A stretch of DNA of 62,843 bases, the filler included, from Sphacelaria rigidula (taxonomy: Eukaryota), in NCBI GenBank assembly GCA_964200075.2. It is 5 parts of 5 records of this genome, joined end to end, with 100 filler letters (N's around TTAATTAATTAA, not from the genome) between each part and the next. Parts side by side here need not be neighbours in the genome. Positions count along the whole stretch, not along the records: positions 37,770 to 50,256 come from CAXNAA020003708.1; 4 more parts are not named here. One strand, 5' to 3'. The translations under genes were made by a program, and so were the position numbers. The notes under the pieces are model-generated. The model was not told where the DNA came from. It was given only the letters and a program-made list of their open reading frames with translations, and did no database searches. This document shows positions 1 to 62,843 of the stretch, piece by piece. Positions within the stretch are counted from its first letter, which is position 1. The number at the start of each line of letters is the position of its first letter.

Positions 1-830
1 CCGCTACTACTGTTCTCTGTCACACACATGCCAGCAAGGGCGGTGGTGCGGCCATAAGAAGTAGATTCAATTTGAACTTTGGGGTGTTCTTCATCATTGA
101 GTTTACCCATATCTGATCCTCTGGGCGCCCGACGAGAAGAGCAGAGTGCCACACGCCAGTTCAGGGGGGTGTATGAGAGATCGAACACTTTTAGAGATCT
201 TTTTGATATGCGGAGGGAAAAAAATACCTATGGTGGTGACCTAAGTGTTGCTATTGTGGCGCATAGGAGCCCGTCCATGCTGCAATCTGGAGCACACCCT
301 GGTCGCGTGAACATCTCGGTACAGTACGAGTAGCTTTCCAGAAATATTCCGATGTGAGGAGATTATGCACTACAAGCTGGGACGAGAGTACTCTACGGTC
401 AACCACTTGTCGTTGCATGTGAGACCCACGCCATCAACCGCCGACAGCAAAGGTCTTGTGGCTTTCACGCAACGCTGTCGGTAGTACGGCAGGCAAACCA
501 GATCATAGCTAGCTTTCGTTGCTAGCGTACTCACTCCCGACCAAAGTTCGCAACAGGTATGAAAGCTAAACAGTTGATTTTTCTCAATTACATCCACCCA
601 ATTTAAACGACTCTCAAGACCTGAGGAAGGACGGCTTTCCTGTCCCCCCCGCTAGGTATTGATGAAGGACAGTAGGGTTTTTACACGCGCATAAAACACT
701 AATGGGGGTACGGAGAGTTTCTTCTCCACGAAAATACGTGTTTTCCAACCTGCAAAGCGTTTCATTTGTCGCTTTCTCTTCCGTTCTTCACGGACGTCCT
801 AATGCCAATCCCAGAAAATCCAAAGAGATA

Positions 831-882
831 ACCAACTAGACTACTGAACAGTCAGCGCTGACTGGTCAGTAGTCTAGTTGGT
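831..882. repeat. 52-bp near-perfect palindrome
   Basis: ACCAACTAGACTACTGAACAGTCAGC|GCTGACTGGTCAGTAGTCTAGTTGGT; arms are reverse complements with one mismatch and no spacer. Confidence 0.9.
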
Positions 883-1835
883 AGTCTCTAAAACCGTCAC
901 AGTGCTCACTTGGAGCACACGGCACTCAAAACCAGTGCCCCTCGGCTGTGTACCACTTTTTCGAAACACGCCCTCAGCGTTTCCCTTGCTGCTCACTACT
1001 TCGACTTTGTTTCATAACCGTACGTTGCCACAACTCCGTTGTGTAACAAGCCTTCGTGCTGCACTACGCAGCCCGATCTTACGGTCTCCATCCCTAGCTT
1101 TGTAGAAGCTTTTGTGCTGCCCTACACCCCATGACCCTTCGGTGCTCATCTAATTGTTTTTCTGGACACTGCCAGTCGTTTCTCAGCTTGTGCCGGGATA
1201 ATGCAGTTGTAGTCTGCCCTTGACGCCGCCACCGGAGCGCGTGTAAGTTGTACTACGTTCAGGTACCAAGCGCTAATACAGCCAATTGGATTTGGGCATT
1301 TTTCGACGCCATGCGTCTGTTCTGTGCGCGATCGCGAGCTCCCGTCGCTAGCTATCACCGCCTCGACTTGATAGTTGTATTAGACCAGACTTCCGACATT
1401 GTAGTTACGTACAGCAATTAGCTTGACTAACAATACTTGAGTTCATCAGGTTCCCAACGAAGGTCCCTCCAGGCGTTATTACGCTTCATTATCCCGTAAT
1501 TCTGGATGCAAGCTTCGGCCGTTGCACCTAGCATTTCTTGGCGTCACGCTCCTTTGATTAGAGTCCGACGACAACTCACTGCTCCCACTTTTGCTAAGCA
1601 CACAAGTTGCGTTCGACTATCATGTCGCACAGAAAGAACGCCAGCGCTTCCCCTCAAATGGGAACCAACCGCTTCGCCGGACACGGAGCCAAACCACTGG
1701 CGGTTCGAAATCTGTTGATATGAGTATCACGTCACCTTCAAGTATTCGCGCACGTACGCGAGCGCTGTTTGATCTTCGGGATCTGAAGACCAATTTTCGA
1801 GTGATGCTCGTTCTTCAGGGCTTAAAGAAAAGACA

Positions 1836-3584
1836 ATGACGCCGCGACATGTTCTCTCTTGTACCGATCCGGACTCAGAAAACAGCACTGTGCCACCGGC
1901 CGAGTCATTGGCTCCTGACGGACATGTCAGTGAACCCATAACGGTGGATTCCGTAGCACCCCCCTCGCTGCGGCCTGTTCTTCTGAATCCCAATGTGGAA
2001 TCCGAACACAGGATTGTGCCCCCCGCCAAGTCGTTGCCCCCAGACACACGTGTCCAGCTTGGCCCTGTAACGGTTGCTTCAACCGTGGCGCCCCGTCGAA
2101 CGACGGTTGGCAACTCTCGAGACGACTCAGTCTCGACGAAGCGTATCGCTTCTGGAGCAAGAGGTTTTGTCACGCGGGTTGCTTCCGTTACGGATCCCAA
2201 TCACACGACTCTCGGCAGTCCAATGCGCTCTGCTTCGCAATCCAATGTCGGACCAGCAGTCGTGGCCATGCGTTCTGCCCTGCAAAATTTGCATCGCCCT
2301 TCATCGGCGTCGGCGCACACGCCAGTCTCAGCTCTAATCGAGGCATTTACGGCTTTTTGGCAGGCCACGCTCCAAGACCAATCGGCTTCTGCTCACGTGC
2401 AATTCAACGATGACTCTGCACCTGCCGCGCCCAAACCCGTACGTTTGGCGCCCCGATCGGCGACACAGCGGTCTCCGTTCGTCTCTCATGAGAAATCTAA
2501 CGAACACGAGCCCAGCCCCTCCTCCACTTCAAACCAAAGTCTTGCTCGCGCTCCTAAACGGCGTCGCACACCGACAGTTGGTCACGACCACGTCACCCGT
2601 GCTGGCAGTTCCAAGAACAATTCCCAGCACAGCTTGAATTCACCGCGAGTTTTCACATGCCCGAAGAATGTTTCACATGCTGACGACATCCAAAATATAT
2701 TTTCGGACATGTCACCGGCTCCCAACTTCTCAATCGAGGGATCCAGCCGTAATTCATCGCACAACCGACGACCCCGCAATGACCGCGATCCCTCGTCCCG
2801 CTCTGATGCTACGACTATTCGCTCCCTCCAACAACGACTAATAGATCTCGAGCGAGAACTGACCAAGTCAAGAATGGGGAACAAGGGAGTTACCACCGTC
2901 GCTATCGCCAAGACCGCTATGGAAAATACAGAAATTACCGCCACTGCTGCTGCCGCCACCACTGCCGCTGCCGCCACCACTACCGCTGCCGCCCCTGCTG
3001 CCATGGCCGCTGCGCTTCCTGCCACGACGACTACAGTCACGACTCCCACGACCGTTGCCGCCCCGTCTGCTGTCGATACAGACGCTGATAGTGGCCCAAC
3101 CACCGGTTCTGTCACGGATACCCCCTTGCCCCCGCCCCCGTCTGTGGAAGATCTCCCTCCGCTCGGCGACGAGCTCTGCCTAACTGGCCTCCTCTTGAGG
3201 CTGTTCAGGAACCGCTCCCGCGCGGAACAGTTAAGGCTCATTGAGGACTGTGCCTCGCAAGCGCCAGCGCTTGCCAAGGACATTATAGAGCAACAACGGG
3301 AGGCTGACGCCGCTGCTGCACGCCTCCTGGCAGAGGAACACGCTGACATGCACAGAGACCTCCAGCGACAGTCTTCACGCGCTCAAGTAACGAATTCCGC
3401 TGCTCAACGCGCCCTGCAGGAGGGTCACATTGCTGCTATGGCGGCCCAGAGACGAGTGCGGGACCTCGAGGACTATGTCCGACGGATCGCCCACGAAATG
3501 TCCACGTCAGTGGCCCGCCTGACCAACCATCAGGCCTCTCCGCCGTCCGCCGGCAACCCACTCAGTGGTTGCCCTTCTCGCTAG
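1836..3584 (+). CDS. 582-aa low-complexity, coiled-coil-like ORF upstream of gag; probably an accessory ORF of gypsy-1
   Basis: Uninterrupted ORF with S/P/A/T-rich tracts and helical segments (IRSLQQRLIDLERELTK; AQRRVRDLEDYVRRIAHEM). No recognisable family. Confidence 0.5.
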   Translation: MTPRHVLSCTDPDSENSTVPPAESLAPDGHVSEPITVDSVAPPSLRPVLLNPNVESEHRIVPPAKSLPPDTRVQLGPVTVASTVAPRRTTVGNSRDDSVSTKRIASGARGFVTRVASVTDPNHTTLGSPMRSASQSNVGPAVVAMRSALQNLHRPSSASAHTPVSALIEAFTAFWQATLQDQSASAHVQFNDDSAPAAPKPVRLAPRSATQRSPFVSHEKSNEHEPSPSSTSNQSLARAPKRRRTPTVGHDHVTRAGSSKNNSQHSLNSPRVFTCPKNVSHADDIQNIFSDMSPAPNFSIEGSSRNSSHNRRPRNDRDPSSRSDATTIRSLQQRLIDLERELTKSRMGNKGVTTVAIAKTAMENTEITATAAAATTAAAATTTAAAPAAMAAALPATTTTVTTPTTVAAPSAVDTDADSGPTTGSVTDTPLPPPPSVEDLPPLGDELCLTGLLLRLFRNRSRAEQLRLIEDCASQAPALAKDIIEQQREADAAAARLLAEEHADMHRDLQRQSSRAQVTNSAAQRALQEGHIAAMAAQRRVRDLEDYVRRIAHEMSTSVARLTNHQASPPSAGNPLSGCPSR

Positions 3585-4295
3585 CCCAAGACCGGTACGT
3601 CGACTTTCATTATTCCACGTAAGTCCGACCAACCGTCGTATGCTCCGGCCGCTGCCGTCCCCAAGACGGCCGCAGCACCCCCGCTTCGTGCAGCTAGCTC
3701 AGCGGCCAATGCCGGCCCGATACCAGGCCTGCAACTCACGCCCCACGAACGAACGTGGCTTTCTCGTTCCGCGGCCGATTTTACCGGCCCGTTCCTCCAG
3801 AGCAATCACCTACGCTCCCGCCAAGCTTGGAAGTTGGTGTCACAAGCCTTCACCACGTTATCGGTCTTTACGTGGACCAGGGGGGCTTCTTCCCCGACGA
3901 CGGCGTACCGTCCCTCACCTTGGGCCAACTTGTGCTGCATATGACTATGACCATCGGCGACAACCCTGATCACCAGTATTACGTCGAAACTGTCACCGAT
4001 CTTTTTGCGGCACTACGTGCCGCTTACCCCTCGGATCTCGGCGCCACCATCGCCGACGATGACAAGGATGACGATGGTTGGACTCCCACGAGTGCCAACT
4101 GCAGAGGCAAGAACAAGAACCGCCGGCGGGATGCCGACGACAAGGGTGGAGGAGGCCCACGCCGCTGCCATGGCGGCGAAGGATTCTCCTCGGGCGGTTC
4201 CGAACCGAACCGCCCGACCCACAATAACCGCGGCCCGACCGGGAAGAAAACAGGCAATTCTTCCGGACCTTCCGCGCCAAGTTGAGACCGGTCTA

Positions 4296-4840
4296 CAGTA
4301 GTGGGCGGTCTAACTATTCATTTTGAGGCATTATGTGATTTCTTCGTAATTGACGATTTTCTCGGGCTCTTTTGCTTGCCACCACTCATCACATTGGGGT
4401 TCTGAAGATATTCGTATCCGCTCCACATCCCAAGAAAAAAAAAGCATCTGCACTCAATATTGAGTGAATTACGGGCTGAGCGGTCATCGGGGATCCTGCG
4501 ACGTTTCAGCCCAGATTGTTACTCTTCGGTGTTTTCGGCCGATCGAGCCTGTCCCGATCATATTTCTAAAAAAATGTACAGTTTTACTTTTTTTCAATTC
4601 TGCCTAATCATGCACTAGAGCCGAAAAACTGTGTTTCACGGTCAATGGCACTATCCTGATGAACGGGGTATTTAGTCGTTTCGCCCGATAACACCAACTA
4701 GCATTGACTTGGGCAGTTTGTTTTGAGGATGATCTGCTTATTGTACCAATATCTACCGACGTTAGCAATTTCGAATTCTATCGAAGAGTTGTACGCGAGA
4801 AAAAACTCAAAACCCCGCTGAATAGTTAGAGTGCCACCTG
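4296..4840. mobile_element. MITE, family A copy 1 (Tc1/mariner-like CAG..CTG termini)
   Basis: Inverted repeat TCTAACTATTCA (4309-4320) / TGAATAGTTAGA (4819-4830). AT-rich body is the reverse-complement homolog of 18264-18796. Confidence 0.8.
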
Positions 4841-4852
4841 CCCCCCTCGGGT

Positions 4853-6406
4853 TTGGTGACGCCCAGGCAAGTGATACCTAAGTTGGCTGATGTTTCGGGT
4901 CGCATTTTGGGTTTATCTGACTCGGACACACCAGACCGTCCGTTGTCTTGTACTGCAGCCCACGCTTTAGCAACCGCTGCGGTCGACAAAGAACGTCCGG
5001 AAGCTATTGAAAAGCAGCTTCTGATAGAGTCGAGTCTGCCCGAGTAGCTGCAATACAGAGACAGTATATCCAGATGGACGTGGAAAAGCTTTGGAATATC
5101 AAAAACATGCCTGCTGCGGATAACGAAGATTCGGGACAGTTTACTTCTGCCCTCATCACATCCATTCGCCGTACAGTTTGCAACATCCTTCACTTGGCGG
5201 ATGCAACTGGCGTCTAACGCTTTGAAGATCCCAATTGGGTAGACGGCTGGCAGACCCCATCGCACGAAGCATTAAACCAATCCATCAGCCGCCGCTCTCC
5301 CGATATCGCTGCTTCTTTAACACAGATCCTCGACGACTTCCTCGCCGAAATGGATCCGGATCGTGCCAAGGGAAAAACAGGCCCGGTGTTGCTCTCTGAT
5401 CTGGAAAGGCGTCTGATGGGTTATTTAGACAAAAAGTGACCCAGCCAGCGCCATCCAGAGGCTGAGTTTTTTTGCTGTCGCATCGGATGTTCCCTTCGGG
5501 GTTTATCTTCGCGAATATAAGCTTTTGGTCTCTGGTACTACGGGTATCGGACGCCAAAACGGACCGAGCGATGCAATGCGTCAGACTTACGTTCGCTATG
5601 GCGTTGCTCAACAGTATCCGGCTACGATGCCGTCGTTGTTTCCGGGTGTCTTGGCGCATCGCGAGGTGCCTCACGCCTCTGTAGATGGTATGTGGTCTGC
5701 TTTTGTACACCAAGAGGGTAATCTAACGCCCGCCATACGTGGCAATCCTTCTACGTCTGTGCGTCCACAACCTACGGTTGTGTCCTCCGCTCATGCCCAA
5801 GGGGCTCGCGGCAGGAATTCGAGCTCATCTCGCGCTTCATGGACCCCCGACTCGGTCGCCGGTTCAGTAATGCATGTTCAAAGTGTCAGAGATGTATTCA
5901 ATGCGAGTTTTGATGGTTGGCTGTTTTCCGAGGAAACTTGGGGTGATGTTAATTTGACTTCAACAACGGCATTCATTACAGATTATCCTCGTTTGTGGAA
6001 CCCACTTCTTTCGTCTCCTGCTCGACGCAATGCCTTCAGCAGTCATGCCAACAGTTGCATCAACTGTAGTGTTCAAGGCCACAGTATGCGTGACTGCGAC
6101 AGTCCATGCATCAATGCCTTTGATATCATGAACCCTGAATTGCAGGACAATGAAGCCGCGTGGCGCCGATGGCAAAAACGCATGCGCGACTATCACCCAC
6201 CAAATCGAAATTATCGTAATAATTCGAATCCACGTGGCAACAAAAGCTCTAATCGCGGTCGCCGACAGAACAGCAATAATGCAAACCCTATGGTCATAAT
6301 TCTCGCGACAACAAACGATCCACTGATAAACACCAGCGGACGGGGCCGACACACAACTCGAACCCCAATACCAGAAACCCTGGTACCTTCACTACGGATC
6401 GCGTAG
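4853..6406 (+). pseudogene. gag: gag of gypsy-1 with CCHC zinc knuckle
   Basis: CX2CX4HX4C motif CINCSVQGHSMRDC at ~6056-6098, followed by an R/N-rich tail; upstream part interrupted by stops. Confidence 0.75.
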
Positions 6407-6497
6407 ACCCATGACTTGCCGACGCCGGCGTTCTTCGGTCTTCCGCGCCGCCGACAGCAGTATCAAAGACTTCCTCAACACAGCCCGCGGAGTCCGT

Positions 6498-6692
6498 GAC
6501 TAAGATTGTTCATCCGGCTCCCTCGGCACTATGCAGGAGCGTAACTGACGGCCATTCAAATCGACCCCCGTCTCCAACCTCCACACACTTTTCAACACAG
6601 CCTGCAAAGCCCGGGACTAAGATTGTCCGCCCGGCTTCCCCGGCACTATGCAGGAGCGCGACTGACGGCTGTTCATATCCACCCCCATCTTC
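6498..6692 (+). repeat. Two diverged ~75-bp direct repeats in the gag-pol spacer
   Basis: GACTAAGATTGT..CCGGCT..CGGCACTATGCAGGAGCG..ACTGACGGC occurs at ~6499 and ~6615. Confidence 0.8.
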
Positions 6693-7083
6693 ACTCCTCC
6701 ACACACCGCGTAACAGTTGTGTCATCCCGCGACTTATATCTACACCCCGCCCTACACTAGGCCCTTCAGTGCCGAACATAAGTCTGAGGTGTGGGAAGAC
6801 CAACCGCCAGTCCCTGAGGCAAAGGCTTCCCTCAGCGACCGCACGCACAGGTAGTAACAAGCCTTCTTCAGCTGACCCAAGTGTTGCTGATTTGAACTTG
6901 ACCACATCGAATCACGTAATTCCCAATCAGTTGGATCGAGCTCCTTCCCTGCGGCTTTCAACACGCACGGACCTACCTTCGGCCGGTTCTAATAACAACC
7001 GCTCCAACATACCTTCGGCTATGACCCAACAGCCAAGCTTGCCTACGTAAAGCAGCCCACAAGTTTCGCTCCGTCATACCCCG

Positions 7084-10000
7084 ATGCTGACCCCATCCAC
7101 CCGACTGGATGCAGTTGTGCTTTCATCCCAAAATGTTTTGGGAGTTCACCGACCTTTGTCACGGCGAAAGAGAAAGCCCCGTAAGCATGCCCCCAAGGAC
7201 GCGCGCGCATCATCACGTGCACCTCTTTCGAGCGGAAATCCTCGACCTCAATCTCTCCAAAATGCGACGACTTTGAGCTCGACGGCTCTATCGAGTATCA
7301 CGGAAGAAAAAAAATCAAATAATTCTGACGGCAATACTTCTTCAATCGACGACTCCAGCCCCGCACAATCTGGATCCCCCTCGGACGGCGATCCCTGTCA
7401 ACCAAAAACGGTAATTCACGAAACCGCTACTGGCCTCTCCGACAGTGCCATACCTGGAAATCATATAACGTCCACCCGCTTCTCTGGTGAGACATGTAAC
7501 CCACCGGCAGATCACCCGCCATGCGTTTTTGCTGTCAGCCCTGCTGATCCTGACCAATTTACCTTGCCGGAACACGGTCCGGATGTTGTCGGCGGTAAAG
7601 TATCTGTAGATCCGGTCACTTTCACTACACACGTTGCTATCCACACTGGTCCAAACGCTATCACGCCTGCGAAATGCGTATCCTTGTTGGACAGCGGCAG
7701 CCCGCAAACATTCATTCGAGAATCAACATGGAGACACATGAAACAGACTGACGCTGCTACTGCAGCTTGCGAAACCACCACCCAACCTCGGGTGTGGGGC
7801 GGTTTCGGTGATGCTGCCGCACCCCTGACGACACGAAAACCCGTATGTCTCAGTGTGCAACTCTTTCACAACATTACTCGTTCTGCCAGCCTGGCAGTCT
7901 GGGCATACATTGTCCCCGACAGCACAATGCACCCCGCCATATTATTGGGCAGAGAAAATTATTTGCCGTTTAATAGACGAACCTACCGCACACTTCCACC
8001 ACTATCGCCACATTCCACGCCTCGTGGAGAATTGAAGCTTGAGCACTTTGGTACTCACCACGACGCCCTGGCCAACGACTAATGCCGAAATAGCCCCCCC
8101 ACAAAACGTGCACCGGCACCATCCAACGAACCGGCTGCGATCCCACTATTGGACTCGTTTGCAGAAATTTCGCCCACATGAGAGGCGTGTAGCAGCCCGA
8201 AATCAGCANNNNNNNNNCCGTGCACGTTTTTGGCCGGTTTGGGGGTGAGGCTATCTTGGCAGCAGTCCTACCAGAAGAATACTCAAGCAACCGGAGTTGC
8301 TTACCACCTACGATACAACGATAGCGTTGGTATTACACTCTCCGGCGATCCTCAACTTCTAGAAGTTGCACTAGTTCGCCGAAATGGCATGCCAGCACTT
8401 ACGGGTCATTATCTTGCCGAAATGTTACCCCGTATTGGCGTACCAGCCGACACAGAACATTTTGTCTCGGCGGGACAACAACTCCTCCCCTTTACGGGTC
8501 ATGCTAACTTGGAACCTGGCGATGTTTTAGGAATCGCCGCTGCTCCCCCGATGCACATCCCACTCGAGACGTGCGTAACAGAGCCTGCTGCGCCAAACGC
8601 CACATCTCCGGCGGAGTCAGTCCATTGTGTCGATGAACCTTATTTCGACCTCCCTTCTGCGACTCCACCCAAAGTCCACACCGCGGATCCTGCCCAGTCG
8701 AATTCCGATCCTTCTGCTGAAGTGGTTCAACGCTTGTCACCAGATTCTCGGCATAGTTTCTTGCAAATGTGGCACCAACTGCCGCTACACATGCGCGACA
8801 TCAATTTTGACTTTCATGGGCCCGGCTGGGAACCGGCAGTCATCCGAGAACTCGGTGATGTTCTGCTACAGTACCAAGACCGATTTTCCCGATACAAGAC
8901 GGACCTTGGGCATTGCAAAACGCTGTCCTTCGAGGTTACCCTCCAACCCGACGTCTCGCCAATCTCTTCTCGGCCATACCGAACAAACCCGACCCTTACC
9001 AAGAAGGTTAACGCCATCTTGGATGCGTATTAGGGAGCGGGATTGATTCAATATTCCTCCCCTCCTTGGGCCTCGCCCCTTGTGGTCGCCCCCCAAAAGG
9101 ATGGAAACATACGCATAACCGTGAATTACCAACGGTTGAACCGCGTCACTGTGGTCGGTAAACTTCCAATTCCCCGCATTAATGAAGTCTTCGACTCCTT
9201 AGGCGAAGGAAAAATATCCAGCACCTTCGACCACGCTTCTGGATTCTTCCAGAATGCTATACACCCTGACACAGTCCCACTGACGGCATTTTGTACCTCG
9301 TCCGGACTCTATGAGTGGCTTCGAATGCCACAAGGCGTCGTTACTGCCCCGGGATGCTTTCAACGCTTAAAGCAACGCGTCACCGAGGGCCTCGAGCACA
9401 TCATCATGTACCTGGATGACGCTGTCGCTTTCGATGCCTCACCTATTGCACATATCCGTACTCTGCGAGAATTTCTCTCTCGCCTACGAACACACGATTC
9501 GAAACTGTCTCCATCCAAAGCTCGCCTGGGTGCGACTGACTTAGATTTCCTGGGGCATTCCATATCGCCAGCAGGCCTGCATCCGGATACAAACAAAGTC
9601 AAGGCGACGACTGACTTGCCGATGCCAACTAACATTTCTCGACTTCGCTCATCGTTGGGCGGACTATCCTACTACCGCAATTTTTTGCCGAATCTATCGA
9701 AACGGATTCGCCCCCTTACTGAGCTACTCAAAAAAGGAGCCGTGTTTTCCTTAACAACCGAAATGGAGAATATCACCCGCAAATCACTCAAGACACTCAC
9801 CGAAAAGCCGGTACTCTGCTTTCCTGATTGGGAGGCAGTACAAGATGGCTCTCGCCTTTCCCAGCTCCACACTGACGCCAGCACAAACGGATTTGGAGGA
9901 GTTTTGAATCAACCTCAGGTTGATGACTCCGTCCGACCCATCCTTTGTATCGGCCGCGGTACCCTGCCCAACGAGGCCAATTGGATCCCGCTAAGACTGG

Positions 10001-12491
10001 AAGGCGGAGTAATCACTTGGGCCATTAACCACCCTCGACAATATTTGTTTCACGTGCCGCCCGCACCACACCGAGTGCCCCACCGCCACCGATAACACCT
10101 GCAGATTCCACGAGCCACCATCACAACTTCCACGGACCAACACGCAACGCTGCGCGAACACTCCTGCAACGTGCACCACGCGCTGCGGACAATCTTCGCC
10201 GCGCACTACTACAGACCCGCCGCCTATTTCGGCGCCTCCAACATCTACCGCCCCCGAGCATGGAGCTGACGCTGTAGCTCCTGCTCCCGTGACAGATATT
10301 GACGTCGGTACTCCTGCCCCGTCGCCCATCCCCCCGCTGCCTACCCCACCATGTTTGGTCGGGTCGCCAGCGGAAAGTCAACTGCACGAGTTTCTCGCCA
10401 GCTACTCTCACCGCGATTGCGCTCGCGAACAAAACGCGGAACCGCTATATCGCGCAGCAATCCGATTCTTACAACTCGACTTCCCTGTCCCTTTTCCATC
10501 CGCCCTTCTGGCCCCGGTTGGCACACCGCCACCACCACTTATTTTTGACGTATACGAGCTCGTGCGTAAAGGCATCCTTTCTACCACGGATGAAGGTGTA
10601 CAACTACTCGTGCGTCGCGCCACGCCCTTGACTGGCGCAATGTCTGCCTCAACCACGGGACGCCACGCACGACTACTCGATGACGAACCAACGCACATAC
10701 ATGTCCCATTACTAATGCGTCCCTGGGTCATGAAAGGCTGCCACACAGACTTGTCATGTCATCTTGGCGTCAACCGCACCCTGGCGCTCTTGGAACGCTT
10801 CTACGGGTGGGTTGGCATGGAAATTTCCACCCGCTTCTGGATTCGGCGATGTTTCAAATTCCAAGCCCGAAAGACTTCACGGCTGGCCCGTCATCTCTAT
10901 GAGACTCCCCAACGAGCCAGGCCACCTTGTGCCCTTTGACTACTTTGGCCCTCTACCGACCACAGGTCGCGGCAACACCTACATCTTACTTTTCACTGAC
11001 CGCTTCAGCCGCCACGCGTCCATGTACGCGGTAACCGCCGCAGATTTCACTGCCGTCGGAACGGTCGACATATTGGTCCACGACTACATTAAGCACTACT
11101 ACGGTTGCCCAAAGCGACTCCTTTTAGACAATGGACAGCAATTTGCTCAGATATCCCTGATGGGCTTTACAAGCTCCTGGGCATCCGCAAAATTGCCACG
11201 AGCGCCTACCACCCAAATGGTAACGGTGGTCCCGAAAGAGTTAATCAAACCGTGGCCCAGACGCTCTCTATGGTTGTCAATGACCGCCAAAATGGCTGGG
11301 ATCTACATCTCTTGCACATCATGTTGTCCTACAACAACTCGGCTAACGCCGCCACAGGCCTTTCCCCGAACGAACTCCATCTTGGCCGTTACCCTCGGCT
11401 GCCCATCACCGTGTTTGAGCGACACACGTTCGATGGCCACCAAGGATTGAATCAGGATCAGATATCCTACCACGAGCTAGCGCATGCGCGACAACGCAAA
11501 GCGTTTAACCTCGTGCGCGAACAACACGCTACCAACGCCTCCCGCCTAGAGAGATCTAACCCTGCTCGCTACAACCTCATGCACAAACGCCCCAACTGGA
11601 AAGTTGGTGATTGGGTTTGGATCTACAACAGGTTTTGGACCACCCGTCAAGGCACCAGCAAGGCAGCCAACAAAACAATTTTGAAGACAAACTTATCCCT
11701 CAATTGGACAGGACCATTCAAGATCCTGACAGTCGGACCATCGTCATCATCACCGGATGATAAACCCGTTGGTGACAAACTGCTCTATCTCGACTTGCCT
11801 CGCGACTTCCAGGGCAAGGACACCAAATCCCGCGTCTCCGTGCACAGATGCAAACCCTGCCCGAACCCACATGATACAAGTGACATGCCCAAGTACCTGC
11901 CTGCCAGACTCACACAGTATGTTCTCAACAGCTGCTCGACCAAGTCCCCGCCCTACCACGTTACAACCGACGACGTGACGGAACAGCCCGTTCAATTGAC
12001 TGTGTCCACCATCTCCGGCCACCAGATACCCCGCGGTCGAGGTGGCACAATCGCTGTCATGTATACGACACACTGGCACGGTCTTCGGAGAGCGTCTTGG
12101 GAACGCCAATCCGACCTTCAGTTGTACCGCGGTGCAACCCTCCTGTACTGGACGCGATCCCAACATCAGTATCTTGCTCACAACAAGACATATTGCAACA
12201 TGCGTCGTGGTGCAGCAGCCCGCGAACTTCACTGCGACCATGGACTACGCTTTGTCGCCGACGGTCACGAACTTGTACCCACCAAGACTTGTAAGACGGA
12301 GTTCTTCGCAAACCAGCGAATACTGCTCAAGGGCAGCTACCTTTGGTTCCAAGACAGCGACAACCTCTGGTGGTCGGGTCAGACCCACTTCGCTCACCTG
12401 GTTTCGGCCGACACATACATCGTGCGCTTCATCGATGACCCTGGACCCATACAGCTCAAGCTCCGGCCAGCACTATACACCACCAGCCCAT
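7084..12491 (+). pseudogene. pol: pol of gypsy-1 (protease, RT, partial RNase H, integrase, chromo-like and Tudor-like tail)
   Basis: ORFs 7084-8082 (DSG), 8230-9033 plus 9043-10095 (PYR, SPLVV, YLDD, TDAS), 10289-10939, 10764-11450 and 11105-12491 (rve, GPF). In-frame stop at 9031-9033 and several frameshifts. Confidence 0.92.
8079..8265. mobile_element. Small TIR element inserted in pol, spanning an N gap
   Basis: Left CTAATGCCGAAATAGCC..AAAACGTGCAC matches the reverse complement of right GTGCACGTTTT..GGCTATCTTGGCAGCAG; Ns at 8209-8217. Confidence 0.6.
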
Positions 12492-12591
12492 NNNNNNNNN
12501 NNNNNNNNNNNNNNNNNNNNNNNNNNNNNNNNNNNTTAATTAATTAANNNNNNNNNNNNNNNNNNNNNNNNNNNNNNNNNNNNNNNNNNNN
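12492..12591. other. Artificial contig linker
   Basis: 100 bp of N with central TTAATTAATTAA (stops in all six frames). Confidence 0.98.
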
Positions 12592-12959
12592 CTAACTCCA
12601 AATAATGGCCGGCGCATCCGCCTGCAAACGTTCATGCAGCCTCTAGGCTGGCCCAGCTCGTAAGGAACCACCTATTATTTTGCGCGAGGGTTGCGGCTTA
12701 TCGGCCGCCCCAATCCGAGCACATGCCCTTATCGCGAAGTTCTTCTATCGACCAGACGTTTTCCGCTGAAAACTCGGGGTTCTTGTTCTTATTTCGACCA
12801 CGAGCCCTGTGCCCCATCAATATAGACAGGACAAAGTAAGTATCTCCTGAGTGCTTTTCCCTTTGGACGCTACACAGTGCAGAGATTGGTTGAGAAAATT
12901 GTCGCCATTTTTTCGTCTCGATTTCACACGTGGACAAGCGGCTCCCATGCAGCGAAATT

Positions 12960-13427
12960 CAAGGGCAGGTCGGGTAGGGTATATACTCAATACCCGGTAT
13001 TGTGAAAAGTCATACTTTAGTACCCAAACATATCGGTAGAGTATTGAAATCGTACCCAATCTCCGCAAAATCGGGTCGAGTATTTTAGATCGTACGCAAC
13101 ATGCCCAAAAATTACGAAAAGTATGGAGGTCATACCCAAGTGATACTCTATACCCAGGTATTGTTGAGGGTGCTTACCCAATATTTGGGTGGAGTATTTG
13201 AAGTCGTACCCTATCTATCCAAAATTTGGGCACAATACTTGAGGTCATACCCAAGTGATACTCTACGCACAGGTATTGCTGAGGGTACTTGCCCAATATT
13301 TGGGTAGAGTAGTTGAGGTCGAACCTAATCGAGGCCGTAACTGATCTACCCAAATCTTTGATAGAGTAAATAGCCGGGTATTATACCCGAGTATCTACAA
13401 CTACACACCCTACCCGACCTGCCCTTG
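12960..13427. mobile_element. hAT-like MITE, family B, with internal ~41-bp subrepeats
   Basis: TIRs CAAGGGCAGGTCGGGTAGGGT / ACCCTACCCGACCTGCCCTTG. No matching TSD on this copy; the copy at 22785-23699 has an 8-bp TSD. Confidence 0.8.
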
Positions 13428-14257
13428 GCTTTTTTCATAGAAAATATGCGGAGGAAAGGTATAAAGGGGCACTCGAATCCTATCTTCCAGACCACCACGC
13501 CAGATACAACTCGTTCACAGAACCATGCACAAACCCCACATAACTCATTCTCAGCTACCACCACAATCCTGCACCATAGAAACATGTTTTTTCGTGGTAG
13601 GGATCAGCGACGGAACTGCGTGGTAGGGTGGACGACCGACTTGCGTGTACTCATGGACAGTGCAGGCAGTACGAAGCTGCACGATATTCAAGTCCGTGTC
13701 ACGTCGTATTTGGAAGCAGAGAGTACAGTCCTGTGGAGTCTGCACTGCACGTTGCCCACTTATTTTTCACAATGCCACTGTACAAAACACGCACATAGCC
13801 ACTCAGGCACACTGTATGTATACGGCGCAGGCAGTACAGTACTGTATCGTAGACAGGCAAACAAGTGCCGCTTCACGAATTCATTTTTTTCCGATCGAAA
13901 GCGTGCGAAATGAAAGAATTCGCTGAAAACCAATTTCATTTCAATTTTTTACGTTTGAAAAATGACGTCCTAAGGCACGGCCTTACCAAATATTTGTGTA
14001 GATTATTGAAATCGTACCCAGTTTACCCAGAGTAAACGTCCCTATTACGGAACAGTACCTTTCTGTTAATCTTCCATAATTCCGCGAAATATTGATCGTT
14101 TCCCATTCTGTTTCTTGCTGCATGTGCACAAGAGCACGACGCTTCTTTTGAGCTACTGCACGTGCCCACAGCACCAGAAAACACCATCCCACAGCACTGC
14201 GAATAAGCGCGTGTGTGTCTTTCTCCAAAAACAGCACTTTGTTCGATCGGCTGCTAA

Positions 14258-15053
14258 TAGCCCTTCTTAACGAAGGGGATAATCCCCTTTTTCACGATCC
14301 CCGTTTGTCAGGGGATTGGCCCCTAATGATCAGCCCCGAGTCCTATCGACAAGCAGTTTTGTACAACTTGGAACACAGATCTGCACGCAGGTTGACGAAT
14401 GCGGCGGATCTGGAAGTGGTCGTTAGTCCAAGCAGGCCCAAGGTCTGTGTCATGCTGCAGACACGACACAACAAGGCAACACAACACCTACACACCCAGC
14501 CCCAAAAAACACGCACAGACACCCACCACTCACGCGCATAAGTTGCACTGCTAGGCCTTGCTAATCTGCACACGCCAGTCTTTGTTTGACAGGAATCCGT
14601 TCTGTATTGGACGAATGACGGCCGCATGCGTGTCAAAAACGACCGAAAACGTGTCGTTGCTGACCGTCTTGTAAGCGTGTGCTGCACGCGCGTCTCACAC
14701 AAATCATCATTTCTCAACGAATTCTAAACAGATTTGAGCAAGGTCACGGACAACGTGCACAGCTGATAAGAAGCTACGGATCAAGCTGTATATTTTTGGT
14801 TTGCGGAGCCACCAAGTCCCTCAGGTTCAGCTCTGTTTGTGTTAGGCTGTGTGGTAAGCCTTTGCATGTGCCCCTGTCAACCGGACACGTATGTTCCCCT
14901 TCGAGATGTCCGGAAATCCCCTCTGCAGAGGGGATTTCTGTGGACGTTGAGGGGATTTTTTGGAGGGAGTGGTATCGCAGCGACCAATCACTGGTCGTTC
15001 TTGAAAAAGGGGATTTTGAAAAAGGGGATTTTCCCCTTCGTTAAGAAGGGCCC
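14258..15053. mobile_element. PIF/Harbinger-like (Tourist-type) MITE
   Basis: ~43-bp TIR GCCCTTCTTAACGAAGGGGATAATCCCCTTTTTCA / TGAAAAAGGGGATTTTCCCCTTCGTTAAGAAGGGCCC, flanked by TAA (14255-14257, 15054-15056). Confidence 0.8.
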
Positions 15054-15099
15054 TAAGCATGCAGAGGGCAAGGGTGGACCCATAACGTGCAGCAGAGGC

Positions 15100-15580
15100 C
15101 GTAGAAGCGGTACGCAGCGGTCGCATGACCTTCTGTGCTGCTGCAAAGACCTTTGACATCCCGGTTGGTTCGCTACAGAAGCGTGTCAGTGGTAGCGTGG
15201 GCATAGCTGGCAGGGTTGACCCGGGTACTGTACTGTCGATGGAGGAAGAAAACTCCATCGAAGATATGCTGAAAATCGCCGCAGCTCGTCAACGGGCCTG
15301 AATAGAGACGGCCTGAAACAGGCGGTTATGGCACTCTACAACGACAACCGACCGGTGCCACAGGACCAGACGGTAGGCTCAGGTCGAAAAAAGCTCGACT
15401 TGTTCCTTCGGAGGCACCCGCGGCTGGGTGAGCACAGCAACCGCATCCACAAGGCCGACAGGGTGGTGCGGCCGCCGAAGAAGATCGCATGCCGGAGTTT
15501 TATGCGGCCTGTGAGGACTACGTGGACAAGGAGAAGTCAGCAACCGATCACAGATGGAACACTGACAAAACAAGTGTTTT
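15100..15580 (+). pseudogene. pogo/Fot1-like transposase fragment (psq and CENP-B HTH, start of DDE)
   Basis: Frameshifted translation IPVGSLQKRVSG..PGTVLSMEEENSIEDML..LFLRRHPRL..RWNTDKT resembles pogo HTH domains and the WN.DET motif. Confidence 0.7.
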
Positions 15581-16080
15581 ACAGTCTGTCAAGAGCCGTT
15601 CGGTTTATGTGGTATAACGCATGTGTCTAGAGCTAGAGCCAGAGGCTGTTGCTGTGGAGTGGTGTTTGTCTGCCCTCAATTATGCTGCGTTTGAAACGGT
15701 ATTATTCTCGCCGCATTCTTGGCCGACAATGCACCTGGCGTTTGCCTGCTCATTGCTGTCTCCCCGTGTTCTGTTGATTGCACGTACTCTTTATAGAGGC
15801 ACTGCCTATACTGTCTGCAGAGGTGTTGCAAGTACCGCGGTTAGAGGTGGTGCCAGTACTGTGCGTACCACCCGATACTCGACATACTACTCTGTACCGT
15901 GCCCCCCCCCCTCCCCCCCCTCCCTACACCCACCACTCGTGAATATCTTCGCCGTAGGTGTTACTCCGCAATGGACCAGGGCGTGGAAGGCCATCGCCGA
16001 GAAAGATTCCGCGAAGTTTTTGCTGCTTGGTTTGCTCTGTTTCGTGCTCGCTGCTGTCTGCGAGCTGCATCTGCCGTTCT

Positions 16081-17125
16081 CGTAGTCATTGTCAATTTTG
16101 GTGAAATTTTGTGTGTGGGGGGGGAGGGAGGGGGGGGGCGGGGGGGCAGCAGACGTTTTATTGCAACTCGGTCACATCCGTCGAACACCAACTTTTGCAA
16201 AAAATATGTCAAAGTAATTCCACTTGATTGGGTAGCTCAAAACAAACAGAAAGCATAGAGCTTTACGAACGTACTCGTCGACTTCGGCGTTACCGAACAC
16301 GGAGAAGAATGCTCAAATTTGTTCCAGAAATCCGGGGACAGGCCAAATTCATTCCCGAATTGACTCTTTTCCCTCTTTGGTGCCGAAAAGTGATGCATTG
16401 TGATGCATTGCGATGCGTAAAGGTTTGTGCCAAAGGAAAATATCTGGAACGTCCTACCTTTTAGGTGTTCCGTTTTCGTAGTCATTGTCGATTTCTGGTG
16501 ATTAAGGGGCATCACGCAACGTGCATCATGGTACCTTGATCGTGACACATGACCACCGAATTTTTGGAGAATACTGTCAAGACGTATTTCGAAGAGTTAA
16601 TGAAGGAGAAGAAGAAAAAAACGTTTTCGTCGAGTAGGGCGTTGCCAATCACAGACTTAATGGCCAATATTGTCCCGAAGAAAGGGGATAGGCCATTTTC
16701 ATCCCCGCATTTGTTTTCAAGCGTACGGCACTAGTCTCAAAAAAAAAGTACCAAAGGAGAAGGTCTGAAACGTCCCAGGTGTTCCATTTTCGTAGCCATT
16801 ATCGATTTCTGGTGAAAAATGAGTGACTAGGGGGCATCACTCAACGTGCGTCATAGAGTACCTTAATCGTAACCGACGAACACCAAACTCTGGGAGATTA
16901 CCATCAAAACGTATTCTAATGGGTTCAAGAAGAAAAACAACGGGAAAAATAGTTTTCGTCGAGTACGGCGTTGCCAAACACCGACTTGATGGCGAAATGT
17001 GTTCTGAAAATCAGGGGATGGGCGATTTTCATCCCCGCAATGAGTTAATCCTCTCTTTTCTTTTCAAAACGGACCACACTAATCTCATGAACATTTGCAC
17101 CAAAGGAGAAGGTCTAAGACGTGTA
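16081..17125 (+). repeat. Degenerate tandem repeat, period ~320-390 bp
   Basis: CGTAGTCATTGTC.ATTT..GGTG recurs at ~16081, 16477, 16791; CAAAGGA.AA..TCT recurs at ~16431, 16752, 17101. Confidence 0.7.
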
Positions 17126-17619
17126 AGGTCGCGAGAATCAACTGCTGCGTAAAGTGTACCGTAGTTGAAACAGGGGGTGTTTTGCCCGCATTTTTTACGT
17201 CAATAGAGCCATACTCCACATCTACGCCTGCAACTTGGTCTGATTATTTCTCAATCTGAAAACCTTAGGTGATGGAGGATTGGATTGTCTCTCTCCGGAT
17301 ACTCTGGGCATCGTTCCACGTGTCGTGGTTCCCACGAACCAGAGGATTTTCCCGTCAGGTGCCTTAAGCGTAAGAGAAAAAAAAAAAAGGAAAAAAAACA
17401 AACAGACACATGAACAAACAACAACCGCCAGATCTGCCAAAAATGTATACGGAAAGAAAGGAAGAGAAGAGAATGAAGGACAAAACAGGAAAAGACAGAT
17501 TACACAAGGAGATCAACATGGCCACCATGTTAGGGTTCAACTCGAAACAAAACAACCCCAAGCACCCTCATAGACGACTACCACAGCTGTTCGGAGAAAG
17601 GCGGCAGATATACCAGCGA

Positions 17620-17790
17620 GTATACTGCCCAAATGGACTACAGATATGGGTAGAGTATTTGAGGTGGTACTCAATCTACCCAAATTTTGGATAGAGTTGA
17701 GACCATACCCCATCTACCCAAGCCTTGGGTAGGGTAAATACCCGGGTATTTTACCCAAGGGTACATACCCTACCTGATCTGCCATTATCA
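17620..17790. repeat. Fragment of MITE family B
   Basis: GGGTAGAGTATTTGAGGTGGTACTCAATCTACCCAAA subrepeat and a degenerate right TIR ATACCCTACCTGATCTGCC. Confidence 0.7.
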
Positions 17791-18263
17791 CAATTTTTTC
17801 AACCCTGAGAGTATTTCGTAATACCCCACTTTGGTCGCTATTGCTTACTCCAGAGTATTTGCAGTCCTCTGGGATCCTCTGAAGAGCTTAATCCCTTCAG
17901 AGGAATACGTGCTCTCTGGAGGTTTCACGTGCCGTATATATATATATATATATATACTCTCGAGCTTCCTCCGGAACGCTCGTGGGGGGGGACGATCCAG
18001 GACCAGGGTGCCCGGAGCGAAACTGGCTGAAATACCTGAGGGACGATATTCAAGCTTCCGGAGTCACGAACGGCTCTTCGGACGACAACCGACAGGCGTT
18101 CGGAGTTAAAGTGTCCTCTGGCCCTCAGCAGCGAAGAAGAAAGGGGGATACCGTGTAACGAGGGGTTGCTGCAGGGAGCGGAAAAGTCTCTGACCTCATG
18201 GCACAAGGACGAGGAGGAGGCCAGCCGGATACGTGGGGTGGAACGGGATAAACAGAACCACTA

Positions 18264-18796
18264 TTGCACCTCACGTTCAAAGTAGCACGGGTTGTTTTAT
18301 GATTTTGCTCACGTTCTTCCCTTCGATAGAACTCGAAAGTGCTAGCGTCGGTAGATTTTGGTACAATAAACAGATCGTTCTCAAGAAACAGTGCCCAACT
18401 TAGTGTTAGTTGGTGTTATCGGGCGATACGAGTCGATACCCCGATTATCAGGAGGGTGTTATTGACCGTGATATAGATTTTTTCGGCCCTAGTGCAATGA
18501 GTCGGTGAAAAAAAACATGCTCTTCATTTCTTCACAAAAACGTTCGGGACAGGCCCGATTGACCGAAAATACCGAAGAGTCCGCATCTGGGCTGAAAAGT
18601 GGCAGGACCCCTGATGACCGGTCAGCCCGGAAGTCACTCAATATTGAATACAGACGGATTTTTTTCTTGGGTTGTGGAGCGGATACTAGTATACTCAGAT
18701 CTCCGACGTGATGAGCGGTGGCAAGCGAAATAACCTGAGAAAATCGCCAGTGTACGAAGAAATCACCAAATATCCTACTTTGAACGTCAGGCGCTG
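18264..18796. mobile_element. MITE, family A copy 2
   Basis: Inverted repeat ACGTTCAAAGTAG (18273-18285) / CTACTTTGAACGT (18775-18787); ends CTG followed by TA; body homologous to 4296-4840 in reverse. Confidence 0.8.
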
Positions 18797-18828
18797 TACA
18801 CAGTGACGATGGCTCAGAGGACGGAGGG

Positions 18829-19196
18829 GTGTGTGTGACTCGTGTTGTCATCCCATCTATTTTGGACGCCAGTCCACACCTTTCGGTATATGCGGGCGCA
18901 TCAGCCGGGGTCAACCAGGAGGAAGGGCAACACAGAAGTTTTTTTTTTTTTTTCAGTTCTCCACCTTCCTTCTGTGGGACTTGCCCTTTTTATTTTCTAT
19001 CGCGAGAGGGGTCCGGCAGTCCCTTTCCCTCGTCGACCAGGAAGTCAAATTTTGTGTACCCACGACATAGTCGCTCTCCACTGCTGGGCATTGGGTGAGA
19101 AAAAATCCCAGATCGTGTGACTGCACTGACATTCGAACCCACGACCCAACCGTCAGAAGGTTTCGTGGTTACCAACTGTGCCACCGGGGCGACCGG
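18829..19196 (-). mobile_element. tRNA-derived SINE
   Basis: Minus strand has A-box TGGCACAGTTGG and B-box GGTTCGAAT, then a ~280-bp body and CA-repeat tail; homologous to 55586-55945. Confidence 0.8.
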
Positions 19197-19571
19197 CCAC
19201 AGGGGAATAAACGAAAGGTTCGAATTGAGGATACCAGTGCGGCCGAGGAGAGCAGGGAAGAAATAGAAAAACGTGCAGTCAGCTTGTACCGACCTGAACA
19301 CGGCGGAGGTGGCAGGACTCCTCATCATCTCCACATGTCTACCTTTTCCCTACTAATTGCTGCCTTCTATGTACCCCTCCCCCGAGATGTTGTGTGTGTG
19401 TGCTCCGTCTCGAAAGGGATGCGTGGTCAATGGTCAAATGACTAAGGCAAGCAACAAATGAGTACGCCCCCCCCCCCGAGGTGTTGTGTTGTCATGCGGT
19501 ACTTTGCGTGTATGCCTCATATGCTCGTACACATAGTTGTCCCTCCAGGCCTACAAGGATAGAACCCTGTG

Positions 19572-20120
19572 TAGGCCCTGACTTGTAACGCATGCCTTAC
19601 TTTTTGCCTTATAGCCCCTTTTCAGGAAGGGATTGCCTGAGAGGGGGTATGGCGCCTGAGATTCCTTGTTTTAGCGAGGCAAACACATTTACTACAACAA
19701 AGAATGGAAGTAAGGCACACGAATGACGACGCCAACTCCAATTCGTCGGGATACCGGGGTTTCACTTTTTGCCTCAGAGCCCCTTTTCGAGAAGGGGTTG
19801 CCTGATAGGTTGTTTTATGCCTGAGATGCTTTATTTAACGAAGGCAAACGCATCATACCACAAAAACAATAGCAATGAGTCAAGCTTATGATAACGCTCA
19901 CTCCAATTGTTCGGGTAACCGGAGTGATTGTCTGAGGCAAGTCTAAGGCAAGTCTAAGGCAAGTCTAAGGCATCCCGACCTATAAACTAGGGCATTTCAG
20001 GCATGAATACGGGGTAAGGCATGCCTTAGCAGTTACCTGAGGCCAACTATTTTGCGTGAGACGTGCCTTAAACGGCTTGGCTTAGACCCCCCTTCGGTAT
20101 GCCTTAGAAGTCAGGGCCTG
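19572..20120. mobile_element. hAT MITE with 8-bp TSD
   Basis: TIRs TAGGCCCTGACTT / AAGTCAGGGCCTG; TSD ACCCTGTG at 19564-19571 and 20121-20128; internal (AAGGCAAGTCT)n. Confidence 0.92.
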
Positions 20121-20470
20121 ACCCTGTGATTCTCGTCGCTATGGTTGGTGATCTTGGTTCCTGACTTTGGCTCCGTATCTATTTGGCCTCGCGTGTTGAG
20201 TGGACCATTGGGCCCTGCCTCCAGTAGCCTGAATGGTCGCCCGCGGCAACGGAACTCACGAGGTTAGCGGTATTTTTTCTTTCCATCCTTCTAAGTTTTC
20301 TGTTTTTTGTGTCGCGTCTGCGTGATTTTTTCTGGGCCCGATTTACCGTTTTATTTCCTTACTTATTTTGGGTAGTTAGCCTGTGCCCACGCAAGGTGTC
20401 CAGATTAGATGCGCAGTACAGAGCACTGCGTAGATGTAGGAACCGTTTTGAGTGCGGATAAGACGATTAG

Positions 20471-20507
<37 letters not shown>

Positions 20508-20711
20508 GAGTATCAATATATCCCTCAAAGTATATAAGGACATTCTAGGGAAATCAGGGGGGCTGATTGCCCACGTGAAATCATCGCATCCCTGCACAAC
20601 AACGATAAAGCCTACCCTGAGACCTTAACAGACGACTGGGCCTCCTGGATAGACTACAAATACAAACTTTTCAAGGATCCGACGACCATTGAGTCATCCA
20701 TGTGAAAATTA

Positions 20712-23700
20712 CAAGGGCACGTCGGGTAGGGTATACAGCACCCAATACTCGCTAATTGTGAAAAGTCATACTCTTAGTACCCAAACATTTGGGTAAAGTA
20801 TTGAAATCGTACACAAACGTTTGGGTAGAGTATTGACGTCATACCCAAGTGATACCCTACGCCCATGAATTGCTGAGAGTGCTTACCCAATACTTGGGTA
20901 GAGTACTTGAAGTCGTACTCAATCTACCCAAAATTTGGGTGGAGTATTTGAGGTCATATCCAAGTGATACTCTATACTGCGATATTGCTGTGGATACTTA
21001 CCCAATATTTGGGTAGAGTATTTGAAGTCGTACCCAATCTACCCAAAATTCGGGGAGAGTGTTCGAGGCCGTACTCAATCCACCGAAACCTTGGGTAGCG
21101 TAAATACCCGTGTATATTAACCGAATATTCAAAAGTATACATCCCACCCGACCTGCCCTTGGCTTTTTTATCGAAAACATGCAGAGGGAAGATACGAAAA
21201 GACACTTGACTCCAATCTTGCAGAACACCACGCCAGATGCCACCCGTTCACAGAGTATTGAGGACCCAAGTGATACTCTATACTCCGGTATTGCTGAGGA
21301 TACTTACCCAATACTTGGGTAGAGTATTTTGAGGTCGTACCCAATCCACCCAAACCTTGGGTAGCGTAAATACCCGTGTATATGAACCGAGTATTCAAGA
21401 GTACATACCCTACCCGACCTGCCCTTGACTTTTTCGACCGAGAACATACGGAGGGAAGATACGAAGGGGCACTTGACTCCAATCTTGCAGAACACCACGC
21501 CAGATGCCACCCGTTCACAGAGTATTGAGGACCCAAGTGATACTCTATACTCCGGTATTGCTGAGAGTGCTTATTCAATATTTGGGTAGAGTGTTTGAGG
21601 TCGTACCCAATTTATCCAAAGATCGGGTAGAGTATTTTGAGGTCGTACCCAATCCACCCAAACCTTGGGTAGCGTAAATACCCGTGTATGTTATCTGAGT
21701 ATCCAAGAGTACATACCCTACCCGACCTGCCCTTGGCTTTTTTATCGAAAACATGCGGAGGGAAGATACGAAGGGGCACGTGACTCCTATGTTGCAGAAC
21801 ACCACGCCAGATGCCACCCGTTCACAGAGTATTGAGGACCCATGTGATACTCTATACTCCGGTATTGCTGAGAGTGTTCATCTAAAACTTGGGTAGAGTA
21901 TTTGAAGTCGTACCCAATCAACCCAAAATTCGGGTAGAGTATTTTGAGGTCGTACCCAATCCACCCAAAATTTGGGTAGAGTAAATACCCGTGTATATTA
22001 CCCGAGTGTTCAAGAGTACGTACCCTACCCGACCTGCCCTTGGCTTTTTTTATCGAAAACATGCGGAGGGAAGATAAGAAGAGGCACGTGACTCCTATGT
22101 TGCAGAACACCACGCCAGATGCCACCCGTTCACAGAGTATTGAGGACCCAAGTGATACTCTATACTCCGGTATTGCTGAGAGTGTTTATCTAATACTTGG
22201 GTAGAGTGTTTGAGGTCGTACCCAATCAACCCAACATTTGGGTAGAGTATTTTGAGGTCGTACCCAATCAACCCAAAGATCGGGTAGAGTGTTCGAGGCC
22301 GTACCCAATCTACCCAAACCTTGGGTAGCGTAAATGCCCGTGTGTATTACCCGAGTATTCAAGAGTACATACTATACCCGACCTGCCCTTGGAAAATAAC
22401 TCGACTTTCGTGCGATTGATTTGTACCGTGCGAATCGTTCCTTGGATTTTGTTTTCAGCGCGGCACCCCTGGTACGCGCACCCCAGGTACATGGAATGGT
22501 GCAAGGGCAGGTCGGGTAGAGTATTCTCAATACTCAGTATTTTAGAGGAGTCACACTTTCTGTACTCAACGTTGAGTAGAGTATTGAGGTTATACTTTCA
22601 AGAGGTACTCTATACTCAAGTATTACTGAGAATGTTTACTCAATATTTGAGTAGAGTATTCGAGGTCGTACTCGATCTATTCAAAATTTGAGTAAAGTGT
22701 TTGAGGCCGTACTGAACTTACTCAGAATTTGAGTAGAGTATTTGAGGCCATGCTCGACCTACGTGAAGTTTGAGTAGAGTATTTCAAGGGTAGGTCGAGT
22801 AGAGTATGTACTTTTCAGTACTCGAGTAAAATACTTGAGCAGAGAGTATCACTTGAGTATGACCTCAATACTCTACTCAAATTTTGAGTAGTAGGTCGAG
22901 TACGGCCACAAATACTCTACTCGAATTTTGAGTAGGTCGAGTATGGTCTCAAATACTTTACTCAAATTTTGAGTAGGTCAAGTACGACCTCAAATACTCT
23001 ACTCAATTTTTGAGTAAGTCCTCTCAGTAATACTTGAGTATAGAGTATCACTTGAGCATGACCTCAATACTCTACTCAAAGTTTGAGTAGATCGAGTACG
23101 GCCTCAAATACTCTACTCAATTTTTGAGTAAGTCCTCTCAGTAATACTTGAGTATAGAGTATCACTTGAGCATGACCTCAATACTCAAAGTTTGAGTAGA
23201 TCGAGTACGGCCTCAAATACTCTACTCAAATATTGAGTAAGCACTCTCAGTAATAATACTTGAGTATAGAGTATCACTTGAGTATGACCTCAATACTCTA
23301 CTCAAATTTTGAGTAGTAGGTCGAGTACGGCCACAAATACTCTACTCGAATTTTGAGTAGGTCGAGTATGGTCTCAAAATACTTTACTCAAATTTTGAGT
23401 AGGTCGAGTACGACCTCAAATACTCTACTCGAATTTTAAGTAAGTCCTCTCAGTAATACTTGAGTATAGAGTATCACTTGAGCATGACCTCAATACTCTA
23501 CTCAGAGTTTGAGTAGATCGAGTACGACCTGAAATACTCTACTCAAAGTTTGAGTAGATCGAGTACGACCTGAAATACTCTACTCAAAGTTTGAGTAGAT
23601 CGAGTACGACCTGAAATACTCTACTCAAAGTTTGAGTACTAAAAGTATGACTCTTCAAAAATACTAAGTATTGAGTATACTCTACTCGACCTACCCTTGG

Positions 23701-24815
23701 AGTATTTGAGGTTATACCCAAGTGATACTCTGCACTCGAGTATTACAGAGGGTGCTTTCTCAATCTTTGAGTAGAGTATTGAAGGTCGTACTCGATCTAC
23801 TCAAAAATTGAGTAGAGTATTTGAGGTCATACTCGATCTACTCAGGATTTCAGTAGGGTATTTTCGATCACACCCAATCGACCCGAAAGTTGGGTAGAGT
23901 ATCTGAGGCCGGACCTGATGTACCAAAATCCTATAACTTCCGTATTCAAATTCGTACGCAAGATACTCAAACTCGAGTAGAGTAAATACCGAGGTACTCC
24001 CAGAATTGCCCACTCATTAATAGTGCTGATTCCCGATCAAACATCAGCAACACACTCGGATACAGTTCTGTACACGAGGGCCGCCTCTACAAACCGGACC
24101 GCCGGAGCCTCTTATGGGGTCAGGTCTATCACTCCTGACCTCGTCGCGCCTTCTCCTGTTCCTTCCTCTAGCGACTGTTCCGGTGTTTCCGCGTGTTGCA
24201 CTGTTTCCACCCCTGTCTGTCCCGTGGAGGAGTCATTTGTGTGGCCAGTAGAGTCACTCATTTTGATAATACCCACCTGACCATTCGTCTACTCGATTAC
24301 TCAATGGTGATGAGTAGCGCTCTGCACTGAAACTGATATTGAAGGGGTTGCAAGTATCAAGTATGTACTGCCATGGGTGAGGGTTCATTCACCTGCACGC
24401 TTGTTTTATTCTTTTATGGCCATCATTCGCTCGTACTCATTGTAGCCCGTGACGTAACGCCCCCCATCTAATTGATGGCCATCGTTCGCCCGCATATTCA
24501 ACATAGTCTGTGAAGTGACGTCACGAAGTCGCCGACTGTCAGGGTTACTCATCACACCCAAGTGATACTCCATACACAAGTATTACTGAGAGTGCTTACT
24601 CAATCATTCAAGTAGAGTATTGGAGGTGGTACTCGATCTACTCAAAATCTGAGTAAATAATTTGAGGTCGTACTCGATCTACTCAAAATTTGAATAGAGT
24701 ACTGAGGTCATATTCAAGTGATACTCTATACTCAAGAATTACTGAGAGTGCTTACCCAAAATTGGAGTAGAGTATTTGAAGTCATACCCAAGTGATGCTC
24801 TATACTCAAGTATTA
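20712..24815. repeat. Satellite-like array built from MITE family B
   Basis: Dozens of ~41-bp quasi-palindromic units. Right TIR reiterated at ~21161, 21427, 21735, 22042 and 22391; new left TIRs at 22502 and 22785. Confidence 0.9.
22785..23699. mobile_element. hAT MITE (family B, GAG/CTC variant) inserted inverted into its own family
   Basis: TIRs CAAGGGTAGGTCGAGTAGAGTAT / ATACTCTACTCGACCTACCCTTG; 8-bp TSD GAGTATTT (22777-22784, 23700-23707). Confidence 0.92.
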
Positions 24816-25081
24816 CAGCACACGCGGCCATTCGGCTACCCCCTTAAAATCCTCTATCGCGATTTTCATCCTCTCGAGGGTCACTCTACCCTCGGGAGGA
24901 TGAAAATACCCTCCAGAAGATATTTCATACTCGGTTCCGGTCATAAAACGAATCCTCTGGAGGGCATCTAATGCTTCAGTGACTTATGAGGTCTGAATCC
25001 CTCCAGAGTACCAAAAATATGGTGCTCTGGAGCACGTGGTTTTCGTGAACGTCCCTTGAAGGGAAATGTGAACGGCAGAGG

Positions 25082-25181
25082 NNNNNNNNNNNNNNNNNNN
25101 NNNNNNNNNNNNNNNNNNNNNNNNNTTAATTAATTAANNNNNNNNNNNNNNNNNNNNNNNNNNNNNNNNNNNNNNNNNNNN
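25082..25181. other. Artificial contig linker
   Basis: 100-bp N/TTAATTAATTAA spacer. Confidence 0.98.
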
Positions 25182-26252
25182 GGTGCTGGCTGGTGGGGGG
25201 GGGGGGGGGCGCGGGCCGGGGCGGGGGCCGTGGGCGTGGTGCTTGTTGTCCGGGGGGGGTAACTCCTTTCTCTACTGCCCAAAACGATTGCGTACGGCAG
25301 CCGAATTGAAATTGGTGTGACAAACTAGACGCCACCCGAGAGCATCAGGCCCTTGGCTTCAGTGAAGTGTCCACCTTTGCCGATTTTATGCGGGTACGAA
25401 TTCGTTGCTTGATTGTAGTGTACAAACGCTTCTGCAGTGGTGTCTCGTGTTCCTGTTGCGAACGCAACGAGGAGAAAAAAGTCAACAAGAAAAGAGTCAG
25501 CGCTGGAACAGCACCCTACACGTTGAAGGGAAAACTACACCGTTGCGACGAACTGAACGTTCGCCAGCGAACACACGGGTACTGCACTGTATACACATAA
25601 ACGAGAAGCGAAGCATTTGCTTCTACTGCACGCGTTGTGAGATATGGTCGCATCTATGCTCGAGGACACAGATACCATAAGCAGGCGACGTATCGTTGGT
25701 TCACGTAGGACAGGACGTTGTCTACAGAACAGCCTTCAGATGGGAGGGAAATGAAAAAAAAAAACTGGCACAGGCATTGCCGAAGCGCATCCAGATGCTG
25801 CTTTGTTCGTTGGGATTTTGTAGTGCCCTAGCGTTCGACCACGTTCATTTCGACACACCTTACCCTTATTCCACACAGAGGCCTGAGGGGGAACAAGCAC
25901 TGGTGAATGAGTGACACGATGTGACGAAACAAAAGACACCGGTAGATATGGCAATTGAATTGACGAGACAACCTTGGCGGAAATGGAAAGCACACGCAAA
26001 CATGCCGCGAAACACCCCAGGGCCAGCTTGTGCACAAACGACGGGCATATGTACAGTGCTGCATGACACGAGTACTGCGCTGATGATGGTGATGACACCA
26101 TGATGCTCATATATCTTGGAGGGGTCGTCATATGCTGCAGATAGCCTGAAAAGCCCTGCTGTTCTTCCCACTGCAAATGTAGCGCGCACCAAGCACCTCA
26201 TGGCGATATCGTCAAGTGTGAAGTCATGACACCATCGCGCATAACAATGGTC

Positions 26253-29200
26253 TTACGATGCCAATTCCAGCTGGAAGTCGGTGGCCTCGAGCCACTGCAG
26301 CACACGTGTTACTCCCAGAGGCCAATCTGGACCCAGCATTACCTGCGGCGAAAACGAAACCCACGAGAAAGGTGAAAAATTGTGTCTCTGAGTAACGTGA
26401 TGATGGCAGCCTGCTTCTCCCTCTTCATGTTCAACTGTTGGTTTTATGTCAATCAAACGTTGTCGATAAAGTCGTTCCTAGGCTGTAACATTTCCACAAG
26501 CATGCATTTGAAAAAAAGGGGAAAAAACATTCCACCACAACAGCACAATAGCGCAAGAAGGCCAGCGCCTGGTTCGTGCGGTATTCCAAACTACAGCAAC
26601 TTGTACTCCTGGGAGAGGCCTCATACCCGGGCAAAAAATGTGCGAGGGACCAAAGCTTTCTGATGGTGCTCGCCTCTTCACCGCCGAGTGCATGGCGCGG
26701 TGAGGGTAAAGTTAACAAGACGAGCGCTCCCCAACGTTATCTCCGTAGCAACAAGCCTCCTTTCCGACCTCTTTTGTGTACAGGCAAGACAAACGCAAAT
26801 GCCTGACACGTGCCTCTTGTGGCGATTCGACATTTTTTCCGCCAGAAAGTAGGGTAGGAGGATTCCACGACCTCGGAATGACTTTCTCTACTTTCCCAAA
26901 CGACACCAGCGCACTTTGCCGATGTGGTGTACCGCAGTTCAACTTTGGATCGCCAGACGACTTTTTCAAGTAGAAAAAACGAGCCGACGCAAGAAGGAAG
27001 AATTCAGGCGTTCGCACGCAAATGATCAATTCGGCTCAAACTCACACCGTGTGTATAAAAAATGACGAAGTGCACGTATTTCTCTCGGGGTGGAGCGCAT
27101 AATTCCGAGGTGGAGCAATCAGGCTAGTGCTGCCTTCTTCTCCGGCGACTCAACACAGCCGAAGAACCAGCACTTATTCTTAAAAGGGACCATAGGTTGG
27201 GACCACGCGAAGAGCCCTCGTAGCCAAATCTGAGAACCAGTGATATCAAGATCCCGGTATAAACCTGCAATTTCACGACGTTGCTTAGGCTCATTATTCT
27301 CGGAGATCCCTGACTTTTTTCGTGTTTCAGACCCGGTGTTCGCCGTTCTCCGAAAATGAAGCGGCATAATCTTTCTCTGAAGTTTGATGATTGAAGACGT
27401 CTGAACATTTCGGACTGAAATACAACACTTCGCAGAGCTGCCCCGTGTGCACGTCGTGGCGCTCGCAAGCATGCGAGGGTCATCAGTAAACTTCCAGTGA
27501 CACCCTGGGCTAGGTCGGAGAGTAAAAAGCGCCGTGGGTTGGCGGTGTCCTTTTTTTTGGACGGTGTGCTCGTCGGCAGCGGTGGTTGAGCTGTCGGGGT
27601 CCAGCACGGTGGTCGCTGTTCTGGACATGAACACTTTCGAAGTGAAGAGCAGAGACAATCTTGTAGCGGCCTACTTGCCTGCTGTACTGCTACGAGTGTA
27701 CGCTATCGCACCGTCTGTAAAGTCTCTAGCTGGTGGTGTAGTGGGTGTACCTGTGCATACAACAGGCAGAAAGCAAGCATGCTGCAAACGTTGCACTCAG
27801 CTTTCGACTGGCACTGGTAACAGCAAAGATCCAAGGGGGCGAGAGGCCTGGGCGATCCTAAATACACAACACAGCACACAGCGGTCCGCGCAGATACAAC
27901 AGCATAGTACAGTATCGTGGCATCGTTGCCCGTAGCAACAGATGGTGCGATTGTGACCAAGAATGTACTGTACATTATAATGAAGCTACGCGTCAAACGG
28001 CCCTTTCATCCATCTTGAGCATTTCTACAATCAGTATTTTGATATGTGCGTGCTGCTGCTGCATTCCGGGGGGGCCGGTCGACCATGCCCTTGCGTTTCC
28101 GACTGCCCCCCCGTTTCACAGAGAGGCTGCGAGAAATATGTTCACTGTAGTTTTGAACGCCATGCACAGGCGGGCAGCAGCATTCTGTTCTTCATTTTTC
28201 CGGGGAAGACAAGCCAACGATGAGACCAGCACTATCTGTGATGAGATACAGTATCTCACAGCAACGGCAGAACTCGATGAATAGTGGGCTGCTTAGAGCT
28301 CTCGGAATTCTAGGATTTCTCCAAAAACAAAATCTTCGATAATGGGCGTTAGGCAGTGTTTTTCCTTTTCCATAATATGAAGGCGGTGTGTGCCGGAGAA
28401 TATGTACCTTCTAGTAGCTGCTGTCATATTCCGCACTTTCAATTGTCTGAGACAAAGAATGAAGATCATCACGGGAAGAGGTGTGGGCACTTTCAGCATC
28501 AAGAGCTCGCTTCACGAGCGGTGTGCGGAGGTGGAAAAAGCATCATCACGCACTAGACCCGTCACAGCACACATCGCAAGCGATTGCTACTGAGACGCGA
28601 TCCCGTCCCAGTAGTACACGACGAAGTTGTGCAGGATTCTCTACATGCCGGCCCACCCCGCGCGCAAGGATTTCAAATCACGCTTGTATACAGTATCTTC
28701 GTACGATAATGCTTGCTGTCTGTGTGTACCGAGGGGTGGTACGTGGCGTACCACCCCTCGCTCCGCCACATCTTGTACAGCGGTCGGTGTTGCAGCTGAG
28801 CGTGCATTTGCCCTAGGTGGCGCACGCAGGAGTAAAAGGCCGCCTTCGCCGCTATAATGCCTGCCTTTATCTTCGGCGGAGCTGTATGGTAACACAGCCG
28901 ATATGGCGCGTAAGCGGGCTGTAAGACTTCATACCGTGGAGATTTGCAATCTGTCTTGAAGTGAAACTGCGCGCAGTTCGCAATATCTTCCAAGGTTGTG
29001 TTCTGTAAGGTACGGTTTTCTGTATACCCGGGGTATTCTTCCGGGTATGTACCGTACCCGACAGTTCTGTGACTTCTGTAAGACTTTCATACCGGTACCC
29101 GACAGTTCTGTAATATCTGTGAGACTTTCATACCGGTACCCGATAGTTCTGTAAGTTCTGTACAATACATTTACCCGAACCCGAAGGGCGGGTATACCCG

Positions 29201-32200
29201 AAAAGAGTTACCCGATTGCCGGTACTGGTTCTCTGTAAGCCTCCAGTACCGTACCCGACAAGTTCTGCAAACTCTGTAAGACTTTCATACCGGTACCCGA
29301 CAGTTCTGTAAACTCTGTGAGACTTCCAAACCGGTACCCGACAGTTCTGTAAACTCTGTACGGAATCTCATACCCTACAGAACGTACCCGTACCTTACAG
29401 AACACAACCTTGATATCTTCTATATTGTGCACAGTACATTCTTTTAAATTGTATACTGACTGTGGAAAGCTCTTATCCAGGGTGTATTATAATACATTTC
29501 CACATATATTAGGCGGGGAGATAGTGAAATAATCCACAGCGCATGGCCGAAGTGGAAGTGAGGCCATCACCGAAATACTCACGTGCAAAGCGTGTGCGGA
29601 AAAAATCCAAGTTGGCAAGGCTAGAAAAATACCAGTGCAGCGACCACTCGGGCTGCCAGCCTGTTTGCACGGCCGTCCCAGTAGTGGTGAGACTGTCTGT
29701 ACCGGGATGTCGCCCTCAGTACCAGGTACGCCGGCAAGGGCCCGTCGCGCAACCCAATGGTCGCGCGACGGGGGCTTAACCTTCGACTGTCGACTGTTTT
29801 GGAGCGGAAACCTTCACCTCCCAACTCTCACATGGACCTATGTAGCGGACCATAAACGAAGCTTGTTTGCCGGATTTCTTCGAACGTTCATCCATAACTG
29901 GACGAAGATTGATGATGAGGCCAGCAGGATCCGTTGCAGTCAGGGGGCTTAACTGTCAACTGTACCCACTTTAATCGCCATCGGACAACAGGGTGGCGAA
30001 AAAAAAGTGCGACGCACCGTGGATATCCACAGTTTCGATGCAGACCGGGTCATCAGCGACATCTCCTGCTGTAGCTGTGACTGTGACACCTTCCTCAGAT
30101 ACTAATCCCAAGTTTCGGCGTCATCTGACGCGAGGTGCGGATTCTCTCCACGACCAAGCTACCAAAACACCGCCTCCATAATATGGAAAAGGAATAACAC
30201 TGTAGGATGGAGTACGATACTCCACGTATTCAGGATTTTCAGAATATTTTGAGTACCCAGAAAACGAAAATTTCCAACAATTCGTCGTTTGCGAGATATC
30301 AATGCTAAAAAAAGCTGGCGATGGAGAAATTTGACTGAACCAGCTGTCTGGAATATCAGACAGTTGGACACAGCTCGAGGAAGCAACTTGTGTTGAAGCC
30401 AATGGTTATGCAGTTAACATCCAACATTACTGAAATCCTCGTAAACATGTCAAAAGTTGCAGCAGATTCCCCGCCATCCTTCAGCATTACACTTCAGAGA
30501 AAATGTCTCGAAAACTGCCCAAAGCTGCTACAGATCGTGAATCTCGGACAAATGAGCAGGCCTTACTCAACGCCACAGCACTACTTTGTACTGTGGGTAT
30601 TATATGTGTACCTGTACCTTGCTTACGTCCAGCGCCAAGCTGAGTTGTTGAAGGTCCTTGCACCTCAGTACTCGAGTAAAACTCGACAAGGTATAATAGT
30701 GGTAACATCCAGTTTTTGTATGCCGTATGGAACTAGCATGACCATAGATGGCAGTACAACAGGAAGCAGCTCAATGCCCTTCTATTCCCCACGAAACCAG
30801 TCCAATGATACTGGTAGTTGAATGCTAAAACCGCATGTTGACGACAGCTTAGCTGCCATCTCAGCAGCCCAACCAGCAATTGTAAACATTCGTTTCTTAA
30901 GCATGGAGGCAAGAGTTGCAGGACCAACTCTTAATGGCAAATTTACTGTTCATACACCCGACAAACATGTAACGGCTTGTACTGCTCCCTGTTTGAATCG
31001 AGACACCAGTTTGTGCTCCTTACCTCATGGGGCACCGTTGGCAACATGGTATGCGTGGTATCGAGAAACGTGGCCGTTTCTACCGCGCCCTGCTCATCTT
31101 GGCAGCGATCCCGCTCCGCTCCGACGACCAATCTAAGTCCAAGGATTTTTTCGGACAAAAAACAACGAAGAAAGAAACAAGAAATAAGTGCAAATGCCTA
31201 ACGCCACCAAGGATGTGTCAGCAGCAGTTACCAACATTTCTACTAAGCAACGCCACCAGGGGTTCCAGTTTGAGTGCGGCCCTTTGAACGGCGAATCCTA
31301 CATGAGGGTGATCAAAATCGCTGCACTCAACTCAAAGCCGCCGCAGGAATTTCAAATATTGGCACACGCTGGAGGGCTGGCGTGACTGGTATAAGGTTCC
31401 GCATTAATGCGTTACAATTCAGTTAACATTGTTGCAACGCACAAAAGTGAAATCCCTGCTGCACAGGACTGTTCATTTCTACTTGGCCTCGCGCGTCGAG
31501 TTGGAAGGATGGGTGCCACCCCCTGAAGTCCGAATGGCCACCTGCGGCACCGGATCTTCTGAGGTCAGCCATACGTTTTCTTCTTCTTCTTTATTGTTTA
31601 TCCCTGTTTTGCTTGGATCGCGTTTTGTGAGTTTCAATCTACGTTTATATATATATACATATATATATTTTGTTTGATTTCCCCATACCTTATTATAGGT
31701 AGCTAGCCTGTGGCCACGGAAGGCATCAGATGCCTAGTACGAATGTACCGCGCAGATATCGGAACAGTTTTGAATGTGAAGACAACAACAACAAAACAAC
31801 AACAACAACAACAACGATAGGACTGCCACACCGTACAATACCATCACCCTTCTATAACTGCGTGGATTATGACATCTCCTGTTTGGGACTGGCAGCAGCA
31901 CCTTGGTGGAGCGCCCTCGATCCAGTTTGCCTTTCCCTCAGCGTTGGCCATTTCGGACGGAAGATTACCCCGAAGATCTCCCAGATCCAAGCCGTGTCGG
32001 GAGTCTGCTCGGAAGTTCGCCATGTACCTGTCAAAAGCCACGCGTACCAGTATTCGAACTCAACTCCCTGCTCATACTTGAACAAATGCACAGCAATAGG
32101 TACAATCGATGCGTGCCTATAATTGGTCGGAAGCAAAGTACATTGTTCTTCAGCCAACAGTCAAAGTCACTCCAAGTTTGCCCGAGAGAAGTGGTGTAAC

Positions 32201-35200
32201 ACGGCATGCACACTGAATATGCGTCGCAACAGCAGTCAAAACCCCCCGACACAGACCGAAATCTGTTCGAAATACAATAAGGTGCCTCAGTCACGTTTCA
32301 GGAGACGTCGCAAACAGCGGAGGTTCGCCACAACAAATAGAAGGCATCGAAACCAGTCAGAAGCCATGCCGAGTACACAATTGATGTTCATGGTACTGTA
32401 GTCCCCCACCTTGCGATCGCACTATGATCAATGTCCTCGTCAACCAAAAGTAGCTTTGAAACCCTCACACAATACGAAGCCTGTTGCATCGACAGTAGAC
32501 AGGTAGAGATCAACGGTGCACTGCAGAAACACAGAAACACAAGCCATATATGCCCCCACCTCCCTCCCCTCTCTTGCCGTCTACAAAACCAGTGCACATG
32601 CTCGCCTTCCTTACCGACATGAGCCACTAAAATCTTCCAGTATATGGACCTCTAAATGGGACGGTATTAGCAGCAACTTATCGGCAATGCATCGCAAAGC
32701 GTTGCACACTCTGTTGTATCTCTCGCTCGTGCGATAGTGGAGACATTCCACGGGAGAGGGGGGGTCTCTGACAACGTCCGGGAACAGCCTTTCCAACGTC
32801 TTGCTTGAGGCAGTAAAGACTCTCAAAACAATCTTCACATCGAGATACACCGACATGTCGGTAACTTAACCATGCTTTACCCGGCAAGATCGCACCTATT
32901 ACTGCCGCGCCCAGGTAGTCCAACAGGTACAAGTACAGCAACAGTCCTTGGCAACAGTCTTTGGTCAGCTGGGGGGGGGGGAACTTGATTTAAATCTTGA
33001 CAGAAACGGTACTTAGAGTGAAATTTGGTTTCCGTGGTTGAAAGCGTGAAGACGTCATTTACGAAGAAAATGAGCGAGAGTCGACGGCATGCGAAAGTGC
33101 TGATCCAATCCTCGATAATAAAGTAGAAAGGGTGCACTGGGGGAGAAATGGATTGGTCCCTTAAGACTACCCTCTCGTTCTGAGAGAGGGGATGAGGGTG
33201 AGTGGAGTAAAGGTACGTTGCTGTTCACCACACCGATGAACGTCATTTTCTCGAGCAGCGATCGACCTCTTCCCCTGCAGCACCGTACATTACGGCGGGA
33301 TGACTCCGTGATGTTGTCATTTGCACTTCAGTGTGTAAAAGGTCAACGGAGGACGAGAAAGTGCTTACCTTCGCAAGGCGGATTGCTCAAGTGATTGACT
33401 GAAGAAAAGGTCTTTAGCCAGCCAAGGCCAAAAGACAGCCAGCTTCAGCACAAACCCTAGCACTAGCTTCACTACAGCCACCGGCCTCTGCACAGAGGAG
33501 ATGACGAAATGAATCAAACGGGCACAAAACAGAACCGGTTAGAGGTCAAAAACGACCAGATAAAACGCGATGAGAGTCGGAATTCACAGAGACGTTCAAA
33601 CGCAAATGGTATTGTCAAACTGGATACACATCCAAAACGGAAAAATGCGAAGGTGGTGCATTCAAAGATTGACCATGAGGTGATCGAATGAACAGTACGT
33701 GCCTTGCTGGAGACCAACCGGGCGCAGATCGAGAGCGACCAGGAGCGAGTACATCGGAACTAGTCATCTGAAGGCCGCGACTACAAGTTCTGCGGAGACA
33801 AATACTAGCGCAGAAACGAACACCTACAAAAAATTTATTCCGAGTGCGATCAAATTGCATGTGATGTGAATGCACGGCATGCGGGCTCGTGACGCCGCCT
33901 ACCAGTCACACGTTGTTGGTCGCTTCAGAACCCAGGTCGCTAGTTGGACGTCGGTCAGACAAGTTCCATGGTGGGAATTCAGAATGATTTTTCGTGGGTA
34001 GAGACACTGCATGGACAGAAAAGGTCATCGCTATGCATGAAGAAAGTGTCGTCATTCATCTTGGACAACCGGCAGCACATTAGTTGCGCCAATACGACCA
34101 AAACCAGAAGCGGTGGTTGCACCAGCAGTACATGGAGGAATGCATGCAGGACAATATCAATGAACACGGCTGAGCGATGGATGGAGGGGGGAACGTGCAG
34201 TCGCCCCCTCAATCACGGCACAAGGTTGCTGCACGCAAATCGGCTCAATAATACCCCTTGTAGCAGCTCGCCAACCGTCCATATCCAACCTGCATAACAA
34301 CATCTTCCAAACCTCGCGGGACTGCCAACGGAAAATCGGAGCAGTTATCATACGTGGTCAAACGCTCAACTACTCTGGCATCCTGCTACACTGCTATTTT
34401 CAGATTTTCCACAAAACTCACGTCTGTTTCTATCTACATCCATTGCATGCAAGGAGGGACCTGCCACCAAGTTTTACAGTCGTCCAATCCCATTCGTCAA
34501 GTGATTGCTCGCGGTATCTTACGGAAGCCCTCTTGCATACCGTGCACGGGAGCAATCTCCACCCATGTCTTTCACGAAACGTTATGTGATTGTGGTGTAT
34601 GTCATCAAATACCTACATTACACTACACTGGAGTAGCCCGCGCCCACCTCTTTCATGAAGCGTTTCGTCATGGCATCGTTCCCGGAGGGCGGCACCGAGC
34701 ACAAGAACACTCCACCAGCCATCCCCTCCTTCACCAGCGTCCCCTTGGCCTCTGCGGCTCCTTCTCCCCCCCCTTGCCCCTCTACATTTACTGGAGCATC
34801 CGTCGATCGCTCGTTGGCGAGAGCTTCCATTAGTTTCAACAGAACCATCCCACCGAAACTGGGAAAATGGGACACAGAAACCGACCAGCATTGACGTTGT
34901 ATGCAGGAAAAGCCGTTTCAGGCGATGAAAGTTGTGCGGAACACTTGATCGTGCCATCATGCCAGTGAGTCGTAGGCAAGAGCCTCCACGAGCAAGCTTC
35001 AGCAACACGACCTCACCAAAGATATGACAATCCACAACGAAAAATGACACGGTATCCCAGCGGTACATACACAGAGTGAAACGATTGATTCATTGCAGCA
35101 CATTGACTGATCCACTACGAATGCAGCCATGGTCAAAACATGGACGTGGATAATCGACGAATGCCTATAACATCACGGGCTCATATCGCATTAAAGCGTT

Positions 35201-36786
35201 GGCGGTGGTTATGAAATATGCGGTACATAACTCTAGTATTTCGACCACCATAGCAGCCTCACACCTATGCGCGATATATACTGGTCGACGCCCGGGCAAC
35301 ACAGTCTCCGTGAAGCTCCTGACATCTGCCACGTGCTCGGACACCTTGACCTTCCTCTTACGAGATTTTTCGTCCTGCAAATACACAGACACACGCGAAA
35401 TGAAACAACAGATGGCCGTGGAGCTAGCGCTTCATTGGACGACTTGCGGAGCCACGGTTGCTCAAACGTTTGCACGTTAAACATCGCCGGGGTTCGACCC
35501 ATCCTGAAAGGCGCAAGGCAGCGCGAATATATTGCAGGACAACAAGTTGGCAGTACCACACACACCCCTAGCTCTGGCGGGGGCGTTCCTGACGTCCCTC
35601 TTAGGCTGATAGCGAACGTCTCGTAGCCCTTGCTCGCGAGAAACGGCATCCAATGCTCCCCCCAGCACCAGGCAGCATGGAAAGACCCGTGGATGAAGAC
35701 CAATGGCGGTAGCGGTTTACTGCGGGATTCGAAGACGATGTGTCGTGGATTGCGGAGTGAGGGAGCACTATGCGCTGATATGAAGACAGCCCGATGGCGT
35801 CGTAATGGTCTGTGACGTGTGCAAAGCTGAACCGGGATCGTTGGGGTCGTGTGCCGACTTCCATACCCCCGTACTAAAACAAGTGGGAACGATAGGGGTA
35901 TAGTGGGCAGACTCTTGCATGACACAGAGTCACGGTAAGCGGTACGCTATCAGCAGAAAACAGAGAGAAAGTCAGAGAGAATGATCATGCACACGGAACG
36001 ATGGAAGCCTCACCAACTTAAGCGGTCACATGTATTACAAGTGCCAACACAGTGGAAAGCCAGCAATGTTGTCAGGGCGCACGTGACTAGCTGATCCAAC
36101 ACAACAACACCCGAGAGAGTTTTTTCGCAGGTGGCTTCCGCGCAGGTCTCAATCCGGTGTGCCTCGACACATCAAATGCAGGGTATGGGGTGATCGATGC
36201 TGACCTCCGCCTCGCTGCCACGGAAGACGGTGCCTGGGATAAGACCTCCATCGACACACCGGACGGCAGATCCACGTTCTCTTGCTTCAAAGGCCCGACC
36301 TTAACACTGGAGAGTACACAGCACACCAAAACAGATAAACGCAACGCCGAGAATCATGACGGGTACATGGACGAAACGCGACACCCTCGCAGGATGAACA
36401 GCACGGATTTAATACAAGCGACCGCACCGTGTAGATCCCCAGCGCCAACCCTGATTGACCATGACCCAGAAGAGATAATTGGCCAGGGATAGTGAGGTTT
36501 TGAACCAGATAGCTGTAACCCAATGTCATGGCGAGAATCTCCTCACCAGATCTTGCACCAAGCATTCCGTAACAACCCCCGCACGGAAGTGTATGGCGTA
36601 CCTTTTGGGAACCATATCTGCTTCCCTCGCGGTGTTAGTCATAGGTAGAAGACTAGAAGCCGCCCTGCCCTGTCGGTGCCCGTGTATGTTGGCACCGGTG
36701 CACTCACGTGCATCCGCTGCCCCAGATGCTGCCGTCCGAGCTAGCGGAGCGTCCTTCGATACAGGCAGTGCAGGGTACATTGCCAT
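26253..36786 (-). CDS. Alpha/beta-fold hydrolase, 9 exons, ~431 aa (start codon tentative)
   Basis: Exons 36786-36602, 36306-36205, 35809-35566, 35374-35265, 34858-34648, 33487-33369, 32027-31902, 31132-31024 and 26342-26253. All have GT-AG borders and compatible phases (1296 nt). Motifs: LVFIHGSFHAAWCW, AH-S-FGG nucleophile, LVVGAERD acid, PHEVML histidine. Confidence 0.88.
28991..29412. mobile_element. hAT MITE with internal ~39-bp tandem repeats, in the last intron of the hydrolase
   Basis: Perfect 25-bp TIR CAAGGTTGTGTTCTGTAAGGTACGG; 8-bp TSD ATATCTTC (28983-28990, 29413-29420). Confidence 0.95.
29540..31000 (+). pseudogene. Possible heavily decayed hAT transposase inside an intron
   Basis: GTSMTIDGST resembles G.S...DGWT and TACTAPCLN resembles C.AHCLN, in the expected order; many stops. 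Confidence 0.35.
31580..31815 (+). mobile_element. Short LINE/SINE 3' end with (CAA)n tail
   Basis: TAGCCTGTG.CCACG.AAGG..GGAAC.GTTTTGA.TG followed by CAA repeats; matches 20376-20507. Confidence 0.65.
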
Positions 36787-37669
36787 TAGCCTCGAACAAA
36801 GAGAATTTACCGTGCAGGTGAGCGACAACCTTACATGTCTCTAGTTTTTTTTGGCAAAGTCACGCGGATAACTCCGCGGGTCGGTCCACATGGAGTACAA
36901 CACCGGACGTGATCCTTGCTTCCATCGAACATTTTTCAGTACTCATGACAAGGGGCGGGTATTTGGTGAACGACCACTATATGTGATTCCATTTCAACTG
37001 GTATATCATTGTGTACCTCAACTGGTTTCAAATATAGGATACTGACCTGCACACAGTGTATTATACTGCCCGTGGCCGAGACACGTGGTATACTCAAAGG
37101 CGAAATGCCGTGGAGCGGTTTGTACCGCATGACTTCCACTTCAGCTGTAAGTGCTGCCCAGCCACATTTCTTCACCCACTGCGCCCGAGATATCTTGCAA
37201 CTAAGCGCACGCCACCCGCGTACACAAGCAGGCCGTGCTGAGGTCGTTTTGCCTCTTCCAAGCGATGAGTCACGAGGCTGAGTTTACTACACTGTGTTAC
37301 CATGGAACTGCTTGGTTGGTGTGGCTTGTCCGTGCGCAAACACTACCCGCAGTGTTGAAACCGGCTTCGGAACCCTATACCCCACAGTACCGGGACACTC
37401 GCGCACTACGACGCAGTACAGAGGCAGGAACCGCACACGGCAGCGACCGAGATGAGGTGGAGAAAACATCAAACTGCCACAATCTAGTCCCAAAAGGGAA
37501 TAACCAAGACGAGAGCATAATGGGAACAGTTGATGCCTGGCTCGTGCAGTACCTGCAATACAAATTAAGTTGCTAGCGTTTTTCAGTCACCGGTGCGCAG
37601 GTTCTGTAGAGAATCTCTTTGAACAGCACTCCAGACAGTGATCTATTTTGGGATTGGTCTCTGTTCTAT

Positions 37670-37769
37670 NNNNNNNNNNNNNNNNNNNNNNNNNNNNNNN
37701 NNNNNNNNNNNNNTTAATTAATTAANNNNNNNNNNNNNNNNNNNNNNNNNNNNNNNNNNNNNNNNNNNN
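37670..37769. other. Artificial contig linker
   Basis: 100-bp N/TTAATTAATTAA spacer. Confidence 0.98.
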
Positions 37770-40700
37770 ACTGTTGGGGGGGGGGCTATCGTAGAAAGTG
37801 TCTAGTGAGTCTACCTAATTGGTAGAGTACAATGTATACTATGTTTTCCTCAACGCCCCCGTCAGCTCAACATTTCGGACACGCGACAATACAAACTCTC
37901 AGAATTTTCGGAATCCTAAGAACCATTCATCAGAAAACGAGCATATCTCTCAAAATTATTCGCGCCCAATGCTTTGGTGAGGATGTCTGCGTGTTGTTCT
38001 CGTGAGTTGATGTATTCTACGCGGATGATGCCGCTGTCGATGGCGTCCCTGACGACGTGGTGTTTGACGTCAATGTGCCTGATCCTTCGGCTACTCAAGC
38101 GGCTATTCGCCATTTTTTTGCGCCCTGATTGCCCTCGTGAAATGGGATAATTGTATCAGCGGGCGGTGACATGACTTTTTTAACCTGCCTAAGGAAGCGC
38201 AGCTCGTTCGTTGCCTCTGCGAACGCGATGTACTCCGACTCTGATGTAGCCGAAGCGGTGAGTTTTTTTCGTCCGGGAGAACCAGCTGATGGTGCCTCCG
38301 GTCAGCATGAACGCTGCTCCTGACACCGAACGCCTGGTATCCGGGCAGGTCGCATGGTCCGCGTCGACCCACGCGGAAAGCTTAGTGTCATATCACGATG
38401 TTCCTTCGTACACGATCCCATAGTGTGTAGTGCGCTTCAGCTACTGCATGACCTTCATCACTGCTTTCCAGTGTGCCGGTCCCGGGTTGTCGCTTAACTT
38501 GGCGACATTGTGTGCTGCAAAGGATAGATGGAGCCATGCCATGATGGCAATCCACATCAGTGCCCCCACCGCCTCTCGGGGATACTCCGCATCTCGTTGA
38601 CCTTGTCTTTGTTCTCTGAATTTTCTGCCTTCGAGAGCGCAGATGTTCCGGTAGCGACCGGAATCTTACTAGTTTCGACGATTTCGAAGCGCTCGATCAG
38701 TTTCTTTGCGTACTGGCGTTGGTCAAGAGTCACCGTTCCAACATTGCGGTCCCGGGAGACATGGCACCCAAAGGGGTATGAGATATCCCCCAGGTCCTTG
38801 ATGGAGAAGCTGGATTGCAGATCTGCGAGTGCCCTTTCTTCGTCCTCCTTCGTGGTGCTGATCACGGAAATTCGTCCACGTAGACCACTATGATGACTGC
38901 CACGCAGCCTTCTCGCTTCTTGCGGTAGACGCAAGGGTCGGCTTGTGGTCTCTCGAAACCCTTGCGGATCACTTCTTGGCCAAACTTCTTTGACCATAGT
39001 AGTCCTGCGTGCACCAGACCGTATATGGCCTTGTTGAGGCGTCCAACTTGGTTTCTGGACTGACGGTATCCATCGGGTAGTTCAATATAGATTTCTTCCT
39101 CGACGTCCGCTTCGAGGTAGGTCATCTCTACACCTCGTTGGCGTCCTTCCCAGTTCTGTGTTGCCATGAGCGCAAGTGCCATCCGAGTGCTGGGTTGCGC
39201 CGGTGTGGGAGAGGAAAACTCCTGGTAGTGAATGCCACGTATCTGGAGAAAACCTTGGGCGACGAATCGACATTTGTATTTCTCGACTTCTCCGTCCTTG
39301 TTCATCTTCCTCTTGAAGACGAGTCTTGTACCGAGTATGGTCCTGTCCTGAGGTCGGTTGACGGACGTTCAGACCCCACGAGAGAGTTGTCCTTCCATCT
39401 TCCGCTGAAAAGCTCCGCGTCACTGCGGCCATTCCGCAGGTTCTTGGACCTTTTTGAGGGTCGTCGACTCCTCCGGCACTTCGCGTGGCGTTGTGATGAC
39501 TGATGCTTCTTTTGTGGCCATAGCGCCTTCCACCTTCCTAGTCTCGAGTGCTGCTGTTCCTACCTTGAGTGCCACGCTTCGCAGCGCGGTCAGGCCTCCA
39601 CTCGGGGTCCGGGTGGGCAGCATCACCGGTATCTCGTCGGTGTAATAGTCCGTCAGTTTCTTACGGCGGCTGGCTGTTGTTGCATACCAGCTTCTTCTGG
39701 TTCATCTGGTTCATCTGCCTCGCCCGGAAAATCTGGTTCCACTGGCATGTCGTTACCCGGGTCGATGTCAGACGGCTACTCCGTGCCCTTGGATTCCGTT
39801 TCGTCTTCCTCCGTGATGGTCGGCAGCAGACTGAATGATCTGCGGGAAGATGATAAGTGTTGCCTGCGATAAGACGAGTGCTTGTACCCTCCCCCCCCCG
39901 GCTTTGCGGGGGTGAACACTTGCGCCTGAAGAGTGGAGGGATGCCAAGTGACGGATTGTCGTAAGACGACTGATCCAGTAGTCAAGTCGCGCACTCAGTA
40001 GTTGTGTGAAGGACGGTCCATGGCCATTCCGAGCAGGATGCACTCGTGTTCGCGTGGTGCGAGCTTGTTAGGCAGGTTGTGGCGCCGCATGTAGCCCCCG
40101 GTGCCAAACGGAATAATCCCGGAGAGTGATGGCTTGTCGCCGTACCAGAGTTCGTGGGGCGTGACCCCTTGGTCGAGGAATGATGTGACGCACATGTTGG
40201 ACATGTCGCATGCGTATTGCATGGCTTCGGCCCAGAGGCGGTTGATTTTTCCTTCTTTGAGTCCTCGGAGGAGGGCGACTCCGTTGTACTGCGGTGTATA
40301 CGGCGGCGTCTTTTCGTGGTTGATGCCTAGGCTGTTCAGGAGATCTTGAAGTTCTCCTCCAAAGTCGACACCTCCGTCGGTGCGGAATATGTCAATCTTG
40401 AGGCCGGCTGGCAAAATGAAGCGATGATATCCTCGAGCGCTCCGGCGGCTTGGTCCTTGTGCTCGAAAAAACGAACGATCTCGAAGCGGGAGTAATCGTC
40501 CACGCACAGCATGGTGTTGCGGCCCCCCGAGAGCGAAGGCTCGGGAAAGGGGCCGGCGAGGTCGACGTAAAAGCGTCCAGCGCGTGACTTGGCGCGGGTT
40601 TCGGTGGTTTTTGGGCACCGCATATCGACGCACTCGTGCTTCCGAGAGGGGGTGCACCGTTGTCACTCTCCAGTGAAGCGGATCCCGGTCATCTTCGCTG

Positions 40701-42240
40701 TGTTGCGAGTGATTCCCTCGCCTGGATGTCAGAGCGCGCAGCGGAACTCCATCATGTCGTGTGAAGACGTTCTGCAGCTGATTAGCGTCGCTGATGATGA
40801 GTGCTGTGTGTGATTGTGTGGGATCGACTGCGCACCTTGTGACGCACGAATGACCGCGGCTGCGGGGTAGATCCTTGGAGGTGCGTCAAGAGCTCTCGAT
40901 AGCTCTGTTGCCGAAAGCAGGTTGTGTTGACCGAGCTGGGGCACGTGAGCGATTCGTGCTAGCTCGAGTTCTTCCGTCGCTCCAGTGAAGCCCCCGCACC
41001 CCTGGTCAACGAGGAGTTGTACACGCCCATAGCCTACCACGCGTAGGAGCTAGCCGTCCGCAGTTTCCACTTGGTCGAACGGGGAAGCAGGCTGGTATTC
41101 CTGAAGGTGTGCGGGGTTTGACGTAGGGTGTTCAGTTGATCCGCTGTCCGCCACCCAGAGCTCTTTATCCTTGTTTGCTTCGACGAGCCGATTGCCTGCC
41201 TTGGACATATCAGCAGTCAGTCCAGCGCCTAGGGTGCTCTTCGCCAGGGTACTCTTCTGACGATTTCCCGACGTTAGTGGCGTTGGACGGTTGGGGCATT
41301 CAGAAGATTCGTGTGGACCCTTGCAGTAGTGACATCCCGTGCGTGGTGTTCTCGATTCTCCGTCGTGGGGGGTTGTGTCCGCGGGACCATTCTGGCCTTG
41401 CGTTGTTCTTGCCGCGGATGGTGTTCCGTCTTCCGCCACGGTTGTTGCCCCCATGGTTGCGTCGCCCTTCTTCCCTAGCATGAGCAATGATTTTGTACTT
41501 GCGGCACGTAGAAGCGTCATGTCCAGGCTTGGAAGAGAGGACGCAGGATAGGCCACGTTTGTCGCCACCGTCTGATGTCTTCACGGTGACGAGGGCGTGC
41601 GAGCCAGCATCCTTCCTCTCATTCTCCAGGCGATCATACTGGTTCATGATTGTGCGTTCAATCCAGTCTCGGTTCGGCCAGTTTGCGGAACTTTCGAGTA
41701 TGCGGACTTCGGCGTCGTATTGGCTGGACAGCCCTCAGATGATCACGACGTCGAAGTCCTTGGAGTCGACCGGTCTGCCGGCACGTTCGAGTTCGCGGAC
41801 CAGACGGTCGATTCTGAGCAGGTACTTACGTGGGAGCTCTCCGACCTCCATCTTTAACCGGTAAAATTGAGTGATGAGACGCTTGTGCTCTCTGTACCCG
41901 CTGGCATGATAGTGCTGGACTAGGCGTCTCCACGCCTGGCTGGGTGAGACTGAATCCTGAACGATTTCTAAGGCAGTCCCCTCGCAGTTAGTGATGAGCG
42001 ACCCCCATGCCTGGTTTGCTTTGCTCAATTTGATGGGGTCGCAGCTTCTGCTGTCGAAGTCTTCTTGGCCAACTTCGAGTTCGTCGTCCCCGGTGGCGTT
42101 CAGTACATCGACGCAGCCCAGTGCTGTCAGCTGGGCTCTATGCGCTTGGGACCAGTCGTTCCAGTCCTCAGCTTCACCCGAAAAAATGTTGGAACTCGAT
42201 TTTTGCGGCTGGTCGGCGTAGTGATGTGGACCCCGGCTCT
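37770..42240 (-). mobile_element. Decayed Ty1/copia LTR retrotransposon (copia-1)
   Basis: Order gag-PR-IN-RT-RH: CVLSSKPGHDASTC, CHYCKGPHESSEC, WVADSGSTEH, VDDYSR/RTDGG/PQYNG, KYKCRFVAQGF, LNKAIYGL, VYVD, RHIDVKHH. G-rich tract at 37856-37860 precedes a 3' LTR start at ~37855. Confidence 0.93.
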
Positions 42241-42246
42241 TGTGTA

Positions 42247-42886
42247 TGTGATACAAAAAGAATGGTGTTGGCCATAGTGGTCGTCCACATGCATGTCTCT
42301 ACTGTACAAGTCGAGTACTAGAGCGAACAACAATAGCATTTCGATCATGCAAGTTACGATGTCTCGCTAGCTCATGCATGATATGACTTACTTTTACTAA
42401 GGGTTACACATTTCACCATTCCATTTGTGCACAAAGTTCGTTTTACTATCATGCCGATCTTCTTGCATCTATCTGCTCGTTGCCTGAATCAACCTCGTTA
42501 CAGTCTCACCGTTATGCCTGAAACAAGAGCAAGCTCACAGCACGTGGGAAAGTCCAATGCAGAACGATACACGACGAACGTCACGATACCTTGATCACCG
42601 CTTCAGGTCGATTCGATTTCTTTTTCCACTTGGTGGGACTTACCTCAGCACTCAAAAGAGAGTGAATCCCAGGGTGCCAGCTGGATCGATTCTTGTAAAG
42701 AACCGAATCCAACCAGATGTAAAGAGGCATGTTTATGTATGCCGTCTTTTGACGGATTACACCGCCTTCACCCCTGACCACGGTACTAGCTAGTTCCCGC
42801 AATCAGCCCTCCGGGCATAGTGTCGTTTTGAAACCGACGGCCCATCATCGTACTATCTCCATCACGCCACGCTGCGATCCGTAACA
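42247..42886 (-). repeat. Putative 3' LTR of gypsy-2
   Basis: Minus strand polypurine tract GAGGGAGGG (42887-42895) is followed directly by TGTTACGG. The distal end ..ATCACA at 42247 is tentative and coincides with where copia homology resumes. Confidence 0.55.
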
Positions 42887-43163
42887 CCCTCCCTCAGTCC
42901 TAGGATTGAAAAACCCTGGGACTGAACGTGGTTTACACGATGGATCGCCGCGATACCATGTCCCTCTTCCAGAGTACTCGGCGTCTTGGTGTAGCCGTCG
43001 ATCTTGATAATCGTTCTGTTAATTAGACCGCGTAGGGCACTTCCATACCGCGCAGGAACGATTCTATCCCGCTCGGGGGGGGTCCGCTGTATTGTTGACT
43101 GCTCTGCCGGGTTAGACCACGTAGGGAATTTAAACACCGTGCAGGAACGGTCTGTTCTCTCCA

Positions 43164-43625
43164 TCAGTTAGATCCTGAAACTGTTCCGGTATCTTGCTCA
43201 TTCACCGTATATTTTCGCACCTCCAACGGCGTCATCTCTTCCCAGTCTCCATCCTCATACTTGATACGGTAATACGGTTGACGGAAATCGAACACCTCTC
43301 CGTCGAACTCCTGCTGCTCACCTTGGTTGTCTACAAACCGTTTACGGACTTTAGTCCCTCGAGGAATCTGTCGTAAAGCTTCATTCCGAGCAATAGAGTC
43401 TCTTTCCGCTCGAGATGGCGTAACAGATGGGCGTGGTTTGGCTTGCGGGTGATATGGTCCCACAAAGCATGGAACACGTCCAGCTGCAACCCAGTGAAAC
43501 TGTCCAACACTTCCTCCTCAGAAAACCAATGAGATTCAGCTTCGTCATGAAATAACCCTCGATAGGCCCACTCCCATGACGATCCTGCTCCTAGCACCAC
43601 TTTTCCTATCTGTCAGTGTGTACAG
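43164..43625 (-). pseudogene. Integrase C-terminal chromo-like and Tudor-like modules (frameshifted)
   Basis: WEWAYRGLFHDEAESHWFSEEEV, then GTKVRKRFVD..EFDGEVFDFRQPYYRIKYEDGDWEEMT (Tudor-like beta-barrel pattern). Confidence 0.7.
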
Positions 43626-44283
43626 TTGTGGGACGACCTCGATCCCCTCAACCAAACCCAGATCAGCCCCCCATGCTAACTGAGAGTACTCGTCCGGAAA
43701 CGGGTGTCGCAGCTGTTCAGGGCGCACATGAAATTTCTTCACATTGGCTGCCGACACCGTCCGTTCTCGTACTTTGCGTCCCTGCATACTGACCTTAAGG
43801 CTGAGACCGGGTATCACCACGTGCTGCACCGTCCATGGTCCCGTCCACAAGTCGTGCACGAGTTTAGTCGGTACATCCTCGTGCACAAGGGAGCTGTCGG
43901 ACTCCTTTACTAACAGCAAAGGAAGGAAGGGTCAGCAGCTCGTGAACTTCCTTCGGGTTTCGGCGTTGTTGTTCCACCGTGTTGTTTAACGGTGGAGACT
44001 CCGCTTCAGGTGACACAGCGTCTATTTGTGTGCGTGGTTCGCGCCCAAAAAGCAGCTTGAATGGAGTCGGCTTACTAGGCAATGAAGGATCGGGAGTAGT
44101 ACGGTGAATCCACACAGCGGGGTCTACGTACTCATCCCACCTTTTCGGCCATTGCTTACAAAGCTCGGCCAGAACGTCGTGCAACAATCCTCCGTACCTC
44201 TCTACCGCGCCTTGACCGCGAGGGTGCTCTGCCGGACCATGGTCCAGCTTCACCTTCATCCACTGGCATACATGGTTCACTAC

Positions 44284-44745
44284 TGTCATGGTACGATACT
44301 TACCACCTGGGTAGGAAGATGCCAGTTCAGTGGGCACCGGGTCTAGCAGGCCCAAACACAGTCTGTAGTATCGAAACCATTGAGTTCGATATTATCGAGT
44401 GCAAGTCAACCACCGCACCAGTGGTCAGGTGGCATGGCATGAGCCGTGCAGGCTGCAGCACAACATGTGTTGCATGAAGGTCAGGCTTACATTTTGTGAA
44501 GACCAGAGAATCCTCTGAGACAGCAGTCCCTGATGGCGTAGATGCTCTTGTATTATTGGCGTACAGGCTAACTTGTGCTTTGCTAGTTGAGATGCATAGT
44601 CCAGAACGCTGTGGCCCCAAGGGGGCCGCCATATCAATCCAATAGCACAATGTAGTATGACCCATCAGGCCATCAGGTACCAAGCATGACAAAGTATGAC
44701 AAATGGAACCCAGTCGACTGGAACATGGCCAATAAATCTGTGACA
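44284..44745. mobile_element. Solo LTR (462 bp) inserted in the integrase of gypsy-2
   Basis: TGTCA...TGACA termini; 4-bp TSD CTAC (44280-44283, 44746-44749); AATAAA at 44731. Removal restores FTSAVVNHVCQW in frame. Confidence 0.9.
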
Positions 44746-47155
44746 CTACCGCCGACGTGAACTCCCCCCCAGCGTCACTCCTCAAAAAGTAGGGTACCCC
44801 AAACGTCAAGAAGAGCTTCAGCAGACATTTCGCCACGGGTACCGCGATCTTGGCAGCCAATGAGGAAGCAAAGAGAAACTTGGTTGCTCGATCCACGATG
44901 ATCAACAAATACCTGTTGCCCGAGGCAGAAACCTGCTTCATGTCCGATATGTCCATCTCTAACACCTCCCATGCTCGCAGAAATCGAGCAGGCCGCATTG
45001 CTAGGCTGTGGCTGTTGGTACGCTTGCGTCGACGACATCCACAAGATAACACGTATTTGCGAATATCGACGAGAAGGCCAGGCCATTCGTACCGTGCGTT
45101 GACTACGGCAGTCGTCCTCATCACTCCAGCGTGCCCATGCTTAGTGTGCACCCACGCCAGCAGCCCTGGCACTAAGCTGCGTGGGATAGCCAACTTGGCT
45201 GGCTCCTTAGGGGAGGTGTACCATAGAAGATCACTCTCATCTAGCACGTACGCATCCCGTTTCTTGCTAGCTCCTTCATCCTTAGACTCCTTTCTCAACC
45301 TATCCTTGATGGGTCCCAGACGGAAGTTCGGCTCTTGTAATAACACAAGTTGTGATTTGTCCATCAGAATCGCCCGCGTTTGTTCGAGAACGGTTCTGGG
45401 GTTACCTTCACCTGGCACTGGTTCCTCAGCCGAGGCCTCCTCCCCACCAGAGTCCTGGTCCGACTTATGTTCCGCTTCGGGAACCGAAGAGCGAGTTACT
45501 GCGGCTCCCCACGTCTCTGGCAACTTATTCTCATGCGGCCATATCGCGTCCTCACTCTCAATCCGAGTCAAGCTTAACAAACCTTCTGCTTCCAAGCTTG
45601 ATAAGACTGCCCCCAACATCCACGGATGAACGAAACTAGCCATAAGATCTAGCATGGCATCGGGGTTCACCGTTGGTGGAGTCTCGTAGTGGTCGAGGGT
45701 GGTCGCGACTCTGACGAAGTCGTCTTTTTCTAACTCTACTGCTTCCTCCCATACCCCCGCGTCTGCCCTGTTGGGTGTAAAGTCCTCGCGCCGAGGTTTC
45801 CCTTTCATCAGGCGAGAACGAGTTAACCTGGGCATCGGATCCTCGAAACTATGAATAGCCGTGCCTTGTCCCGGAGGCTCCAAGAAATAGGTGCCAGTCC
45901 GCTCCAAGAGCTGGCCCAACGGGGGGCAGGTAACAGCATACACTTCCACTCGCTGCCTCCATGCGCGTAGTGATTCTTCCACCTGCCGACCAGCCTTCAG
46001 AGCGACCACATAGGTCCGTCGCTTTCTGTACGGGGCACCCACCTGCACGGCTGAGATAGAAGCCTGCTCAACGCAGCAACCGGCTTTGTGCAGCAACGGG
46101 GCCACGCTCTCCGTCCAACCCGGAGAGTGTACCATCACACAGGTACTTTCCAAGATCAGTGTTGTCGTCGGGACTGAGGAGAGGAACGACTCGACCAATT
46201 CTCGGACACCATCTGCCGATTCCAACTCTCCCGCACTTTTATCAACGAAAGTAACCCTACTCGTATCTCCTACCAGCACTCCTGGTTGCACCTCTTCCAC
46301 CAGATTGTGGAAAGAAGGGCACCCTGGAGTCGTACGTACCAGCTTGACTCCCTTCCCAATATGGTTCATTCTGACACAATCAAGCGCCTTCCAATTTGCA
46401 TCAGTAGCTGCTACCACCTTCAAGAACTTCTCTGCGGCAAGAATGCTTCCCCCGCCTCCACAATGTACAATCAAAGCAGGTCGTTGCTTAACCGGCCCTG
46501 CCACAGGGTTCTCTGAGTCAACCCCGTTCATCGCTTCCGGTGGATACAACGCGCTGACCTCCTTCAACGCCAATGCCATCACATCCGCGGATTCCTTCGG
46601 ATACTCAGCCTCCAACTCCTTCAACAACATTCCGTCCAGTTTGGGTCTTTGCGGTCCTCCTCCTCCGCCGGGTCCAGCTTCGGTATCATCGTCAGGAAAT
46701 GACACGTCAATGTCAATTCCCCGAGGTTGGCTCCCTTGCAGCCGAGACAGGGCGTCCGGCAACTGGTGTTCGCGTCCAGCTCTCCACTTGAGGACCATAT
46801 CATACTCCATCAATCTTAGCGCCCACTGGTGGAACTTAGGCGACAAGTTCTGACCACGAAACAGCCATGTCAACGCACTGCAATCCGTAACCAGCGTAAA
46901 CTCTCGTCCCCATAGGTACGATTTGAATCGTTCCACGGACCACAAAACAGCGACTACTTCTCTCTCTGATGCTGACCTTTCTTCATCTGCTCGCGACCAT
47001 CTATGACTAGCGTATTCGATGACCCATTCCCTCTCATCCGCCTCCTGGGACAGGGCGGCCCCTGCTGCGAACTCGGAAGCGTCTGAACGTAGCACGAACC
47101 GTTCATTCCAACCCGGGTACGCCAAGATCGGATATGACATCAGAGCGCTCTTCAA
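44746..47155 (-). CDS. pol: Open pol segment: RNase H - DNMT-like domain - integrase N-terminal half
   Basis: ~800 codons of the 942-aa ORF are uninterrupted up to the solo LTR. Confidence 0.85.
45590..46485 (-). other. C5 cytosine DNA methyltransferase-like domain within Pol, catalytic motifs degenerate
   Basis: Colinear motifs: I HCGGGGS; II VVAATDANWKALDCVRMN; IV position VLVGDTSR (no PC); VI LILEST (for ENV); VIII ISAVQVGAPYRKRRTYVVA; IX/X DFVRVATTLDHY..LMASFVHPWMLGAVL. Confidence 0.75.
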
Positions 47156-47185
47156 GTCTAGGAATGCTTGTTGCTGCTGTTCTCC

Positions 47186-49298
47186 CTACGGAATCTTCAT
47201 CCTCCGTGCTCGCTTGGAAGCGAACCGCGGGTCACGCAGCAAGTCCGTGAGCGGTGCTGCCGTGTTACTGTACCCCTTTATGTACCTCCGCAAATATCCA
47301 GTCATACCTAGGAACGACCTTAGCTCTTCTACCCTCTGCAGCTCCCTCAACTGAGCGATGGCTTCAATCTTAGACTGGAAAGGTCGTATTCCCGACGCGT
47401 CGATCATCATCCCTACGAAGTCCTGTTGCTGAGTGCACCATTGTGATTTCTGGAAATTCACAGTGAGGCCAGCCTTCAGCAAGCAATAGAGCACAACTCT
47501 CGACCCCGTTATGCGGCCGGCGAAAGTCGCACTAGGCCACAAGATATCATCCAACCAGTTCTTGACACTCCGCGCCGGCAACAACGCTTCAGATACCGTT
47601 CGGTGGAATGTCGCGGGTAGTACCTTGAGTCCGAATCCACAGCGTTGATACTACCATAAATATCCCCTTGCATCGCGAAAGGCGGTAAGGTGTCGGTCTT
47701 CTTTCGCCACTTCCAACTGGAAAAACCCACTTGCTAAATCAACACTCGTAAAGTACTTGGATCCCGCTAAGCCACTATACATGGTCTGCATGTCCCCCAA
47801 ACCACCACTATACGACTCGAGAAGTTCGTTTAGTCAACGATAGTCCTGACACAACCGTAAACTACCGTCCTTCTTCCGCACCGTGACGCAAGCAGCTGCC
47901 CATGCGGACGTCGACGGCTCAATGATCCCCCGCTCCGCGAGTTTCTGGACCTCGTCTTGTATAGCAGTTTCTTGTTCCGGCGAGTACCGTCTAGTACCAG
48001 CAGCGAATGGCCGACCCTTAGGATCTTTCAGTCGTAGATGCAATGGCTCCCCACGCGCTGCTTTCACCCGCTCGGGGTCCACCGCGAACAAACCTGCTTC
48101 GTTGAAGTCTCTCAACACAGATAACAGCTGGGTCTTCTGCACCGGACCCAACTGGCCCATGTTCGCCTCCGTGAGATCTACTCCTGTGGCTCCAGTTGTG
48201 TCCTTCTCCACTTTCGTTGGTTCCGGCGGCGGTTGGGGAGGGGCTGGCGTAGTCCCTCGATCCTCCAGCCTCGACTTCAGCGTGGTACCCGTGTCGGACA
48301 CATGAAGATTTTGCAACCGCTCGCGATCTCGAACATTCACGGCCACAACCTCCGCCACTATCACATCTTTCTTCACTAGGCGAGCACTCTTGGCCATGTT
48401 GATTACCTTACATACTAGCGGTAATTGTGGGTCCCACCACTGCACTCCCCTGGCTACCCCTATTTCGGCTTCCTCATCTAAATCGAACAACTTTCGAGGT
48501 TCGATCAACACCAGTTGACGTTCCTGCGGTTGAGGACCTCGCACATAGCCTGGAACTAGCTCGCTAACAAAGCCTTCTAACCTTGTGTCCTCCGTCAGCC
48601 GCAGAAGCCACTGAAGTGTAGCGTCGTCCTCCCACGCCGTCCTCCCACGCCGCTCCAAGGCTCTTCCACACCTCATCCCATGCTGCCAGATCGCTCTCTT
48701 CCGACAACATCCCCGTCGGGTCATCACTGCGCGCTAATGGCTTGACAGCACAGAAGAGATTCCACCTTGTCACACCTCCTTGGCCGGTGAGGTCATCGCT
48801 GTCAACAGCTCCGAGTTTTGGTGAACCATTAGATACAAATCTTACCCACGGAGCCTCCGGCGAAGGTCGAAATCCTGATCGACCTTCGAACGACAGCGTA
48901 CTCTTGTTCCTTCCAAAGAAACTTGCCCCCAAAATGAATCCGTACGGCAATCCATCGACCACCCTGAACCATACTTTCCTTATTCTATCCTTCGGGTGGA
49001 ACCGAATCGGGATTACCGTTGACCCTAGAATCTTCAGCGGTGGCGTCCGGCTGTCACTAGGGTTTGCTGCCCTCAAAAATCCTGCTCCCTGTCGCTGCAG
49101 CTTGCCTGTGATATTACCCAACGTCACCAACGATTTCCACCACTGCTTCGATGCATAGCTACCCCCCCCCGCCACGGTGTCCAGTAACACCGTTACTGGT
49201 AAACCGTGGCTACTTTTGCTGTGGTGCCAAACTCTAGCTTGCACCCACAGCTGCTGTGCATCGCCACCCTTTACTGCTGATAAAGTATCTACGTACAC
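47186..49298 (-). pseudogene. pol: Protease and reverse transcriptase of gypsy-2
   Basis: VTVLLDT; RRYSPEQ..STSAWAA..KKDGSLRLCQDYR (premature stop at 47834); WLDD; LRSFLGMTGY. Confidence 0.9.
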
Positions 49299-49334
49299 GC
49301 TGTCCCCCGGGGACTGCGGCCCCAGGGCGCACCC

Positions 49335-50108
49335 TCATTCCTCGCTTGTGGCGTCGAAACGGTTGCTCAGTGCATCAACCGTCTCGACCCCCTCCTCCTC
49401 GACGTCGCTTTCTGGTTTGTCCAGCCCGTGGTTGAACCCCCGATCTTCGTACTGGCCGTCAATCAACCCGAACAACTCCCCCAGTTGTAGGCCCATTAGC
49501 CTGTCCCTCTTCGTCTTGGGCTTTGCTTGTTTTTGCTCCGGTTGCTTGTAATGACCGAAGGGAATTCGATCTTGATCATGGGAGTAATTTCAGCCGCCCT
49601 CTGAGTCCTTGCTGCTGCAGTCTCGTCCATATGCGTGGTTTAAACACACCCCTAGCAAACGGATGGCGACGTCGCGCTCCCCCTTGGGCGCATTGTGGGC
49701 AGGGAGGAACCCGGTCGCCGGTGCCTCTCCTTGCGTGTCAAACTTGACACGCTTGGTGGGCTCAGCTGATTCTTCCCTCGGGCGCTTCTGTGCTCCACGA
49801 GTAGATGAGGATGCCCCGAAAGGCGTGCCGCCTCTTGGTGTTGACGCCTTTTGGTTGCTGAAGGCAGCAACAGAGTCAAAGTCTTGCCCTTGGTTTTCCT
49901 CCTCTGCTTCCTGCATGAGTCGCTTCTGAACTTCTACCAGCCCCGCGTATATGGGCTTCGGTGCGGGGCGTGTTAATGCTGCAGTAGTGCTGTTCATCGC
50001 CTCAGTAGATGTTCTAGAACATTCACAGTGACGTTGAATGGCCGATACAAATTCACTATATATATATGATACGTGCGGCGCCCTCGCTCCTTCATGTCGG
50101 GGCTGCAC
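49335..50108 (-). pseudogene. gag: gag C-terminal region of gypsy-2 with CCCH-like finger
   Basis: CLNHAYGRDCSSKDSEGG*NYSH; same frame as the downstream protease ORF. Confidence 0.55.
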
Positions 50109-50256
50109 GTGTCTCCATGGTGAACTGGTAAGGATCGGAAGTCGTCTTCTAAGGCTTTGTTGGGTGCTTGTAGTAACGTATGTGATACGATCTGTAACAG
50201 CAAATTGTGCGAATTGAGGTTTAACTCTGAATTGAGGCTCAAGTGGGCAACCCGAC

Positions 50257-50356
50257 NNNNNNNNNNNNNNNNNNNNNNNNNNNNNNNNNNNNNNNNNNNN
50301 TTAATTAATTAANNNNNNNNNNNNNNNNNNNNNNNNNNNNNNNNNNNNNNNNNNNN
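50257..50356. other. Artificial contig linker
   Basis: 100-bp N/TTAATTAATTAA spacer. Confidence 0.98.
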
Positions 50357-51609
50357 GTGTGGAAAGCACTGTTTTAGGCTTGAACCTCATCTCGGAGTTA
50401 AACCTCAATTCGCACAATTTGTTGTTATGGCTGTACACAAGATTCAGAACGTCAAATTGTTTTTTATCCAGCCTATTGATAATCTACAGCCGTTTTGAGG
50501 TAGGTGGCTGTGACAACTGTGACGTGCTGGCAGGTTGCGTGATGCTGCAGAACTCAGCATCATGCGGCGGAACTTCAAGGTCTTCGAGAAAATGGAATCC
50601 CGTGTGCCCTGTAGGCAGATCGGAGCCACTCTGGTAATGTGTGGAGATGAAGTACGCAATAAAACAAAAGTATTTCGGGCCGTGTGTGACGTGTAGGGTG
50701 AAGTCCTCGCAGAAAATCGGCGTACAGACATCACAACTGCTTGTATACCAACCAGCGGAGTCCTCGCTATCAATCCCAGGGGGTGTGCAATGCTCCGCAA
50801 TCAGCTTTGAATATCGTGAAGCACCGCATGCAGTCGATGTAAATGCAGTCAAATACCCTCAGTTAACAACTCGTACTTCAATCGCAACTCGTGACACGGT
50901 CCACTGTTTTTGGGCACAACGCTGGAGTGTACTGCGGTACTGTATGCTGTTCAGCATACACCAACACATGGGCGAATACGCGTGATAAGACGACTCAATC
51001 TACAGGCACCTGTTCAAGTGTTCCAATTACATACATTATCGCCGCTGAGCAGGTTCCAATTTTCAAATTGGTTGTCTGCTCATGCTATTCCAGATCCGGT
51101 GTTGGATTTCTGTGACAGAAAAACGAGCAGAACGTTTCGAGAACGTTTCAAAAAACAAACAGAACGTTTCAAGAACCGCTCAAAACATGACCCCATTAGC
51201 TGGAGTACAGGGTGGTACACTCAGCACAAGACAACTCTGCAGTGGTGTATGAAGTGCAAAGTACTACACTGAACACCAGACAACACGGCAGTTCTGCAGT
51301 GTTGTCTAGTTTTAGAACCTGAAGACGGACTGTATACAACAGTACGAGTATGCATCAGTATATCTTGTTGCAAAATTAATCTTGCCGTGGCCGCGAGCGC
51401 TGATGCCGATGCCAACGGCAGCAGCCGTCATGCTGAGTACCCTGACGGTGCAGTATATCCGTACTGTTCAAGGGAAACGGTAAGAACGTGGAAGAGGTGC
51501 TGACCGATTTTGTTTGTACACACTTACCCCTTCCACCGCGTTTGTTTTACTAGTCGTGGCGTGCTCACAGGCAATTTTCTAGTTGGTGTTCGGATGACAG
51601 CAAGCACAG

Positions 51610-52095
51610 ACAATACAGTAGTGCCACATTACAAGCACGAGCTGTACTCTGCGAGAACAAACAATACAGCAGCGCCAGGTTACAAGCACGGGCTGTACTC
51701 GCGAGCACAGTAGGCCGCTGTGCTTTGCCAATACAGTACAGTGCTACACCGTCTTCACGGTAGGGTTCGAGGCCACATGCAGATGCACGTACATGGCAGT
51801 GGTGGGTGCAGATGCAAAGGTGTATCACTACTGACTACGCGAAGGTTTTACTTTGTTTGTGAACGTCCGTAACGTGTCGCAGATTTTTTAACGTGGGCTC
51901 TCGAATTGTAGAAAGCAAAATTACAAAACGTGGGCTCTCGAATTAAAAAATACGAGGCGGGACTGGTCATCATAAAGGGTGAAGATGGATCGTTATTTTG
52001 TCTTGTATAGGTTACAAGCACAGCGGGATGCACTCGCGAGCGCAGTAGGTAGCCGTGCTTTGCCAGTAAAGTACGGTAGTATACCGCCTTCACTG
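51610..52095 (+). repeat. Local diverged direct repeats
   Basis: CAATACAG..TTACAAGCACG.GCTGTACTC twice (51611, 51662) and a third related block at ~52010; ACGTGGGCTCTCGAATT twice (~51891, 51928). Confidence 0.65.
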
Positions 52096-55000
52096 TCGCA
52101 CCCTTGCGCACGTGGAAGGACGTCATTCGGACTAGAATGATGGTGTCTGGAATTTGCGTGGTGCGATACGCGAGAGAATTGTCATCGTTAATCTATGGCC
52201 CTTACTTTCTTTCCATCCCTTCTTCTGCTTGTATGCCGTTCTTTTTCTTCATTGGGGGCGTACGTCTCTTCTGTCCCTTTTCCATTCCATTTCAATGTAA
52301 GAAAGGATATAGGAACATTGGAAGTGCGATGCGAAGCAGAGCAATCTTTGGTCTTACCAGTACACCAACAGTTAACCAAAGTTGAAGCTTGAGGATTCAA
52401 CGCCGATAAGGACTGTTGAGCAGAATCCGGTCCCGGTCATTGAAGCGTGAGGACGCCAACAGCAGGGAAGCTTCGACGAGAGTCACCATGATGCGAAACA
52501 AAAATCCAATACTCGCTAGCAAAACGAGAGGTAGTTACCGTGGGAGATATAGATTGGTCCCTTGAGACTTCTGATGCGTCCCGAGGCAAGGGAGTCGGGC
52601 CTTGAACGTGTGACGAAAAGGCAATGGCATCTCAACCCCAACAGACAAATGCGAACGCATGGTGGAAAGACATGCATCTGTACTGAAGAATAGAAACAAT
52701 CAGAGGTACCCAGTACCACCAGTGTCATTTAGTCCGCCTCAAACTCCTCGGTATTTTTGCGCTTGTTTCTGTTCACGCGTGGTTTTGACCTTCTTTTTAT
52801 CAACTGCACAGGCACAAGTGGTGGCGACAAAGCTCGCCGATCGAAGTCGAGCGACGGCGTCAGACACCTTATCTGCTATGCATGTGCACGGAGACATACC
52901 TCTGGATAGCTGCGTGTTTCGTCGCACTGAAGTCATGTCTAGATAGAGCGTGCAAGGAGATGGTGATTTTGCGATGGTAACGCTGAAACAGGACTGTTCA
53001 GTGAGCCCAGGAACCCGACATTCCATGATTTATGTCACTTATCCATACTCACGAAGGTATGTCACTATGTCCATGATGCGTACTTTGTTTTTGAGTAACA
53101 CGGACCTTTTCCCCATCTCTGAGAAATCTCTTCACTCGAACCAAATCGAATGGCACATCACGCTTTGCTCCAATTTGATGTCCTTGAGCCTACATCTGTG
53201 CTTTCCGCGTCGTATGCGCCAATTTGGCCATCTCAACGTCGTCCGTGAGGAACTGCGATATTGAGCCTTACTTCACTCCAAATTTCCATGGGAAAAACAC
53301 AACGGACAATCTTCATTGAGACATCGCTGGGGCGTTGTAGCCGCAGAAGTGCAAGCCGTTTCGCGGACTCGCGTATTTTCGCGGGAGCCCTTCATCACTG
53401 TGTAACTTTCATATGTGATATGGATATCCATCTGGGATGCCCATCTAGGTCGGAATGACAATATAAAGCAACTCAGGCACTCCCAGCGGAGATCAAACCG
53501 TCTCCACAAAGGCCTGAAGACGCCACATCGCAGCGACACCTACAGCACACAAGACAGAGCAAGAGTGTGTTTGTGCTGCAGCATAGTGGTACAGGACATA
53601 TCCCATTTGATAGTTCTTTCCCTGTTTCCGGGTGGGTCCTCGATTTTTGCCCAGTGGCGATTTTCAAACGCTCGGCCATAATCGCGCTTCGCGCGAAGAT
53701 ATTTCAACTAACTTTGAGTTACCCCTATCTGTGGGAAGTGAGCCGGTAAATTTGACCATGTACCTGTATTCTCCTGTTGCAGTTGTGATGGAACCCGTCA
53801 GGTCAGTAGCGACCGGTTGCAGGCGCTCTGTGACAGATGCAGAATCAGATGCCTTGGGGTGATTCCGTTGCGTGCTCAACGCCACCAAATACTTCCGTGG
53901 GGCGCATACCCACGTTGAATGTGTCAGATATCTCTGGATGCGTCAGGGAGATAATGGCGCGCCTACAGCGCTTCCATTGGAGGAACTTACTGCCTTCGAA
54001 GTTACTTATACTCTTGATGAGCTGTGCAACAGATGGCCCTTCTTGGTTATTGATCTGTTCCAACGTGCGAACATTTTTTTCACGTAAAAAGTGTCCAAGA
54101 AACAATCTGGATACTGGACTCTTCTCACTTTCGCTGCTGTGATGACCTTGATGGGACGTCTCCTCGCTGATGCCCAATTGTGAGGTCGCGAATCGAAGGC
54201 TCAAACCTTGTTGGAAAAGGCTCGCGTTGTGTGGCACTGTCTTCTGGACAGACCGACTACTATTGCACTGGACAGTAGTGGTGTGGTGGAGGTGCACCAG
54301 TGGTTGTTAGACGATTTTCAAGGAGGAAAGAAGACGATTTTCACGAATGATCAGGTGCCCGACACAAAATAAAAATCACAGTCTCTTTTCAAAGCAGAGA
54401 GCTGAAAGAAACGACGGAGAGTGATAGCGTTGGGGGCCGAGGTGGCTAAGCACAAGCATTCTCAATCCTGGAACAAAAAGCAAAGTCCGTACACACACGT
54501 AAGACCAGATCGTATCATACCATTCAACGCTGACGTGTTATTATAGCCTTGCCTGTTGGAAAACTCGTGACTTCTGAAGGAAAAAAAGATGTTGTATTAT
54601 TGAGACCTTGGTCCGGAGAGACAGGTCGCGAAAGTAGAGTGAGCACGGTAGGCGAGCTCGTGTCATCTACAACCAAGAAACTTTGGAAACCAAAGAACCA
54701 AAGACAGCTTCCGGAAACGTTCCGGGACCTCGGCAACGTTCTACATGGTTTCAGCAACGGAACTCGGACCAACGCACTTCCTCACGTACCACAAAATCTC
54801 TGGATGTTCCCCGCACCACAAATACCATGCTTGGACTAATGCAGAATCCACAAAGAGTAGTCCTACATAAGTAACAGAAAGGACAGCGAGCGTTCTTCGC
54901 AATTCTCAAATATGAGGCAGCTCAGCAATCTACAGATCGATAGTTCCGTTATTCAAATCGTCCAATCAGAGGTTCTACGCAAATCAGTCGATACTACGGC

Positions 55001-55585
55001 TGCTATCACGAACATTGCCAGCTCTCACACTACATCTACTGCAAGCTACGTGATCTAGCTACCTTGATACAGTACACTATTGTGTGACAAACCATGGCAA
55101 CACACTTCTTTGAGCTATGTGGCTAAACGTGAAGGATTTTTTCAAAGATAATCACGAAACGACACTACAGTACATGGTGCGTGGTTTAGTTGTATCCTCA
55201 CGAGCTGTACCGCTATTTGTTTTGAAGCCGAAATCCGAAACACGGAACATGCAGCCAGGCTACAGGCTGTGTGTAAAATATCCAAGAGGTGCCCTGTATC
55301 TCATCGGGAAAAAATGTAATAAATTTGCCGCACGATCGATCAGCCAACGGGCTGGCGGTATCCTTGCATAAATTTTGACACGACATACGCTGACAAACAC
55401 TCCCTGCGGCTCCTGAGCTTAGGGGCCCCGACATGACAAACCCTTGGTCCAAAACAGTGCATCCCCACCGTGGTATAGCTCCTTGACTAGCAGCTGGTGA
55501 ACGGCTGTAGGTTAAACGCTCTAGTTTTGTGTAACTCGTACTAACCACCCGTGTCCTTTTTACTGCCCCTATTTCGACGACACTA

Positions 55586-55945
55586 CTCGGCCCAGTGGCT
55601 GAGTTGGCAACCTCAAAACCTTGTGACGGCTGGGATGTGGGTTCGAATCTCGGTGAAGCCACACGATCTGGCATTTTTCTCACATGATGCTAATAGCGAA
55701 GGGCAGCTGCGTCGTGAGTACGCAAACTTCGACTTCACGGTCGACGAAGGTAAGGGACCGCTGAACTCTTCTCGCGATAAACGTCAGGCAAGCACCGCGG
55801 AAGTAAGGTGAAGTGCTAAAACAGGATAAGAAATGAAGGAAACTTCTGTGCTGGCTGTCCTCCTGTGTTATCCCGGCTGATGCGCCCACATACACCGAAA
55901 TATGTAGATTGGCGTCCATAACGGATAGGATAACATACACATAAT
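55586..55945 (+). mobile_element. tRNA-derived SINE
   Basis: A-box TGGCTGAGTTGG and B-box GGTTCGAATC (55640); body homologous to 18829-19196. Confidence 0.8.
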
Positions 55946-56191
55946 ATACTAGAATAATATTCTGTGAAATATGAAGCATCAGCGCTACAAATGGGACCAT
56001 GGACGATCAATCCACGGGGATGTCTCACTGGTACGAAAAAATGGGGAGCCCCACATCCATCCAGGAGGGTGGATTTTTGAGTACGGTATGATGCGGCTGA
56101 AATAATACGGAGTATCTGAAAAAACACCGTTTCATTTTTGTACGAATCCCTACACATATAGCCAGGATCCGTAATTCACGAAACACGATGT

Positions 56192-58490
56192 TGTTAAGGA
56201 ATACGTAGTATACCCTGTACTCTGTTAATTAGGTAGATTCACCAGTAGGCACGGTTTGTGAAGTGCGTTCCAGGAATAAGAGTTATTCGAAAAAAAGCGA
56301 CCTCGAGAATAGCGGCTGAATAGCAGGGGTGATTTCCCTAGCAATTTCTAGACGTCGAGAGATCGGAAGAACGAGGCAGGCAAAGCAGCTCCCCCTTTTG
56401 CTCCCTTCCCTCCGACTTCCTTCTGATAGCTAACTTACTGCTGCCCACGTCTACTCCTCGGTAAAGCATAGAATGCCGGGTATGTCTCCTCGTGTAAGTT
56501 AAGGATTGAGATCGACTGGGGACCATCACTCTTGTTCGATAATAAAAGGGCGTTTTTCTATCATGTCTATCATCGAGACACCCCCGACTGCTGTCTGGGC
56601 CTTCAATTGCTCCATCGTCTGAAACTGTGAGGCCGTGTTCACATCCATGCACCTCATCGAGTTAGACTACTTTATTAGGCTATAGTGTCTAATACCAACG
56701 GAGGTAGTCACTAGCTGTTTGGGATTTTACGGAAATCAAGAAAGATGGAGATGCGTTCGTCAAGTGCAGCGCAATCGGGAGAAGGCAATCTGTCAGACTT
56801 CATGACTGCTACACGAGCGATGATGCAACAGCAACAGAAGTGTCACCCACAAGTGCTGCAGCAAGTCCAGGCTCAGGGGTAACAACAGCAGCAAGCGCTG
56901 ATAGAAAGAATCCGGCATCAGCAGCAACAGCAGCAACAGCAGCAGCTTCCATTGCCTCGGTCCGCACCAGCGGACCCACGACAGGCCAGCGCCAAAATCG
57001 GTTCCAGAAATTCTCCGGAGAACCTCAAGACTGGACCGACTAGTCTCAAGCACACCGGGCTCAATTGACGGTGGTGGGATGCATCGATTTTCTTAGTGCC
57101 ACCGGCGACGAAGAAGTGAAAGAGGGCCAGGAGGAGTTCGACAGCAGCGGCATCGACCCAGACTCTCGAAGTATGGCCACTTGGGTGTGAGTTTCCATTC
57201 ATTTATTGTAAGGGAATCACCCTTAAGAGAGATTGTACAGTCCTCTGTTTCTCCTAACCAAGCCTGACGACGACAGGTGGAACACTACCACGCAAATGGG
57301 TAAGAGCGGAATAATGTCATCATGAAATTTTTACGGTTGAGAGGTAGAGCACTGGGAACACCGTCGGAAGTGCCTACTTAAAGTCGATCGCCTCGTTCGA
57401 GAATTCAAGCGCGTCGGAAGGCCCGTCGACGAAAAGGATATCGATATTGAAATCATATCGGGGTTGACAAGCTAGTACGGCACAAAGACTCGAATGCTCG
57501 AACATCCAGCCGACTGGCCCGATCGAGACTGGATCGAACGCACTATCCTCAACCAGTACGAGACGTTTGAGGGAGAAAAAACTGCTGCAGGCCCACACGC
57601 ACCCGTGACTACGAAGTCGGGTAGCGACAGATCTGCTTCCTTCTGCGTCCTCTGCTCCAAGCCCGGACACGACGCCACATCTTGCCGCAAATTTCAAGCT
57701 CCAACCGCCGGAAGGGCAATACCACACGGCGACACAACGCTGAAGACCGCAAGACACCCAACTCGGGATGTTTCTATTACGAAGGGCCACATCAGACTTT
57801 CGAGTGTCCAAATCGCCCCTAGTATACAGGCGCGAAAGACCGTCAGCGAGGCATGATGGCGACTGCGGACTTGACAGGCGCCCTCGATGACGGACTGCTG
57901 GCCAAGACTTCCACCACTTGCGGACTCATCGCCAAGAACAATCAAGACGACGAGTTCTGGGTAGCCGACGGCGAAGCAACGGAGAACATGACGTCAAGCG
58001 CCGCTAATCTACGACGCGACTACCACACGACCTCGAAGAACGACCGCGTGGAGACCGCCGACGGAAAATTCCTCCCCATCGCGGGATACGGCCGGCTACA
58101 CCTCGAAGTTGACCAAGACACCGGCGATTTCACTGGAACCACGGGGGACCTCGAGCTACACCGCGTGACTCATGTGCCTCAAGTGGGAAACCATAACCTG
58201 TTTTCGGTGACAAAACTGTCCAATTCACTCCACTCGCCCCTCCAAATGTACCCTGAAACCAGCACCATCAAAGCACTGCAGGAATCAAGGTCACTCACGT
58301 TTCGAAGGCTCCACCCCGAGAGCGACCTTCCAGTCATCCCACGACAGGGAGGGGGGGGGGGGGGGGGGGTTGTATGAAAAAAGGGGCGCAAAGGCGGAAC
58401 ANNNNNNNNNNAAAAACACACAAAAAAAAACAACAACACAGCCACGCCTCCCCCCCGCGGCGCCCCCCCCCCCGGGGGCCCCCCCCCGAA

Positions 58491-58524
<34 letters not shown>

Positions 58525-58716
58525 GATTGTATGACAAAAGAGGCTCATAGGCGTATCAGACGACCTGCCACACTCGCGGTGCGCTTGTATTTGGCTAAGA
58601 ACGATGCCAAGCAGTATGAATGAGCGTTATATATCTATCACAAGCTCGTTCAAACAACCGTTGCTGCTTTCAACGTCGACTTGACTTGGAATTTCGTACA
58701 AGAAGTGGCCCGAAAT

Positions 58717-58751
<35 letters not shown>

Positions 58752-60860
58752 ACCTCCCCCCCAAAACCCAAACACCCACACACCCAACCCCCACCACCCA
58801 CGACACCCACAACATCCTATTGTAGGACGACTCCTTCACGAGAACATTAGAAGCCCGGTTCAAAATCCGACATCATGGTTTCCACGATATACTCGGACAC
58901 CCCATCAAGGAGATCACGTCCGAGACTGCGAAGATGGCCAGCATACAGCTGACAGGCGAGTGGTGACTATGTGCGCCCTGCTCCGAATCGCGAGTTTGAC
59001 GCATTGCTGTGCCGAAGATCACAGACACGCGCGCTGATACGCGCGCTGGGTGATTCTGCATCGACCTCGCCGGACCCTCCGCGGACACATCGTTTTCCTG
59101 TAGCCGCTACGCAATGCTGTGTGTCGACGACTACAGCCGTTTCAAGTTTATACGGTTTCTGAAGAAGAAGGACGACATCACTGCGGCGCTTGGGGACATC
59201 CTCGCCACGCACATCACCCCTACTGGCATCAAGATCGGCATCATCCGTACTGACGGTGGAGGTGAATCCGAGGGGAAGTTTCAAGACCTCCTCCACGAGC
59301 TGGGTACCATGCGCGAGCGTAGGCCACCTCACACTCCTCAAACACATGATTTTACACATTGGGGATGGATTGTTTACTGGGGATGAGAACCCGGAGAATC
59401 GAAGTCTTCGTATCCACACCAAATCTTCGAAATATGGCTCCATTCCTTCACTTGCTGGTAGCTATTGACAGCTACTACACGCCATACAAATTTGGATTTC
59501 GTGACCGAAATGTTGGGGTCCTAGGTGAAAAACCAATTTTAGGGAATTTTGGTGATACAAATTTGGATTTCGATAACCGAAATGCTGGGGTCCTAGGTGA
59601 AAAACCAGTCTGGGGGTCCGATCGGATCACCAAAATTCCCCAAAATTGGTTTTTCACCTAGGACCCCAGCATTTCGGTTATCGAAATCCAAATTTGTATG
59701 GCGTGTAGTAGTTGTCAATGGCTACCAGCAAGTGAAGAACTGGAACCATATTTCGAAGATTTGGTGTGGATACGAATATTTCAATTCTCCGCGTTCTCAT
59801 CCTCAATAAAAAACCCACCCCCCAATTTGTATAGTCACGTGTTCTCAGTACAACGGGGGTCGCCGAATGAGCTCCCGGACTACTGCGCGACAAACTCTCA
59901 CCCTGGTTTGCAGCCTCAAGGAAGGAAAAATTAATCACCTCTCGACCGAAACCATGCAATACACCTGCGACATGACCAACAATAGCGTCACACCATCACT
60001 GGGCCGCGGACTCACGCCCTACGAGCTCTGGTATGGCCAGAAACCTTCCTTCACCGGGATTCTTCCGTTTGGCACCGGCGGCTACTTACGCCGGTACAAT
60101 CCACCACACAAGCTAGCCCCGGGCGGAAACGAGTGCATCCTGCTGGGCACTGCGATGGATCGCACATCGCTCATATACCGGGTGCGAGACTTCACCACCG
60201 GATCGGTGGTTCTGCGCCCTTCGAAGTCACCTGCACACGACGGGCTGATCGCCGCGAAGTCAGGGTGGAGAGGGCGGGGGTACAAGCACGCACCTTCACG
60301 CCGGTCGTTACCACCAATAACCTTTGAGACCATTGCCGAATACCCCGGCGAAGAAGAGACAGAGCTCGAGCCGGATATTTTCGAGCAGGAGGACGAAGAA
60401 ATACCTGATACAACAACCACCACGCCCACGTCCGCAGCTGTGCGCAACTTGGCAAGCTACCACACGGGCTAAACTCCAGCCATCCTACCGCGACGCACAC
60501 GTGGTGAAGGGCTAACCGCGCTGCTCAGTTCCACGATGAAAGCTCAGACCGTGGACATGAAAACCGGGAAGGTGGAGGATGCTATGATCAATAAGCAGCA
60601 GCCATCGTCACACTACCGAGCGAGCTACCAGAGACGCCAACACTGGGGCAGGCACAATTCAGTGGTTAGGAGCCTTGCAACGCGAGATGGAGGGACTACT
60701 CTCTCGCGGGGTTTGAGAAACGGTAGACCGCCCCAAAGGCAAAACTGTTCTTGGCACGAGGCTCGTCTTCGAGAGGAAGATCAACAAGGACGGCCAGATC
60801 GACAAGTACAAGATACCCGGTAGTCACTACCAGGAGTCCTCCTCTCCCAGACCTGTAGAC
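56192..60860 (+). mobile_element. Decayed Ty1/copia element (copia-2, same family as copia-1), truncated early in RT
   Basis: 5' LTR start TGTTAAGGAATACGTAGTATAC..AATTAGGTAGATTCAC matches the copia-1 LTR start. Q-rich gag N-terminus, CVLCSKPGHDATSC, WVADGEATENM, VDDYSR, RTDGGGE, ELWYG, RKINKDGQIDKYK. Confidence 0.9.
59341..59843. mobile_element. Foldback/MITE with ~215-bp TIRs inserted in the copia-2 integrase
   Basis: Arms ~59341-59555 and ~59627-59843 are reverse complements; 4-bp TSD CTCA; removal restores PPHTPQYNG. Confidence 0.9.
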
Positions 60861-61499
60861 CCCTCCTGGACTCAGAACAAGGTCACAAGACTGCTCCAAG
60901 GTCTTCCTCCCTCATTAGGACTTGGAGACTTCAAGACAGATGTTGTTCACAAAGACACAGTCTTCGTTATCGGAAGTGATCTGTTGCACCTCTGTGGACA
61001 TACATAATATCAGGCAGTCATAGTCGTACTCCAGAGAATATCGCATGACCTATTATCATGAGGTAAACCCCATATCCAAATCTCCTATATGAACATGCAG
61101 CTCATCATGCACTGCACGGGTACTAGAGGTGGACTACTCCACAGCACCGCCAAAACTCTGCACTACTCGACGTAGAAAGCGAGTTTGACAAACAGTAGAC
61201 ACCGACAATCACGTTCATGTCACCTTTGTCCGCCTGTTAATGACGCACGACCATGCAATGCCATATTCCACAAAGGAAAATGATGAGTTGCACAACCCTG
61301 AACATCGACACTCAAAGACAACGTCTCAATCGAAATCAGTGAAGTCAGTAATTCGGTCAACGGTAATTTCCAGGCATATTATACTCACACACAGCAAGCG
61401 CGATAAGCATGATACCATCTCAATCAGTAGCCTTCGATAACCTCATGTACTCAAAGCTTAATACCGTACTCTGCCTACAAACGTGCCAGCACCTTTTAC

Positions 61500-62843
61500 C
61501 TTAGTCCCAATTGACGCAGCTCAGAACAAAATGCGGTGCTCTCTCTAGACAAATGGACACACCATCCATGTGCTCGTCCAAACACGTAGCAAGCCATCAA
61601 AAGACGTGCCACTGTTAAAGATCACTGTATTCGCGCACGATTTCATCTTCAACCACTGCACACATCAGTAACTTTCCAGCGAAAATCCACACATACATGC
61701 TAACATTTCACTCAGCAACTTCTTTGCAGAAACCATCATGTATCATGCGTGCTAATGAGGGCAGCACAACACGCAGATACCAACATCCGCGTATACGTCA
61801 GCATTTCCCCCAGCAAACGCAATACGATCATACTCGCTTAACCGTATACTTCATGCGCAAGCAGTAGCTCACATATGACCAGAAACCACACCACAACTAC
61901 CTACAATCGTCCACAAAACAGGTATACCAGTCATAATGTGCTTCCTCATTCTCAACAAGCAATCACACCAGTATTTTCTCCTCAACATCACCCCACCCAG
62001 CGCTCCCCACAACATTACGCACGTCAGATAATGTCTTCCTCGTAGCTCTCCCGCGCTCCCGAGAAACAGCAGCACTCCGGCTACAATCTCGTGCACACCA
62101 TAAAGCGACATCCCCACTCGGACAGTCGCTCCTCGCATCATACGTTCAGGTACGGCGCGCATAGCTCTCTCGGAAATCGGTGTTCGATGCCCACTGCAAG
62201 GCAGGTACCAAACCCACCAAGGTATAAATATCGCGCCTTCCCTCTTGCAACATGATCTTCAAGGTACGAACAATGCCACGCATCATTCCCTCACATTCAC
62301 GATGTGACACCACGAATCTGCGATCCATCAACGCCTCCTCGAGCGCTCTCACCACACGATTCTTAAATTAAGGTGCCGTATCCCTGACTAACCCCTCCGG
62401 CGGCCCCAGCGCTTTGTACCATGTCAACAGATGCTTCACCGTCGTCGCCGCCGTACAAGACACCGCGGGCTCCAACCGCACAAAGTTGCTCACGTCATCC
62501 ATCCTTGCCAATATGTACTTAAACCGATCTCCTTCGTCCAATCCACCATCTCCCAGCACTAAGAAAATTGAAATGCATCACCTCTCCCTGGCGGGTACAA
62601 TGCACCATCTCCTTGTGGGGACGGGGAATTTGCTCCCCCGCTTTGTAATCATTCCTCCGTCGGACACAGAATTTATTGGGACACTTTCTACGATAGCCCC
62701 CCCCCGAAACCATGAGTACGCCCCCTGAAACCAGCTGAAAGTATCACGAAAAAAATGGCCATACAGCGCCTGATGTTCGGTTTCAGGCTGCATTAAGCGC
62801 CTAATATTGGCGACATTGGCTAGAACGATCCCAAGCGTGGGAA
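61500..62843 (-). pseudogene. Ty3/gypsy integrase remnant
   Basis: YILARMDDVSNFVRLEP..HLLTWYKALGPPEGLVRDTAP..LVPALQWASNT resembles an rve core; many stops. Confidence 0.75.

Follow-up and report, generated by a model that had tools for sequence, protein, structure and literature searches.

A C5-cytosine-methyltransferase fold lacking the motif IV cysteine in the Pol of a Tudor-bearing gypsy-type element from Sphacelaria rigidula

Retrotransposons with working cytosine methyltransferases, thought to methylate their own DNA, are already known. The Cys of motif IV is essential for C5 methylation, and the locus considered here raises the question of what such a module does once this residue has gone. 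In the window, i.e., the whole stretch of 62,843 nucleotides (filler included) from Sphacelaria rigidula that was analyzed, an earlier note had drawn attention to a DNMT-like domain at 46000–46300 with no Pro-Cys in motif IV and replacements in several other motifs, and had read it as a pseudo-enzyme retained for a non-catalytic role such as DNA binding or that of a decoy.

The domain and the element that carries it

A 942-aa minus-strand ORF (44327–47155) contains every motif string named in that note, i.e., VLVGDTSR, EST, YRKRR, AS, the glycine loop and TTPGCPS, the last three features in this ORF (the glycine loop, TTPGCPS and the AS of motif X) falling outside 46000–46300. The SAM-binding glycine loop of motif I, CGGGGS (aa 232–237, 46445–46462, minus strand), lies within HCGGGGS (aa 231–237, 46445–46465) and is preceded by a His, where the family mostly has Gly or Ser and canonical enzymes an aromatic residue. 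It is followed on the same strand by the PGC (aa 277–279, 46319–46327) of TTPGCPS (aa 275–281, 46313–46333) and by the motif IV slot, VLVGDTSR (aa 293–300, 46256–46279), in which DTSR stands after strand 4 instead of PCQ, with Ser299 at the Cys column of the family. In an AF2 model strand 4 covers residues 72–76 and leads into a low-confidence loop at the motif IV slot; the Cys position can be placed to within one residue (S299 or R300), and GDTSRVT is devoid of Cys either way, the Pro-Cys nucleophile being absent from the GDTSRV of the window. Motif VI reads LILEST (aa 333–338, 46142–46159, minus strand), in which the Glu is kept and the Asn-Val replaced. Motif VIII reads PYRKRR (aa 375–380, 46016–46033, minus strand), whose YRKRR (aa 376–380, 46016–46030) compared to the canonical Q-x-R-x-R has lost the Gln, changed the first Arg to Lys and kept the last Arg. 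The remnant of motif X, ASFVHP (aa 506–511, 45623–45640, minus strand), has AS (aa 506–507, 45635–45640) in place of Gly-Asn. These correspondences come from the phmmer alignment with the canonical PF00145 protein P0098, which pairs VVMGSSPCQ with VLVGDTSRV, FVLENVP with LILESTC, GVPQRRRRAF with GAPYRKRRTY and QTANAVPPKV with LMASFVHPWM; hhalign agrees, setting PQRRRR against PYRKRR and ANAVPP against ASFVHP.

Beyond the motifs, a stretch of about 314 residues (45551–46492, minus strand; P0001 aa 222–535) is, as modeled, a highly divergent yet complete C5-cytosine-methyltransferase fold, target-recognition region included, which bears out the reading of the domain as DNMT-like. Its AF2 model (pLDDT 90.3, pTM 0.88) aligns in VIA-align over 256–279 residues to C5-methyltransferases with Z of 20.4–23.1, those for Dcm, Dnmt2, M.HaeIII, M.HhaI and DNMT1 being 21–23; model residues 1–313 correspond to residues 7–327 of M.HhaI, and both lobes, the Rossmann-type catalytic domain and the target-recognition domain, are present. 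The structural neighbors Dcm, Dnmt2, M.HaeIII, M.HhaI, DNMT1 and DIM-2 are tied within one Z unit, every row listed by Foldseek is a C5-methyltransferase (best E 5.6e-11), and all 30 protein-atlas matches listed fall in PF00145 clusters (top score 0.95). In a phmmer search of 1.84 billion proteins the window stretch alone recovers P0098 at E 2.4e-6; P0098 itself matches PF00145 at E 1.2e-48 (166.6 bits), and the best matches of this nearest canonical sequence are prophage and bacterial enzymes. The hhalign comparison of the family alignment A1 with P0098 (99.7%) is circular, as A1 includes P0098, and it served for residue alignment only. There is practically no chance that we are looking at a fortuitous resemblance of short motifs with no kinship to methyltransferases: Pfam finds no family at E ≤ 10 in a 302-aa stretch and no PF00145 anywhere in the whole ORF, and sequence searches of solved structures with the single sequence or the family profile give 0 matches, but Z of 21–23 over the entire fold in VIA-align and the Foldseek and phmmer matches just given rule such a coincidence out.

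The domain shares one frame with the reverse transcriptase (RT), RNase H and integrase and is hence part of Pol in a Ty3/gypsy-type element with the order RT, RNase H, C5-methyltransferase-fold domain, integrase and Tudor, all on the minus strand. The RT region (47189–48205) is in the frame of the domain with stops inside; in tblastn, P0004 aa 13–389, a segment overlapping that protein's own RVT_1 and RNase H Pfam matches, aligns to 48205–46961 in one frame. RNase H occupies 46802–47152 (aa 2–118; Pfam RT_RNaseH E 6.2e-26, RT_RNaseH_2 E 3.1e-22). Downstream of the domain are the zinc-binding domain of the integrase (45023–45187, aa 657–711; Integrase_H2C2 E 5.5e-10) and the first part of its core (44745–44968, aa 730 to about 804; rve E 1.2e-5, 25.9 bits against a cut-off of 32.6), which is ended by an insertion. 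The latter is a 466-bp high-copy repeat (44278–44743): in contigs of all four runs 44277 is followed directly by 44744, the two sides having 6 letters in common at the joint, and in run X1 the depth at 44205–44927 exceeds that of neighboring bins by a factor of roughly 10 to 100. The integrase resumes in shifted frames at 43602–44277 (tblastn of P0004 aa 832–955 in frame −3 and aa 988–1093 in frame −1), and other copies have single-base insertions at 43455, 43457 and 44263. The C-terminal Tudor domain lies at 43215–43358 (PTM_DIR17_Tudor, PF21743, E 4.6e-8, 33.2 bits against a cut-off of 27.2), where P0004 aa 1108–1155 aligns. A comparable context is seen among the 14 relatives scanned: RVT_1 and RNase H adjoin the domain in P0004, P0084 and P0138, and RNase H does so in P0072 and P0019.

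The claim that the frame is open accordingly holds for the domain and fails for pol as a whole. Three stops interrupt the pol frame upstream (TGA at 47834–47836, TAG at 47651–47653 and TAG at 47186–47188), the codon at 47836 being a sense codon in nearly all other copies; with the integrase insertion and the downstream frame shifts, these make the window copy an inactivated relic. As for LTRs, there is no direct repeat of at least 40 bases in 38000–54000 and no blastn match between 39001–43300 and 49501–56000; the N stretch at 50257–50356 may conceal part of one. Contigs of run X6, guessed to be RNA, lie over the domain and have no bearing on expression.

Motif IV and the other cysteines across the family

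The domain belongs to a family with at least 142 database clusters or proteins at E ≤ 1e-3 in the phmmer search of 1.84 billion proteins; among the 14 relatives scanned only P0098 passes the PF00145 gathering score, and P0019 reaches 17.6 against a cut-off of 22. A search for homologues of near-equal length gave 0 matches and one at shorter lengths 2. A single-protein search of metagenome contigs found no relative; a degenerate DNA pattern for D-x-D-W-R/K-A/T-L-E-C-x-R-x-N retrieved a single metagenome locus; this locus, L001, is a deletion derivative that bears the Cys and in which the middle of the domain is gone and an integrase zinc finger follows it, and the same pattern had no match in genome contigs or viral contigs. 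Since the domain escapes ordinary domain searches, it may sit unrecognized in published element libraries, for instance in those of the Tudor-bearing gypsy lineage.

The family alignment apportions the motif changes between two levels. The glycines of motif I are widely kept (35 of 43, 30 of 44, 38 of 45 and 39 of 47 sequences at the four columns). The motif IV Cys column has Cys in 25 and Ser in 18 of 57 sequences, and the preceding Pro position is mostly Ala (32 of 61) or Thr (13). The motif VI Glu is present in 51 of 60, followed by Cys (29 of 62) or Ser (18) and then by Thr (25) or Pro (14); motif VIII has Pro in 50 of 61, Lys in 44 of 62 and Arg in 43 of 62; and motif X has Ala (16), Val (10) or Glu (10) of 38 and then Asp (14), Glu (9) or Asn (6) of 36. 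The family-wide pattern is thus G-N/D-A-C-R for motif IV, L-E-C/S-T/P for VI and P-S/T-x-K-R-R for VIII, with the GN of X turned to A/V/E-D/E, and many relatives with motifs of the EST, YRKRR and AS type still carry the Cys of G-N/D-A-C-R. As these three changes are family-wide and include Cys-keeping relatives, they are no evidence of inactivity, and this portion of the argument for a pseudo-enzyme by multi-residue change does not stand.

What does stand is the missing Pro-Cys. Among sequences at least 45% identical to the window, 8 cover the motif IV slot, and they have Ser in six, Thr in one, Glu in one and Cys in none. In the tree the window falls in a clade of 4 rows (SH-aLRT 98), and another clade, of 12 rows (SH-aLRT 99), is likewise Cys-less, none of its 11 lettered rows having the Cys; the supported branches require at least three changes of Cys state at the slot. 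Single-linkage clustering of the family fragments yielded one merged group and was dropped. The absence of the Cys hence holds for the whole window sub-lineage and is not recent decay; with none of 8 sequences retaining it, a pseudo-enzyme reading applies to the lineage.

In the family alignment, Cys-bearing relatives have a second Cys directly after the motif VI Glu. For alignment columns 100 and 138, 16 sequences have both cysteines, 16 have neither and 9 are mixed. On supported branches there are only 3 independent pairs, in which columns 100 and 138 change in the same direction in 1.9 and in opposite directions in 0.2 (median p of the sign test 0.5); for the cysteines of columns 61 and 161, taken as controls, change in the same direction is seen in 0.0 and 0.2 pairs. 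The joint loss of three cysteines is suggestive, and it is not significant.

The upstream PGC, which had been put forward as an alternative source of the nucleophile, can be set aside. The codon of its Cys279 is TGC in the window copy and CGC (Arg) in nearly all other copies, with 46321 A>G seen at nearly all depth in 24 contigs of run X1 and 26 of X2. The six most frequent residues of the corresponding family column do not include Cys. In the AF2 model Cys279 sits where the helix following strand 3 begins and not after strand 4; a private CGC>TGC change in the wrong place is thereby rejected as a substitute. The remaining two conserved cysteines, C260 and C360, correspond to a non-catalytic Thr and Tyr of P0098.

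Retention without the nucleophile

With the Cys replaced, mostly by Ser, the window sub-lineage is not expected to methylate cytosine at C5 by the known thiol-addition mechanism. Our favored explanation, which we consider fairly probable, is that this is a Cys-less sub-lineage of a Pol-embedded C5-methyltransferase fold, kept as a non-methylating and putatively DNA- or cDNA-binding module. The sub-lineage would have swapped the nucleophile, mostly for Ser, with the SAM loop, motif II Asp, motif VI Glu and motif VIII Lys/Arg staying in place. The domain thus retained would most likely bind DNA or cDNA, perhaps while still holding SAM, and it could be released together with the integrase–Tudor part of Pol and help to choose or hold the integration target. 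Tight DNA binding has been reported for Cys-mutant bacterial enzymes, and the Cys-less domain would be their natural counterpart. If this is correct, a lineage that keeps the methyltransferase fold after losing the catalytic Cys has found a different use for the same module, and the Cys-bearing and Cys-less relatives furnish a paired natural experiment on the roles of the fold besides methylation.

A broader version of this proposal, which we advance only tentatively, is that there is a widespread unannotated family of such domains between the RNase H and integrase of algal Tudor-bearing gypsy elements, which shed the nucleophile Cys at least three separate times, each time seemingly along with two more cysteines, the one that follows the motif VI Glu and another 17 residues upstream, and kept the SAM loop and the base-contacting Glu/Arg. 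Were this so, a transposon would have converted an enzyme that modifies DNA into a module that leaves it unmodified, grips DNA or flips bases, and picks insertion sites together with the integrase and Tudor, possibly in hosts without any cytosine methylation.

It is unlikely, in our estimate, that the Cys-less domain is instead a neutral passenger that lost its activity and is carried along in Pol, with no selected role, because its clean deletion is rare. Several observations do fit a passenger. In the window group the position next to the motif VI Glu is variable (C, F, G, D and S) and looks relaxed; the L001 copy has lost the middle of its domain; and the listed private changes of the window copy (from 40 of 1515 variable places) are 11 nonsynonymous and 4 synonymous and look neutral, those at family-conserved positions being G418E and H462N. 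No variable place falls at the Ser299 codon among the 40 of 1515 listed, which does not imply that the copies agree there. Of 22 pairwise constraint tests, 5 reach p < 0.01 and 17 are not significant. Against a passenger stands the pattern of what is kept. Cys-less members whose identity to the window is below about 65% retain W255, R262 and N264 as well as motif I, the motif II Asp, the Glu of motif VI and the Lys of motif VIII (7–10 of 8–10 sequences). In the Cys-less group the motif I glycines are found in 6, 9, 8 and 8 of 9 sequences, the motif II Asp/Glu in 10 of 10, the motif VI Glu in 5 of 5 and the motif VIII Lys in 7 of 8, and the persistence of the SAM loop, asserted from the window copy, extends to the group as well as the family. 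Of 101 conserved columns, the window agrees with the consensus of the other groups at 71, and identity is greater at family-conserved than at variable columns: 0.58 against 0.42 within the window group, a pooled figure from non-independent fragment pairs, many of them probably from dead copies, and 43 of 60 against 27 of 69 between the window and P0002 (p = 3.5e-4). Moreover, it is Ser, the closest substitute for Cys, that recurs at the slot and not a random residue. The sub-lineage thus appears to be under residual site-specific constraint, with the glycine loop, motif II Asp, motif VI Glu and motif VIII Lys/Arg kept.

The same retained residues could be invoked for a domain that is still an enzyme, catalyzing methyl or other transfer through another nucleophile, modifying N4 or N6, or acting on RNA or a cDNA–RNA hybrid; this we regard as improbable. 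Its structural neighbors include the tRNA-methylating Dnmt2 and a C5-carboxymethyltransferase. RNA m5C methyltransferases also use two cysteines, and the Cys-bearing relatives, with their second Cys after the motif VI Glu, may be two-cysteine enzymes. Still, the PGC Cys is private to the window copy, and C260 and C360 align to non-catalytic positions; the GN of motif X and the aromatic residue of motif I are lost family-wide; and no enzyme of the C5-methyltransferase fold is known to work without the thiol.

Catalytically mutated paralogues that assist active DNMTs, such as DRM3 and Dnmt3L, are known, and by analogy the Cys-less domain might bind and modulate an active methyltransferase of the host or of Cys-bearing sister elements. 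The coexistence of Cys-bearing and Cys-less forms at the level of the family agrees with this; we consider such a helper very improbable. The window has a CpG observed/expected ratio of 0.96 and the element one of 0.90; this want of depletion speaks against a helper and weakly fits the lack of self-directed CG methylation. Furthermore, the only described Tudor-bearing gypsy is from Ectocarpus, for which negligible 5mC is reported in passages of PMC12477816. A non-methylating, probably DNA- or cDNA-binding module remains the reading that we prefer.

Comparison with known elements and pseudo-enzymes

A full-text literature search outside subscription journals listed no account of a retrotransposon whose cytosine methyltransferase domain is catalytically dead. 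The nearest functional parallels are DNMT3L and DRM3, which like the window domain have a methyltransferase fold without the catalytic residues; these are host genes and partners of active DNMT3 and DRM2, whereas the window has a domain of a transposon polyprotein.

Among retrotransposons, the passages of de Mendoza et al. 2018 (PMC5890265) describe SymbioLINE-Dnmt, SymbioDIRS-Dnmt3 and KnitGypsy-Dnmt3 as encoding recognizable cytosine methyltransferases with key catalytic residues conserved, give a Ka/Ks of less than 0.2 for KnitGypsy-Dnmt3 and demonstrate that retrotransposon DNMTs, when produced in yeast, methylate CG sites de novo. Those domains descend from the Dnmt3 clade or the Symbiodinium orphan clade. 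As in these elements, the window has a C5-methyltransferase domain within a retrotransposon Pol frame, and KnitGypsy-Dnmt3 is likewise gypsy-type; unlike those described in these passages, the window domain is invisible to Pfam, belongs to a lineage without Pro-Cys, has ENV and GN altered family-wide and is accompanied by a Tudor domain. The last feature recalls Gypsy-10_Ec32 of Ectocarpus, a gypsy lineage that carries a Tudor domain and has a homologue in Tribonema; passages of PMC12477816 present Gypsy-10_Ec32 as unusually long (11,528 bp) and as having copies that are mostly deletion derivatives. Both are gypsy elements with a C-terminal Tudor fused to the integrase, and the passages and five supplement files of PMC12477816 mention no methyltransferase for Gypsy-10_Ec32; by comparison of the descriptions only, we infer that the window element may belong to the same lineage. 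Finally, the EpiLTRs and DAM-LTRs are portrayed in a preprint (bioRxiv 10.64898/2026.05.21.726589) as Ty3/gypsy-like elements with DNA-methyltransferase and chromatin-reader domains: adenine methyltransferases, a DNMT that is sister to the DNMT4 clade and called a cytosine methyltransferase, and chromodomains. Unlike these, as so described, the window element combines a Tudor domain with a Cys-less C5-methyltransferase fold lodged between RNase H and integrase.

A methyltransferase fold between RNase H and integrase

The finding is located in a 942-aa ORF (window 44327-47155, minus strand) of the Pol of a Ty3/gypsy-type element, in which Pfam recognizes, all on the minus strand, an RNase H domain (aa 2-118), an integrase zinc-binding domain (aa 657-711) and just the start of an integrase core (aa 730-806; 25.9 bits, below the family cut-off), with a PTM/DIR17-type Tudor domain in the next downstream ORF (43164-43463). 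The domain considered here (aa 222-535; 45551-46492) escapes standard domain searches: the ~330 residues separating RNase H from integrase match no Pfam family even at E<=10, and sequence searches of solved structures, with the single sequence or the family profile, returned no match to it. Four lines of evidence concur that it is a real methyltransferase fold. Against 1.84 billion cluster representatives it recovers 142 proteins at E<=1e-3 (49 at E<=1e-10, 3 at E<=1e-30), and among these P0098, itself a canonical DNA_methylase by its PF00145 match (E 1.2e-48), aligns across query residues 30-320 at E 2.4e-6. In a protein-language-model atlas PF00145 is carried by 30 of the 30 nearest clusters (top score 0.95). 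When aa 222-535 are modelled with AlphaFold2 from 104 aligned sequences (mean pLDDT 90.3, pTM 0.88), the Foldseek matches listed for the model are C5-methyltransferases throughout, the best being S. pombe Dnmt2 (E 5.6e-11). VIA-align superposes 256-279 residues on Dcm, Dnmt2, M.HaeIII, M.HhaI, DNMT1, DIM-2 and ZMET2 (Z 23.1 to 20.4); since model residues 1-313 span M.HhaI residues 7-327, the match extends beyond the Rossmann core to the whole two-lobed enzyme.

Domain layouts link the family to Pol. Among 14 relatives scanned with Pfam, P0004, P0084 and P0138 carry RVT_1 and RNase H upstream of the domain, P0072 and P0019 carry RNase H there, and 8 are without any Pfam family; the alignment of P0004 with the window runs across RT, RNase H, the domain, integrase and Tudor. 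In the sole metagenome locus found, the domain is followed by an integrase zinc finger. This contig (1-1893), a Cys-bearing relative (GDACRW), is a deletion derivative: the middle of the domain (motifs VI-VIII) is missing, and what follows the deletion, the domain's C-terminal part and the zinc finger, is in a different frame. At window 45546, where a linker joins the methyltransferase-like domain to integrase, other copies have a 21-base in-frame insertion (a single contig per run in three runs, most of the depth covered).

A second gypsy-type element lies at 8893-11450 (plus strand), where ORF 9043-10095 encodes RVT_1 and RNase H, followed by Integrase_H2C2 at 10289-10939 and rve at 10764-11450, all plus; its RNase H-integrase gap is too short for such a domain, and its RT shares just 23-26% identity with the first element's relatives. 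The window is transposon-rich: ORFs 39995-40666 (minus) and 59867-60472 (plus), whose SH3_retrovirus matches are weak (E about 3e-4, below cut-off), are probably copia-type fragments. ORF 35233-35925 (minus), with a weak Abhydrolase_6 (alpha/beta-hydrolase) match (E 1.6e-5, just below cut-off), may be a host-gene exon.

Motif register and the missing nucleophile

An earlier note had described the domain as a DNMT-like pseudo-enzyme from its motifs, and every string that it quoted is present in the ORF, on the minus strand: the glycine loop HCGGGGS (aa 231-237), TTPGCPS with its PGC (aa 275-281), VLVGDTSR in motif IV (aa 293-300), LILEST in motif VI (aa 333-338), YRKRR in motif VIII (aa 376-380) and LMASF in motif X (aa 504-508). 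The glycine loop, PGC and motif X fall beyond 46000-46300, where the note had put the domain. Its placement of motifs IV, VI, VIII and X was right: pairwise phmmer and hhalign alignments to P0098 (the hhalign profile includes P0098 and served for residue register only) identically pair VVMGSSPCQ with VLVGDTSRV, FVLENVP with LILESTC, GVPQRRRRAF with GAPYRKRRTY and QTANAVPPKV with LMASFVHPWM. In C5-methyltransferases the PCQ and catalytic loop directly follow strand 4; in the model strand 4 comprises residues 72-76 (GVLVG), followed by DTSR and a low-confidence loop, and strand 5 ends in LILES. The register of the Cys slot is uncertain by one residue, with the canonical Cys opposite Arg300 in the ungapped alignment and the family's conserved Cys column at Ser299; GDTSRVT is without Cys under both.

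Counts in query-anchored columns over the 142 relatives show that most of the motifs taken as degenerate are family traits. The motif I glycines stand at G35/43, G30/44, G38/45 and G39/47; motif IV at G51/64, N34 or D23 of 64, A32 or T13 of 61, C25 or S18 of 57 and R42/53; motif VI at L40/62, E51/60, C29 or S18 of 62 and T25 or P14 of 62; motif VIII at P50/61, K44/62 and R43/62; and motif X at A16/V10/E10 of 38, then D14/E9/N6 of 36. EST, YRKRR and AS are common to relatives with a slot Cys and are thus by themselves no sign of inactivity, so that three of the four changes cited are uninformative on activity.

The Cys within TTPGCPS, proposed as an alternative nucleophile, has to be rejected. 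Contigs from four public sequencing runs, aligned to window 43000-50200, reveal the element to be a high-copy family: one run alone (X1) contributes 3169 contigs (459 at 99% identity or more, 857 at 95-99%, 993 at 90-95% and 860 below 90%). At 46321 the window has A and nearly all contigs G (24 in X1, 26 in a second run, X2), changing TGC (Cys279) to CGC (Arg) in other copies; the relatives P0013 and P0075 likewise show 'GR' at this position. In the family column Cys is outside the six commonest residues, a family Cys lying three residues beyond (C35/56), where the window has Phe. PGC occupies the start of the helix following strand 3 in the model. Given the Arg codon of other copies, the column and the helix position, Cys279 is a private mutation of the window copy.

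The loss of the slot Cys is shared by the sister sequences that cover it. The window's group, defined by at least 45% identity over aligned columns, comprises 26 proteins and the window; none of the 8 members covering the slot has Cys (Ser in 6, the window included, Thr in 1, Glu in 1). In an IQ-TREE tree of 48 sequences, computed after the three cysteine columns and those next to them had been dropped, the window falls in a clade of 4 rows (SH-aLRT 98). Another Cys-less clade (12 rows, SH-aLRT 99; motifs GNTSRR and LESTP), lacking Cys in 11/11 lettered rows, is nested among Cys-bearing clades, and P0026 (Ser) is sister to P0022 (Cys) within a supported Cys-bearing clade. On this tree, whose root, a single long outgroup, is insecure, the minimum is 8 state changes, the starred branches alone requiring at least 3. 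The Cys-less state is inherited from the lineage and did not originate in the decay of this copy.

Across the family, three cysteines tend to come or go together, at the columns of aa 282, 299 and 337: the slot (299), the position 17 residues upstream of it, and the one following the motif VI Glu. P0026 and P0022 (91/159 identical, 57%) differ accordingly: P0022 has five Cys columns, and P0026 carries Ser in precisely the three just named while retaining Cys in the remaining two. A phylogeny-aware count of the joint loss yields 3 independent contrasts only, with significance unreachable, and we record it as a lead, an unexplained pattern.

A dead copy of a probably constrained domain

The window copy is itself a dead relic. 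Its pol frame (~48733 to 44745) has three in-frame stops on the minus strand: TGA at 47834-36, a sense codon in other copies, and TAG at 47651-53 and 47186-88. In contigs of all four runs 44277 is joined straight to 44744, with 6 letters shared at the joint, and summed contig depth over 44205-44927 far exceeds that of neighbouring bins, so a 466-bp high-copy repeat (44278-44743) has entered the integrase core. The repeat occurs once within the window and has a CpG observed/expected of 0.42 vs 0.96 for the window. Downstream, the coding sequence for integrase and Tudor passes through frames -3, -1, -2 and -1. The statement that the frame is open is therefore correct for the domain, within its 942-aa ORF, but not for the pol frame as a whole. 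Among 15 listed near-fixed differences in the readable frame, 11 are nonsynonymous and 4 synonymous; the former include G418E, at a family-conserved Gly. H462N is private to this copy (group column H6, N1).

No LTRs were found around the element. The paired 44-N runs ~12.6 kb apart (12492-12591, 25082-25181, 37670-37769, 50257-50356) are record joints; the last sits next to the element on its upstream side and could keep part of a gag or LTR out of view. At 43092-43149 numerous contigs either jump back by 34-58 bases or stop, and depth is very high over 43000-43240; a further repeat, high-copy or tandem, apparently adjoins the element's 3′ end just past the Tudor domain.

As a protein-level proxy for constraint, conserved and variable columns were defined from groups other than the window's. 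The window retains the other groups' consensus residue at 71/101 conserved columns, many changes at the remaining 30 being conservative, and identity inside its group is 0.58 at conserved columns vs 0.42 at variable ones. Comparison with P0002 gives 43/60 conserved vs 27/69 variable (p = 3.5e-4); such pairwise tests reach p<0.01 in 5/22, the other 17 being not significant. The glycine-rich SAM loop persists, as had been noted, its CGGGGS-type motif I glycines being kept in 6-9 of 9 Cys-less sequences; this group also keeps the motif II acid (D8, E2 of 10), W255 (9/9), R262 (9/10), N264 (9/10), the motif VI Glu (5/5) and the motif VIII Lys (7/8). Evidence against constraint comes from the position that follows the motif VI Glu, where the window's group shows free variation (C, F, G, D, S). 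These comparisons make a moderate, not decisive, case that the nucleophile was selectively removed with the rest of the domain still constrained. That the domain is a neutral passenger in Pol, as the non-significant tests and the free column would allow, is unlikely in view of the retained consensus residues.

Proposed role and known retrotransposon methyltransferases

C5 methylation requires attack of the motif IV thiol on C6, and M.HhaI Cys mutants still bind DNA tightly. A methyltransferase fold in Pol that lacks this thiol lineage-wide and keeps the SAM-loop, Glu and Arg/Lys motifs under residual constraint would act as a non-methylating nucleic-acid-binding module; as it sits directly upstream of the integrase-Tudor region, it would probably help hold or choose the integration target. 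CpG depletion is absent (observed/expected 0.96 for the whole window, 0.90 for the element), which is weakly consistent with no self-directed CG methylation. An enzyme with altered chemistry, to which the kept SAM loop might point and the absent thiol does not, is improbable, and a DNMT3L-like helper slightly more so. The earlier proposal of a pseudo-enzyme is partly supported, by the lineage-wide Cys-less state and by moderate evidence of constraint, but not by the three family-trait motifs or the PGC. The natural Cys-bearing and Cys-less relatives offer a clean experimental contrast.

Full-text literature searches turned up no retrotransposon described as carrying a cytosine methyltransferase that is catalytically dead. 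The published retrotransposon DNMTs, SymbioLINE-Dnmt, SymbioDIRS-Dnmt3 and KnitGypsy-Dnmt3, conserve their catalytic residues, with Ka/Ks <0.2 for KnitGypsy-Dnmt3, and retrotransposon DNMTs expressed in yeast were shown to methylate CG sites de novo (PMC5890265). Adenine methyltransferases, together with a DNMT that groups as sister to the DNMT4 clade, occur in gypsy-like elements described in a 2026 preprint (10.64898/2026.05.21.726589). In Ectocarpus, where 5mC is reported to be negligible, Gypsy-10_Ec32 (11,528 bp, with a homologue in Tribonema) is described as the first Tudor-bearing element; the passages and five supplement files examined make no mention of a methyltransferase in it (PMC12477816). 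For the window's element, the sequencing-run labels ('algae metagenome') and the Tudor-gypsy layout would point to an alga as host, perhaps a stramenopile. Transposon-borne DNMT domains are already known, and the window domain is a variation on that theme.
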